Below are positions 1 to 64,000 of a stretch of 64,000 nt of DNA, piece after piece; position 1 is the stretch's first letter, and every line of letters starts with the position of its first letter. Both the position numbers and the translations under genes were made by a program. Source of the stretch: the human T2T-CHM13v2.0 reference genome, Homo sapiens. Under the pieces are notes generated by a model. The model was not told the DNA's origin. It searched no databases and saw only the letters and a list, made by a program, of their open reading frames with translations. The stretch spans positions 32,416,001-32,480,000 of the forward strand of contig CP086569.2 of assembly GCA_009914755.4 (NCBI GenBank), written 5' to 3'.

Positions 1-3000
1 GAATGGAAAGTAATCCAATGGAATAGAATCTAATGCAATAAAATCGACTCAGATAGAGTAGAATGTAATGGAATGGAGTGCAGTGCAATGGAATGGAATG
101 GAATGGAATGCAATGGAATGGAATGGAATGGAATGGGATGGAATGGTATGGAATGGATAGTAATGGACTGGAGTGAAATGGACTGGAAAGGAATGGACTC
201 AAATTGAAAGGGCACGAAAGGAATGGAGTCAAATGGAATGGTCTGGAATGGAATGAACACGAATGTAATGCAACCCAATAGAATGGAATCGAATGGCATG
301 GAATATAAAGAAATGGAATCGAAGAGAATGGAAACAAATGGAATGGAATTGAATGGAATGGGAACGAATGGAGTGAAATTGTATGCAGTAGAAGTGAATA
401 GAATGGAATGCAAGCGAAAGGAAAGGAATGGATTGGAATGGAATGGAATTCATTGGAATGGAAGGGAATGTAGTGTAATGGACAGGCCTGGAATAAAGTG
501 GAATGCTACGGTCTCGAATGGAATAAAAATGTATGGAATGGAATGCAATGAAACGGAATCGAATGTCATAGAATGTAATGGAATGCAAAAAAATGGAATC
601 CAAAATCATTGACTGGAAAGGCTGGGTGTCGAAAGGAATTGACTCCAATGGAATGGAATCGAATGGAATGGAAGTGAATAGAATCGAACTAAATCGAATG
701 GAATGGAATTGATAGGAACGGAATGGAAAGGAATGCAATGATTTGGCATGGAATGGAATCGAATGGCATCGAATGGAATGGAATGGAATGCAATGGAATG
801 GAATGTATTAGAATGGAATGAACTTTAATGGAATGTACTCGAATGGATTCGACTGGAATGGAATGTTCTGGAAGTGAATGGACTCCAATGGAATGGATTC
901 AAAAGGAATGGAATCGTACGGAATGGAATCTAATGGAATGGAATTAAATGGAAATGAATCAAATTGAATAGCACGGAATTGAATTGAATGGAATGGAATG
1001 CAATGGAATCTAATGAAACGGAAAGGAAAGGAATGGAATGGAATGGAATGGGCTGGAATGGAAAGGAATCGAAACGAATGGAATGGAATCGAACTGAAGA
1101 GACTGGAATGGAATGCACTGGAATGGAAGGGAGTGTAATGGAAGGTTCTCGAAAAAAATGGAATCGAATGGAATGGAATTGAATGGAACGGAATAGAGTC
1201 GAATGGAATTGAATGGAATGGAATGGACTAGAGTGAAATGGAATCGAACCACAAGGAATGGACAGGAATAGAATGGTCTCGAATTGAATGGAATCGTATG
1301 GAATGGCATCAAACGGAATGGAATGGACAGCCACGGAATGGAATGCACTCGAATGCAATGAAGTCGAAACTAACGGACTGGAATAGAATGGACTCGACTG
1401 GTACGGACTCCAATGGAATGGAATCGAATGGAAGGGAATCGAACGGAAGGGAATCGAACGGAATGGACTCGAAGGGAAAAGACTGCAATGGAAAGGTCTC
1501 GAATGGAATGGAAATTAATGGAATGGAATGGAATCGAATGAAATGGAGTCAAAAGGAATAGAATCGAATGGCAAGAAATCGAATGTAATGGAATCGCAAG
1601 GAATTGATGTGAACGGAACGGAATGGAATGGAATCCAAAGGAATGGAATAGAATGGAATGGAATCGAATGGAAAGGACTCGAATGGAAATCACTCGAATA
1701 GAATGCAATTTAATAAAATAGGATCAAATGTAATGGAATGGAATGGAAAGGAATCGAAACGAAAGGAATGGAGACAGATGGAATGGAATGGAACAGAGAG
1801 CAATGGTATAGAATGGAATGGAATCATCTGGAATGGAATTGAATGGAATGGAATAATATGAAATGGAATGGAATGGAATGGAATGGAATGGAATGCCCTT
1901 GAATTAAATGGACTGGAATGGAATGGACTCAAACAGAGTGGAATGGAAAGTGTGGAGGTAGAATGGAATGAACTCCTTTGGAATGGACTAGTAGGCAATG
2001 CAATCGACTGGCAGGGAATCAAAAGGAATGTAATCGAATGGATTGGACTGGAATGCAATGGACTCGAATAGATTGGAAACGGAATGCAAAGAATGGAATG
2101 GAATAGTATGGAATGGAATGGAAAGGAATGGAGTGGAATAGACTAGAGTGGAATGGAATGGACTGGAAAGCAATGGACTGGAATGGAACTTTCTTGAATG
2201 GACTGGAATCAAACGGAATGGAATGCAATGCAATCAAATGGCATGGAATAAAATAGAATGAAAGAGAATCAAATGGAATTGAATCGAATGGAATCGAATG
2301 GATTGGAAAGGAATAGAATGGAATGGAATGGAATTGACTCAAATGGAATGGACTAGAATGGAATGGATTCGAATGGAAGGCAAAGGAATGGAATCTATTG
2401 GAATGGACTGTAATGGAATGGAATGGAAGGGATTGGAATGGACTCGAATGGAATGGACTGCAATAGAAAGGATTCGAATGGAATGAAAAAGAATTGAATG
2501 GAATAGAACAGAATGGAATCAAATCGAATGAAATGGAATGGAATAGAAAGGAATGGAATGAAATGGAATGGAAAGGATTCGAATGGAATGCAATCGAATG
2601 GAATGGAATCGAACGGAATGGAATAAAATGGAAGAAAACTGGCAAGAAATGGAATCGAAATGAATGGAGTGTTATGGAACGGACTCAAAAGGAATTGAAT
2701 GTAATAGAATGGAGTGGAGTGGACTCGAATATAATGGACTGGAATGGAATGAAATCACATGGAATGGGAACGAATGGAATGGAATGGAAAGGAATGGAAT
2801 CGAATGGAAAGGAATCGAATGGAAGGGAATGAAATTCAATCAACAGGAATGGAAGGGAATAGAATAGACGGTAATGGAATGGACTCGAATAGAATGGACA
2901 CGAATGCTCAAATTAAATGGACTCGAATGGAATGGAAACGAAAGGAATGTCATCGAATGGAATTGAATCGATTGGAATGAAATCGCATAGAATGGAGTGG

Positions 3001-3548
3001 AATCAAATGGAATTGAATCGAAAGGAAAGGAAGCGAATGGACTGAAATGAAATGGAATGGAATTGAATGGAAAGTAATGCAATGGAATAGAATGGAACGA
3101 AATTTCACGGAATGGAATCAAACTGAATGGAATCAAATCAATGGAATCAAATCAAATGGAATGGAAAGCAATTGAATGGAGTAGATGGGATTGGATGGGA
3201 TTGGAATGAAATGTACTGGAAAGGACTCGAATTTGATGAAACGGAATGGAATGAATTGGAACGGAATGGACTCGAATGGAATGGAATGTCATGGGATGGC
3301 ATCAAATGGAATGGCATCAAATGGAATGGAATCGAATGCAATGGAATGCTATGGAATGGAATGGAATGCATTGGAATGGAATGTCCTCTAATGGAATGGA
3401 TTCGAGTGGAATGGAATTGAATATAATGGAGTCGAATGAAATGGAATTGAAAGGAATGGGATCGAATACAATGGAATATACTGGAATGTAACGTAATGAA
3501 CTCGAATGTAATTGACTGGAATGGAATGTACATGAATGGAATGTAATC
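1..3548. repeat. HOR unit 1 (3548 bp), subtype 'A'
   Basis: The phase landmark 'gaatggaaagtaatccaatggaatagaatctaatgcaataaaatcgactcag' starts at 1 and recurs at 3549. Subtype A markers: 122-aa minus ORF 1690-2058 and MKSKLTD version of the 107-aa ORF. Confidence 0.85.
485..488. other. GGCC (HaeIII) site, single per HOR unit (representative; recurs at ~485–525 bp into every unit)
   Basis: 'gacaggcctgg' at 481-491, again at 4033, 7576 and so on. I found no other GGCC in a unit by eye. This fits the classical ~3.4–3.6 kb HaeIII male-specific DYZ1 fragment. Confidence 0.7.
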
Positions 3549-6500
3549 GAATGGAAAGTAATCCAATGGAATAGAATCTAATGCAATAAAATCGACTCAG
3601 ATAGAGTAGAATGTAATGGAATGGAGTGCAGTGCAATGGAATGGAATGGAATTTAATGCAATGGAATGGAATGGAATGGAATGGGATGGAATGGTATGGA
3701 ATGGATAGTAATGGACTGGAGTGAAATGGACTGGAAAGGAATGGACTCAAATTGAAAGGGCACGAAAGGAATGGAGTCAAATGGAATGGTCTGGAATGGA
3801 ATTTACACGAATGTAATGCAACCCAATAGAATGGAATCGAATGGCATGGAATATAAAGAAATGGAATCGAAGAGAATGGAAACAAATGGAATGGAATTGA
3901 ATGGAATGGGAACGAATGGAGTGAAATTGTATGCAGTAGAAGTGAATAGAATGGAATGCAAGCGAAAGGAAAGGAATGGATTGGAATGGAATGGAATTCA
4001 TTGGAATGGAAGGGAATGTAGTGTAATGGACAGGCCTGGAATAAAGTGGAATGCTACGGTCTCGAATGGAATAAAAATGTATGGAATGGAATGCAATGAA
4101 ACGGAATCGAATGTCATAGAATGTAATGGAATGCAAAAAAATGGAATCCAAAATCATTGACTGGAAAGGCTGGGTGTCGAAAGGAATTGACTCCAATGGA
4201 ATGGAAGCGAATGGAATGGAAGTGAATAGAATCGAACTAAATCGAATGGAATGGAATTGATAGGAACGGAATGGAAAGGAATGCAATGATTTGGCATGGA
4301 ATGGAATCGAATGGCATCGAATGGAATGGAATGGAATGCAATGGAATGGAATGTATTAGAATGTAATGAACTTTAATGGAATGTACTCGAATGGATTCGA
4401 CTGGAATGGAATGTTCTGGAAGTGAATGGACTCCAATGGAATGGATTCAAAAGGAATGGAATCGTACGGAATGGAATCTAATGGAATGGAATTAAATGGA
4501 AATGAATCAAATTGAATAGCACGGAATTGAATTGAATGGAATGGAATGCAATGGAATCTAATGAAACGGAAAGGAAAGGAATGGAATGGAATGGAATGGG
4601 CTGGAATGGAAAGGAATCGAAACGAATGGAATGGAATCGAACTGAAGAGACTGGAATGGAATGCACTGGAATGGAAGGGAGTGTAATGGAAGGTTCTCGA
4701 AAAAAATGGAATCGAATGGAATGGAATTGAATGGAACGGAATAGAGTCGAATGGAATTGAATGGAATGGAATGGACTAGAGTGAAATGGAATCGAACCAC
4801 AAGGAATGGACAGGAATAGAATGGTCTCGAATTGAATGGAATCGTATGGAATGGCATCAAACGGAATGGAATGGACAGCCACGGAATGGAATGCACTCGA
4901 ATGCAATGAAGTCGAAACTAACGGACTGGAATAGAATGGACTCGACTGGTACGGACTCCAATGGAATGGAATCGAATGGAAGGGAATCGAACGGAAGGGA
5001 ATCGAACGGAATGGACTCGAAGGGAAAAGACTGCAATGGAAAGGTCTCGAATGGAATGGAAATTAATGAAATGGAATGGAATCGAATGAAATGGAGTCAA
5101 AAGGAATGGAATCGAATGGCAAGAAATCGAATGTAATGGAATCGCAAGGAATTGATGTGAACGGAACGGAATGGAATGGAATCCAAAGGAATGGAATAGA
5201 ATGGAATGGAATCGAATGGAAAGGACTCGAATGGAAATCACTCGAATAGAATGCAATTTAATAAAATAGGATCAAATGTAATGGAATGGAATGGAAAGGA
5301 ATCGAAACGAAAGGAATGGAGACAGATGGAATGGAATGGAACAGAGAGCAATGGTATAGAATGGAATGGAATCATCTGGAATGGAATTGAATGGAATGGA
5401 ATAATATGAAATGGAATGGAATGGAATGGAATGGAATGCCCTTGAATTAAATGGACTGGAATGGAATGGACTCAAACAGAGTGGAATGGAAAGTGTGGAG
5501 GTAGAATGGAATGAACTCCTTTGGAATGGACTAGTAGGCAATGCAATCGACTGGCAGGGAATCAAAAGGAATGTAATCGAATGGATTGGACTGGAATGCA
5601 ATGGACTCGAATAGATTGGAAACGGAATGCAAAGAATGGAATGGAATAGTATGGAATGGAATGGAAAGGAATGGAGTGGAATAGACTAGAGTGGAATGGA
5701 ATGGACTGGAAAGCAATGGACTGGAATGGAACTTTCTTGAATGGACTGGAATCAAACGGAATGGAATGCAATGCAATCAAATGGCATGGAATAAAATAGA
5801 ATGAAAGAGAATCAAATGGAATTGAATCGAATGGAATCGAATGGATTGGAAAGGAATAGAATGGAATGGAATGGAATTGACTCAAATGGAATGGACTAGA
5901 ATGGAATGGATTCGAATGGAAGGCAAAGGAATGGAATCTATTGGAATGGACTGTAATGGAATGGAATGGAAGGGATTGGAATGGACTCGAATGGAATGGA
6001 CTGCAATAGAAAGGATTCGAATGGAATGAAAAAGAATTGAATGGAATAGAACAGAATGGAATCAAATCGAATGAAATGGAATGGAATAGAAAGGAATGGA
6101 ATGAAATGGAATGGAAAGGATTCGAATGGAATGCAATCGAATGGAATGGAATCGAACGGAATGGAATAAAATGGAAGAAAACTGGCAAGAAATGGAATCG
6201 AAATGAATGGAGTGTTATGGAACGGACTCAAAAGGAATTGAATGTAATAGAATGGAGTGGAGTGGACTCGAATATAATGGACTGGAATGGAATGAAATCA
6301 CATGGAATGGGAACGAATGGAATGGAATGGAAAGGAATGGAATCGAATGGAAAGGAATCGAATGGAAGGGAATGAAATTGAATCAACAGGAATGGAAGGG
6401 AATAGAATAGACGGTAATGGAATGGACTCGAATAGAATGGACACGAATGCTCAAATTAAATGGACTCGAATGGAATGGAAACGAAAGGAATGTCATCGAA

Positions 6501-7091
6501 TGGAATTGAATCGATTGGAATGAAATCGCATAGAATGGAGTGGAATCAAATGGAATTGAATCGAAAGGAAAGGAAGCGAATGGACTGAAATGAAATGGAA
6601 TGGAATTGAATGGAAAGTAATGCAATGGAATAGAATGGAACGAAATTTCACGGAATGGAATCAAACTGAATGGAATCAAATCAATGGAATCAAATCAAAT
6701 GGAATGGAAAGGAATTGAATGGAGTAGATGGGATTGGATGGGATTGGAATGAAATGTACTGGAAAGGACTCGAATTTCATGAAACGGAATGGAATGAATA
6801 GGAAAGGAATGGACTCGAATGGAATGGAATGTCATGGGATGGCATCAAACGGAATGGCATCAAATGGAATGGAATCGAATGCAATGGAATGCTATGGAAT
6901 GGAATGGAATGCATTGGAATGGAATGTCCTCTAATGGAATGGATTCGAGTGGAATGGAATCGAATATAATGGAGTCGAATGAAATGGAATTGAAAGGAAT
7001 GGGATCGAATACAATGGAATATACTGGAATGTAACGTAATGAACTCGAATGTAATTGACTGGAATGGAATGTACATGAATGGAATGTAATC
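3549..7091. repeat. HOR unit 2 (3543 bp), subtype 'B'
   Basis: Landmark at 3549. 109-aa minus ORF 5272-5601 (SISYYSIPFNSIPDD variant) differs from the flanking units 1 and 3. Private variant 'GIYTN' at 3771. Confidence 0.85.
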
Positions 7092-10000
7092 GAATGGAAA
7101 GTAATCCAATGGAATAGAATCTAATGCAATAAAATCGACTCAGATAGAGTAGAATGTAATGGAATGGAGTGCAGTGCAATGGAATGGAATGGAATGGAAT
7201 GCAATGGAATGGAATGGAATGGAATGGGATGGAATGGTATGGAATGGATAGTAATGGACTGGAGTGAAATGGACTGGAAAGGAATGGACTCAAATTGAAA
7301 GGGCACGAAAGGAATGGAGTCAAATGGAATGGTCTGGAATGGAATGAACACGAATGTAATGCAACCCAATAGAATGGAATCGAATGGCATGGAATATAAA
7401 GAAATGGAATCGAAGAGAATGGAAACAAATGGAATGGAATTGAATGGAATGGGAACGAATGGAGTGAAATTGTATGCAGTAGAAGTGAATAGAATGGAAT
7501 GCAAGCGAAAGGAAAGGAATGGATTGGAATGGAATGGAATTCATTGGAATGGAAGGGAATGTAGTGTAATGGACAGGCCTGGAATAAAGTGGAATGCTAC
7601 GGTCTCGAATGGAATAAAAATGTATGGAATGGAATGCAATGAAACGGAATCGAATGTCATAGAATGTAATGGAATGCAAAAAAATGGAATCCAAAATCAT
7701 TGACTGGAAAGGCTGGGTGTCGAAAGGAATTGACTCCAATGGAATGGAATCGAATGGAATGGAAGTGAATAGAATCGAACTAAATCGAATGGAATGGAAT
7801 TGATAGGAACGGAATGGAAAGGAATGCAATGATTTGGCATGGAATGGAATCGAATGGCATCGAATGGAATGGAATGGAATGCAATGGAATGGAATGTATT
7901 AGAATGGAATGAACTTTAATGGAATGTACTCGAATGGATTCGACTGGAATGGAATGTTCTGGAAGTGAATGGACTCCAATGGAATGGATTCAAAAGGAAT
8001 GGAATCGTACGGAATGGAATCTAATGGAATGGAATTAAATGGAAATGAATCAAATTGAATAGCACGGAATTGAATTGAATGGAATGGAATGCAATGGAAT
8101 CTAATGAAACGGAAAGGAAAGGAATGGAATGGAATGGAATGGGCTGGAATGGAAAGGAATCGAAACGAATGGAATGGAATCGAACTGAAGAGACTGGAAT
8201 GGAATGCACTGGAATGGAAGGGAGTGTAATGGAAGGTTCTCGAAAAAAATGGAATCGAATGGAATGGAATTGAATGGAACGGAATAGAGTCGAATGGAAT
8301 TGAATGGAATGGAATGGACTAGAGTGAAATGGAATCGAACCACAAGGAATGGACAGGAATAGAATGGTCTCGAATTGAATGGAATCGTATGGAATGGCAT
8401 CAAACGGAATGGAATGGACAGCCACGGAATGGAATGCACTCGAATGCAATGAAGTCGAAACTAACGGACTGGAATAGAATGGACTCGACTGGTACGGACT
8501 CCAATGGAATGGAATCGAATGGAAGGGAATCGAACGGAGGGGAATCGAACGGAATGGACTCGAAGGGAAAAGACTGCAATGGAAAGGTCTCGAATGGAAT
8601 GGAAATTAATGGAATGGAATGGAATCGAATGAAATGGAGTCAAAAGGAATAGAATCGAATGGCAAGAAATCGAATGTAATGGAATCGCAAGGAATTGATG
8701 TGAACGGAACGGAATGGAATGGAATCCAAAGGAATGGAATAGAATGGAATGGAATCGAATGGAAAGGACTCGAATGGAAATCACTCGAATAGAATGCAAT
8801 TTAATAAAATAGGATCAAATGTAATGGAATGGAATGGAAAGGAATCGAAACGAAAGGAATGGAGACAGATGGAATGGAATGGAACAGAGAGCAATGGTAT
8901 AGAATGGAATGGAATCATCTGGAATGGAATTGAATGGAATGGAATAATATGAAATGGAATGGAATGGAATGGAATGGAATGGAATGCCCTTGAATTAAAT
9001 GGACTGGAATGGAATGGACTCAAACAGAGTGGAATGGAAAGTGTGGAGGTAGAATGGAATGAACTCCTTTGGAATGGACTAGTAGGCAATGCAATCGACT
9101 GGCAGGGAATCAAAAGGAATGTAATCGAATGGATTGGACTGGAATGCAATGGACTCGAATAGATTGGAAACGGAATGCAAAGAATGGAATGGAATAGTAT
9201 GGAATGGAATGGAAAGGAATGGAGTGGAATAGACTAGAGTGGAATGGAATGGACTGGAAAGCAATGGACTGGAATGGAACTTTCTTGAATGGACTGGAAT
9301 CAAACGGAATGGAATGCAATGCAATCAAATGGCATGGAATAAAATAGAATGAAAGAGAATCAAATGGAATTGAATCGAATGGAATCGAATGGATTGGAAA
9401 GGAATAGAATGGAATGGAATGGAATTGACTCAAATGGAATGGACTAGAATGGAATGGATTCGAATGGAAGGCAAAGGAATGGAATCTATTGGAATGGACT
9501 GTAATGGAATGGAATGGAAGGGATTGGAATGGACTCGAATGGAATGGACTGCAATAGAAAGGATTCGAATGGAATGAAAAAGAATTGAATGGAATAGAAC
9601 AGAATGGAATCAAATCGAATGAAATGGAATGGAATAGAAAGGAATGGAATGAAATGGAATGGAAAGGATTCGAATGGAATGCAATCGAATGGAATGGAAT
9701 CGAACGGAATGGAATAAAATGGAAGAAAACTGGCAAGAAATGGAATCGAAATGAATGGAGTGTTATGGAACGGACTCAAAAGGAATTGAATGTAATAGAA
9801 TGGAGTGGAGTGGACTCGAATATAATGGACTGGAATGGAATGAAATCACATGGAATGGGAACGAATGGAATGGAATGGAAAGGAATGGAATCGAATGGAA
9901 AGGAATCGAATGGAAGGGAATGAAATTGAATCAACACGAATGGAAGGGAATAGAATAGACGGTAATGGAATGGACTCGAATAGAATGGACACGAATGCTC

Positions 10001-10639
10001 AAATTAAATGGACTCGAATGGAATGGAAACGAAAGGAATGTCATCGAATGGAATTGAATCGATTGGAATGAAATCGCATAGAATGGAGTGGAATCAAATG
10101 GAATTGAATCGAAAGGAAAGGAAGCGAATGGACTGAAATGAAATGGAATGGAATTGAATGGAAAGTAATGCAATGGAATAGAATGGAACGAAATTTCACG
10201 GAATGGAATCAAACTGAATGGAATCAAATCAATGGAATCAAATCAAATGGAATGGAAAGGAATTGAATGGAGTAGATGGGATTGGATGGGATTGGAATGA
10301 AATGTACTGGAAAGGACTCGAATTTCATGAAACGGAATGGAATGAATTGGAAAGGAATGGACTCGAATGGAATGGAATGTCATGGGATGGCATCAAATGG
10401 AATGGCATCAAATGGAATGGAATCGAATGCAATGGAATGCTATGGAATGGAATGGAATGCATTGGAATGGAATGTCCTCTAATGGAATGGATTCGAGTGG
10501 AATGGAATTGAATATAATGGAGTCGAATGAAATGGAATTGAAAGGAATGGGATCGAATACAATGGAATATACTGGAATGTAACGTAATGAACTCGAATGT
10601 AATTGACTGGAATGGAATGTACATGAATGGAATGTAATC
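7092..10639. repeat. HOR unit 3 (3548 bp), subtype 'A', near-identical to unit 1
   Basis: Landmark at 7092. ORF set matches unit 1 (122-aa ORF 8781-9149, 208-aa ORF 9110-9736). Confidence 0.85.
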
Positions 10640-13285
10640 GAATGGAAAGTAATCCAATGGAATAGAATCTAATGCAATAAAATCGACTCAGATAGAGTAG
10701 AATGTAATGGAATGGAGTGCAGTGCAATGGAATGGAATGGAATGGAATGCAATGGAATGGAATGGAATGGAATGGAATGGAATGGAATGGGATGGAATGG
10801 TATGGAATGGATAGTAATGGACTGGAGTGAAATGGACTGGAAAGGAATGGACTCAAATTGAAAGGGCTCGAAAGGAATGGAGTCAAATGGAATGGTCTGG
10901 AATGGAATGAACACGAATGTAATGCAACCCAATAGAATGGAATCGAATGGCATGGAATATAAAGAAATGGAATCGAAGAGAATGGAAACAAATGGAATGG
11001 AATTGAATGGAATGGAATTGAATGGAATGGGAACGAATGGAGTGAAATTGTATGCAGTAGAAGAGAATAGAATGGAATGCAAGCGAAAGGAAAGGAATGG
11101 ATTGGAATGGAATGGAATTCATTGGAATGGAAGGGAATGTAGTGTAATGGACAGGCCTGGAATAAAGTGGAATGCTACGGTCTCGAATGGAATAAAAATG
11201 TATGGAATGGAATGCAATGAAACGGAATCGAATGTCATAGAATGTAATGGAATGCAAAAAAATGGAATCCAAAATCATTGACTGGAAAGGCTGGGTGTCG
11301 AAAGGAATTGACTCCAATGGAATGGAATCGAATGGAATGGAAGTGAATAGAATCGAACTAAATCGAATGGAATGGAATTGATAGGAACGGAATGGAAAGG
11401 AATGCAATGATTTGGCATGGAATGGAATCGAATGGCATCGAATGGAATGGAATGGAATGCAATGGAATGGAATGTATTAGAATGTAATGAACTTTAATGG
11501 AATGTACTCGAATGGATTCGACTGGAATGGAATGTTCTGGAAGTGAATGGACTCCAATGGAATGGATTCAAAAGGAATGGAATCGTACGGAATGGAATCT
11601 AATGGAATGGAATTAAATGGAAATGAATCAAATTGAATAGCACGGAATTGAATTGAATGGAATGGAATGCAATGGAATCTAATGAAACGGAAAGGAAAGG
11701 AATGGAATGGAATGGAATGGGCTGGAATGGAAAGGAATCGAAACGAATGGAATGGAATCGAACTGAAGAGACTGGAATGGAATGCACTGGAATGGAAGGG
11801 AGTGTAATGGAAGGTTCTCGAAAAAAATGGAATCGAATGGAATGGAATTGAATGGAACGGAATAGAGTCGAATGGAATTGAATGGAATGGAATGGACTAG
11901 AGTGAAATGGAATCGAACCACAAGGAATGGACAGGAATAGAATGGTCTCGAATTGAATGGAATCGTATGGAATGGCATCAAACGGAATGGAATGGACAGC
12001 CACGGAATGGAATGCACTCGAATGCAATGGAGTCGAAACTAACGGACTGGAATAGAATGGACTCGATTGGTACGGACTCCAATGGAATGGAATCGAATGG
12101 AAGGGAATCGAACGGAATGGACTCGAAGGGAAAAGACTGCAATGGAAAGGTCTCGAATGGAATGGAAATTAATGGAATGGAATGGAATCGAATGAAATGG
12201 AGTCAAAAGGAATGGAATCGAATGGCAAGAAATCGAATGTAATGGAATCGCAAGGAATTGATGTGAACGGAACGGAATGGAATGGAATCCAAAGGAATGG
12301 AATAGAATGGAATGGAATCGAATGGAAAGGACTCGAATGGAAATCACTCGAATAGAATGCAATTTAATAAAATAGGATCAAATGTAATAGAATGGAATGG
12401 AAAGGAATCGAAACGGAAGGAATGGAGACAGATGGAATGGAATGGAACAGAGAGCAATGGTATAGAATGGAATGGAATCATCTGGAATGGAATTGAATGG
12501 AATGGAATAATATGAAATGGAATGGAATGGAATGGAATGGAATGCCCTTGAATTAAATGGACTGGACTCGAACAGAGTGGAATGGAAAGTGTTGAGATAG
12601 AATGGAATGGACTCCTTTGGAATGGTCTAGTATGCAATGCAATCGACTGGCAGGGAATCAAAAGGAATGTAATCGAATGGATTGGACTGGAATGCAATGG
12701 ACTCGAATAGATTGGAAACGGAATGCAAAGGAATGGAATGGAATAGTATGGAATGCAATGGAAGGGAATGGAGTGGAATAGACTAGAGTGGAATGGAATG
12801 GACTGGAAAGCAATGGACTGGAATGGAACTTTCTTGGATGGATTGGAATCAAACGGAATGGAATGCAATGCAATCAAATGGCATGGAATAAAATAGAATG
12901 AAAGAGAATCAAATGGAATTGAATCGAATGGAATCGAATGGATTGGAAAGGAATAGAATGGAATGGAATGGAATTGACTCAAATGGAATGGACTAGAATG
13001 GAATGGATTCGAATGGAATGGAATGTCATGGAATGGCATCAAATGGAATGGCATCAAATGGAATGGAATCGAATGCAATGGAATGCTATGGAATGGAATG
13101 GAATGCATTGGAATGGAATGTCCTCTAATGGAATGGATTCGAGTGGAATGGAATTGAATATAATGGAGTCGAATGAAATGGAATTGAAAGGAATGGGATC
13201 GAATACAATGGAATATACTGGAATGTAACGTAATGAACTCGAATGTAATTGACTGGAATGGAATGTACATGAATGGAATGTAATC
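10640..13285. repeat. Truncated HOR unit 4 (2646 bp) carrying a ~0.9 kb internal deletion
   Basis: Landmark at 10640 and again at 13286. In the translated track, the segment MDWKGIEWNGMELTQMEWTRMEWIRME (normal unit offset ~2300) is joined directly to WNVMEWHQMEW (normal offset ~3280), giving a 96-aa ORF at 12938-13228 and a 319-aa minus ORF at 12344-13303. Confidence 0.85.
13005..13025. other. Deletion junction of truncated unit 4
   Basis: 'ggattcgaatggaa|tggaatgtcatggaatggcatc': sequence normally at unit offset ~2375 is joined to sequence normally at ~3285, across a 'tcgaatggaa(t)gg' microhomology. The nearby 'gtcatggaatggc' has a g>a change relative to 'gtcatgggatggc' in full units. Confidence 0.75.
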
Positions 13286-16200
13286 GAATGGAAAGTAATC
13301 CAATGGAATAGAATCTAATGCAATAAAATCGACTCAGATAGAGTAGAATGTAATGGAATGGAGTGCAGTGCAATGGAATGGAATGGAATGGAATGCAATG
13401 GAATGGAATGGAATGGAATGGAATGGAATGGAATGGGATGGAATGGTATGGAATGGATAGTAATGGACTGGAGTGAAATGGACTGGAAAGGAATGGACTC
13501 AAATTGAAAGGGCTCGAAAGGAATGGAGTCAAATGGAATGGTCTGGAATGGAATGAACACGAATGTAATGCAATCCAATAGAATGGAATCGAATGGCATG
13601 GAATATAAAGAAATGGAATCGAAGAGAATGGAAACAAATGGAATGGAATTGAATGGAATGGAATTGAATGGAATGGGAACGAATGGAGTGAAATTGTATG
13701 CAGTAGAAGAGAATAGAATGGAATGCAAGCGAAAGGAAAGGAATGGATTGGAATGGAATGGAATTCATTGGAATGGAAGGGAATGTAGTGTAATGGACAG
13801 GCCTGGAATAAAGTGGAATGCTACGGTCTCGAATGGAATAAAAATGTATGGAATGGAATGCAATGAAACGGAATCGAATGTCATAGAATGTAATGGAATG
13901 CAAAAAAATGGAATCCAAAATCATTGAATGGAAAGGCTGGGTGTCGAAAGGAATTGACTCCAATGGAATGGAATCGAATGGAATGGAAGTGAATAGAATC
14001 GAACTAAATCGTATGGAATGGAATTGATAGGAACGGAATGGAAAGGAATGCAATGATTTGGCATGGAATGGAATCGAATGGCATCGAATGGAATGGAATG
14101 GAATGCAATGGAATGGAATGTATTAGAATGGAATGAACTTTAATGGAATGTACTCGAATGGATTCGACTGGAATGGAATGTTCTGGAAGTGAATGGACTC
14201 CAATGGAATGGATTCAAAAGGAATGGAATCCTACGGAATGGAATCTAATGGAATGGAATTAAATGGAAATGAATCAAATTGAATAGCACGGAATTGAATT
14301 GAATGGAATGGAATGCAATGGAATCTAATGAAACGGAAAGGAAAGGAATGGAATGGAATGGAATGGGCTGGAATGGAAAGGAATCGAAACGAATGGAATG
14401 GAATCGAACTGAAGAGACTGGAATGGAATGCACTGGAATGGAAGGGAGTGTAATGGAAGGTTGTCGAAAAAAATGGAATCGAATGGAATAGAATTGAATG
14501 GAACCGAATAGAGTCGAATGGAATTGAATGGAATGGAATGGACTAGAGTGAAATGGAATCGAACCACAAGGAATGGACAGGAATAGAATGGTCTCGAATT
14601 GAATGGAATCGTATGGAATGGCATCAAACGGAATGGAATGGACAGCCACGGAATGGAATGCACTCGAATGCAATGGAGTCGAAACAAATGGACTGGAATA
14701 GAATGGACTCGACTGGTACGGACTCCAATGGAATGGAATCGAATGGAAGGGAATCGAACGGAAGGGAATCGAACGGAATGGACTCGAAGGGAAAAGACTG
14801 CAATGGAAAGGTCTCGAATGGAATGGAAATTAATGGAATGGAATGGAATCGAATGAAATGGAGTCAAAAGGAATGGAATCGAATGGCAAGAAATCGAATG
14901 TAATGGAATCGCCAGGAATTGATGTGAACGGAACGGAATGGAATGGAATCCAAAGGAATGGAATAGAATGGAATGGAATCGAATGGAAAGGACTCGAATG
15001 GAAATCACTCGAATAGAATGCAATTTAATAAAATAGGATCAAATGTAATGGAATGGAATGGAAAGGAATCGAAACGAAAGGAATGGAGACAGATGGAATG
15101 GAATGGAACAGAGAGCAATGGTATAGAATGGAATGGAATCATCTGGAATGGAATTGAATGGAATGGAATAATATGAAATGGAATGGAATGGAATGGAATG
15201 GAATGCCCTTGAATTAAATGGACTGGAATGGAATGGACTCAAACAGAGTGGAATGGAAAGTGTGGAGATAGAATGGAATGAACTCCTTTGGAATGGTGTA
15301 GTATGCAATGCAATCGACTGGCAGGGAATCAAAAGGAATGTAATCGAATGGATTGGACTGGAATGCAATGGACTCGAATAGATTGGAAACGGAATGCAAA
15401 GGAATGGAATGGAATAGTATGGAATGCAATGGAAGGGAATGGAGTGGAATAGACTAGAGTGGAATGGAATGGACTGGAAAGCAATGGACTGAAATGGAAC
15501 TTTCTTGGATGGACTGGAATCAAACGGAATGGAATGCAATGCAATCAAATGGCATGGAATAAAATAGAATGAAAGAGAATCAAATGGAATTGAATCGAAT
15601 GGAATCGAATGGATTGGAAATGAATAGAATGGAATGGAATGGAATTGACTCAAATGGAATGGACTAGAATGGAATGGATTCGAATGGAAGGCAAAGGAAT
15701 GGAATCTATTGGAATGGACTGTAATGGAATGGAATGGAAGGGATTGGAATGGACTCGAATGGAATGGACTGCAATAGAAAGGATTCGAATGGAATGAAAA
15801 AGAATTGAATGGAATAGAACAGAATGGAATCAAATCGAATGAAATGGAATGGAATAGAAAGGAATGGAATGAAATGGAATGGAAAGGATTCGAATGGAAT
15901 GCAATCGAATGGAATGGAATCGAACGGAATGGAATAAAATGGAAGAAAACTGGCAAGAAATGGAATCGAAATGAATGGAGTGTTATGGAACGGACTCAAA
16001 AGGAATTGAATGTAATAGAATGGAGTGGAGTGGACTCGAATATAATGGACTGGAATGGAATGAAATCACATGGAATGGGAACGAATGGAATGGAATGGAA
16101 AGGAATGGAATCGAATGGAAAGGAATCGAATGGAAGGGAATGAAATTGAATCAACACGAATGGAAGGGAATAGAATAGACTGTAATGGAATGGACTCGAA

Positions 16201-16859
16201 TAGAATGGACACGAATGCTCAAATTAAATGGACTCGAATGGAATGGAAACGAAAGGAATGTCATCGAATGGAATTGAATCGATTGGAATGACATCGCATA
16301 GAATGGAGTGGAATCAAATGGAATTGAATCGAAAGGAAAGGAAGCGAATGGACTGAAATGAAATGGAATGGAATTGAATGGAAAGTAATGCAATGGAATA
16401 GAATGGAACGAAATTTCACGGAATGGAATCAAACTGAATGGAATCAAATCAATGGAATCAAATCAAATGGAATGGAAAGGAATTGAATGGAGTAGATGGG
16501 ATTGGATGGGATTGGAATGAAATGTACTGGAAAGGACTCGAATTTCATGAAACGGAATGGAATGAATTGGAACGGAATGGACTCGAATGGAATGGAATGT
16601 CATGGGATGGCATCAAATGGAATGGCATCAAATGGAATGGAATCGAATGCAGTGGAATGCTATGGAATGGAATGGAATGCATTGGAATGGAATGTCCTCT
16701 AATGGAATGGATTCGAGTGGAATGGAATTGAATATAATGGAGTCGAATGAAATGGAATTGAAAGGAATGGGATCGAATACAATGGAATATACTGGAATGT
16801 AACGTAATGAACTCGAATGTAATTGACTGGAATGGAATGTACATGAATGGAATGTAATC
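13286..16859. repeat. HOR unit 5 (3574 bp), 'C'-like subtype; first unit of a diverged copy of the dimeric super-repeat
   Basis: Landmark at 13286. Shares GCRKK, FRQPS, VVCNAIDW, PVHPRKFH and RIDCNG markers with units 7, 9 and 11. Has a 305-aa minus ORF at 15039-15956. Confidence 0.8.
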
Positions 16860-19800
16860 GAATGGAAAGTAATCCAATGGAATAGAATCTAATGCAATAA
16901 AATCGACTCAGATAGAGTAGAATGTAATGGAATGGAGTGCAGTGCAATGGAATGGAATGGAATGGAATGCAATGGAATGGAATGGAATGGAATGGAATGG
17001 AATGGAATGGAATGGGATGGAATGGTATGGAATGGATAGTAATAGACTGGAGTGAAATGGACTGGAAAGGAATGGACTCAAATTGAAAGGGCTCGAAAGG
17101 AATGGAGTCAAATGGAATGGTCTGGAATGGAATGAACACGAATGTAATGCAACCCAATAGAATGGAATCGAATGGCATGGAATATAAAGAAATGGAATCG
17201 AAGAGAATGGAAACAAATGGAATGGAATTGAATGGAATGGAATTGAATGGAATGGGAACGAATGGAGTGAAATTGTATGCAGTAGAAGAGAATAGAATGG
17301 AATGCAAGCGAAAGGAAAGGAATGGATTGGAATGGAATGGAATTCATTGGAATGGAAGGGAATGTAGTGTAATGGACAGGCCTGGAATAAAGTGGAATGC
17401 TACGGTCTCGAATGGAATAAAAATGTATGGAATGGAATGCAATGAAACGGAATCGAATGTCATAGAATGTAATGGAATGCAAAAAAATGGAATCCAAAAT
17501 CATTGACTGGAAAGGCTGGGTGTCGAAAGGAATTGACTCCAATGGAATGGAATCGAATGGAATGGAAGTGAATAGAATCGAACTAAATCGAATGGAATGG
17601 AATTGATAGGAACGGAATGGAAAGGAATGCAATGATTTGGCATGGAATGGAATCGAATGGCATCGAATGGAATGGAATGGAATGCAATGGAATGGAATGT
17701 ATTAGAATGTAATGAACTTTAATGGAATGTACTCGAATGGATTCGACTGGAATGGAATGTTCTGGAAGTGAATGGACTCCAATGGAATGGATTCAAAAGG
17801 AATGGAATCGTACGGAATGGAATCTAATGGAATGGAATTAAATGGAAATGAATCAAATTGAATAGCACGGAATTGAATTGAATGGAATGGAATGCAATGG
17901 AATCTAATGAAACGGAAAGGAAAGGAATGGAATGGAATGGAATGGGCTGGAATGGAAAGGAATCGAAACGAATGGAATGGAATCGAACTGAAGAGACTGG
18001 AATGGAATGCACTGGAATGGAAGGGAGTGTAATGGAAGGTTCTCGAAAAAAATGGAATCGAATGGAATGGAATTGAATGGAACGGAATAGAGTCGAATGG
18101 AATTGAATGGAATGGAATGGACTAGAGTGAAATGGAATCGAACCACAAGGAATGGACAGGAATAGAATGGTCTCGAATTGAATGGAATCGTATGGAATGG
18201 CATCAAACGGAATGGAATGGACAGCCACGGAATGGAATGCACTCGAATGCAATGGAGTCGAAACTAATGGACTGGAATAGAATGGACTCGACTGGTACGG
18301 ACTCCAATGGAATGGAATCGAATGGAAGGGAATCGAACGGAAGGGAATCGAACGGAATGGACTCGAAGGGAAAAGACTGCAATGGAAAGGTCTCGAATGG
18401 AATGGAAATTAATGGAATGGAATGGAATCGAATGAAATGGAGTCAAAAGGAATGGAATCGAATGGCAAGAAATCGAATGTAATGGAATCGCCAGGAATTG
18501 ATGTGAACGGAACGGAATGGAATGGAATCCAAAGGAATGGAATAGAATGGAATGGAATCGAATGGAAAGGACTCGAATGGAAATCACTCGAATAGAATGC
18601 AATTTAATAAAATAGGATCAAATGTAATGGAATGGAATGGAAAGGAATCGAAACGAAAGGAATGGAGACAGATGGAATGGAATGGAACAGAGAGCAATGG
18701 TATAGAATGGAATGGAATCATCTGGAATGGAATTGAATGGAATGGAATAATATGAAATGGAATGGAATGGAATGGAATGGAATGCCCTTGAATTAAATGG
18801 ACTGGAATGGAATGGACTCAAACAGAGTGGAATGGAAAGTGTGGAGATAGAATGGAATGAACTCCTTTGGAATGGTGTAGTATGCAATGCAATCGACTGG
18901 CAGGGAATCAAAAGGAATGTAATCGAATGGATTGGACTGGAATGCAATGGACTCGAATAGATTGGAAACGGAATGCAAAGGAATGGAATGGAATAGTATG
19001 GAATGCAATGGAAGGGAATGGAGTGGAATAGACTAGAGTGGAATGGAATGGACTGGAAAGCAATGGACTGAAATGGAACTTTCCTGAATGGACTGGAATC
19101 AAACGGAATGGAATGCAATGCAATCAAATGGCATGGAATAAAATAGAATGAAAGAGAATCAAATGGAATTGAATCGAATGGAATCGAATGGATTGGAAAG
19201 GAATAGAATGGAATGGAATGGAATTGACTCAAATGGAATGGACTAGAATGGAATGGATTCGAATGGAAGGCAAAGGAATGGAATCTATTGGAATGGACTG
19301 TAATGGAATGGAATGGAAGGGATTGGAATGGACTCGAATGGAATGGACTGCAATAGAAAGGATTCGAATGGAATGAAAAAGAATTGAATGGAATAGAACA
19401 GAATGGAATCAAATCGAATGAAATGGAATGGAATAGAAAGGAATGGAATGAAATGGAATGGAAAGGATTCGAATGGAATGCAATCGAATGGAATGGAATC
19501 GAACGGAATGGAATAAAATGGAAGAAAACTGGCAAGAAATGGAATCGAAATGAATGGAGTGTTATGGAACGGACTCAAAAGGAATTGAATGTAATAGAAT
19601 GGAGTGGAGTGGACTCGAATATAATGGACTGGAATGGAATGAAATCACATGGAATGGGAACGAATGGAATGGAATGGAAAGGAATGGAATCGAATGGAAA
19701 GGAATCGAATGGAAGGGAATGAAATTGAATCAACAGGAATGGAAGGGAATAGAATAGACGGTAATGGAATGGACTCGAATAGAATGGACACGAATGCTCA

Positions 19801-20438
19801 AATTAAATGGACTCGAATGGAATGGAAACGAAAGGAATGTCATCGAATGGAATTGAATCGATTGGAATGAAATCGCATAGAATGGAGTGGAATCAAATGG
19901 AATTGAATCGAAAGGAAAGGAAGCGAATGGACTGAAATGAAATGGAATGGAATTGAATGGAAAGTAATGCAATGGAATAGAATGGAACGAAATTTCACGG
20001 AATGGAATCAAACTGAATGGAATCAAATCAATGGAATCAAATCAAATGGAATGGAAAGGAATTGAATGGAGTAGATGGGATTGGATGGGATTGGAATGAA
20101 ATGTACTGGAAAGGACTCGAATTTCATGAAACGGAATGGAATGAATTGGAACGGAATGGACTCGAATGGAATGGAATGTCATGGGATGGCATCAAACGGA
20201 ATGGCATCAAATGGAATGGAATCGAATGCAATGGAATGCTATGGAATGGAATGGAATGCATTGGAATGGAATGTCCTCTAATGGAATGGATTCGAGTGGA
20301 ATGGAATTGAATATAATGGAGTCGAATGAAATGGAATTGAAAGGAATGGGATCGAATACAATGGAATATACTGGAATGTAACGTAATGAACTCGAATGTA
20401 ATTGACTGGAATGGAATGTACATGAATGGAATGTAATC
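16860..20438. repeat. HOR unit 6 (3579 bp), mosaic: 3' half 'D'-like, 5' half like units 1–4
   Basis: Landmark at 16860. 3' half carries GIKRNG, MGWHQTEW, SKGIECN and a 165-aa minus ORF, as in units 8 and 10. 5' half carries GSRKK, FREPS and ARNRM, as in units 1–4. Confidence 0.8.
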
Positions 20439-23400
20439 GAATGGAAAGTAATCCAATGGAATAGAATCTAATGCAATAAAATCGACTCAGATAGAGTAGA
20501 ATGTAATGGAATGGAGTGCAGTGCAATGGAATGGAATGGAATAGAATGCAATGGAATGGAATGGAATGGAATGGGATGGAATGGTATGGAATGGATAGTA
20601 ATGGACTGGAGTGAAATGGACTGGAAAGGAATGGACTCAAATTGAAAGGGCACGAAAGGAATGGAGTCAAATGGAATGGTCTGGAATGGAATGAACACGA
20701 ATGTAATGCAACCCAATAGAATGGAATCGAATGGCATGGAATATAAAGAAATGGAATCGAAGAGAATGGAAACAAATGGAATGGAATTGAATGGAATGGG
20801 AACGAATGGAGTGAAATTGTATGCAGTAGAAGTGAATAGAATGGAATGCAAGCGAAAGGAAAGGAATGGATTGGAATGGAATGGAATTCATTGGAATGGA
20901 AGGGAATGTAGTGTAATGGACAGGCCTGGAATAAAGTGGAATGCTACGGTCTCGAATGGAATAAAAATGTATGGAATGGAATGCAATGAAACGGAATCGA
21001 ATGTCATAGAATGTAATGGAATGCAAAAAAATGGAATCCAAAATCATTGACTGGAAAGGCTGGGTGTCGAAAGGAATTGACTCCAATGGAATGGAATCGA
21101 ATGGAATGGAAGTGAATAGAATCGAACTAAATCGAATGGAATGGAATTGATAGGAACGGAATGGAAAGGAATGCAATGATTTGGCATGGAATGGAATCGA
21201 ATGGCATCGAATGGAATGGAATGGAATGCAATGGAATGGAATGTATTAGAATGGAATGAACTTTAATGGAATGTACTCGAATGGATTCGACTGGAATGGA
21301 ATGTTCTGGAAGTGAATGGACTCCAATGGAATGGATTCAAAAGGAATGGAATCGTACGGAATGGAATCTAATGGAATGGAATTAAATGGAAATGAATCAA
21401 ATTGAATAGCACGGAATTGAATTGAATGGAATGGAATGCAATGGAATCTAATGAAACGGAAAGGAAAGGAATGGAATGGAATGGAATGGGCTGGAATGGA
21501 AAGGAATCGAAACGAATGGAATGGAATCGAACTGAAGAGACTGGAATGGAATGCACTGGAATGGAAGGGAGTGTAATGGAAGGTTGTCGAAAAAAATGGA
21601 ATCGAATGGAATGGAATTGAATGGAACGGAATAGAGTCGAATGGAATTGAATGGAATGGAATGGACTAGAGTGAAATGGAATCGAACCACAAGGAATGGA
21701 CAGGAATAGAATGGTCTCGAATTGAATGGAATCGTATGGAATGGCATCAAACGGAATGGAATGGACAGCCACGGAATGGAATGCACTCGAATGCAATGGA
21801 GTCGAAACTAATGGACTGGAATAGAATGGACTCGACTGGTACGGACTCCAATGGAATGGAATCGAATGGAAGGGAATCGAACGGAAGGGAATCGAACGGA
21901 ATGGACTCGAAGGGAAAAGACTGCAATGGAAAGGTCTCGAATGGAATGGAAATTAATGGAATGGAATGGAATCGAATGAAATGGAGTCAAAAGGAATGGA
22001 ATCGAATGGCAAGAAATCTAATGTAATGGAATCGCCAGGAATTGATGTGAACGGAACGGAATGGAATGGAATCCAAAGGAATGGAATAGAATGGAATGGA
22101 ATCGAATGGAAAGGACTCCAATGGAAATCACTCGAATAGAATGCAATTTAATAAAATAGGATCAAATGTAATGGAATGGAATGGAAAGGAATCGAAACGA
22201 AAGGAATGGAGACAGATGGAATGGAATGGAACAGAGAGCAATGGTATAGAATGGAATGGAATCATCTGGAATGGAATTGAATGGAATGGAATAATATGAA
22301 ATGGAATGGAATGGAATGGAGTGGAATGCCCTTGAATTAAATGGACTGGAATGGAATGGACTCAAACAGAGTGGAATGGAAAGTGTGGAGATAGAATGGA
22401 ATGAACTCCTTTGGAATGGTGTAGTATGCAATGCAATCGACTGGCAGGGAATCAAAAGAAATGTAATCGAATGGATTGGACTGGAATGCAATGGACTCGA
22501 ATAGATTGGAAACGGAATGCAAAGGAATGGAATGGAATAGTATGGAATGCAATGGAAGGGAATGGAGTGGAATAGACTAGAGTGGAATGGAATGGACTGG
22601 AAAGCAATGGACTGGAATGGAACTTTCTTGGATGGACTGGAATCAAACGGAATGGAATGCAATGCAATCAAATGGCATGGAATAAAATAGAATGAAAGAG
22701 AATCAAATGGAATTGAATCGAATGGAATCGAATGGATTGGAAATGAATAGAATGGAATGGAATGGAATGGACTCAAATGGAATGGACTAGAATGGAATGG
22801 ATTCGAATGGAAGGCAAAGGAATGGAATCTATTGGAATGGACTGTAATGGAATGGAATGGAAGGGATTGGAATGGACTCGAATGGAATGGACTGCAATAG
22901 AAAGGATTCGAATGGAATGAAAAAGAATTGAATGGAATAGAACAGAATGGAATCAAATCGAATGAAATGGAATGGAATAGAAAGGAATGGAATGAAATGG
23001 AATGGAAAGGATTCGAATGGAATGCAATCGAATGGAATGGAATCGAACGGAATGGAATAAAATGGAAGAAAACTGGCAAGAAATGGAATCGAAATGAATG
23101 GAGTGTTATGGAACGGACTCAAACGGAATTGAATGTAATAGAATGGAGTGGAGTGGACTCGAATATAATGGACTGGAATGGAATGAAATCACATGGAATG
23201 GGAACGAATGGAATGGAATGGAAAGGAATGGAATCGAATGGAAAGGAATCGAATGGAAGGGAATGAAATTGAATCAACAGGAATGGAAGGGAATAGAATA
23301 GACTGTAATGGAATGGACTCGAATAGAATGGACACGAATGCTCAAATTAAATGGACTCGAATGGAATGGAAACGAAAGGAATGTCATCGAATGGAATTGA

Positions 23401-23982
23401 ATCGATTGGAATGAAATCGCATAGAATGGAGTGGAATCAAATGGAATTGAATCGAAAGGAAAGGAAGCGAATGGACTGAAATGAAATGGAATGGAATTGT
23501 ATGGAAAGTAATGCAATGGAATAGAATGGAACGAAATTTCACGGAATGGAATCAAACTGAATGGAATCAAATCAATGGAATCAAATCAAATGGAATGGAA
23601 AGGAATTGAATGGAGTAGATGGGATTGGATGGGATTGGAATGAAATGTACTGGAAAGGACTCGAATTTCATGAAACGGAATGGAATGAATTGGAACGGAA
23701 TGGACTCGAATGGAATGGAATGTCATGGGATGGCATCAAATGGAATGGCATCAAATGGAATGGAATCGAATGCAATGGAATGCTGTGGAATGGAATGGAA
23801 TGCATTGGAATGGAATGTCCTCTAATGGAATGGATTCGAGTGGAATGGAATTGAATATAATGGAGTCGAATGAAATGGAATTGAAAGGAATGGGATCGAA
23901 TACAATGGAATATACTGGAATGTAACGTAATGAACTCGAATGTAATTGACTGGAATGGAATGTACATGAATGGAATGTAATC
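20439..23982. repeat. HOR unit 7 (3544 bp), subtype 'C'
   Basis: Landmark at 20439. Markers: ISFDSLPVD, IRLHFF, SNGIECN, YFPYNS, MECCGMEW, NAVEW. 305-aa minus ORF 22162-23079. Confidence 0.85.
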
Positions 23983-26900
23983 GAATGGAAAGTAATCCAA
24001 TGGAATAGAATCTAATGCAATAAAATCGACTCAGATAGAGTAGAATGTAATGGAATGGAGTGCAGTGCAATGGAATGGAATGGAATGGAATGCAATGGAA
24101 TGGAATGGAATGGAATGGAATGGAATGGAATGGGATGGAATGGTATGGAATGGATAGTAATAGACTGGAGTGAAATGGACTGGAAAGGAATGGACTCAAA
24201 TTGAAAGGGCTCGAAAGGAATGGAGTCAAATGGAATGGTCTGGAATGGAATGAACACGAATGTAATGCAACCCAATAGAATGGAATCGAATGGCATGGAA
24301 TATAAAGAAATGGAATCGAAGAGAATGGAAACAAATGGAATGGAATTGAATGGAATGGAATTGAATGGAATGGGAACGAATGGAGTGAAATTGTATGCAG
24401 TAGAAGAGAATAGAATGGAATGCAAGCGAAAGGAAAGGAATGGATTGGAATGGAATGGAATTCATTGGAATGGAAGGGAATGTAGTGTAATGGACAGGCC
24501 TGGAATAAAGTGGAATGCTACGGTCTCGAATGGAATAAAAATGTATGGAATGGAATGCAATGAAACGGAATCGAATGTCATAGAATGTAATGGAATGCAA
24601 AAAAATGGAATCCAAAATCATTGACTGGAAAGGCTGGGTGTCGAAAGGAATTGACTCCAATGGAATGGAATCGAATGGAATGGAAGTGAATAGAATCGAA
24701 CTAAATCGAATGGAATGGAATTGATAGGAACGGAATGGAAAGGAATGCAATGATTTGGCATGGAATGGAATCGAATGGCATCGAATGGAATGGAATGGAA
24801 TGCAATGGAATGGAATGTATTAGAATGTAATGAACTTTAATGGAATGTACTCGAATGGATTCGACTGGAATGGAATGTTCTGGAAGTGAATGGACTCCAA
24901 TGGAATGGATTCAAAAGGAATGGAATCGTACGGAATGGAATCTAATGGAATGGAATTAAATGGAAATGAATCAAATTGAATAGCACGGAATTGAATTGAA
25001 TGGAATGGAATGCAATGGAATCTAATGAAACGGAAAGGAAAGGAATGGAATGGAATGGAATGGGCTGGAATGGAAAGGAATCGAAACGAATGGAATGGAA
25101 TCGAACTGAAGAGACTGGAATGGAATGCACTGGAATGGAAGGGAGTGTAATGGAAGGTTGTCGAAAAAAATGGAATCGAATGGAATGGAATTGAATGGAA
25201 CGGAATAGAGTCGAATGGAATTGAATGGAATGGAATGGACTAGAGTGAAATGGAATCGAACCACAAGGAATGGACAGGAATAGAATGGTCTCGAATTGAA
25301 TGGAATCGTATGGAATGGCATCAAACGGAATGGAATGGACAGCCACGGAATGGAATGCACTCGAATGCAATGGAGTCGAAACTAATGGACTGGAATAGAA
25401 TGGACTCGACTGGTACGGACTCCAATGGAATGGAATCGAATGGAAGGGAATCGAACGGAAGGGAATCGAACGGAATGGACTCGAAGGGAAAAGACTGCAA
25501 TGGAAAGGTCTCGAATGGAATGGAAATTAATGGAATGGAATGGAATCGAATGAAATGGAGTCAAAAGGAATGGAATCGAATGGCAAGAAATCTAATGTAA
25601 TGGAATCGCCAGGAATTGATGTGAACGGAACGGAATGGAATGGAATCCAAAGGAATGGAATAGAATGGAATGGAATCGAATGGAAAGGACTCCAATGGAA
25701 ATCACTCGAATAGAATGCAATTTAATAAAATAGGATCAAATGTAATGGAATGGAATGGAAAGGAATCGAAACGAAAGGAATGGAGACAGATGGAATGGAA
25801 TGGAACAGAGAGCAATGGTATAGAATGGAATGGAATCATCTGGAATGGAATTGAATGGAATGGAATAATATGAAATGGAATGGAATGGAATGGAATGGAA
25901 TGCCCTTGAATTAAATGGACTGGAATGGAATGGACTCAAACAGAGTGGAATGGAAAGTGTGGAGATAGAATGGAATGAACTCCTTTGGAATGGTGTAGTA
26001 TGCAATGCAATCGACTGGCAGGGAATCAAAAGGAATGTAATCGAATGGATTGGACTGGAATGCAATGGACTCGAATAGATTGGAAACGGAATGCAAAGGA
26101 ATGGAATGGAATAGTATGGAATGCAATGGAAGGGAATGGAGTGGAATAGACTAGAGTGGAATGGAATGGACTGGAAAGCAATGGACTGGAATGGAACTTT
26201 CTTGGATGGACTGGAACCAAACGGAATGGAATGCAATGCAATCAAATGGCATGGAATAAAATAGAATGAAAGAGAATCAAATGGAATTGAATCGAATGGA
26301 ATCGAATGGATTGGAAAGGAATAGAATGGAATGGAATGGAATTGACTCAAATTGAATGGACTAGAATGGAATGGATTCGAATGGAAGGCAAAGGAATGGA
26401 ATCTATTGGAATGGACTGTAATGGAATGGAATGGAAGGGATTGGAATGGACTCGAATGGAATGGACTGCAATAGAAAGGATTCGAATGGAATGAAAAAGA
26501 ATTGAATGGAATAGAACAGAATGGAATCAAATCGAATGAAATGGAATGGAATAGAAAGGAATGGAATGAAATGGAATGGAAAGGATTCGAATGGAATGCA
26601 ATCGAATGGAATGGAATCGAACGGAATGGAATAAAATGGAAGAAAACTGGCAAGAAATGGAATCGAAATGAATGGAGTGTTATGGAACGGACTCAAAAGG
26701 AATTGAATGTAATAGAATGGAGTGGAGTGGACTCGAATATAATGGACTGGAATGGAATGAAATCACATGGAATGGGAACGAATGGAATGGAATGGAAAGG
26801 AATGGAATCGAATGGAAAGGAATCGAATGGAAGGGAATGAAATTGAATCAACAGGAATGGAAGGGAATAGAATAGACTGTAATGGAATGGACTCGAATAG

Positions 26901-27556
26901 AATGGACACGAATGCTCAAATTAAATGGACTCGAATGGAATGGAAACGAAAGGAATGTCATCGAATGGAATTGAATCGATTGGAATGAAATCGCATAGAA
27001 TGGAGTGGAATCAAATGGAATTGAATCGAAAGGAAAGGAAGCGAATGGACTGAAATGAAATGGAATGGAATTGAATGGAAAGTAATGCAATGGAATAGAA
27101 TGGAACGAAATTTCACGGAATGGAATCAAACTGAATGGAATCAAATCAATGGAATCAAATCAAATGGAATGGAAAGGAATTGAATGGAGTAGATGGGATT
27201 GGATGGGATTGGAATGAAATGTACTGGAAAGGACTCGAATTTCATGAAACGGAATGGAATGAATTGGAACGGAATGGACTCGAATGGAATGGAATGTCAT
27301 GGGATGGCATCAAACGGAATGGCATCAAATGGAATGGAATCGAATGCAATGGAATGCTATGGAATGGAATGGAATGCATTGGAATGGAATGTCCTCTAAT
27401 GGAATGGATTCGAGTGGAATGGAATTGAATATAATGGAGTCGAATGAAATGGAATTGAAAGGAATGGGATCGAATACAATGGAATATACTGGAATGTAAC
27501 GTAATGAACTCGAATGTAATTGACTGGAATGGAATGTACATGAATGGAATGTAATC
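23983..27556. repeat. HOR unit 8 (3574 bp), subtype 'D'
   Basis: Landmark at 23983. Markers: RLVPVHP, TQIEW, SKGIECN, GIKRNGIKWNG, MGWHQTEW. The pure GGAAT tract near the unit start is longer than in subtype C (137-aa versus 127-aa minus ORF). Confidence 0.85.
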
Positions 27557-30500
27557 GAATGGAAAGTAATCCAATGGAATAGAATCTAATGCAATAAAAT
27601 CGACTCAGATAGAGTAGAATGTAATGGAATGGAGTGCAGTGCAATGGAATGGAATGGAATGGAATGGAATGGAATGGAATGGAATGGAATGGGATGGAAT
27701 GGTATGGAATGGATAGTAATGGACTGGAGTGAAATGGACTGGAAAGGAATGGACTCAAATTGAAAGGGCACGAAAGGAATGGAGTCAAATGGAATGGTCT
27801 GGAATGGAATGAACACGAATGTAATGCAACCCAATAGAATGGAATCGAATGGCATGGAATATAAAGAAATGGAATCGAAGAGAATGGAAACAAATGGAAT
27901 GGAATTGAATGGAATGGGAACGAATGGAGTGAAATTGTATGCAGTAGAAGTGAATAGAATGGAATGCAAGCGAAAGGAAAGGAATGGATTGGAATGGAAT
28001 GGAATTCATTGGAATGGAAGGGAATGTAGTGTAATGGACAGGCCTGGAATAAAGTGGAATGCTACGGTCTCGAATGGAATAAAAATGTATGGAATGGAAT
28101 GCAATGAAACGGAATCGAATGTCATAGAATGTAATGGAATGCAAAAAAATGGAATCCAAAATCATTGACTGGAAAGGCTGGGTGTCGAAAGGAATTGACT
28201 CCAATGGAATGGAATCGAATGGAATGGAAGTGAATAGAATCGAACTAAATCGAATGGAATGGAATTGATAGGAACGGAATGGAAAGGAATGCAATGATTT
28301 GGCATGGAATGGAATCGAATGGCATCGAATGGAATGGAATGGAATGCAATGGAATGGAATGTATTAGAATGGAATGAACTTTAATGGAATGTACTCGAAT
28401 GGATTCGACTGGAATGGAATGTTCTGGAAGTGAATGGACTCCAATGGAATGGATTCAAAAGGAATGGAATCGTACGGAATGGAATCTAATGGAATGGAAT
28501 TAAATGGAAATGAATCAAATTGAATAGCACGGAATTGAATTGAATGGAATGGAATGCAATGGAATCTAATGAAACGGAAAGGAAAGGAATGGAATGGAAT
28601 GGAATGGGCTGGAATGGAAAGGAATCGAAACGAATGGAATGGAATCGAACTGAAGAGACTGGAATGGAATGCACTGGAATGGAAGGGAGTGTAATGGAAG
28701 GTTGTCGAAAAAAATGGAATCGAATGGAATGGAATTGAATGGAACGGAATAGAGTCGAATGGAATTGAATGGAATGGAATGGACTAGAGTGAAATGGAAT
28801 CGAACCACAAGGAATGGACAGGAATAGAATGGTCTCGAATTGAATGGAATCGTATGGAATGGCATCAAACGGAATGGAATGGACAGCCACGGAATGGAAT
28901 GCACTCGAATGCAATGGAGTCGAAACTAATGGACTGGAATAGAATGGACTCGACTGGTACGGACTCCAATGGAATGGAATCGAATGGAAGGGAATCGAAC
29001 GGAAGGGAATCGAACGGAATGGACTCGAAGGGAAAAGACTGCAATGGAAAGGTCTCGAATGGAATGGAAATTAATGGAATGGAATGGAATCGAATGAAAT
29101 GGAGTCAAAAGGAATGGAATCGAATGGCAAGAAATCTAATGTAATGGAATCGCCAGGAATTGATGTGAACGGAACGGAATGGAATGGAATCCAAAGGAAT
29201 GGAATAGAATGGAATGGAATCGAATGGAAAGGACTCCAATGGAAATCACTCGAATAGAATGCAATTTAATAAAATAGGATCAAATGTAATGGAATGGAAT
29301 GGAAAGGAATCGAAACGAAAGGAATGGAGACAGATGGAATGGAATGGAACAGAGAGCAATGGTATAGAATGGAATGGAATCATCTGGAATGGAATTGAAT
29401 GGAATGGAATAATATGAAATGGAATGGAATGGAATGGAGTGGAATGCCCTTGAATTAAATGGACTGGAATGGAATGGACTCAAACAGAGTGGAATGGAAA
29501 GTGTGGAGATAGAATGGAATGAACTCCTTTGGAATGGTGTAGTATGCAATGCAATCGACTGGCAGGGAATCAAAAGAAATGTAATCGAATGGATTGGACT
29601 GGAATGCAATGGACTCGAATAGATTGGAAACGGAATGCAAAGGAATGGAATGGAATAGTATGGAATGCAATGGAAGGGAATGGAGTGGAATAGACTAGAG
29701 TGGAATGGAATGGACTGGAAAGCAATGGACTGGAATGGAACTTTCTTGGATGGACTGGAATCAAACGGAATGGAATGCAATGCAATCAAATGGCATGGAA
29801 TAAAATAGAATGAAAGAGAATCAAATGGAATTGAATCGAATGGAATCGAATGGATTGGAAATGAATAGAATGGAATGGAATGGAATTGACTCAAATGGAA
29901 TGGACTAGAATGGAATGGATTCGAATGGAAGGCAAAGGAATGGAATCTATTGGAATGGACTGTAATGGAATGGAATGGAAGGGATTGGAATGGACTCGAA
30001 TGGAATGGACTGCAATAGAAAGGATTCGAATGGAATGAAAAAGAATTGAATGGAATAGAACAGAATGGAATCAAATCGAATGAAATGGAATGGAATAGAA
30101 AGGAATGGAATGAAATGGAATGGAAAGGATTCGAATGTAATGCAATCGAATGGAATGGAATCGAACGGAATGGAATAAAATGGAAGAAAACTGGCAAGAA
30201 ATGGAATCGAAATGAATGGAGTGTTATGGAACGGACTCAAACGGAATTGAATGTAATAGAATGGAGTGGAGTGGACTCGAATATAATGGACTGGAATGGA
30301 ATGAAATCACATGGAATGGGAACGAATGGAATGGAATGGAAAGGAATGGAATCGAATGGAAAGGAATCGAATGGAAGGGAATGAAATTGAATCAACACGA
30401 ATGGAAGGGAATAGAATAGACTGTAATGGAATGGACTCGAATAGAATGGACACGAATGCTCAAATTAAATGGACTCGAATGGAATGGAAACGAAAGGAAT

Positions 30501-31100
30501 GTCATCGAATGGAATTGAATCGATTGGAATGAAATCGCATAGAATGGAGTGGAATCAAATGGAATTGAATCGAAAGGAAAGGAAGCGAATGGACTGAAAT
30601 GAAATGGAATGGAATTGTATGGAAAGTAATGCAATGGAATAGAATGGAACGAAATTTCACGGAATGGAATCAAACTGAATGGAATCAAATCAATGGAATC
30701 AAATCAAATGGAATGGAAAGGAATTGAATGGAGTAGATGGGATTGGATGGGATTGGAATGAAATGTACTGGAAAGGACTCGAATTTCATGAAACGGAATG
30801 GAATGAATTGGAACGGAATGGACTCGAATGGAATGGAATGTCATGGGATGGCATCAAATGGAATGGCATCAAATGGAATGGAATCGAATGCAATGGAATG
30901 CTGTGGAATGGAATGGAATGCATTGGAATGGAATGTCCTCTAATGGAATGGATTCGAGTGGAATGGAATTGAATATAATGGAGTCGAATGAAATGGAATT
31001 GAAAGGAATGGGATCGAATACAATGGAATATACTGGAATGTAACGTAATGAACTCGAATGTAATTGACTGGAATGGAATGTACATGAATGGAATGTAATC
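27557..31100. repeat. HOR unit 9 (3544 bp), subtype 'C'
   Basis: Landmark at 27557. Same marker set as unit 7, plus CITF and FECNAIEW shared with unit 11. Confidence 0.85.
27643..27692. repeat. Example of a pure (GGAAT)~10 tract at the start of each HOR unit; its length varies between units
   Basis: Uninterrupted 'ggaatggaatggaat...' run ending at 'gggatgg'. The distance from the unit start to the first conserved ORF is 222, 237, 242, 247 or 257 bp in different units. These differ by pentamer copy number. Confidence 0.75.
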
Positions 31101-34100
31101 GAATGGAAAGTAATCCAATGGAATAGAATCTAATGCAATAAAATCGACTCAGATAGAGTAGAATGTAATGGAATGGAGTGCAGTGCAATGGAATGGAATG
31201 GAATGGAATGCAATGGAATGGAATGGAATGGAATGGAATGGAATGGAATGGGATGGAATGGTATGGAATGGATAGTAATAGACTGGAGTGAAATGGACTG
31301 GAAAGGAATGGACTCAAATTGAAAGGGCTCGAAAGGAATGGAGTCAAATGGAATGGTCTGGAATGGAATGAACACGAATGTAATGCAACCCAATAGAATG
31401 GAATCGAATGGCATGGAATATAAAGAAATGGAATCGAAGAGAATGGAAACAAATGGAATGGAATTGAATGGAATGGAATTGAATGGAATGGGAACGAATG
31501 GAGTGAAATTGTATGCAGTAGAAGAGAATAGAATGGAATGCAAGCGAAAGGAAAGGAATGGATTGGAATGGAATGGAATTCATTGGAATGGAAGGGAATG
31601 TAGTGTAATGGACAGGCCTGGAATAAAGTGGAATGCTACGGTCTCGAATGGAATAAAAATGTATGGAATGGAATGCAATGAAACGGAATCGAATGTCATA
31701 GAATGTAATGGAATGCAAAAAAATGGAATCCAAAATCATTGACTGGAAAGGCTGGGTGTCGAAAGGAATTGACTCCAATGGAATGGAATCGAATGGAATG
31801 GAAGTGAATAGAATCGAACTAAATCGAATGGAATGGAATTGATAGGAACGGAATGGAAAGGAATGCAATGATTTGGCATGGAATGGAATCGAATGGCATC
31901 GAATGGAATGGAATGGAATGCAATGGAATGGAATGTATTAGAATGTAATGAACTTTAATGGAATGTACTCGAATGGATTCGACTGGAATGGAATGTTCTG
32001 GAAGTGAATGGACTCCAATGGAATGGATTCAAAAGGAATGGAATCGTACGGAATGGAATCTAATGGAATGGAATTAAATGGAAATGAATCAAATTGAATA
32101 GCACGGAATTGAATTGAATGGAATGGAATGCAATGGAATCTAATGAAACGGAAAGGAAAGGAATGGAATGGAATGGAATGGGCTGGAATGGAAAGGAATC
32201 GAAACGAATGGAATGGAATCGAACTGAAGAGACTGGAATGGAATGCACTGGAATGGAAGGGAGTGTAATGGAAGGTTGTCGAAAAAAATGGAATCGAATG
32301 GAATGGAATTGAATGGAACGGAATAGAGTCGAATGGAATTGAATGGAATGGAATGGACTAGAGTGAAATGGAATCGAACCACAAGGAATGGACAGGAATA
32401 GAATGGTCTCGAATTGAATGGAATCGTATGGAATGGCATCAAACGGAATGGAATGGACAGCCACGGAATGGAATGCACTCGAATGCAATGGAGTCGAAAC
32501 TAATGGACTGGAATAGAATGGACTCGACTGGTACGGACTCCAATGGAATGGAATCGAATGGAAGGGAATCGAACGGAAGGGAATCGAACGGAATGGACTC
32601 GAAGGGAAAAGACTGCAATGGAAAGGTCTCGAATGGAATGGAAATTAATGGAATGGAATGGAATCGAATGAAATGGAGTCAAAAGGAATGGAATCGAATG
32701 GCAAGAAATCTAATGTAATGGAATCGCCAGGAATTGATGTGAACGGAACGGAATGGAATGGAATCCAAAGGAATGGAATAGAATGGAATGGAATCGAATG
32801 GAAAGGACTCGAATGGAAATCACTCGAATAGAATGCAATTTAATAAAATAGGATCAAATGTAATGGAATGGAATGGAAAGGAATCGAAACGAAAGGAATG
32901 GAGACAGATGGAATGGAATGGAACAGAGAGCAATGGTATAGAATGGAATGGAATCATCTGGAATGGAATTGAATGGAATGGAATAATATGAAATGGAATG
33001 GAATGGAATGGAATGGAATGCCCTTGAATTAAATGGACTGGAATGGAATGGACTCAAACAGAGTGGAATGGAAAGTGTGGAGATAGAATGGAATGAACTC
33101 CTTTGGAATGGTGTAGTATGCAATGCAATCGACTGGCAGGGAATCAAAAGGAATGTAATCGAATGGATTGGACTGGAATGCAATGGACTCGAATAGATTG
33201 GAAACGGAATGCAAAGGAATGGAATGGAATAGTATGGAATGCAATGGAAGGGAATGGAGTGGAATAGACTAGAGTGGAATGGAATGGACTGGAAAGCAAT
33301 GGACTGGAATGGAACTTTCTTGGATGGACTGGAACCAAACGGAATGGAATGCAATGCAATCAAATGGCATGGAATAAAATAGAATGAAAGAGAATCAAAT
33401 GGAATTGAATCGAATGGAATCGAATGGATTGGAAAGGAATAGAATGGAATGGAATGGAATTGACTCAAATTGAATGGACTAGAATGGAATGGATTCGAAT
33501 GGAAGGCAAAGGAATGGAATCTATTGGAATGGACTGTAATGGAATGGAATGGAAGGGATTGGAATGGACTCGAATGGAATGGACTGCAATAGAAAGGATT
33601 CGAATGGAATGAAAAAGAATTGAATGGAATAGAACAGAATGGAATCAAATCGAATGAAATGGAATGGAATAGAAAGGAATGGAATGAAATGGAATGGAAA
33701 GGATTCGAATGGAATGCAATCGAATGGAATGGAATCGAACGGAATGGAATAAAATGGAAGAAAACTGGCAAGAAATGGAATCGAAATGAATGGAGTGTTA
33801 TGGAACGGACTCAAAAGGAATTGAATGTAATAGAATGGAGTGGAGTGGACTCGAATATAATGGACTGGAATGGAATGAAATCACATGGAATGGGAACGAA
33901 TGGAATGGAATGGAAAGGAATGGAATCGAATGGAAAGGAATCGAATGGAAGGGAATGAAATTGAATCAACAGGAATGGAAGGGAATAGAATAGACTGTAA
34001 TGGAATGGACTCGAATAGAATGGACACGAATGCTCAAATTAAATGGACTCGAATGGAATGGAAACGAAAGGAATGTCATCGAATGGAATTGAATCGATTG

Positions 34101-34674
34101 GAATGAAATCGCATAGAATGGAGTGGAATCAAATGGAATTGAATCGAAAGGAAAGGAAGCGAATGGACTGAAATGAAATGGAATGGAATTGAATGGAAAG
34201 TAATGCAATGGAATAGAATGGAACGAAATTTCACGGAATGGAATCAAACTGAATGGAATCAAATCAATGGAATCAAATCAAATGGAATGGAAAGGAATTG
34301 AATGGAGTAGATGGGATTGGATGGGATTGGAATGAAATGTACTGGAAAGGACTCGAATTTCATGAAACGGAATGGAATGAATTGGAACGGAATGGACTCG
34401 AATGGAATGGAATGTCATGGGATGGCATCAAACGGAATGGCATCAAATGGAATGGAATCGAATGCAATGGAATGCTATGGAATGGAATGGAATGCATTGG
34501 AATGGAATGTCCTCTAATGGAATGGATTCGAGTGGAATGGAATTGAATATAATGGAGTCGAATGAAATGGAATTGAAAGGAATGGGATCGAATACAATGG
34601 AATATACTGGAATGTAACGTAATGAACTCGAATGTAATTGACTGGAATGGAATGTACATGAATGGAATGTAATC
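31101..34674. repeat. HOR unit 10 (3574 bp), subtype 'D'
   Basis: Landmark at 31101. Same marker set as unit 8. The 305-aa ORF at 32854 lies exactly 7118 bp from its homologue at 25736. Confidence 0.85.
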
Positions 34675-37600
34675 GAATGGAAAGTAATCCAATGGAATAG
34701 AATCTAATGCAATAAAATCGACTCAGATAGAGTAGAATGTAATGGAATGGAGTGCAGTGCAATGGAATGGAATGGAATGGAATGGAATGGAATGGAATGG
34801 AATGGAATGGGATGGAATGGTATGGAATGGATAGTAATGGACTGGAGTGAAATGGACTGGAAAGGAATGGACTCAAATTGAAAGGGCACGAAAGGAATGG
34901 AGTCAAATGGAATGGTCTGGAATGGAATGAACACGAATGTAATGCAACCCAATAGAATGGAATCGAATGGCATGGAATATAAAGAAATGGAATCGAAGAG
35001 AATGGAAACAAATGGAATGGAATTGAATGGAATGGGAACGAATGGAGTGAAATTGTATGCAGTAGAAGTGAATAGAATGGAATGCAAGCGAAAGGAAAGG
35101 AATGGATTGGAATGGAATGGAATTCATTGGAATGGAAGGGAATGTAGTGTAATGGACAGGCCTGGAATAAAGTGGAATGCTACGGTCTCGAATGGAATAA
35201 AAATGTATGGAATGGAATGCAATGAAACGGAATCGAATGTCATAGAATGTAATGGAATGCAAAAAAATGGAATCCAAAATCATTGACTGGAAAGGCTGGG
35301 TGTCGAAAGGAATTGACTCCAATGGAATGGAATCGAATGGAATGGAAGTGAATAGAATCGAACTAAATCGAATGGAATGGAATTGATAGGAACGGAATGG
35401 AAAGGAATGCAATGATTTGGCATGGAATGGAATCGAATGGCATCGAATGGAATGGAATGGAATGCAATGGAATGGAATGTATTAGAATGTAATGAACTTT
35501 AATGGAATGTACTCGAATGGATTCGACTGGAATGGAATGTTCTGGAAGTGAATGGACTCCAATGGAATGGATTCAAAAGGAATGGAATCGTACGGAATGG
35601 AATCTAATGGAATGGAATTAAATGGAAATGAATCAAATTGAATAGCACGGAATTGAATTGAATGGAATGGAATGCAATGGAATCTAATGAAACGGAAAGG
35701 AAAGGAATGGAATGGAATGGAATGGGCTGGAATGGAAAGGAATCGAAACGAATGGAATGGAATCGAACTGAAGAGACTGGAATGGAATGCACTGGAATGG
35801 AAGGGAGTGTAATGGAAGGTTGTCGAAAAAAATGGAATCGAATGGAATGGAATTGAATGGAACGGAATAGAGTCGAATGGAATTGAATGGAATGGAATGG
35901 ACTAGAGTGAAATGGAATCGAACCACAAGGAATGGACAGGAATAGAATGGTCTCGAATTGAATGGAATCGTATGGAATGGCATCAAACGGAATGGAATGG
36001 ACAGCCACGGAATGGAATGCACTCGAATGCAATGGAGTCGAAACAAATGGACTGGAATAGAATGGACTCGACTGGTACGGACTCCAATGGAATGGAATCG
36101 AATGGAAGGGAATCGAACGGAAGGGAATCGAACGGAATGGACTCGAAGGGAAAAGACTGCAATGGAAAGGTCTCGAATGGAATGGAAATTAATGGAATGG
36201 AATGGAATCGAATGAAATGGAGTCAAAAGGAATGGAATCGAATGGCAAGAAATCTAATGTAATGGAATCGCCAGGAATTGATGTGAACGGAACGGAATGG
36301 AATGGAATCCAAAGGAATGGAATAGAATGGAATGGAATCGAATGGAAAGGACTCCAATGGAAATCACTCGAATAGAATGCAATTTAATAAAATAGGATCA
36401 AATGTAATGGAATGGAATGGAAAGGAATCGAAACGAAAGGAATGGAGACAGATGGAATGGAATGGAACAGAGAGCAATGGTATAGAATGGAATGGAATCA
36501 TCTGGAATGGAATTGAATGGAATGGAATAATATGAAATGGAATGGAATGGAATGGAGTGGAATGCCCTTGAATTAAATGGACTGGAATGGAATGGACTCA
36601 AACAGAGTGGAATGGAAAGTGTGGAGATAGAATGGAATGAACTCCTTTGGAATGGTGTAGTATGCAATGCAATCGACTGGCAGGGAATCAAAAGAAATGT
36701 AATCGAATGGATTGGACTGGAATGCAATGGACTCGAATAGATTGGAAACGGAATGCAAAGGAATGGAATGGAATAGTATGGAATGCAATGGAAGGGAATG
36801 GAGTGGAATAGACTAGAGTGGAATGGAATGGACTGGAAAGCAATGGACTGGAATGGAACTTTCTTGGATGGACTGGAATCAAACGGAATGGAATGCAATG
36901 CAATCAAATGGCATGGAATAAAATAGAATGAAAGAGAATCAAATGGAATTGAATCGAATGGAATCGAATGGATTGGAAATGAATAGAATGGAATGGAATG
37001 GAATTGACTCAAATGGAATGGACTAGAATGGAATGGATTCGAATGGAAGGCAAAGGAATGGAATCTATTGGAATGGACTGTAATGGAATGGAATGGAAGG
37101 GATTGGAATGGACTCGAATGGAATGGACTGCAATAGAAAGGATTCGAATGGAATGAAAAAGAATTGAATGGAATAGAACAGAATGGAATCAAATCGAATG
37201 AAATGGAATGGAATAGAAAGGAATGGAATGAAATGGAATGGAAAGGATTCGAATGTAATGCAATCGAATGGAATGGAATCGAACGGAATGGAATAAAATG
37301 GAAGAAAACTGGCAAGAAATGGAATCGAAATGAATGGAGTGTTATGGAACGGACTCAAACGGAATTGAATGTAATAGAATGGAGTGGAGTGGACTCGAAT
37401 ATAATGGACTGGAATGGAATGAAATCACATGGAATGGGAACGAATGGAATGGAATGGAAAGGAATGGAATCGAATGGAAAGGAATCGAATGGAAGGGAAT
37501 GAAATTGAATCAACAGGAATGGAAGGGAATAGAATAGACTGTAATGGAATGGACTCGAATAGAATGGACACGAATGCTCAAATTAAATGGACTCGAATGG

Positions 37601-38218
37601 AATGGAAACGAAAGGAATGTCATCGAATGGAATTGAATCGATTGGAATGAAATCGCATAGAATGGAGTGGAATCAAATGGAATTGAATCGAAAGGAAAGG
37701 AAGCGAATGGACTGAAATGAAATGGAATGGAATTGTATGGAAAGTAATGCAATGGAATAGAATGGAACGAAATTTCACGGAATGGAATCAAACTGAATGG
37801 AATCAAATCAATGGAATCAAATCAAATGGAATGGAAAGGAATTGAATGGAGTAGATGGGATTGGATGGGATTGGAATGAAATGTACTGGAAAGGACTCGA
37901 ATTTCATGAAACGGAATGGAATGAATTGGAACGGAATGGACTCGAATGGAATGGAATGTCATGGGATGGCATCAAATGGAATGGCATCAAATGGAATGGA
38001 ATCGAATGCAATGGAATGCTGTGGAATGGAATGGAATGCATTGGAATGGAATGTCCTCTAATGGAATGGATTCGAGTGGAATGGAATTGAATATAATGGA
38101 GTCGAATGAAATGGAATTGAAAGGAATGGGATCGAATACAATGGAATATACTGGAATGTAACGTAATGAACTCGAATGTAATTGACTGGAATGGAATGTA
38201 CATGAATGGAATGTAATC
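34675..38218. repeat. HOR unit 11 (3544 bp), subtype 'C'
   Basis: Landmark at 34675. ORF set is near-identical to unit 9. The homologous ORFs 29280 and 36398 are exactly 7118 bp apart. Confidence 0.85.
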
Positions 38219-41200
38219 GAATGGAAAGTAATCCAATGGAATAGAATCTAATGCAATAAAATCGACTCAGATAGAGTAGAATGTAATGGAATGGAGTGCA
38301 GTGCAATGGAATGGAATGGAATGGAATGCAATGGAATGGAATGGAATGGAATGGAATGGAATGGAATGGAATGGAATGGGATGGAATGGTATGGAATGGA
38401 TAGTAATAGACTGGAGTGAAATGGACTGGAAAGGAATGGACTCAAATTGAAAGGGCTCGAAAGGAATGGAGTCAAATGGAATGGTCTGGAATGGAATGAA
38501 CACGAATGTAATGCAACCCAATAGAATGGAATCGAATGGCATGGAATATAAAGAAATGGAATCGAAGAGAATGGAAACAAATGGAATGGAATTGAATGGA
38601 ATGGAATTGAATGGAATGGGAACGAATGGAGTGAAATTGTATGCAGTAGAAGAGAATAGAATGGAATGCAAGCGAAAGGAAAGGAATGGATTGGAATGGA
38701 ATGGAATTCATTGGAATGGAAGGGAATGTAGTGTAATGGACAGGCCTGGAATAAAGTGGAATGCTACGGTCTCGAATGGAATAAAAATGTATGGAATGGA
38801 ATGCAATGAAACGGAATCGAATGTCATAGAATGTAATGGAATGCAAAAAAATGGAATCCAAAATCATTGACTGGAAAGGCTGGGTGTCGAAAGGAATTGA
38901 CTCCAATGGAATGGAATCGAATGGAATGGAAGTGAATAGAATCGAACTAAATCGAATGGAATGGAATTGATAGGAACGGAATGGAAAGGAATGCAATGAT
39001 TTGGCATGGAATGGAATCGAATGGCATCGAATGGAATGGAATGGAATGCAATGGAATGGAATGTATTAGAATGTAATGAACTTTAATGGAATGTACTCGA
39101 ATGGATTCGACTGGAATGGAATGTTCTGGAAGTGAATGGACTCCAATGGAATGGATTCAAAAGGAATGGAATCGTACGGAATGGAATCTAATGGAATGGA
39201 ATTAAATGGAAATGAATCAAATTGAATAGCACGGAATTGAATTGAATGGAATGGAATGCAATGGAATCTAATGAAACGGAAAGGAAAGGAATGGAATGGA
39301 ATGGAATGGGCTGGAATGGAAAGGAATCGAAACGAATGGAATGGAATCGAACTGAAGAGACTGGAATGGAATGCACTGGAATGGAAGGGAGTGTAATGGA
39401 AGGTTCTCGAAAAAAATGGAATCGAATGGAATGGAATTGAATGGAACGGAATAGAGTCGAATGGAATTGAATGGAATGGAATGGACTAGAGTGAAATGGA
39501 ATCGAACCACAAGGAATGGACAGGAATAGAATGGTCTCGAATTGAATGGAATCGTATGGAATGGCATCAAACGGAATGGAATGGACAGCCACGGAATGGA
39601 ATGCACTCGAATGCAATGGAGTCGAAACAAATGGACTGGAATAGAATGGACTCGACTGGTACGGACTCCAATGGAATGGAATCGAATGGAAGGGAATCGA
39701 ACGGAAGGGAATCGAACGGAATGGACTCGAAGGGAAAAGACTGCAATGGAAAGGTCTCGAATGGAATGGAAATTAATGGAATGGAATGGAATCGAATGAA
39801 ATGGAGTCAAAAGGAATAGAATCGAATGGCAAGAAATCGAATGTAATGGAATCGCCAGGAATTGATGTGAACGGAACGGAATGGAATGGAATCCAAAGGA
39901 ATGGAATAGAATGGAATGGAATCGAATGGAAAGGACTCGAATGGAAATCACTCGAATAGAATGCAATTTAATAAAATAGGATCAAATGTAATGGAATGGA
40001 ATGGAAAGGAATCGAAACGAAAGGAATGGAGACAGATGGAATGGAATGGAACAGAGAGCAATGGTATAGAATGGAATGGAATCATCTGGAATGGAATTGA
40101 ATGGAATGGAATAATATGAAATGGAATGGAATGGAATGGAATGGAATGCCCTTGAATTAAATGGACTGGAATGGAATGGACTCAAACAGAGTGGAATGGA
40201 AAGTGTGGAGATAGAATGGAATGAACTCCTTTGGAATGGTGTAGTATGCAATGCAATCGACTGGCAGGGAATCAAAAGGAATGTAATCGAATGGATTGGA
40301 CTGGAATGCAATGGACTCGAATAGATTGGAAACGGAATGCAAAGGAATGGAATGGAATAGTATGGAATGCAATGGAAGGGAATGGAGTGGAATAGACTAG
40401 AGTGGAATGGAATGGACTGGAAAGCAATGGACTGGAATGGAACTTTCTTGGATGGACTGGAACCAAACGGAATGGAATGCAATGCAATCAAATGGCATGG
40501 AATAAAATAGAATGAAAGAGAATCAAATGGAATTGAATCGAATGGAATCGAATGGATTGGAAAGGAATAGAATGGAATGGAATGGAATTGACTCAAATGG
40601 AATGGACTAGAATGGAATGGATTCGAATGGAAGGCAAAGGAATGGAATCTATTGGAATGGACTGTAATGGAATGGAATGGAAGGGATTGGAATGGACTCG
40701 AATGGAATGGACTGCAATAGAAAGGATTCGAATGGAATGAAAAAGAATTGAATGGAATAGAACAGAATGGAATCAAATCGAATGAAATGGAATGGAATAG
40801 AAAGGAATGGAATGAAATGGAATGGAAAGGATTCGAATGGAATGCAATCGAATGGAATGGAATCGAACGGAATGGAATAAAATGGAAGAAAACTGGCAAG
40901 AAATGGAATCGAAATGAATGGAGTGTTATGGAACGGACTCAAAAGGAATTGAATGTAATAGAATGGAGTGGAGTGGACTCGAATATAATGGACTGGAATG
41001 GAATGAAATCACATGGAATGGGAACGAATGGAATGGAATGGAAAGGAATGGAATCGAATGGAAAGGAATCGAATGGAAGGGAATGAAATTGAATCAACAG
41101 GAATGGAAGGGAATAGAATAGACTGTAATGGAATGGACTCGAATAGAATGGACACGAATGCTCAAATTAAATGGACTCGAATGGAATGGAAACGAAAGGA

Positions 41201-41802
41201 ATGTCATCGAATGGAATTGAATCGATTGGAATGAAATCGCATAGAATGGAGTGGAATCAAATGGAATTGAATCGAAAGGAAAGGAAGCGAATGGACTGAA
41301 ATGAAATGGAATGGAATTGAATGGAAAGTAATGCAATGGAATAGAATGGAACGAAATTTCACGGAATGGAATCAAACTGAATGGAATCAAATCAATGGAA
41401 TCAAATCAAATGGAATGGAAAGGAATTGAATGGAGTAGATGGGATTGGATGGGATTGGAATGAAATGTACTGGAAAGGACTCGAATTTCATGAAACGGAA
41501 TGGAATGAATTGGAACGGAATGGACTCGAATGGAATGGAATGTCATGGGATTGCATCAAATGGAATGGCATCAAATGGAATGGAATCGAATGCAATGGAA
41601 TGCTATGGAATGGAATGGAATGCATTGGAATGGAATGTCCTCTAATGGAATGGATTCGAGTGGAATGGAATTGAATATAATGGAGTCGAATGAAATGGAA
41701 TTGAAAGGAATGGGATCGAATACAATGGAATATACTGGAATGTAACGTAATGAACTCGAATGTAATTGACTGGAATGGAATGTACATGAATGGAATGTAA
41801 TC
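38219..41802. repeat. HOR unit 12 (3584 bp), subtype 'D' with private variants
   Basis: Landmark at 38219. RLVPVHP, SKGIECN and a 165-aa ORF as in units 8 and 10. Private changes: TQMEW, MSWDCIKWNG, MGLHQMEW. Confidence 0.82.
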
Positions 41803-44800
41803 GAATGGAAAGTAATCCAATGGAATAGAATCTAATGCAATAAAATCGACTCAGATAGAGTAGAATGTAATGGAATGGAGTGCAGTGCAATGGAATGGAA
41901 TGGAATTTAATGCAATGGAATGGAATGGAATGGAATGGGATGGAATGGTATGGAATGGATAGTAATGGACTGGAGTGAAATGGACTGGAAAGGAATGGAC
42001 TCAAATTGAAAGGGCACGAAAGGAATGGAGTCAAATGGAATGGTCTGGAATGGAATGAACACGAATGTAATGCAACCCAATAGAATGGAATCGAATGGCA
42101 TGGAATATAAAGAAATGGAATCGAAGAGAATGGAAACAAATGGAATGGAATTGAATGGAATGGGAACGAATGGAGTGAAATTGTATGCAGTAGAAGTGAA
42201 TAGAATGGAATGCAAGCGAAAGGAAAGGAATGGATTGGAATGGAATGGAATTCATTGGAATGGAAGGGAATGTAGTGTAATGGACAGGCCTGGAATAAAG
42301 TGGAATGCTACGGTCTCGAATGGAATAAAAATGTATGGAATGGAATGCAATGAAACGGAATCGAATGTCATAGAATGTAATGGAATGCAACAAAATGGAA
42401 TCCAAAATCATTGACTGGAAAGGCTGGGTGTCGAAAGGAATTGACTCCAATGGAATGGAATCGAATGGAATGGAAGTGAATAGAATCGAACTAAATCGAA
42501 TGGAATGGAATTGATAGGAACGGAATGGAAAGGAATGCAATGATTTGGCATGGAATGGAATCGAATGGCATCGAATGGAATGGAATGGAATGCAATGGAA
42601 TGGAATGTATTAGAATGGAATGAACTTTAATGGAATGTACTCGAATGGATTCGACTGGAATGGAATGTTCTGGAAGTGAATGGACTCCAATGGAATGGAT
42701 TCAAAAGGAATGGAATCGTACGGAATGGAATCTAATGGAATGGAATTAAATGGAAATGAATCAAATTGAATAGCACGGAATTGAATTGAATGGAATGGAA
42801 TGCAATGGAATCTAATGAAACGGAAAGGAAAGGAATGGAATGGAATGGAATGGGCTGGAATGGAAAGGAATCGAAACGAATGGAATGGAATCGAACTGAA
42901 GAGACTGGAATGGAATGCACTGGAATGGAAGGGAGTGTAATGGAAGGTTCTCGAAAAAAATGGAATCGAATGGAATGGAATTGAATGGAACGGAATAGAG
43001 TCGAATGGAATTGAATGGAATGGAATGGACTAGAGTGAAATGGAATCGAACCACAAGGAATGGACAGGAATAGAATGGTCTCGAATTGAATGGAATCGTA
43101 TGGAATGGCATCAAACGGAATGGAATGGACAGCCACGGAATGGAATGCACTCGAATGCAATGAAGTCGAAACTAACGGACTGGAATAGAATGGACTCGAC
43201 TGGTACGGACTCCAATGGAATGGAATCGAATGGAAGGGAATCGAACGGAAGGGAATCGAACGGAATGGACTCGAAGGGAAAAGACTGCAATGGAAAGGTC
43301 TCGAATGGAATGGAAATTAATGGAATGGAATGGAATCGAATGAAATGGAGTCAAAAGGAATGGAATCGAATGGCAAGAAATCGAATGTAATGGAATCGCA
43401 AGGAATTGATGTGAACGGAACGGAATGGAATGGAATCCAAAGGAATGGAATAGAATGGAATGGAATCGAATGGAAAGGACTCGAATGGAAATCACTCGAA
43501 TAGAATGCAATTTAATAAAATAGGATCAAATGTAATGGAATGGAATGGAAAGGAATCGAAACGAAAGGAATGGAGACAGATGGAATGGAATGGAACAGAG
43601 AGCAATGGTATAGAATGGAATGGAATCATCTGGAATGGAATTGAATGGAATGGAATAATATGAAATGGAATGGAATGGAATGGAATGGAATGCCCTTGAA
43701 TTAAATGGACTGGAATGGAATGGACTCAAACAGAGTGGAATGGAAAGTGTGGAGGTAGAATGGAATGAACTCCTTTGGAATGGACTAGTAGGCAATGCAA
43801 TCGACTGGCAGGGAATCAAAAGGAATGTAATCGAATGGATTGGACTGGAATGCAATGGACTCGAATAGATTGGAAACGGAATGCAAAGAATGGAATGGAA
43901 TAGTATGGAATGGAATGGAAAGGAGTGGAGTGGAATAGACTAGAGTGGAATGGAATGGACTGGAAAGCAATGGACTGGAATGGAACTTTCTTGAATGGAC
44001 TGGAATCAAACGGAATGGAATGCAATGCAATCAAATGGCATGGAATAAAATAGAATGAAAGAGAATCAAATGGAATTGAATCGAATGGAATCGAATGGAT
44101 TGGAAAGGAATAGAATGGAATGGAATGGAATTGACTCAAATGGAATGGACTAGAATGGAATGGATTCGAATGGAAGGCAAAGGAATGGAATCTATTGGAA
44201 TGGACTGTAATGGAATGGAATGGAAGGGATTGGAATGGACTCGAATGGAATGGACTGCAATAGAAAGGATTCGAATGGAATGAAAAAGAATTGAATGGAA
44301 TAGAACAGAATGGAATCAAATCGAATGAAATGGAATGGAATAGAAAGGAATGGAATGAAATGGAATGGAAAGGATTCGAATGGAATGCAATCGAATGGAA
44401 TGGAATCGAACGGAATGGAATAAAATGGAAGAAAACTGGCAAGAAATGGAATCGAAATGAATGGAGTGTTATGGAACGGACTCAAAAGGAATTGAATGTA
44501 ATAGAATGGAGTGGAGTGGACTCGAATATAATGGACTGGAATGGAATGAAATCACATGGAATGGGAACGAATGGAATGGAATGGAAAGGAATGGAATCGA
44601 ATGGAAAGGAATCGAATGGAAGGGAATGAAATTGAATCAACAGGAATGGAAGGGAATAGAATAGACGGTAATGGAATGGACTCGAATAGAATGGACACGA
44701 ATGCTCAAATTGAATGGACTCGAATGGAATGGAAACGAAAGGAATGTCATCGAATGGAATTGAATCGATTGGAATGAAATCGCATAGAATGGAGTGGAAT

Positions 44801-45345
44801 CAAATGGAATTGAATCGAAAGGAAAGGAAGCGAATGGACTGAAATGAAATGGAATGGAATTGAATGGAAAGTAATGCAATGGAATAGAATGGAACGAAAT
44901 TTCACGGAATGGAATCAAACTGAATGGAATCAAATCAATGGAATCAAATCAAATGGAATGGAAAGGAATTGAATGGAGTAGATTGGATTGGATGGGATTG
45001 GAATGAAATGTACTGGAAAGGACTCGAATTTCATGAAACGGAATGGAATGAATTGGAACGGAATGGACTCGAATGGAATGGAATGTCATGGAATGGTATC
45101 AAATGGAATGCCATCAAATGGAATGGAATCGAATGCAATGGAATGTTATGGAATGGAATGGAATGCATTGGAATGGAATGTCCTCTAATGGAATGGATTC
45201 GAGTGGAATGGAATCGAATATAATGGAGTCGAATGAAATGGAATTGAAAGGAATGGGATCGAATACAATGGAATATACTGGAATGTAATGTAATGAACTC
45301 GAATGTAATTGACTGGAATGGAATGTACATGAATGGAATGTAATC
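41803..45345. repeat. HOR unit 13 (3543 bp), subtype 'B', near-identical to unit 2
   Basis: Landmark at 41803. The 109-aa minus ORF 43526-43855 is identical to 5272-5601 in unit 2. MKSKLTD variant as in units 1–3. Confidence 0.85.
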
Positions 45346-48300
45346 GAATGGAAAGTAATCCAATGGAATAGAATCTAATGCAATAAAACCGACTCAGATA
45401 GAGTAGAATGTAATGGAATGGAGTGCAGTGCAATGAAATGGAATGGAATTGAATGCAATGGAATGGAATGGAATGGAATGGAATGGAATGGAATGGAATT
45501 GGATGGAATGGTATGGAATGGATAGTAATGGACTGGAGTGAAATGGACTGGAAAGGAATGGACTCAAATTGAAAGGTCTCGAAAGGAATGGAGTCAAATG
45601 GAATGGTCTGGAATGGAATGAACACGAATGTAATGCAATCCAATAGAATGGAATCGAATGGCATGGAATATAAAGAAATGGAATCGAAGAGAATGGAAAC
45701 AAATGGAATGGAATTGAATGGAATGGAATTGAATGGAATGGGAACGAATGGAGTGAAATTGTATGCAGTAGAAGGGAATAGAATGGAATGCAAGCGAAAG
45801 GAAAGGAATGGATTGGAATGGAATGGAATTCATTGGAATGGAAGGGAATGTAGTGTAATGGACAGGCCTGGAATAAAGTGGAATGCTACGGTCTCGAATG
45901 GAATAAAAATGTATGGAATGGAATGCAATGAAACGGAATCGAATGTCATAGAATGTAATGGAATGCAAAAAAATGGAATCCAAAATCATTGACTGGAAAG
46001 GCTGGGTGTCGAAAGGAATTGACTCCAATGGAATGGAATCGAATGGAATGGAAGTGAATAGAATCGAACTAAATCGAATGGAATGGAATTGATAGGAACG
46101 GAATGGAAAGGAATGCAATGATTTGGCATGGAATGGAATCGAATGGCATCGAATGGAATGGAATGGAATGCAATGGAATGGAATGTATTAGAATGGAATG
46201 AACTTTAATGGAATGTACTCGAATGGATTCGACTGGAATGGAATGTTCTGGAAGTGAATGGACTCCAATGGAATGGATTCAAAAGGAATGGAATCGTACG
46301 GAATGGAATCTAATGGAATGGAATTAAATGGAAATGAATCAAATTGAATAGCACGGAATTGAATTGAATGGAATGGAATGCAATGGAATCTAATGAAACG
46401 GAAAGGAAAGGAATGGAATGGAATGGAATGGGCTGGAATGGAAAGGAATCGAAACGAATGGAATGGAATCGAACTGAAGAGACTGGAATGGAATGCACTG
46501 GAATGGAAGGGAGTGTAATGGAAGGTTCTCGAAAAAAATGGAATCGAATGGAATGCAATTGAATGGAACGGAGTAGAGCCGAATGCAATTGAATGGAATG
46601 GAATGGACTAGAGTGAAATGGAATCGAACCACAAGGAATGGACAGGAATAGAATGGTCTCGAATTGAATGGAATCGTATGGAATGGCATCAAACGGAATG
46701 GAATGGACAGCCACGGAATGGAATGCACTCGAATGCAATGGAGTCGAATCTAATGGACTGGAATAGAATGGACTCGACTGGTACGGACTCCAATGGAATG
46801 GAATCGAATGGAAGGGAATCGAACGGAAGGGAATCGAATGGAATGGACTCGAAGGGAAAAGACTGTAATGGAAAGGTCTCGAATGGAATGGAAATTAATG
46901 GAATGGAATGGAATCGAATGAAATGGAGGCAAAAGGAATGGAATCGAATGGCAAGAAATCGAATGTAATGGAATCGCAAGGAATTGATGTGAACGGAACG
47001 GAATGGAATGGAATCCAAAGGAATGGAATAGAATGGAATGGAATCGAATGGAAAGGACTCGAATGGAAATCACTCGAATAGAATGCAATTTAATAAAATA
47101 GGATCAAATGTAATGGAATGGAATGGAAAGGAATCGAAACGAAAGGAATGGAGACAGATGGAATGGAATGGAACAGAGAGCAATGGTATAGAACGGAATG
47201 GAATCATCTGGAATGGAATTGAATGGAATGGAATAATATGAAATGGAAAGGAATGAAATGGAATGCCCTTGAATTAAATGGACTACAATGGGAATGGACT
47301 CGAACAGAGTGGAATGGAAAGTGTTGAAATAGAATGGAATTGACTCCTTTGGAATGGTGTAGTATGCAATGCAATCGACTGGCAGGGAATCAAAAGGAAT
47401 GTAATCGAATGGATTGGACTGGAATGCAATGGACTCGAATAGATTGGAAACGGAATGCAAAGGAATGGAATGGAATAGTATGGAATGGAATGGAAAGGAA
47501 TGGAGTGGAATAGACTAGAGTGGAATGGAATGGACTGGAAAGCAATGGACTGGAATGGAACTTTCTTGAATGGACTGGAATCAAACGGAATGGAATGCAA
47601 TGCAATCAAATGGCATGGAATAAAATAGAATGAAAGAGAATCAAATGGAATTGAATCGAATGGAATCGAATGGATTGGAAAGGAATAGAATGGAATGGAA
47701 TGGAATGGACTCAAATGGAATGTACTAGAATGGAATGGATTCGAATGGAAGGCAAAGGAATGGAATCTATTGGAATGGACTGTAATGGAATGGAATGGAA
47801 GGGATTGGAATGGACTCGAATGGAATGGACTGCAATAGAAAGGATTCGAATGGAATGAAAAAGAATTGAATGGAATAGAACAGAATGGAATCAAATCGAA
47901 TGAAATGGAATGGAATAGAAAGGAATGGAATGAAATGGAATGGAAAGGATTCGAATGGAATGCAATCGAATGGAATGGAATCGAACGGAATGGAATAAAA
48001 TGGAAGAAAACTGGCAAGAAATGGAATCGAAGTGAATGGAGTGTTATGGAACGGACTCAAAAGGAATTGAATGTAATAGAATGGAGTGGAGTGGACTCGA
48101 ATATAATGGACTGGAATGGAATGAAATCACATGGAATGGGAACGAATGGAATGGAATGGAAAGGAATGGAATCGAATGGAAAGGAATCGAATGGAAGGGA
48201 ATGAAATTGAATCAACAGGAATGGAAGGGAATAGAATAGACGGTAATGGAATGGACTCGAATAGAATGGACACGAATGCTCAAATTAAATGGACTCGAAT

Positions 48301-48920
48301 GGAATGGAAACGAAAGGAATGTCATCGAATGGAATTGAATCGATTGGAATGAAATCGCATAGAATGGAGTGGAATCAAATGGAATTGAATCGAAAGGAAA
48401 GGAAGCGAATGGACTGAAATGAAATGGAATGGAATTGAATGGAAAGTAACGCAATGGAATAGAATGGAACGAAATTTCACGGAATGGAATCAAACTGAAT
48501 GGAATCAAATCAATGGAATCAAATCAAATGGAATGGAAAGGAATTGAATGGAGTAGATGGGATTGGATGGGATTGGAATGAAATGTACTGGAAAGGACTC
48601 GAATTTCATGAAACGGAATGGAATGAATTGGAAAGGAATGGACTCGAATGGAATGGAATGTCATGGGATGGCATCAAATGGAATGGCATCAAATGGAATG
48701 GAATCGAATGCAATGGAATGCTATGGAATGGAATGGAATGCATTGGAATGGAATGTCCTCTAATGGAATGGATTCGAGTGGAATGGAATTGAATATAATG
48801 GAGTCGAATGAAATGGAATTGAAAGGAATGGGATCGAATACAATGGAATATACTGGAATGTAACGTAATGAACTCGAATGTAATTGACTGGAATGGAATG
48901 TACATGAATGGAATGTAATC
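45346..48920. repeat. HOR unit 14 (3575 bp), diverged variant
   Basis: Landmark at 45346. Several private changes: NVMQSNRM, QLHSALLRSIQLHS, and an unusual 109-aa minus ORF at 46689-47018 in another frame (indel). Confidence 0.8.
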
Positions 48921-51591
48921 GAATGGAAAGTAATCCAATGGAATAGAATCTAATGCAATAAAATCGACTCAGATAGAGTAGAATGTAATGGAATGGAGTG
49001 CAGTGCAATGGAATGGAATGGAATGGAATGCAATGGAATGGAATGGAATGGAATGGAATGGAATGGAATGGAATGGAATGGGATGGAATGGTATGGAATG
49101 GATAGTAATGGACTGGAGTGAAATGGACTGGAAAGGAATGGACTCAAATTGAAAGGGCTCGAAAGGAATGGAGTCAAATGGAATGGTCTGGAATGGAATG
49201 AACACGAATGTAATGCAACCCAATAGAATGGAATCGAATGGCATGGAATATAAAGAAATGGAATCGAAGAGAATGGAAACAAATGGAATGGAATTGAATG
49301 GAATGGAATTGAATGGAATGGGAACGAATGGAGTGAAATTGTATGCAGTAGAAGAGAATAGAATGGAATGCAAGCGAAAGGAAAGGAATGGATTGGAATG
49401 GAATGGAATTCATTGGAATGGAAGGGAATGTAGTGTAATGGACAGGCCTGGAATAAAGTGGAATGCTACGGTCTCGAATGGAATAAAAATGTATGGAATG
49501 GAATGCAATGAAACGGAATCGAATGTCATAGAATGTAATGGAATGCAAAAAAATGGAATCCAAAATCATTGACTGGAAAGGCTGGGTGTCGAAAGGAATT
49601 GACTCCAATGGAATGGAATCGAATGGAATGGAAGTGAATAGAATCGAACTAAATCGAATGGAATGGAATTGATAGGAACGGAATGGAAAGGAATGCAATG
49701 ATTTGGCATGGAATGGAATCGAATGGCATCGAATGGAATGGAATGGAATGCAATGGAATGGAATGTATTAGAATGGAATGAACTTTAATGGAATGTACTC
49801 GAATGGATTCGACTGGAATGGAATGTTCTGGAAGTGAATGGACTCCAATGGAATGGATTCAAAAGGAATGGAATCGTACGGAATGGAATCTAATGGAATG
49901 GAATTAAATGGAAATGAATCAAATTGAATAGCACGGAATTGAATTGAATGGAATGGAATGCAATGGAATCTAATGAAACGGAAAGGAAAGGAATGGAATG
50001 GAATGGAATGGGCTGGAATGGAAAGGAATCGAAACGAATGGAATGGAATCGAACTGAAGAGACTGGAATGGAATGCACTGGAATGGAAGGGAGTGTAATG
50101 GAAGGTTCTCGAAAAAAATGGAATCGAATGGAATGGAATTGAATGGAACGGAATAGAGTCGAATGGAATTGAATGGAATGGAATGGACTAGAGTGAAATG
50201 GAATCGAACCACAAGGAATGGACAGGAATAGAATGGTCTCGAATTGAATGGAATCGTATGGAATGGCATCAAACGGAATGGAATGGACAGCCACGGAATG
50301 GAATGCACTCGAATGCAATGGAGTCGAAACTAACGGACTGGAATAGAATGGACTCGATTGGTACGGACTCCAATGGAATGGAATCGAATGGAAGGGAATC
50401 GAACGGAAGGGAATCGAACGGAATGGACTCGAAGGGAAAAGACTGCAATGGAAAGGTCTCGAATGGAATGGAAATTAATGGAATGGAATGGAATCGAATG
50501 AAATGGAGTCAAAAGGAATGGAATCGAATGGCAAGAAATCGAATGTAATGGAATCGCAAGGAATTGATGTGAACGGAACGGAATGGAATGGAATCCAAAG
50601 GAATGGAATAGAATGGAATGGAATCGAATGGAAAGGACTCGAATGGAAATCACTCGAATAGAATGCAATTTAATAAAATAGGATCAAATGTAATAGAATG
50701 GAATGGAAAGGAATCGAAACGGAAGGAATGGAGACAGATGGAATGGAATGGAACAGAGAGCAATGGTATAGAATGGAATGGAATCATCTGGAATGGAATT
50801 GAATGGAATGGAATAATATGAAATGGAATGGAATGGAATGGAATGGAATGCCCTTGAATTAAATGGACTGGACTCGAACAGAGTGGAATGGAAAGTGTTG
50901 AGATAGAATGGAATGGACTCCTTTGGAATGGTCTAGTATGCAATGCAATCGACTGGCAGGGAATCAAAAGGAATGTAATCGAATGGATTGGACTGGAATG
51001 CAATGGACTCGAATAGATTGGAAACGGAATGCAAAGGAATGGAATGGAATAGTATGGAATGCAATGGAAGGGAATGGAGTGGAATAGACTAGAGTGGAAT
51101 GGAATGGACTGGAAAGCAATGGACTGGAATGGAACTTTCTTGGATGGATGGGAATCAAACGGAATGGAATGCAATGCAATCAAATGGCATGGAATAAAAT
51201 AGAATGAAAGAGAATCAAATGGAATTGAATCGAATGGAATCGAATGGATTGGAAAGGAATAGAATGGAATGGAATGGAATTGACTCAAATGGAATGGACT
51301 AGAATGGAATGGATTCGAATGGAATGGAATGTCATGGAATGGCATCAAATGGAATGGCATCAAATGGAATGGAATCGAATGCAATGGAATGCTATGGAAT
51401 GGAATGGAATGCATTGGAATGGAATGTCCTCTAATGGAATGGATTCGAGTGGAATGGAATTGAATATAATGGAGTCGAATGAAATGGAATTGAAAGGAAT
51501 GGGATCGAATACAATGGAATATACTGGAATGTAACGTAATGAACTCGAATGTAATTGACTGGAATGGAATGTACATGAATGGAATGTAATC
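48921..51591. repeat. Truncated HOR unit 15 (2671 bp) with the same ~0.9 kb deletion as unit 4
   Basis: Landmark at 48921 and next at 51592. The 96-aa fusion ORF at 51244-51534 and the 319-aa minus ORF at 50650-51609 are nearly identical to those of unit 4. Shared private markers: SIGTDS, NVIEWNG, RLIPIHPRKFH, FYWIALHSC. Confidence 0.85.
51312..51332. other. Deletion junction of truncated unit 15 (identical to the unit 4 junction)
   Basis: Same junction string and same g>a SNP ('gtcatggaatggcatc') as at 13005-13025. Confidence 0.75.
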
Positions 51592-54500
51592 GAATGGAAA
51601 GTAATCCAATGGAATAGAATCTAATGCAATAAAATCGACTCAGATAGAGTAGAATGTAATGGAATGGAGTGCAGTGCAATGGAATGGAATGGAATGGAAT
51701 GCAATGGAATGGAATGGAATGGAATGGAATGGAATGGAATGGAATGGAATGGGATGGAATGGTATGGAATGGATAGTAATGGACTGGAGTGAAATGGACT
51801 GGAAAGGAATGGACTCAAATTGAAAGGGCTCGAAAGGAATGGAGTCAAATGGAATGGTCTGGAATGGAATGAACACGAATGTAATGCAATCCAATAGAAT
51901 GGAATCGAATGGCATGGAATATAAAGAAATGGAATCGAAGAGAATGGAAACAAATGGAATGGAATTGAATGGAATGGAATTGAATGGAATGTGAACGAAT
52001 GGAGTGAAATTGTATGCAGTAGAAGAGAATAGAATGGAATGCAAGCGAAAGGAAAGGAATGGATTGGAATGGAATGGAATTCATTGGAATGGAAGGGAAT
52101 GTAGTGTAATGGACAGGCCTGGAATAAAGTGGAATGCTACGGTCTCGAATGGAATAAAAATGTATGGAATGGAATGCAATGAAACGGAATCGAATGTCAT
52201 AGAATGTAATGGAATGCAAAGAAATGGAATCCAAAATCATTGACTGGAAAGGCTGGGTGTCGAAAGGAATTGACTCCAATGGAATGGAATCGAATGGAAT
52301 GGAAGTGAATAGAATCGAACTAAATCGAATGGAATGGAATTGATAGGAACGGAATGGAAAGGAATGCAATGATTTGGCATGGAATGGAATCGAATGGCAT
52401 CGAATGGAATGGAATGGAATGCAATGGAATGGAATGTATTAGAATGTAATGAACTTTAATGGAATGTACTCGAATGGATTCGACTGGAATGGAATGTTCT
52501 GGAAGTGAATGGACTCCAATGGAATGGATTCAAAAGGAATGGAATCGTACGGAATGGAATCTAATGGAATGGAATTAAATGGAAATGAATCAAATTGAAT
52601 AGCACGGAATTGAATTGAATGGAATGGAATGCAATGGAATCTAATGAAACGGAAAGGAAAGGAATGGAATGGAATGGAATGGACTGGAATGGAAAGGAAT
52701 CGAAACGAATGGAATGGAATCGAACTGAAGAGACTGGAATGGAATGCACTGGAATGGAAGGGAGTGTAATGGAAGGTTGTCGAAAAAAATGGAATCGAAT
52801 GGAATGGAATTGAATGGAACGGAATAGAGTCGAATGGAATTGAATGGAATGGAATGGACTAGAGTGAAATGGAATCGAACCTCAAGGAATGGACAGGAAT
52901 AGAATGGTCTCGAATTGAATGGAATCGTATGGAATGGCATCAAACGGAATGGAATGGACAGCCACGGAATGGAATGCACTCGAATGCAATGGAGTCGAAA
53001 CTAATGGACTGGAATAGAATGGACTCGACTGGTACGGACTCCAATGGAATGGAATCGAATGGAAGGGAATCGAACGGAAGGGAATCGAACGGAATGGACT
53101 CGAAGGGAAAAGACTGCAATAGAAAGGTCTCGAATGGAATGGAAATTAATGGAATGGAATGGAATCGAATGAAATGGAGTCAAAAGGAATGGAATCGAAT
53201 GGCAAGAAATGGAATGTAATGGAATCGCCAGGAATTGATGTGAACGGAGCGGAATGGAATGGAATCCAAAGGAATGGAATAGAATGGAATGGAATCGAAT
53301 GGAAAGGACTCGAATGGAAATCACTCGAATAGAATGCAATTTAATAAAATAGGATCAAATGTAATGGAATGGAATGGAAAGGAATCGAAACGAAAGGAAT
53401 GGAGACAGATGGAATGGAATGGAACAGAGAGCAATGGTATAGAATGGAATGGAATCATCTGGAATGGAATTGAATGGAATGGAATGGAATGCCCTTGAAT
53501 TAAATGGACTGGAATGGAATGGACTCAAACAGAGTGGAATGGAAAGTGTTGAGATAGAATGGAATGAACTCCTTTGGAATGGTCTAGTAGGCAATGCAAT
53601 CGACTGGCAGGGAATCAAAAGGAATGTAATCGAATGGATTGGACTGGAATGCAATGGACTCGAATAGATTGGAAACGGAATGCAAAGGAATGGAATGGAA
53701 TAGTATGGAATGGAATGGAAAGGAATGGAGTGGAATAGACTAGAGTGGAATGGAATGGACTGGAAAGCAATGGACTGGAATGGAACTTTCTTGAATGGAC
53801 TGGAATCAAACGGAATGGAATGCAATGCAATCAAATGGCATGGAATAAAATAGAATGAAAGAGAATCAAATGGAATTGAATCGAATGGAATCGAATGGAT
53901 TGGAAAGGAATAGAACGGAATGGAATGGAATTGACTCAAATGGAATGGACTAGAATGGAATGGATTCGAATGGAAGACAAAGGAATGGAATCTATTGGAA
54001 TGGACTGTAATGGAATGGAATGGAAGGGATTGGAATGGACTCGAATGGAATGGACTGCAATAGAAAGGATTCGAATGGAATGAAAAAGAATTGAATGGAA
54101 TAGAACAGAATGGAATCAAATCGAATGAAATGGAATGGAATAGAAAGGAATGGAATGAAATGGAATGAAAAGGATTCGAATGGAATGCAATCGAATGGAA
54201 TGGAATCGAACGGAATGGAATAAAATGGAAGAAAACTGGCAATAAATGGAATCGAAATGAATGGAGTGTTATGGAACGGACTCAAAAGGAATTGAATGTA
54301 ATAGAATGGAGTGGAGTGGACTCGAATATAATGGACTGGAATGGAATGAAATCACATGGAATGGGAACGAATGGAATGGAATGGAAAGGAATGGAATCGA
54401 ATGGAAAGGAATCGAATGGAGGGAATGAAATTGAATCAACAGGAATGGAAGGGAATAGAATAGACGGTAATGGAATGGACTCGAATAGAATGGACACGAA

Positions 54501-55144
54501 TGCTCAAATTGAATGGACTCGAATGGAATGGAAACGAAAGGAATGTCATCGAATGGAATTGAATCGATTGGAATGAAATCGCATAGAATGGAGTGGAATC
54601 AAATGGAATTGAATCGAAAGGAAAGGAAGCGAATGGACTGAAATGAAATGGAATGGAATTGAATGGAAAGTAATGCAATGGAATAGAATGGAACGAAATT
54701 TCACGGAATGGAATCAAACTGAATGGAATCAAATCAATGGAATCAAATCAAATGGAATGGAAAGGAATTGAATGGAGTAGATTGGATTGGATGGGATTGG
54801 AATGAAATGTACTGGAAAGGACTCGAATTTCATGAAACGGAATGGAATGAATTGGAACGGAATGGACTCGAATGGAATGGAATGTCATGGGATGGCATCA
54901 AATGGAATGGCATCAAATGGAATGGAATCGAATGCAATGGAATGCTATGGAATGGAATGGAATGCATTGGAATGGAATGTCCTCTAATGGAATGGATTCG
55001 AGTGGAATGGAATTGAATATAATGGAGTCGAATGAAATGGAATTGAAAAGAATGGGATCGAATACAATGGAATATACTGGAATGTAACGTAATGAACTCG
55101 AATGTAATTGACTGGAATGGAATGTACATGAATGGAATGTAATC
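51592..55144. repeat. HOR unit 16 (3553 bp) with several small indels
   Basis: Landmark at 51592. About 27 bp are missing near 53480 ('aatatgaaatggaatgg...' absent before 'gaatgcccttg'). A 1-bp deletion near 54420 ('ggaggg' versus 'ggaaggg') fuses two frames into a 101-aa ORF. Confidence 0.8.
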
Positions 55145-58100
55145 GAATGGAAAGTAATCCAATGGAATAGAATCTAATGCAATAAAATCGACTCAGATAG
55201 AGTAGAATGTAATGGAATGGAGTGTTGTGCAATGGAATGGAATGGAATGGAATGCAATGGAATGGAATGGAATGGAATGGGATGGAATGGTATGGAATGG
55301 ATAGTAATGGACTGGAGTGAAATGGACTGGAAAGGAATGGACTCAAATTGAAAGGGCACGAAAGGAATGGAGTCAAATGGAATGGTCTGGAATGGAATGA
55401 ACACGAATGTAATGCAACCCAATAGAATGGAATCGAATGGCATGGAATATAAAGAAATGGAATCGAAGAGAATGGAAACAAATGGAATGGAATTGAATGG
55501 AATGTGAACGAATGGAGTGAAATTGTATGCAGTAGAAGAGAATAGAATGGAATGCAAGCGAAAGGAAAGGAATGGATTGGAATGGAATGGAATTCATTGG
55601 AATGGAAGGGAATGTAGTGTAATGGACAGGCCTGGAATAAAGTGGAATGCTACGGTCTCGAATGGAATAAAAATGTATGGAATGGAATGCAATGAAACGG
55701 AATCGAATGTCATAGAATGTAATGGAATGCAACAAAATGGAATCCAAAATCATTGACTGGAAAGGCTGGGTGTCGAAAGGAATTGACTCCAATGGAATGG
55801 AATCGAATGGAATGGAAGTGAATAGAATCGAACTAAATCGAATGGAATGGAATTGATAGGAACGGAATGGAAAAGAATGCAATGATTTGGCATGGAATGG
55901 AATCGAATGGCATCGAATGGAATGGAATGGAATGCAATGGAATGGAATGTATTAGAATGGAATGAACTTTAATGGAATGTACTCGAATGGATTCGACTGG
56001 AATGGAATGTTCTGGAAGTGAATGGACTCCAATGGAATGGATTCAAAAGGAATGGAATCGTACGGAATGGAATCTAATGGAATGGAATTAAATGGAAATG
56101 AATCAAATTGAATAGCACGGAATTGAATTGAATGGAATGGAATGCAATGGAATCTAATGAAACGGAAAGGAAAGGAATGGAATGGAATGGAATGGGCTGG
56201 AATGGAAAGGAATCGAAACGAATGGAATGGAATCGAACTGAAGAGACTGGAATGGAATGCACTGGAATGGAAGGGAGTGTAATGGAAGGTTCTCGAAAAA
56301 AATGGAATCGAATGGAATGGAATTGAATGGAACGGAATAGAGTCGAATGGAATTGAATGGAATGGAATGGACTAGAGTGAAATGGAATCGAACCACAAGG
56401 AATGGAGAGGAATAGAATGGTCTCGAATTGAATGGAATCGTATGGAATGGCATCAAACGGAATGGAATGGACAGCCACGGAATGGAATGCACTCGAATGC
56501 AATGGAGTCGAAACTAATGGACTGGAATAGAATGGACTCGACTGGTACGGACTCCAATGGAATGGAATCGAATGGAAGGGAATCGAACGGAATGGACTCG
56601 AAGGGAAAAGACTGCAATGGAAAGGTCTCGAATGGAATGGAAATTAATGGGATGGAATGGAATCGAATGAAATGGAGTCAAAAGGAATGGAATCGAATGG
56701 CAAGAAATCGAATGTAATGGAATCGCAAGGAATTGATGTGAACGGAACGGAATGGAATGGAATCCAAAGGAATGGAATAGAATGGAATGGAATCGAATGG
56801 AAAGGACTCGAATGGAAATCACTCGAATAGAATGCAATTTAATAAAATAGGATCAAATGTAATAGAATGGAATGGAAAGGAATCGAAACGGAAGGAATGG
56901 AGACAGATGGAATGGAATGGAACAGAGAGCAATGGTATAGAATGGAATGGAATCATCTGGAATGGAATTGAATGGAATGGAATAATATGAAATGGAATGG
57001 AATGGAATGGAATGGAATGCCCTTGAATTAAATGGACTGGAATGGAATGGACTCGAACAGAGTGGAATGGAAAGTGTTGACATAGAATGGAATGGACTCC
57101 TTTGGAATGGTGTACTATGCAATGCAATCGACTGGCAGGGAATCAAAAGGAATGTAATCGAATGGATTGGACTGGAATGCAATGGACTCGAATAGATTGC
57201 AAACGGAATGCAAAGGAATGGAATGGAATAGTATGGAATGGAATGGAAAGGAATGGAGTGGAATAGACTAGAGTGGAATGGAATGGACTGGAAAGCAATG
57301 GACTGGAATGGAACTTTCTTGAATGGACTGGAATCAAACGGAATGGAATGCAATGCAATCAAAAGGCATGGAATAAAATAGAATGAAAGAGAATCAAATG
57401 GAATTGAATCGAATGGAATCGAATGGATTGGAAAGGAATAGAATGGAATGGAATGGAATGGACTAGAATGGAATGGATTCGAATGGAAGGCAAAGGAATG
57501 GAATCTATTGGAATGGACTGTAATGGAATGGAATGGAAGGGATTGGAATGGACTCGAATGGAATGGACTGCAATAGAAAGGATTCGAATGGAATGAAAAA
57601 GAATTGAATGGAATAGAACAGAATGGAATCAAATCGAATGAAATGGAATGGAATAGAAAGGAATGGAATGAAATGGAATGGAAAGGATTCGAATGGAATG
57701 CAATCGAAAGGAATGGAATCGAACGGAATGGAATAAAATGGAAGAAAACTGGCAAGAAAGGGAATCGATATGAATGGAGTGTTATGGAACGGACTCAAAA
57801 GGAATTGAATGTAATAGAATGGAGTGGAGTGGACTCGAATATAATGGACTGGAATGGAATGAAATCACATGGAATGGGAACGAATGGAAAGGAATGGAAA
57901 GGAATGGAATCGAATGGAAAGGAATCGAATGGAAGGGAATGAAATTGAATCAACAGGAATGGAAGGGAATAGAATAGACGGTAATGGAATGGACTCGAAT
58001 AGAATGGACACGAATGCTGAAATTGAATGGACTCGAATGGAATGGAAACGAAAGGAATGTCATCGAATGGAATTGAATCGATTGGAATGAAATCGCATAG

Positions 58101-58643
58101 AATGGAGTGGAATCAAATGGAATTGAATCGAAAGGAAAGGAAGCGAATGGACTGAAATGAAATGGAATGGAATTGAATGGAAAGTAATGCAATGGAATAG
58201 AATGGAACGAAATTTCACGGAATGGAATCAAACTGAATGGAATCAAATCAATGGAATCCAATCAAATGGAATGGAGTAGATTGGATTGGATGGGATTGGA
58301 ATGAAATGTACTGGAAAGGACTCGAATTTCATGAAACGGAATGGAATGAATTGGAACGGAATGGACTCGAATGGAATGGAATGTCATAGAATGGCATCAA
58401 ATGGAATGGCATCAAATGGAATGGAATCGAATGCAATGGAATGCTATGGAATGGAATGGAATGCATTGGAATGGAATGTCCTCTAATGGAATGGATTCGA
58501 GTGGAATGGAATCGAATATAATGGAGTCGAATGAAATTTAATTGAAAGGAATGGGATCGAATACAATGGAATATACTGGAATGTAATGTAATGAACTGGA
58601 ATGTAATTGACTGGAATGGAATGTACATGAATGGAATGTAATC
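55145..58643. repeat. HOR unit 17 (3499 bp), shortest full unit, three 15-bp (3-pentamer) deletions
   Basis: Landmark at 55145. Missing 'aattgactcaaatgg' near 57445, missing 'aaaggaattgaatgg' near 58265, and only one copy of the 'ggaagggaatcgaac' 15-mer near 56575. Confidence 0.8.
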
Positions 58644-61600
58644 GAATGGAAAGTAATCCAATGGAATAGAATCTAATGCAATAAAATCGACTCAGATAGA
58701 GTAGAATGTAATGGAATGGAGTGCAGTGCAATGGAATGGAATGGAATGGAATGCAATGGAATGGAATGGAATGGAATGGAATGGAATGGAATGGAATGGA
58801 ATGGGATGGAATGGTATGGAATGGATAGTAATGGACTGGAGTGAAATGGACTGGAAAGGAATGGACTCAAATTGAAAGGGCTCGAAAGGAATGGAGTCAA
58901 ATGGAATGGTCTGGAATGGAATGAACACGAATGTAATGCAATCCAATAGAATGGAATCGAATGGCATGGAATATAAAGAAATGGAATCGAAGAGAATGGA
59001 AACAAATGGAATGGAATTGAATGGAATGGAATTGAATGGAATGGGAACGAATGGAGTGAAATTGTATGCAGTAGAAGGGAATAGAATGGAATGCAAGCGA
59101 AAGGAAAGGAATGGATTGGAATGGAATGGAATTCATTGGAATGGAAGGGAATGTAGTGTAATGGACAGGCCTGGAATAAAGTGGAATGCTACGGTCTCGA
59201 ATGGAATAAAAATGTATGGAATGGAATGCAATGAAACGGAATCGAATGTCATAGAATGTAATGGAATGCAAAAAAATGGAATCCAAAATCATTGACTGGA
59301 AAGGCTGGGTGTCGAAAGGAATTGACTGCAATGGAATGGAATCAAATGGAATGGAAGTGAATAGAATCGAACTAAATCGAATGGAATGGAATTGATAGGA
59401 ACGGAATGGAAAGGAATGCAATGATTTGGCATGGAATGGAATCGAATGGCATCGAATGGAATGGAATGGAATGCAATGGAATGGAATGTATTAGAATGTA
59501 ATGAACATTAGTGGAATGTACTCGAAAGGATTCGACTGGAATGGAATGTTCTGGAAGTGAATGGACTCCAATAGAATGGATTCGAAAGGAATGGAATCGA
59601 ACGGAATGGATTCTAATGGAATGGAATTAAATGGAAATGAATCAAATTGAATAGCACGGAATTGAATTGAATGGAATGGAATGCAATGGAATCTAATGAA
59701 ACGGAAAGGAAAGAATGGAATGGAATAGAATGGGCTGGAATGGAAAGGAATCGAAACGAATGGAATGGAAGCGAACTGAAGAGACTGGAATGGAATGCAC
59801 TGGAATGGAAGGGAGTGTAATGGAAGGTTCTCGAAAAAAATGGAATCGAATGGAATGGAATTGAATGGAACAGAATAGAGTCGAATGGAATTGAATGGAA
59901 TGGAATGGACTAGAGTGAAATGGAATCGAACCACAAGGAATGGACTGGAATAGAATGGTCTCGAATTGAATGGAATCGTACGGAATGGCATCAAACGGAA
60001 TGGAATGGACAGCCACGGAATGGAATGCACTCGAATGCAATGGAGTCGAAACTAATGGACTGGAATAGAATGGACTCGACTGGTACGGACTCCAATGGAA
60101 TGGAATCGAATGGAAGGGAATCGAACGGAATGGACTCGAAGGGAAAAGACTGTAATGGAAAGGTCTCGAATGGAATGGAAATTAATGGGATGGAATGGAA
60201 TCGAATGAAATGGAGTCAGAAGGAATGGAATCGAATGGCAAGAAATCGAATGTAATGGAATCGCAAGGAATTGATGTGAACGGAACGGAATGGAATGGAA
60301 TCCAAAGGAATGGAATAGAATGGAATGGAATCGAATGGAAAGGACTCGAATGGAAATCACTCGAATAGAATGCAATTTAATAAAATAGGATCAAATGTAA
60401 TATAATGGAATGGAAAGGAATCGAAACGGAAGGAATGGAGACAGGTGGAATGGAATGGAACAGAGAGCAATGGTATAGAATGGAATGGAATCATCTGGAA
60501 TGGAATTGAATGGAATGGAATAATATGAAATGGAATGGAATGGAATGGAATGGAATGCCCTTGAATTAAATGGACTGGACTCGAACAGAGTGGAATGGAA
60601 AGTGTTGAGATAGAATGGAATGGACTCCTTTGGAATGGTGTAGTATGCAATGCAATCGACTGGCAGGGAATCAAAAGGAATGTAATCGAATGGATTGGAC
60701 TGGAATGCAATGGACTCGAATAGATTGGAAACGGAATGCAAAGGAATGGAATGGAATAGTATGGAATGCAATGGAAGGGAATGGAGTGGAATAGACTAGA
60801 GTGGAATGGAATGGACTGGAAAGCAATGGACTGGAATGGAACTTTCTTGGATGGATTGGAATCAAACGGAATGGAATGCAATGCAATCAAATGGCATGGA
60901 ATAAAATAGAATGAAAGAGAATCAAATGGAATTGAATCGAATGGAATCGAATGGATTGGAAAGGAATAGAATGGAATGGAATGGAATTGACTCAAATGGA
61001 ATGGACTAGAATGGAATGGATTCGAATGGAAGGCAAAGGAATGGAATCTATTGGAATGGACTGTAATGGAATGGAATGGAAGGGATTGGAATGGACTCGA
61101 ATGGAATGGACTGCAATAGAAAGGATTCGAATGGAATGAAAAAGAATTGAATGGAATAGAACAGAATGGAATCAAATCGAATGAAATGGAATGGAATAGA
61201 AAGGAATGGAATGAAATGGAATGGAAAGGATTCGAATGGAATGCAATCGAATGGAATGGAATCGAACGGAATGGAATAAAATGGAAGAAAACTGGCAAGA
61301 AATGGAATCGAAATGAATGGAGTGTTATGGAACGGACTCAAAAGGAATTGAATGTAATAGAATGGAGTGGAGTGGACTCGAATATAATGGACTGGAATGG
61401 AATGAAATCACATGGAATGGGAACGAATGGAATGGAATGGAAAGGAATGGAATCGAATGGAAAGGAATCGAATGGAAGGGAATGAAATTGAATCAACACG
61501 AATGGAAGGGAATAGAATAGACTGTAATGGAATGGACTCGAATAGAATGGACACGAATGCTCAAATTAAATGGACTCGAATGGAATGGAAACGAAAGGAA

Positions 61601-62201
61601 TGTCATCGAATGGAATTGAATCGATTGGAATGAAATCGCATAGAATGGAGTGGAATCAAATGGAATTGAATCGAAAGGAAAGGAAGCGAATGGACTGAAA
61701 TGAAATGGAACGGAATTGAATGGAAAGTAATGCAATGGAATAGAATGGAACGAAATTTCACGGAATGGAATCAAACTGAATGGAATCAAATCAATGGAAT
61801 CAAATCAAATGGAATGGAAAGGAATTGAATGGAGTAGATGGGATTGGATGGGATTGGAATGAAATGTACTGGAAAGGACTCGAATTTCATGAAACGGAAT
61901 GGAATGAATTGGAACGGAATGGACTCGAATGGAATGGAATGTCATGGGATGGCATCAAATGGAATGGCATCAAATGGAATGGAATCGAATGCAATGGAAT
62001 GCTATGGAATGGAATGGAATGCATTGGAATGGAATGTCCTCTAATGGAATGGATTCGAGTGGAATGGAATGGAATATAGTGGAGTCGAATGAAATGGAAT
62101 TGAAAGGAATGGGATCGAATACAATGGAATATACTGGAATGTAACGTAATGAACGCGAATGTAATTGACTGGAATGGAATGTACATGAATGGAATGTAAT
62201 C
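58644..62201. repeat. HOR unit 18 (3558 bp) containing a locally diverged patch
   Basis: Landmark at 58644. A cluster of about 13 substitutions or 1-bp indels within ~59490-59960 gives a 179-aa ORF at 59491-60030 that no other unit has. Confidence 0.8.
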
Positions 62202-64000
62202 GAATGGAAAGTAATCCAATGGAATAGAATCTAATGCAATAAAATCGACTCAGATAGAGTAGAATGTAATGGAATGGAGTGCAGTGCAATGGAATGGAAT
62301 GGAATGGAATGCAATGGAATGGAATGGAATGGAATGGAATGCAATGGAATGGAATGGAATGGAATGGAATGGGATGGAATGGTATGGAATGGATAGTAAT
62401 GGACTGGAGTGAAATGGACTGGAAAGGAATGGACTCAAATTGAAAGGGCTCGAAAGGAATGGAGTCAAATGGAATGGTCTGGAATGGAATGAACACGAAT
62501 GTAATGCAACCCAATAGAATGGAATCGAATGGCATGGAATATAAAGAAATGGAATCGAAGAGAATGGAAACAAATGGAATGGAATTGAATGGAATGGAAT
62601 TGAATGGAATGGGAACGAATGGAGTGAAATTGTATGCAGTAGAAGAGAATAGAATGGAATGCAAGCGAAAGGAAAGGAATGGATTGGAATGGAATGGAAT
62701 TCATTGGAATGGAAGGGAATGTAGTGTAATGGACAGGCCTGGAATAAAGTGGAATGCTACGGTCTCGAATGGAATAAAAATGTATGGAATGGAATGCAAT
62801 GAAACGGAATCGAATGTCATAGAATGTAATGGAATGCAACAAAATGGAATCCAAAATCATTGACTGGAAAGGCTGGGTGTCGAAAGGAATTGACTCCAAT
62901 GGAATGGAATCGAATGGAATGGAAGTGAATAGAATCGAACTAAATCGAATGGAATGGAATTGATAGGAACGGAATGGAAAGGAATGCAATGATTTGGCAT
63001 GGAATGGAATCGAATGGCATCGAATGGAATGGAATGGATTGCAATGGAATGGAATGTATTAGAATGTAATGAACTTTAATGGAATGTACTCGAATGGATT
63101 CGACTGGAATGGAATGTTCTGGAAGTGAATGGACTCCAATGGAATGGATTCAAAAGGAATGGAATCGTACGGAATGGAATCTAATGGAATGGAATTAAAT
63201 GGAAATGAATCAAATTGAATAGCACGGAATTGAATTGAATGGAATGGAATGCAATGGAATCTAATGAAACGGAAAGGAAAGGAATGGAATGGAATGGAAT
63301 GGGCTGGAATGGAAAGGAATCGAAACGAATGGAATGGAATCGAAGTGAAGAGACTGGAATGGAATGCACTGGAATGGAAGGGAGTGTAATGGAAGGTTCT
63401 CGAAAAAAATGGAATCGAATGGAATGGAATTGAATGGAACGGAATAGAGTCGAATGGAATTGAATGGAATGGAATGGACTAGAGTGAAATGGAATCGAAC
63501 CACAAGGAATGGACAGGAATAGAATGGTCTCGAATTGAATGGAATCGTATGGAATGGCATCAAACGGAATGGAATGGACAGCCACGGAATGGAATGCACT
63601 CGAATGCAATGGAGTCGAAACTAATGGACTGGAATAGAATGGACTCGACTGGTACGGACTCCAATGGAATGGAATCGAATGGAAGGGAATCGAACGGAAG
63701 GGATTCGAACGGAATGGACTCGAAGGGAAAAGACTGCAATGGAAAGGTCTCGAATGGAATGGTAATTAATGGAATGGAATGGAATCGAATGAAATGGAGT
63801 CAAAAGGAATGGAATCGAATGGCAAGAAATCGAATGTAATGGAATCGCAAGGAATTGATGTGAACGGAACGGAATGGAATGGAATCCAAAGGAATGGAAT
63901 AGAATGGAATGGAATCGAATGGAAAGGACTCGAATGGAAATCACTCGAATAGAATGCAATTTAATAAAGTAGGATCAAATGTAATGGAATGGAATGGAAA
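62202..64000. repeat. HOR unit 19, partial (first 1799 bp)
   Basis: Landmark at 62202. The window ends before the unit is complete. It has the longest initial pure GGAAT tract, with two 'gcaatgg' interruptions. Confidence 0.8.

What the first reader, a model, noticed from the sequence alone, without database searches (positions are those of the whole stretch)
20439..41802. Dimeric (~7.12 kb) super-higher-order repeat: strict alternation of two unit subtypes with exact 7118 bp spacing
Units 7, 9 and 11 (subtype C) share one marker set: ISFDSLPVD, IRLHFF, SNGIECN, YFPYNS, MECCGMEW, NAVEW, and a short initial GGAAT tract. Units 8, 10 and 12 (subtype D) share a different set: RLVPVHP, TQIEW, SKGIECN, GIKRNGIKWNG, MGWHQTEW, and a tract about 15 bp longer. 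Homologous ORF starts are exactly 7118 bp apart twice in a row. Units 9 and 11 differ by about one substitution per kb or less. This indicates very recent amplification or homogenisation acting on a two-unit register rather than on single 3.55 kb units. Units 5+6 (13286-20438) form a more diverged, mosaic fourth copy.
Basis: seen in the sequence. Interest (0 to 1): 0.55.

Follow-up and report, generated by a model that had tools for sequence, protein, structure and literature searches.

The report
Two-unit duplication in human DYZ1 satellite
This is the well-known DYZ1 satellite of the human Y chromosome long arm, and the "dimeric super-repeat" is a real but local and ordinary feature: a 7.1-kb pair of neighbouring repeat units was copied in tandem twice in the recent past.

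Summary
The whole 64-kb window is human Yq12 DYZ1 (HSat3A6) satellite: 18 full units and one partial unit of about 3.55 kb. They are 98.9–99.55 % identical to a published DYZ1 clone. The reported alternation is real. U7/U9/U11 (3544 bp) and U8/U10 (3574 bp) interleave with exact 7118-bp spacing. Two-unit dimers differ by only 4–6 substitutions in 7118 bp with no gaps, whereas adjacent units differ by about 16 substitutions plus two 15-bp indels. Exact matches of 2.2–2.7 kb at lag 7118 cross both kinds of unit junction, so contiguous DNA was duplicated. The pattern is local, at 3–3.5 copies (U6–U12). Flanking units are not in this register. None of 61 independent public DYZ1 contigs carries the alleles private to either subtype. 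The best explanation is two successive unequal sister-chromatid exchanges offset by two units, plus short gene-conversion patches. With the published Yq12 mutation rate, these events date to about 700–2000 generations ago. This process is already documented for Yq12, so the "super-HOR" label overstates the finding. Interest is low.

The parts
1..64000 (.). Uninterrupted human DYZ1 / HSat3A6 satellite array: 18 full units and one partial unit of about 3.55 kb. The + strand is the GGAAT strand, the reverse complement of the published TTCCA strand.
   Evidence: The HSat3A6-specific 24-mer hits 33 times, while 13 other HSat2/3 subfamily 24-mers hit 0 times. There is one HaeIII and one EcoRI site per unit. 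Six of 8 published DYZ1 primers hit once per unit. HaeIII fragments are 98.9-99.55 % identical to the published clone MZT1a.
13286..16859 (.). U5: a long-type unit (3574 bp) that is not C-like. It lies outside the duplicated block.
   Evidence: It is 5.9-6.2 substitutions per kb from U7/9/11, and has 2 indels relative to them but none relative to U8/U10. It carries many private substitutions.
16860..20438 (.). U6: the older D-like left flank ('D-alpha', 3579 bp). The exact lag-7118 register starts at 16976, just after its 8-pentamer tract.
   Evidence: It differs from U8 by 9 substitutions and 1 indel. An exact run spans 16976-18041 at lag 7118. It shares 190A and 3354C with U8/U10.
20439..23982 (.). 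U7: subtype C (3544 bp), the oldest of the three C copies.
   Evidence: It lacks the derived tract C>G and col-2638 T that U9 and U11 share.
23983..27556 (.). U8: subtype D (3574 bp). I infer it is a hybrid 'H' unit.
   Evidence: It differs from U10 by 1 substitution. The private 2397T allele is shared only with U10.
27557..31100 (.). U9: subtype C (3544 bp).
   Evidence: It differs from U11 by 3 substitutions.
31101..34674 (.). U10: subtype D (3574 bp).
34675..38218 (.). U11: subtype C (3544 bp).
38219..41802 (.). U12: the D-like mosaic right flank ('D-beta', 3584 bp). Its tract has 9 pentamers. After that tract it matches U10 exactly up to 39405, then diverges.
   Evidence: It differs from U10 by 7 substitutions and +10 bp. 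An exact run at lag 7128 spans 31212-32277, with its partner at 38340-39405.
20439..39405 (.). The youngest, near-identical layer of the two-unit duplication, about 19 kb (C-H-C-H-C plus the 5' third of U12).
   Evidence: There are about 10 mismatches in 10.8 kb at exact lag 7118. Exact runs span 20550-22768, 23281-25692, 25694-28371 and 28928-30397.
24099..24133 (.). The variable (AATGG)n tract. It has 7 pentamers in D units (also 31217-31251) and 4 in C units (20555-20574, 27673-27692, 34791-34810). It has 8 in U6 and 9 in U12.
24327..24383 (.). The second 15-bp indel site. The long form (an extra AATTGAATGGAATGG) is in D units, also at 17209-17265, 31445-31501 and 38573-38629. The short form is in C units, at 20768-20809, 27886-27927 and 35004-35045.
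   Evidence: Zero of 26 external DYZ1 copies carry the short form.

Best explanation
The window is a stretch of the human Y-chromosome long-arm satellite DYZ1 (HSat3A6). Within it, a contiguous two-unit segment of 7118 bp (a 3544-bp 'C' unit plus a 3574-bp 'D' unit) was duplicated in tandem twice. The likely mechanism is unequal sister-chromatid exchange (or an equivalent replication-coupled misalignment) between units two positions out of register. This produced D'-C-D-C-D-C-D'' (U6-U12).

Inferred history:
1. The ancestral arrangement was U6-like D, then C, then U12-like D.
2. A first exchange between the two D units created a hybrid D (today's U8/U10) and a second C.
3. A short gene-conversion patch copied C alleles (cols 1188-1721, including 1621T) into the hybrid.
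4. A second exchange duplicated the [D C] pair, so that U8+U9 gave rise to U10+U11.

The C unit is itself a recombinant. Its first ~435 columns carry the 'short' haplotype of U1-3/U13 (two 15-bp deletions, 239A, 435T). The rest is long-type sequence with five private substitutions.

Shown directly: the identity of the satellite, the alternation, the exact spacing, the continuity of identity across unit junctions, the mosaic allele patterns and the locality of the block. Inferred: the mechanism, the order of events and the dates. No function is implied for the dimer. It is a neutral by-product of array turnover.
For: Identity of the satellite: together (T2T-Y: DYZ1 is a ~3.6-kb HSat3 nested repeat with copies >98 % identical).

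Alternation and spacing.

Duplication of contiguous DNA: the exact runs 23281-25692 and 25694-28371 at lag 7118 span the U7/U8 and U8/U9 boundaries.

Common descent of the C copies: five private substitutions and two 15-bp indels are in perfect linkage.

Order of events: U9 and U11 share two derived alleles that U7 lacks. U8+U9 versus U10+U11 is the closest dimer pair, at 4 substitutions in 7118 bp.

Hybrid nature of U8/U10: 2251C is shared only with U12, and 3354C is shared with U6 but not U12.

Conversion patch: 1621T occurs only in U7-U11, across both subtypes.

Locality: lag-1 and lag-2 divergence are equal outside the block, and C- and D-private alleles are absent from 61 external DYZ1 contigs.

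The mechanism is documented for this region:
- A four-generation pedigree shows about one de novo SV per Y transmission, 2,416-4,839 bp in size, which corresponds to one to two whole DYZ2 units. In the same study, 29 % of Yq12 de novo SNVs look like interlocus gene conversion.

Dating with the published Yq12 rate of 3.86e-7 per bp per generation puts the youngest event at about 730 generations (95 % Poisson 200-1860). The earlier event falls at about 1100-2000 generations, and the C/D split at about 5800 generations.
Against: - The hybrid model rests on very few informative sites (2251C, 3354C), and U12 has several changes of its own. Other event orders, or a single replication-based triplication followed by conversion, fit almost as well.
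- The C-unit and D-unit trees are not congruent: (U7,(U9,U11)) versus ((U8,U10),U12). This requires U12 to be a pre-existing flank or to have been altered later.
- A permutation test on unit order alone is weak: 3.6 % of the 720 orderings of six units do as well.
- I could not examine reads, so assembly correctness is assumed.
- The external contigs are mostly short-read consensus collapses, which under-sample minority variants. Their lack of C and D alleles is therefore only weak evidence of rarity.
Confidence: 0.85

Rival explanations
1. A genuine, emerging 7.1-kb higher-order repeat of DYZ1: the C-D dimer is the unit of homogenisation across a large domain of this array or Y lineage, and the window shows only its edge.
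For: Lag-2 identity exceeds lag-1 identity across U6-U12. The short/long length alternation continues formally through U13-U14. A second two-unit-register pair, U1/U3 at lag 7091, exists at the left edge of the window.
Against: Both flanks of the block lie inside the window and are out of pattern: U5 is not C-like, and U13 and U14 are 9-13 substitutions per kb from C and D. There are only 3-3.5 copies. C- and D-private alleles are absent from 61 external DYZ1 contigs. The literature reports a 3,569-bp modal unit and no 7.1-kb unit.
Confidence: 0.07
2. Register-2 gene conversion without duplication: an older short/long alternating arrangement was homogenised in place by conversion between units two apart.
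For: Interlocus gene conversion is frequent in Yq12 (29 % of de novo SNVs; 17 %). Patchy allele sharing is visible in the window, for example 1621T across subtypes and the U11/U12 sharing of 1411A.
Against: Identity at lag 7118 is continuous over more than 14 kb, including across every unit junction, and all indel states are identical. This would need conversion tracts longer than a unit, repeatedly and always at offset 2. Duplication needs only two events.
Confidence: 0.05
3. Assembly artefact: a near-identical loop in the assembly graph was traversed too many times, creating false extra dimer copies.
For: Yq12 is among the hardest regions to assemble, and loop or path errors in tandem repeats are reported for Verkko Y assemblies.
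Against: Each copy carries its own variants: U7 105A and 2387G; U9 2898C; U11 866T and 1421A; U8 1731C. A mis-traversed loop would give identical copies. The 7.1-kb period is well within HiFi and ONT read lengths.
Confidence: 0.03

Closest known systems
DYZ1 / HSat3A6, the ~3.56-kb HaeIII repeat of human Yq12
   Same: The pentamer base (GGAAT/TTCCA), unit length, single HaeIII and EcoRI sites, the subfamily-specific 24-mer and the published primers all match. Identity to a published clone is 98.9-99.55 %.
   Different: None at the family level. In this window the HaeIII fragments are 3543-3584 bp and none has the published modal 3,569 bp. Seven of the 17 units that could be scored carry a second 15-bp deletion that is not seen in 26 external copies.
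De novo whole-unit and two-unit structural variants in Yq12 (Porubsky et al. 2025, PMC12240836), and iterative tandem duplications in T2T-Y Yq12 (Rhie et al. 2023)
   Same: Both are copy-number changes in register with whole satellite units, attributed to unequal exchange between sister chromatids and accompanied by interlocus gene conversion.
   Different: The pedigree events were observed in DYZ2 (2.4-kb units), and the T2T-Y events are described at scales up to 5 Mb. Here the event is a 7.1-kb, two-unit step in DYZ1, fixed in this chromosome and about 10^3 generations old rather than de novo.
Alpha-satellite HOR structural variants, HOR haplotypes and 'cascading'/super-HORs (from my own knowledge; the titles appeared in the listing)
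   Same: In both, a period that is a multiple of the basic repeat shows higher identity than adjacent repeats do, and the structure is generated by unequal crossover.
   Different: Alpha-satellite HORs are homogenised over hundreds to thousands of copies and define arrays. This is a 3-3.5-copy local block within an array whose organising period remains one unit.

Membership tests
DYZ1 / HSat3A6 (human Yq12 satellite) | Built from diverged GGAAT/TTCCA pentamers | tested here: met
   Read directly from the sequence. Autocorrelation peaks fall at multiples of 5.
DYZ1 / HSat3A6 (human Yq12 satellite) | A ~3.56-kb tandem unit with a single HaeIII site (the classical 3.4/3.56-kb male-specific HaeIII band) | tested here: met
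   There are 19 GGCC sites, one per unit. Fragments are 3513-3584 bp, plus two deletion variants of 2646 and 2671 bp.
DYZ1 / HSat3A6 (human Yq12 satellite) | Carries the HSat3A6-specific 24-mer and no marker of other HSat2/3 subfamilies (Altemose 2014 table) | tested here: met
   33 hits for HSat3A6 and 0 for the 13 other subfamily 24-mers.
DYZ1 / HSat3A6 (human Yq12 satellite) | High identity to a published cloned DYZ1 unit, and matches to published DYZ1 primers | tested here: met
   98.9-99.55 % identity to clone MZT1a from PMC3925983. Six of 8 primers match once per unit, in order.
DYZ1 / HSat3A6 (human Yq12 satellite) | Male-specific location on Yq12, interspersed with DYZ2 blocks | not testable with these tools
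   The window holds no DYZ2 or unique flank, and no human assembly is available here. Altemose 2014 lists a minor chr7 localisation for HSat3A6.
Higher-order repeat with a 7.1-kb (two-unit) period | Copies one period apart are more alike than adjacent sub-units | tested here: met
   Within U7-U12, the mean divergence is 4.57 substitutions per kb at lag 1, 1.12 at lag 2, 4.8 at lag 3 and 1.97 at lag 4.
Higher-order repeat with a 7.1-kb (two-unit) period | The period is maintained over many tandem copies and defines the array or a large domain | tested here: not met
   Only 3-3.5 copies are present, with both edges inside the window. Outside the block, divergence is 9.9 per kb at lag 1 and 9.7 at lag 2.
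Higher-order repeat with a 7.1-kb (two-unit) period | The sub-unit types recur in other arrays or individuals | tested here: inconclusive
   No C- or D-private allele is present in the 61 external DYZ1 contigs (between 30 and 58 copies scored per site). Most of these contigs are short-read consensus collapses, and the two ~55-kb long-read contigs are too error-prone to use.

The most novel reading that the evidence does not exclude
The C-D dimer may be a nascent higher-order unit that is spreading in this particular Y lineage. Under this reading the same 7118-bp dimer, or other two-unit registers such as U1/U3, occupies substantial parts of this or neighbouring DYZ1 blocks. That would capture the birth of a new HOR layer in HSat3, a process so far characterised mainly for alpha satellite.
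Probability: 0.07. Interest if true: 0.35.

Novelty: new member of a known kind. Interest (0 to 1): 0.12.

Why it matters
It matters little on its own. It is a clean small-scale example of how Yq12 heterochromatin turns over: whole-unit-register unequal exchange plus short conversion patches. It can be dated with the published Yq12 mutation rate to about 10^3 generations ago, so it is probably specific to one Y lineage. Blocks like this could serve as structural markers within Y haplogroups, as test cases for assembly validation in DYZ1, and as calibration points for rates of multi-unit duplication versus conversion. It does not change the accepted picture of DYZ1 as a ~3.56-kb repeat.

Tried and rejected
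1. A literature search for the classic sexing primers I recalled from memory found no paper. I used primers and a clone sequence from PMC3925983 instead.
2. The built-in the repeat finder on 13286-45345 was swamped by pentamer-level self-similarity. It returned about 2000-copy families at 10/15-bp spacing and gave nothing at the unit level.
3. MAFFT --localpair misplaced the tail of the deletion variants U4 and U15. I used the --auto alignment for those units.
4. The search for independent long DYZ1 arrays failed. Metagenome and genome scans gave 51 contaminant contigs, but the two ~55-kb long-read contigs are too noisy (anchors 69-80 of 80) to resolve 0.1-0.5 % differences.
5. The exact-protein lookup of satellite 'ORFs' gave only collapsed contigs of 3.7 kb or less, and two of the three ORFs tried were not on record.
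6. The literature search for a DYZ1 'dimer' or a 7.1-kb unit found nothing relevant.
7. I considered and rejected reading the long ORFs as genes. (GGAAT)n is stop-free in most frames, and no Pfam hit is recorded for any called product.
Full report
**What the sequence is.** The window is uniform (GGAAT)n-derived satellite, with GC 0.38-0.40 and strong G>C and A>T skew throughout. An 80-nt anchor recurs 19 times and defines 18 complete units and one partial unit. Unit lengths are 3499-3584 bp, except for two deletion variants of 2646 and 2671 bp.

Several tests identify the satellite:
- Each unit has one HaeIII site and one EcoRI site.
- The HSat3A6-specific 24-mer published by Altemose et al. 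2014 (PMC4022460) occurs 33 times. The diagnostic 24-mers of the 13 other HSat2/3 subfamilies occur 0 times.
- Six of the eight DYZ1 primers of PMC3925983 hit once per unit in the expected order.
- Every HaeIII fragment of the window is 98.9-99.55 % identical to the 3564-bp DYZ1 clone printed in that paper's supplement.

The window is therefore human Yq12 DYZ1. Rhie et al. 2023 describe DYZ1 as a Y-specific HSat3 subfamily of ~3.6-kb nested tandem repeats that are >98 % identical. The Y location itself cannot be tested here, because the window contains no flanking sequence.

**Check of the observation.** In 20439-41802 the units measure 3544, 3574, 3544, 3574, 3544 and 3584 bp, so homologous points are exactly 7118 bp apart twice in either register.

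- Ungapped autocorrelation is 0.91 at lag 7118 and 0.785 at lags 3544 and 3574.
- In a MAFFT alignment of all units, U7/U9/U11 differ by 0.8-1.7 substitutions per kb and U8/U10/U12 by 0.3-2.2. The two sets differ from each other by 4.2-5.6.
- Whole-dimer global alignments give 6 substitutions and 0 gaps for U7+U8 versus U9+U10, and 4 and 0 for U8+U9 versus U10+U11. U9+U10 versus U11+U12 gives 10 substitutions and 1 gap. Unrelated dimers of the window differ by 42-93 substitutions.

C and D (U8, U10) differ at 12 fixed substitutions plus two 15-bp indels. One indel is in the (AATGG)n tract (4 versus 7 pentamers). The other is an AATTGAATGGAATGG block about 230 bp downstream. Five substitutions are private to U7/9/11 among the 18 units, which excludes chance.

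Several corrections are needed:
- A number of 'D markers' are simply the common allele, or are missing from U12.
- The length difference is 30 bp, not about 15 bp.
- U12 is a mosaic.
- The in-register stretch starts within U6, at 16976.
- U5 is not C-like.

**Anatomy and history.** At exact lag 7118 the register holds from about 16976 to about 31250, with about 19 mismatches in 14.2 kb. The exact runs 20550-22768, 23281-25692, 25694-28371 and 28928-30397 cross both the C->D and D->C unit junctions. The copied object was therefore contiguous DNA longer than a unit, not individual units.

The C unit is a recombinant. Its first ~435 alignment columns carry the 'short' haplotype of U1-3/U13/U17 (both 15-bp deletions and 239A; 435T is shared only with U1-3 and U13). 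From column 1401 onward it carries the long-type alleles plus five private changes.

The block is flanked on both sides by older D-like units. U6 differs from U8 by 9 substitutions. U12 is identical to U10 up to window position 39405, apart from a longer tract, and then diverges.

Other informative allele patterns:
- U8/U10 share 2251C only with U12.
- U8/U10 share 3354C with U6 but not with U12.
- 1621T occurs only in U7-U11, across both subtypes.
- U9 and U11 share two derived alleles that U7 lacks.

The most economical history, which is inference, has four steps:
1. The ancestral arrangement was U6-like D, then C, then U12-like D.
2. An unequal exchange between the two D units, offset by two units, created a hybrid D and a second C.
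3. A conversion patch ran from C into the hybrid.
4. A second exchange duplicated [D C], so that U8+U9 became U8+U9+U10+U11.

Using the Yq12-specific rate of 3.86e-7 per bp per generation (PMC12240836), the youngest event is about 730 generations old (95 % Poisson interval 200-1860). The earlier event is about 1100-2000 generations old, and the C/D split about 5800 generations. These figures are rough, because some differences are conversions rather than point mutations.

**Is it a 'super-HOR'?** No. Both edges of the block lie inside the window. Outside the block, neighbours (9.9 substitutions per kb) and next-neighbours (9.7) are equally diverged.

I scanned public collections with an allele-degenerate probe. 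This recovered 51 contaminant human DYZ1 contigs from metagenomes and 'bacterial' assemblies. That matches the contamination noted by Rhie et al.. An exact-ORF lookup added 10 more contigs.

None of these contigs carries any of the five C-private alleles or the D-private alleles. Between 30 and 58 copies could be scored per site. None of 26 copies carries the second 15-bp deletion. The caveat is that most of these contigs are short-read consensus collapses.

Published work gives 3,569 bp as the modal DYZ1 unit. I found no description of a 7.1-kb unit.

**Mechanism in context.** Yq12 is known to evolve by unequal exchange:
- T2T-Y shows iterative tandem duplications, and sister-chromatid exchanges in about 15 % of Strand-seq libraries.
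- Pedigrees show about one de novo SV per Y transmission, each affecting entire DYZ2 repeat unit(s) and sized 2,416-4,839 bp (one to two units). They also show a large share of conversion-like SNVs.

A two-unit-register duplication in DYZ1 is what this process predicts.

**Rivals.** I considered three alternatives:
- A true nascent HOR (confidence 0.07).
- Register-2 conversion without duplication (0.05). This is disfavoured by the unbroken identity across junctions and the identical indel states.
- An assembly artefact (0.03). This is disfavoured because every copy has its own variants, but it cannot be tested without reads.

**Verdict.** The feature is an ordinary local product of satellite turnover in a well-known family, and its interest is low.

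Noticed in passing
window 9182-13285 and 47463-51591: U4 (2646 bp) and U15 (2671 bp) share the same ~903-bp internal deletion. They differ by only 2 substitutions although they lie 38.3 kb apart. The similarity extends about 1.2-1.5 kb upstream into the 3' ends of U3 and U14 (3 substitutions after col 2403 versus 36 before). It does not extend downstream (U5 versus U16: 34 substitutions). This may be a remnant of an 11-unit duplication or a long-range conversion of about 4 kb.
   Followed up: partly
window 1-10639: U1 and U3 differ by 1.7 substitutions per kb, while U2 is 4.2 and 3.7 per kb from them. Exact runs at lag 7091 span 1-1447 and 1449-2836. This is a second two-unit-register pair, cut off by the window edge, and it suggests that such steps are common in this array.
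   Followed up: partly
whole window: There is a 15-bp sub-periodicity. Ungapped autocorrelation is higher at lag 15 (0.688) than at lag 5 (0.642). Nearly all indels between units are multiples of 5 bp, and most are exactly 15 bp. The repeat finder also returns 10/15-bp spacings.
   Followed up: no
whole window (HaeIII fragments): No HaeIII fragment has the published modal DYZ1 length of 3,569 bp; lengths here are 3513-3584 bp. The 'short' 5' module, carrying the second 15-bp deletion, is present in 7 of the 17 units that could be scored but in 0 of 26 external DYZ1 copies. This part of the array therefore carries locally enriched minority variants.
   Followed up: partly
window 45346-62201 (U14-U18): The right third of the window is much more heterogeneous, with 10-16 substitutions per kb between neighbours. 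In the left two-thirds, neighbours mostly differ by 4-6 per kb and at most by about 9. This suggests a boundary between a recently homogenised domain and an older one.
   Followed up: no
L045-L051 (genome contigs) and L001-L044 (metagenome contigs): Human DYZ1 sequence sits in public 'bacterial' genome records and in many metagenome assemblies, which is human male DNA contamination. Examples include Actinomadura cremea JCM 3308, several Streptomyces JCM strains and a Nitrosocosmicus MAG. Two ~55-kb long-read metagenome contigs (BNJT01001888.1, BNJU01004413.1) carry multiple DYZ1 probe hits and are probably largely DYZ1, though I read only parts of them.
   Followed up: partly

What the first reader, a model, noticed from the sequence alone, without database searches (positions are those of the whole stretch)
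48921..51591. Second truncated unit, 38.3 kb downstream, with the identical junction and shared private variants
Unit 15 has the same fusion ORF (96 aa, 51244-51534, versus 12938-13228) and the same junction string and g>a SNP. It also shares private markers with unit 4 but with no other unit: SIGTDS, NVIEWNG, RLIPIHPRKFH, FYWIALHSC. Two independent identical deletions are implausible, so the variant unit was copied by unequal crossing-over or a large intra-array duplication. It is a natural marker for array structure and phasing.
Basis: seen in the sequence. Interest (0 to 1): 0.55.

Follow-up and report, generated by a model that had tools for sequence, protein, structure and literature searches.

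The report
Copied deletion variant of Y satellite
Two shortened repeat units in a stretch of the human Y-chromosome DYZ1 satellite carry the same 903-base deletion because one is a recent copy of the other, moved about 38 kb by a short patch-like exchange; this is ordinary satellite-DNA behaviour.

Summary
The window is 18 complete units plus one partial unit of the human Y satellite DYZ1 (HSat3A6). Units are about 3.55 kb and built from GGAAT pentamers.

Confirmed:
- Units 4 (10640-13285, 2646 bp) and 15 (48921-51591, 2671 bp) are the only short units.
- Both lack the same 903 bp, with identical breakpoints inside a 10-bp microhomology (TCGAATGGAA).
- They differ by 2 substitutions and 2 pentamer-multiple indels. 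Unit 4 differs from every other unit by 16-31 substitutions.
- A single origin is well supported.

Not confirmed:
- Only one of the four claimed "private" peptide markers is private (SIGTDS, a C>T at 12067/50358).
- The junction-side g>a also occurs in units 13 and 17 and is common in outside DYZ1 copies.
- The 96-aa "fusion ORF" exists but is a by-product of stop-poor pentamer sequence.
- A large duplication is not supported. Near-identity covers only about 3.2-3.5 kb (at most 10170-13675 against 48451-51991). Flanking units differ by 33-38 substitutions, and no other unit pair at the 11-unit offset is close.

The best reading is a short-tract, gene-conversion-like transfer, or equivalently two nearby unequal exchanges. 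A 38-kb periodicity cannot be tested in this window and the evidence here does not favour it. Low interest.

The parts
48921..51591 (+). Short DYZ1 unit 15 (2671 bp), the finding itself. It is a DYZ1 unit lacking 903 bp.
   Evidence: The alignment to unit 4 and to the full-length units comes. The HaeIII fragment 49445-52116 is 2671 bp.
10640..13285 (+). Short DYZ1 unit 4 (2646 bp), the sister copy.
   Evidence: It differs from unit 15 by 2 substitutions and 2 indels. It has the same 903-bp gap against all 16 full-length units.
51315..51324 (+). Deletion junction in unit 15. This is the 10-bp microhomology TCGAATGGAA within which the breakpoint lies. The left-type diagnostic T is at 51314 and right-type sequence starts at 51325.
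13009..13018 (+). Deletion junction in unit 4: the same 10-bp microhomology in an identical context.
48451..51991 (+). Maximum extent of the tract nearly identical to 10170-13675. The minimum extent supported by rare shared alleles is 48634-51890.
   Evidence: The first flanking differences are at 48450 and 51992. Rare shared flank alleles are at 48634 and 51890.
10170..13675 (+). Partner tract around unit 4 (minimum 10353-13574).
50358..50358 (+). The only strictly private substitution shared by units 4 and 15 (T where the other 16 complete units have C). Its partner is at 12067. It creates the SIGTDS marker.
   Evidence: The T-allele 25-mer is absent from all 51 external DYZ1 loci, while the C-allele 25-mer is present in 19 of them.
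40623..41525 (+). Example, in full-length unit 12, of the 903-bp segment missing from units 4 and 15. It is flanked by the imperfect direct repeat GGAATGGA[T/C]TCGAATGGAA (18/19 identical).
   Evidence: The sites of published DYZ1 primers C, E and F lie in or at the edge of this segment and are missing from units 4 and 15.
51244..51534 (+). 96-aa ORF spanning the junction. It is a by-product of stop-poor (GGAAT)n sequence and not a gene.
   Evidence: There are 16 ORFs of at least 60 aa in this 2.67-kb unit alone. Pfam gives no hit. The deletion length, 903 = 3 x 301, happens to keep the reading frame.

Best explanation
The window is human Y-chromosome DYZ1 satellite (HSat3A6).

Step 1, the deletion. 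A 903-bp segment arose once inside a single 3.55-kb unit, by misaligned exchange or replication slippage between two imperfect direct repeats (GGAATGGA[T/C]TCGAATGGAA, 18/19 identical) that lie 903 bp apart. The breakpoint is in the shared 10 bp, TCGAATGGAA. This left a 2.65-kb unit.

Step 2, the copying. A segment of only about 3.2-3.5 kb was later copied to a second register 11 units (38.3 kb) away. The segment comprises the short unit plus a few hundred bp on each side. The copying was a short-tract, non-reciprocal exchange between misaligned sister chromatids: gene conversion, or formally equivalent, two closely spaced unequal exchanges. It was not a duplication of a 38-kb block. The event is about as recent as the youngest unit duplications in the window.

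Step 3, the remaining differences. Four of the five differences inside the tract involve alleles or length classes that already exist in other units. This fits patchy repair or later small conversions and pentamer slippage.

Shown here: the identity of the satellite, the identical breakpoint, the sister relationship of the two units, the short extent of the shared tract and the unrelated flanks. Inferred: the molecular mechanisms of both the deletion and the transfer, the direction of transfer and the timing.

The short unit has no indicated function. It is a neutral structural variant.
For: Identity as DYZ1:
- The basic unit is the pentamer GAATG, with a period of 3543-3584 bp.
- There is one HaeIII site per unit.
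- All six published DYZ1 primers (PMC3925983) map once per unit in the expected order.
- The HSat3A6 example 24-mer from PMC4022460 occurs twice per unit.
- External contigs, including some labelled human gut metagenome, are 97-99% identical over up to a full unit.

Single origin:
- The junction is identical.
- There are 2 substitutions between units 4 and 15, against 16-31 between unit 4 and all others.
- There is one private shared SNV.
- About 1130 alternative repeat pairs per unit are at least as good as the one used.

Short tract:
- Between 10170 and 13675 there are only 2 substitutions and 3 indels.
- Outside that tract differences are dense.
- Rare alleles are shared just outside the unit on both sides, at 10353/48634 and 13574/51890, and are followed by the first differences at 10169 and 13676.
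- Flanking units differ by 38 and 33 substitutions. The other offset-11 pairs differ by 17-46.

Recency: the youngest unit pairs differ by 1 substitution (8/10), 3 (9/11) and 5 (7/9).

Precedent: intra-array gene conversion in Yq12 has been inferred from father-son transmissions (10.64898/2026.06.03.729890). Unequal exchange is the accepted driver of Yq12 evolution (10.1101/2022.12.01.518724; Hallast supplement).
Against: - Large parts of the unit have little diversity among copies. The tract ends rest on few informative sites, and the flank support is modest.
- Both head pentamer runs inside the tract (10751/49032 and 13397/51703) differ by the same 10 bp between the two loci. Each short unit matches its own downstream neighbour there. 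That needs extra events: patchy repair, local homogenisation or recurrent slippage.
- Gene conversion across a 903-bp heterology is less common than across point differences.
- Only 64 kb is visible. A third copy outside the window could be the real donor of both.
- No read-level validation of the assembly was possible.
Confidence: 0.6

Rival explanations
1. A multi-unit block containing the short unit was duplicated by a single unequal sister-chromatid exchange, about 38 kb or smaller and later pushed apart. The flanks have since been overwritten by further exchanges and amplifications.
For: - Unequal exchange is the accepted main process in Yq12.
- Units 6-12, between the two short units, are a recent amplification of a 7.1-kb A/B dimer. 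The original spacing could therefore have been smaller.
- Unit 13, two units left of unit 15, is most similar to units 1-3, which lie left of unit 4: 16-17 substitutions against at least 26 to all other units.
Against: - No offset-11 unit pair other than 4/15 is close; they differ by 17-46 substitutions.
- The immediately adjacent units differ by 33-38 substitutions, while the short units differ by 2. The flanks would have to be replaced on both sides within 0.3-0.5 kb of the unit while the unit stayed nearly untouched, and that needs at least two extra events.
- Units 3 and 13 are about six times more diverged per bp than units 4 and 15 (16/3543 against 2/2646), and unit 13 is not adjacent to unit 15.
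- The tract covers one short unit plus about 0.6-0.9 kb, which is not a whole number of periods, so it is not what a single in-register unequal exchange leaves.
Confidence: 0.27
2. The same 903-bp deletion happened twice independently, at a slippage hotspot formed by the 18/19 direct repeat.
For: The breakpoint lies in a direct repeat, which is the kind of site at which deletions can recur.
Against: - About 1130 equally good or better repeat pairs exist per unit.
- The two units are nearest relatives on both sides of the deletion and share a private SNV.
- No full-length unit in the window or in 51 external loci carries that SNV.
- The junction string is absent from three large public collections in which the undeleted breakpoint was found 51 times.
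Confidence: 0.03
3. One of the two copies is an assembly artefact: a false duplication or mis-join in a highly repetitive array.
For: DYZ1 is among the hardest regions to assemble. No reads were available here.
Against: The two copies differ by 2 substitutions and 2-3 indels and sit in clearly different flanking units. Reads of about 10-20 kb would place them unambiguously. A collapse or false duplication would normally give identical copies with identical flanks.
Confidence: 0.05

Closest known systems
Human DYZ1 satellite (HSat3A6) of Yq12: 3.56-kb HaeIII unit built from the TTCCA/GGAAT pentamer
   Same: The pentamer base, the roughly 3.55-kb period and the single HaeIII site per unit all match. 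The published primer sites and the subfamily-specific 24-mer are all present. Unit-length heterogeneity is already reported: DYZ1 units range from 1,165 to 3,608 bp and 95% are longer than 3 kb (Hallast et al. supplement).
   Different: The literature I could search does not describe this particular 903-bp deletion (about nt 783-1686 of the 3564-bp reference unit) or the 2.65-kb unit class.
[quoted passage not shown] 2023)
   Same: It is of similar length and is partly DYZ1-derived.
   Different: That repeat is a chimera: 23% of the unit resembles DYZ18 and 77% resembles DYZ1. It forms its own tandem array. The units here are pure DYZ1 with one internal deletion, and they occur singly between full-length units.
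Spread of marked units (for example Alu insertions) within Yq12 arrays by unequal exchange or gene conversion, and de novo intra-array gene conversion seen in pedigrees
   Same: A unit carrying a unique structural marker appears at more than one place in the array, and homogenisation mechanisms are invoked to explain it.
   Different: Here the marker is a deletion, and only a tract of about 3.3 kb is shared, with no co-amplified block. The pedigree events described are SNV-scale conversions.

Membership tests
Human DYZ1 / HSat3A6 satellite | Built from diverged GGAAT/CATTC (TTCCA) pentamers | tested here: met
   TRF finds a period-5 GAATG array over 61-63999.
Human DYZ1 / HSat3A6 satellite | Higher-order unit of about 3.56 kb with one HaeIII (GGCC) site per unit | tested here: met
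   Unit lengths are 3499-3584 bp. There are 19 GGCC sites, giving fragments of 3513-3584 bp plus 2646 and 2671 bp. The literature values are 3,564 and 3,569 bp.
Human DYZ1 / HSat3A6 satellite | Published DYZ1-specific primer sites present in the reference order | tested here: met
   Primers B-F match with 0-2 mismatches and primer A with 2 mismatches, once per unit and in the expected order. The window + strand is the complement of the reference TTCCA strand.
Human DYZ1 / HSat3A6 satellite | HSat3A6 subfamily-specific 24-mer | tested here: met
   TCGTTTCGATTCCTTTCCATTCCA (PMC4022460) gives 37 matches with at most 1 mismatch, about two per unit, on the - strand.
Human DYZ1 / HSat3A6 satellite | Location on Yq12 of a human male | not testable with these tools
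   No human reference was available. Indirect support: units 97-99% identical turn up in metagenome contigs, including some labelled human gut metagenome, and as contaminants in bacterial assemblies.
2.7-kbp Yq11/Yq12 transition repeat | About 23% of the unit is derived from DYZ18, and the units form their own tandem array | tested here: not met
   Units 4 and 15 align end to end with DYZ1 units apart from the 903-bp gap, and each is flanked by full-length DYZ1 units.
Block (segmental) duplication by a single unequal sister-chromatid exchange | Contiguous multi-unit block, flanks included, present twice at similar divergence | tested here: not met
   Flanking units differ by 33-38 substitutions against 2 for the short units. 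The other offset-11 pairs differ by 17-46.
Gene-conversion-like short-tract transfer | A short tract of near-identity bounded on both sides by sequence of different ancestry | tested here: met
   The tract is 10170-13675 against 48451-51991, with 2 substitutions. Dense differences lie outside it, and rare shared alleles lie near both ends.
Gene-conversion-like short-tract transfer | Non-reciprocal: the donor is unchanged and unit number is conserved at the recipient | not testable with these tools
   This needs the ancestral haplotype or related Y chromosomes.

The most novel reading that the evidence does not exclude
The 2.65-kb deletion units might not be a local pair. They could be part of a regular long-range (about 38 kb, 11-unit) super-periodicity or a lineage-specific sub-array of DYZ1. 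That would give a usable landmark system for phasing and dating rearrangements in Yq12.
Probability: 0.05. Interest if true: 0.35.

Novelty: new member of a known kind. Interest (0 to 1): 0.15.

Why it matters
The practical value is small. The 903-bp deletion junction and the private SNV give unique k-mers inside an otherwise monotonous array, so they can anchor reads, check assemblies and trace exchange events in DYZ1. The pair is also a clean small example that short-tract, conversion-like transfer operates in Yq12 heterochromatin alongside block duplication. It does not change what is known about satellite evolution, and nothing points to a function.

Tried and rejected
- Coding meaning of the 'fusion ORF': rejected. 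There are 16 ORFs of at least 60 aa in 2.67 kb on both strands. The 96-aa ORF has no Pfam hit. The 319-aa antisense ORF gives only sub-threshold low-complexity matches, Extensin_1 at 41.8 bits against a cut-off of 105 and Pentapeptide_4 at 23.3 against 38.
- Three of the four peptide markers and the g>a SNP as private markers: rejected.
- Looking for the junction in other people's DNA. An exact 42-nt junction string was scanned in metagenome contigs, genome contigs and viral contigs and gave 0 hits. The control string for the undeleted left breakpoint gave 43 metagenome stretches and 8 bacterial or archaeal assembly contigs, and 0 viral contigs. None of those 51 loci spans the junction at high identity. 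Loci holding several consecutive units have full-length spacing only: 3539-3562 bp in L002, 3559 bp in L036 and about 3483-3485 bp in L008/L009. This suggests the variant is a minority form. It is weak evidence, though, because short-read assemblies collapse satellites to a consensus.
- Literature search for a described 2.6-2.7 kb DYZ1 deletion variant. Only the unrelated 2.7-kbp DYZ18/DYZ1 chimeric repeat and a general statement on DYZ1 unit-length range turned up.
- Deciding donor against recipient: not resolved. In alignment columns 1479-2400 the short-unit lineage shares rare alleles and a 10-bp deletion with units 17 and 18, which lie near unit 15, hinting at an origin on that side. But unit 4 is the more unit-18-like of the two, sharing the 15-bp deletion.

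Full report
**What the window is.**
Tandem Repeats Finder reports one period-5 (GAATG) array over essentially the whole window. Distances between repeated 24-mers peak at 3543-3584 bp, with minor peaks at 2646 and 2671 bp. Anchoring on the first 200 bases of the finding gives unit starts at 1, 3549, 7092, 10640, 13286, 16860, 20439, 23983, 27557, 31101, 34675, 38219, 41803, 45346, 48921, 51592, 55145, 58644 and 62202. That is 18 complete units. Sixteen are 3499-3584 bp long; unit 4 is 2646 bp and unit 15 is 2671 bp.

The satellite is human DYZ1 (HSat3A6), on this evidence:
- There is one HaeIII site per unit, giving fragments of 3513-3584 bp plus 2646 and 2671 bp.
- All six DYZ1 primers published in PMC3925983 map once per unit in the reference order. 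The window + strand is the complement of the reference TTCCA strand.
- The HSat3A6 example 24-mer of PMC4022460 occurs about twice per unit.
- Published descriptions match: a unit of about 3.5-3.6 kb derived from the pentamer CATTC, with commonest HaeIII fragments of 3,564 and 3,569 bp.
- Contigs pulled from public metagenomes, some labelled human gut metagenome, are 97-99% identical to a window unit over up to 3.58 kb.

**Checking the observation.**
Units 4 and 15 align with 2644 of 2646 positions identical, plus one 10-bp and one 15-bp indel. Against every full-length unit both show the same 903-bp gap at the same place. The junction sequences are identical for at least 60 bp on each side. 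A 42-nt junction string occurs exactly twice in the window and never in shuffled sequence. The 96-aa ORFs at 12938-13228 and 51244-51534 exist and are identical.

The marker claims mostly fail:
- SIGTDS is confined to units 4 and 15.
- NVIEWNG also occurs in unit 17, and RLIPIHPRKFH also occurs in unit 18.
- FYWIALHSC lies in units 5 and 16, the downstream neighbours of the short units, and also in units 14 and 18. It is not in units 4 or 15.
- In a multiple alignment of all units, the only substitution shared by units 4 and 15 and absent from the other 16 complete units is C>T at 12067/50358.
- The g>a beside the junction (13032/51338) is also in units 13 and 17. Its A-allele 25-mer is present in 25 of 51 external DYZ1 loci, so it is a widespread polymorphism.

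**Anatomy of the deletion.**
In full-length units the deleted segment is bounded by an imperfect direct repeat. The left copy reads GGAATGGAT-TCGAATGGAA-GGCAAAGG and the right copy reads GGAATGGAC-TCGAATGGAA-TGGAATGTC. That is 8 matching bases, one mismatch, then 10 exact bases. The short units keep the left-type T and the right-type continuation, so the breakpoint lies inside the 10-bp TCGAATGGAA, at 13009-18 and 51315-24.

In reference coordinates this removes roughly nt 783-1686 of the 3564-bp HaeIII unit. The sites of primers C, E and F are lost, while B and D are kept. The structure is what misaligned exchange or replication slippage between short direct repeats would produce; that mechanism is inferred. 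A single full-length unit contains about 1130 repeat pairs at least as good as this one, so two independent hits on the same pair are unlikely a priori.

**The ORF.**
The sequence is stop-poor because (GGAAT)n reads G-M-E-W-N without stop codons. There are 16 ORFs of at least 60 aa on both strands within this one 2.67-kb unit. Pfam gives no hit for the 96-aa ORF and only sub-threshold low-complexity matches for the 319-aa antisense ORF. The ORF spans the junction only because 903 is divisible by three. It is not evidence of a gene.

**How far the shared sequence extends.**
I aligned 7 kb on each side of the two units.
- Between 10170 and 13675 (partner 48451-51991) there are 2 substitutions and 3 indels of 10, 15 and 10 bp.
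- Outside that tract, differences are dense to the right. To the left there are first a few and then many.
- Site-by-site classification shows one rare shared allele in each flank. These are 10353/48634 (also in unit 2) and 13574/51890 (also in units 14 and 18).
- They are followed by the first differences, at 10169/48450 and 13676/51992.

The shared tract is therefore about 3.2-3.5 kb: the short unit plus about 290-470 bp upstream and about 290-390 bp downstream. One caveat applies. Diversity among units is very uneven. The flank segments lie in low-diversity parts, so the ends rest on few informative sites. A conservative upper bound is about 4.7 kb, because units 3 and 14 already show 14 substitutions in alignment columns 1800-2100, and units 5 and 16 show 4 in columns 600-900.

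**No 38-kb duplication.**

| Unit pair | Substitutions | Note |
|---|---|---|
| 4 / 15 | 2 | the two short units |
| 4 / any other unit | 16-31 | |
| 3 / 14 | 38 | upstream neighbours |
| 5 / 16 | 33 | downstream neighbours |
| 1 / 12 | 21 | same 11-unit offset |
| 2 / 13 | 17 | same 11-unit offset |
| 6 / 17 | 40 | same 11-unit offset |
| 7 / 18 | 46 | same 11-unit offset |
| 8 / 10 | 1 | youngest duplicates |
| 9 / 11 | 3 | youngest duplicates |
| 7 / 9 | 5 | youngest duplicates |

A recent block duplication would make all offset-11 pairs about as similar as units 4 and 15. They are not. The youngest duplicates belong to a 7.1-kb A/B dimer amplified across units 6-12, so the 4/15 event is about as recent as the youngest events in the window.

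**Most likely mechanism.**
A single-origin deletion unit was copied into a second register by a short-tract, non-reciprocal exchange between misaligned sister chromatids. Gene conversion and two close unequal exchanges cannot be told apart here.

Four of the five differences inside the tract involve alleles or length classes already present in other units:
- the T/G site at 11485/49776, which is split 9:9 among units;
- the 15-bp indel at 12099, shared with units 17 and 18;
- the two 10-bp indels in a hypervariable pentamer run.

Only 12844/51150 is a singleton. This fits patchy heteroduplex repair or later micro-conversions and slippage, but it is an inference.

One awkward point remains. In that hypervariable run each short unit matches its own downstream neighbour, unit 4 with unit 5 and unit 15 with unit 16. 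This needs local homogenisation, restoration or recurrent slippage.

The literature supports both classes of process in Yq12. Unequal exchange is described, and gene-conversion-like de novo events in father-son transmissions are described.

**Rival explanations.**
- Block duplication with later erasure of the flanks is possible. Units 6-12 are a later amplification, and unit 13 resembles units 1-3. But it needs at least two further precisely placed events, and units 3 and 13 are about six times more diverged per bp than units 4 and 15.
- Independent recurrence is very unlikely, given the sister relationship on both sides of the deletion, the private SNV and the many alternative repeat pairs.
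- An assembly artefact cannot be excluded without reads. It is disfavoured because the copies differ from each other and have distinct flanks.

**Beyond the window.**
The junction 42-mer is absent from the metagenome, prokaryote-genome and viral collections. The control 42-mer for the undeleted left breakpoint is found in 43 metagenome stretches and 8 bacterial or archaeal assembly contigs. None of those loci spans the junction. Loci that hold several consecutive units, such as L002 and L036, have full-length spacing only. The private T allele is absent from all 51 loci, while the C-allele 25-mer is present in 19 of them.

This suggests the deletion form is a minority or local variant. The evidence is weak, because short-read assemblies collapse satellites to a consensus. 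Hallast et al. report DYZ1 units of 1,165-3,608 bp, with 95% above 3 kb, so short DYZ1 units as a class are already known. Their '2.7-kbp repeat' is a different, DYZ18-containing array.

**Verdict.**
The details of the 'private markers' and the proposed large duplication are not supported. The proposed 38-kb periodicity cannot be tested here and is not favoured. This is an ordinary product of known satellite dynamics in a known satellite. It is useful as a local landmark, but of low novelty and interest.

Noticed in passing
window 16860-41802 (units 6-12): Units alternate between an A type (3574-3584 bp: units 6, 8, 10, 12) and a B type (3544 bp: units 7, 9, 11). There are only 1-9 substitutions within a type and 14-20 between types. 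This is a locally amplified 7.1-kb dimeric supra-unit, which also shows as the 7118-bp peak in 24-mer distances.
   Followed up: partly
L044-L051 (genome contigs), e.g. L044 = BMRF01000076.1 'Actinomadura cremea JCM 3308', L051 = CAYVXY010000078.1: Eight contigs deposited in bacterial or archaeal genome assemblies carry the DYZ1 breakpoint 42-mer. Several are DYZ1 at about 98-99% identity (98.9% over 3.2-3.5 kb for L044 and L051); others give only lower-identity best alignments. This looks like human male DNA contamination of those assemblies.
   Followed up: partly
window about 10751, 13397, 49032, 51703 (alignment columns 111-145 of every unit): A hypervariable pentamer run shows five length classes among the 19 units. 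Adjacent or related units often share a class (units 4, 5, 8, 10; units 12, 15, 16, 18; units 6, 14). Each short unit matches its downstream neighbour here and not its sister copy.
   Followed up: partly
window 46556-46586 and 47249-47365 (unit 14): Unit 14 carries tight clusters of substitutions found in no other unit of the window, for example four singletons within 31 bp. It looks like a patch imported from a more diverged DYZ1 copy elsewhere.
   Followed up: no
window 13032 / 51338 and the primer B site of every unit: The 'g>a' allele is the minority in this window (4 of 18 units). Its A-allele 25-mer is nevertheless present in 25 of 51 external DYZ1 loci, while published primer B carries the G allele. 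Both alleles are therefore widespread in DYZ1.
   Followed up: yes
window 12389-12843, 56856-56891, 60406-60868 (units 4 and 15 against units 17 and 18): In alignment columns 1479-2400 or so, the short-unit lineage shares several rare alleles and a 10-bp deletion with units 17 and/or 18. Elsewhere it resembles A-type units. The short unit is itself a mosaic of unit lineages.
   Followed up: partly
L009 (BNJU01001848.1, 52-kb metagenome contig), about 6400-11500: More diverged DYZ1-like units, about 92% identical to unit 12 and spaced 3485 bp apart, adjoin sequence with many GGCC sites. This may be an array boundary in another individual's Y chromosome.
   Followed up: no
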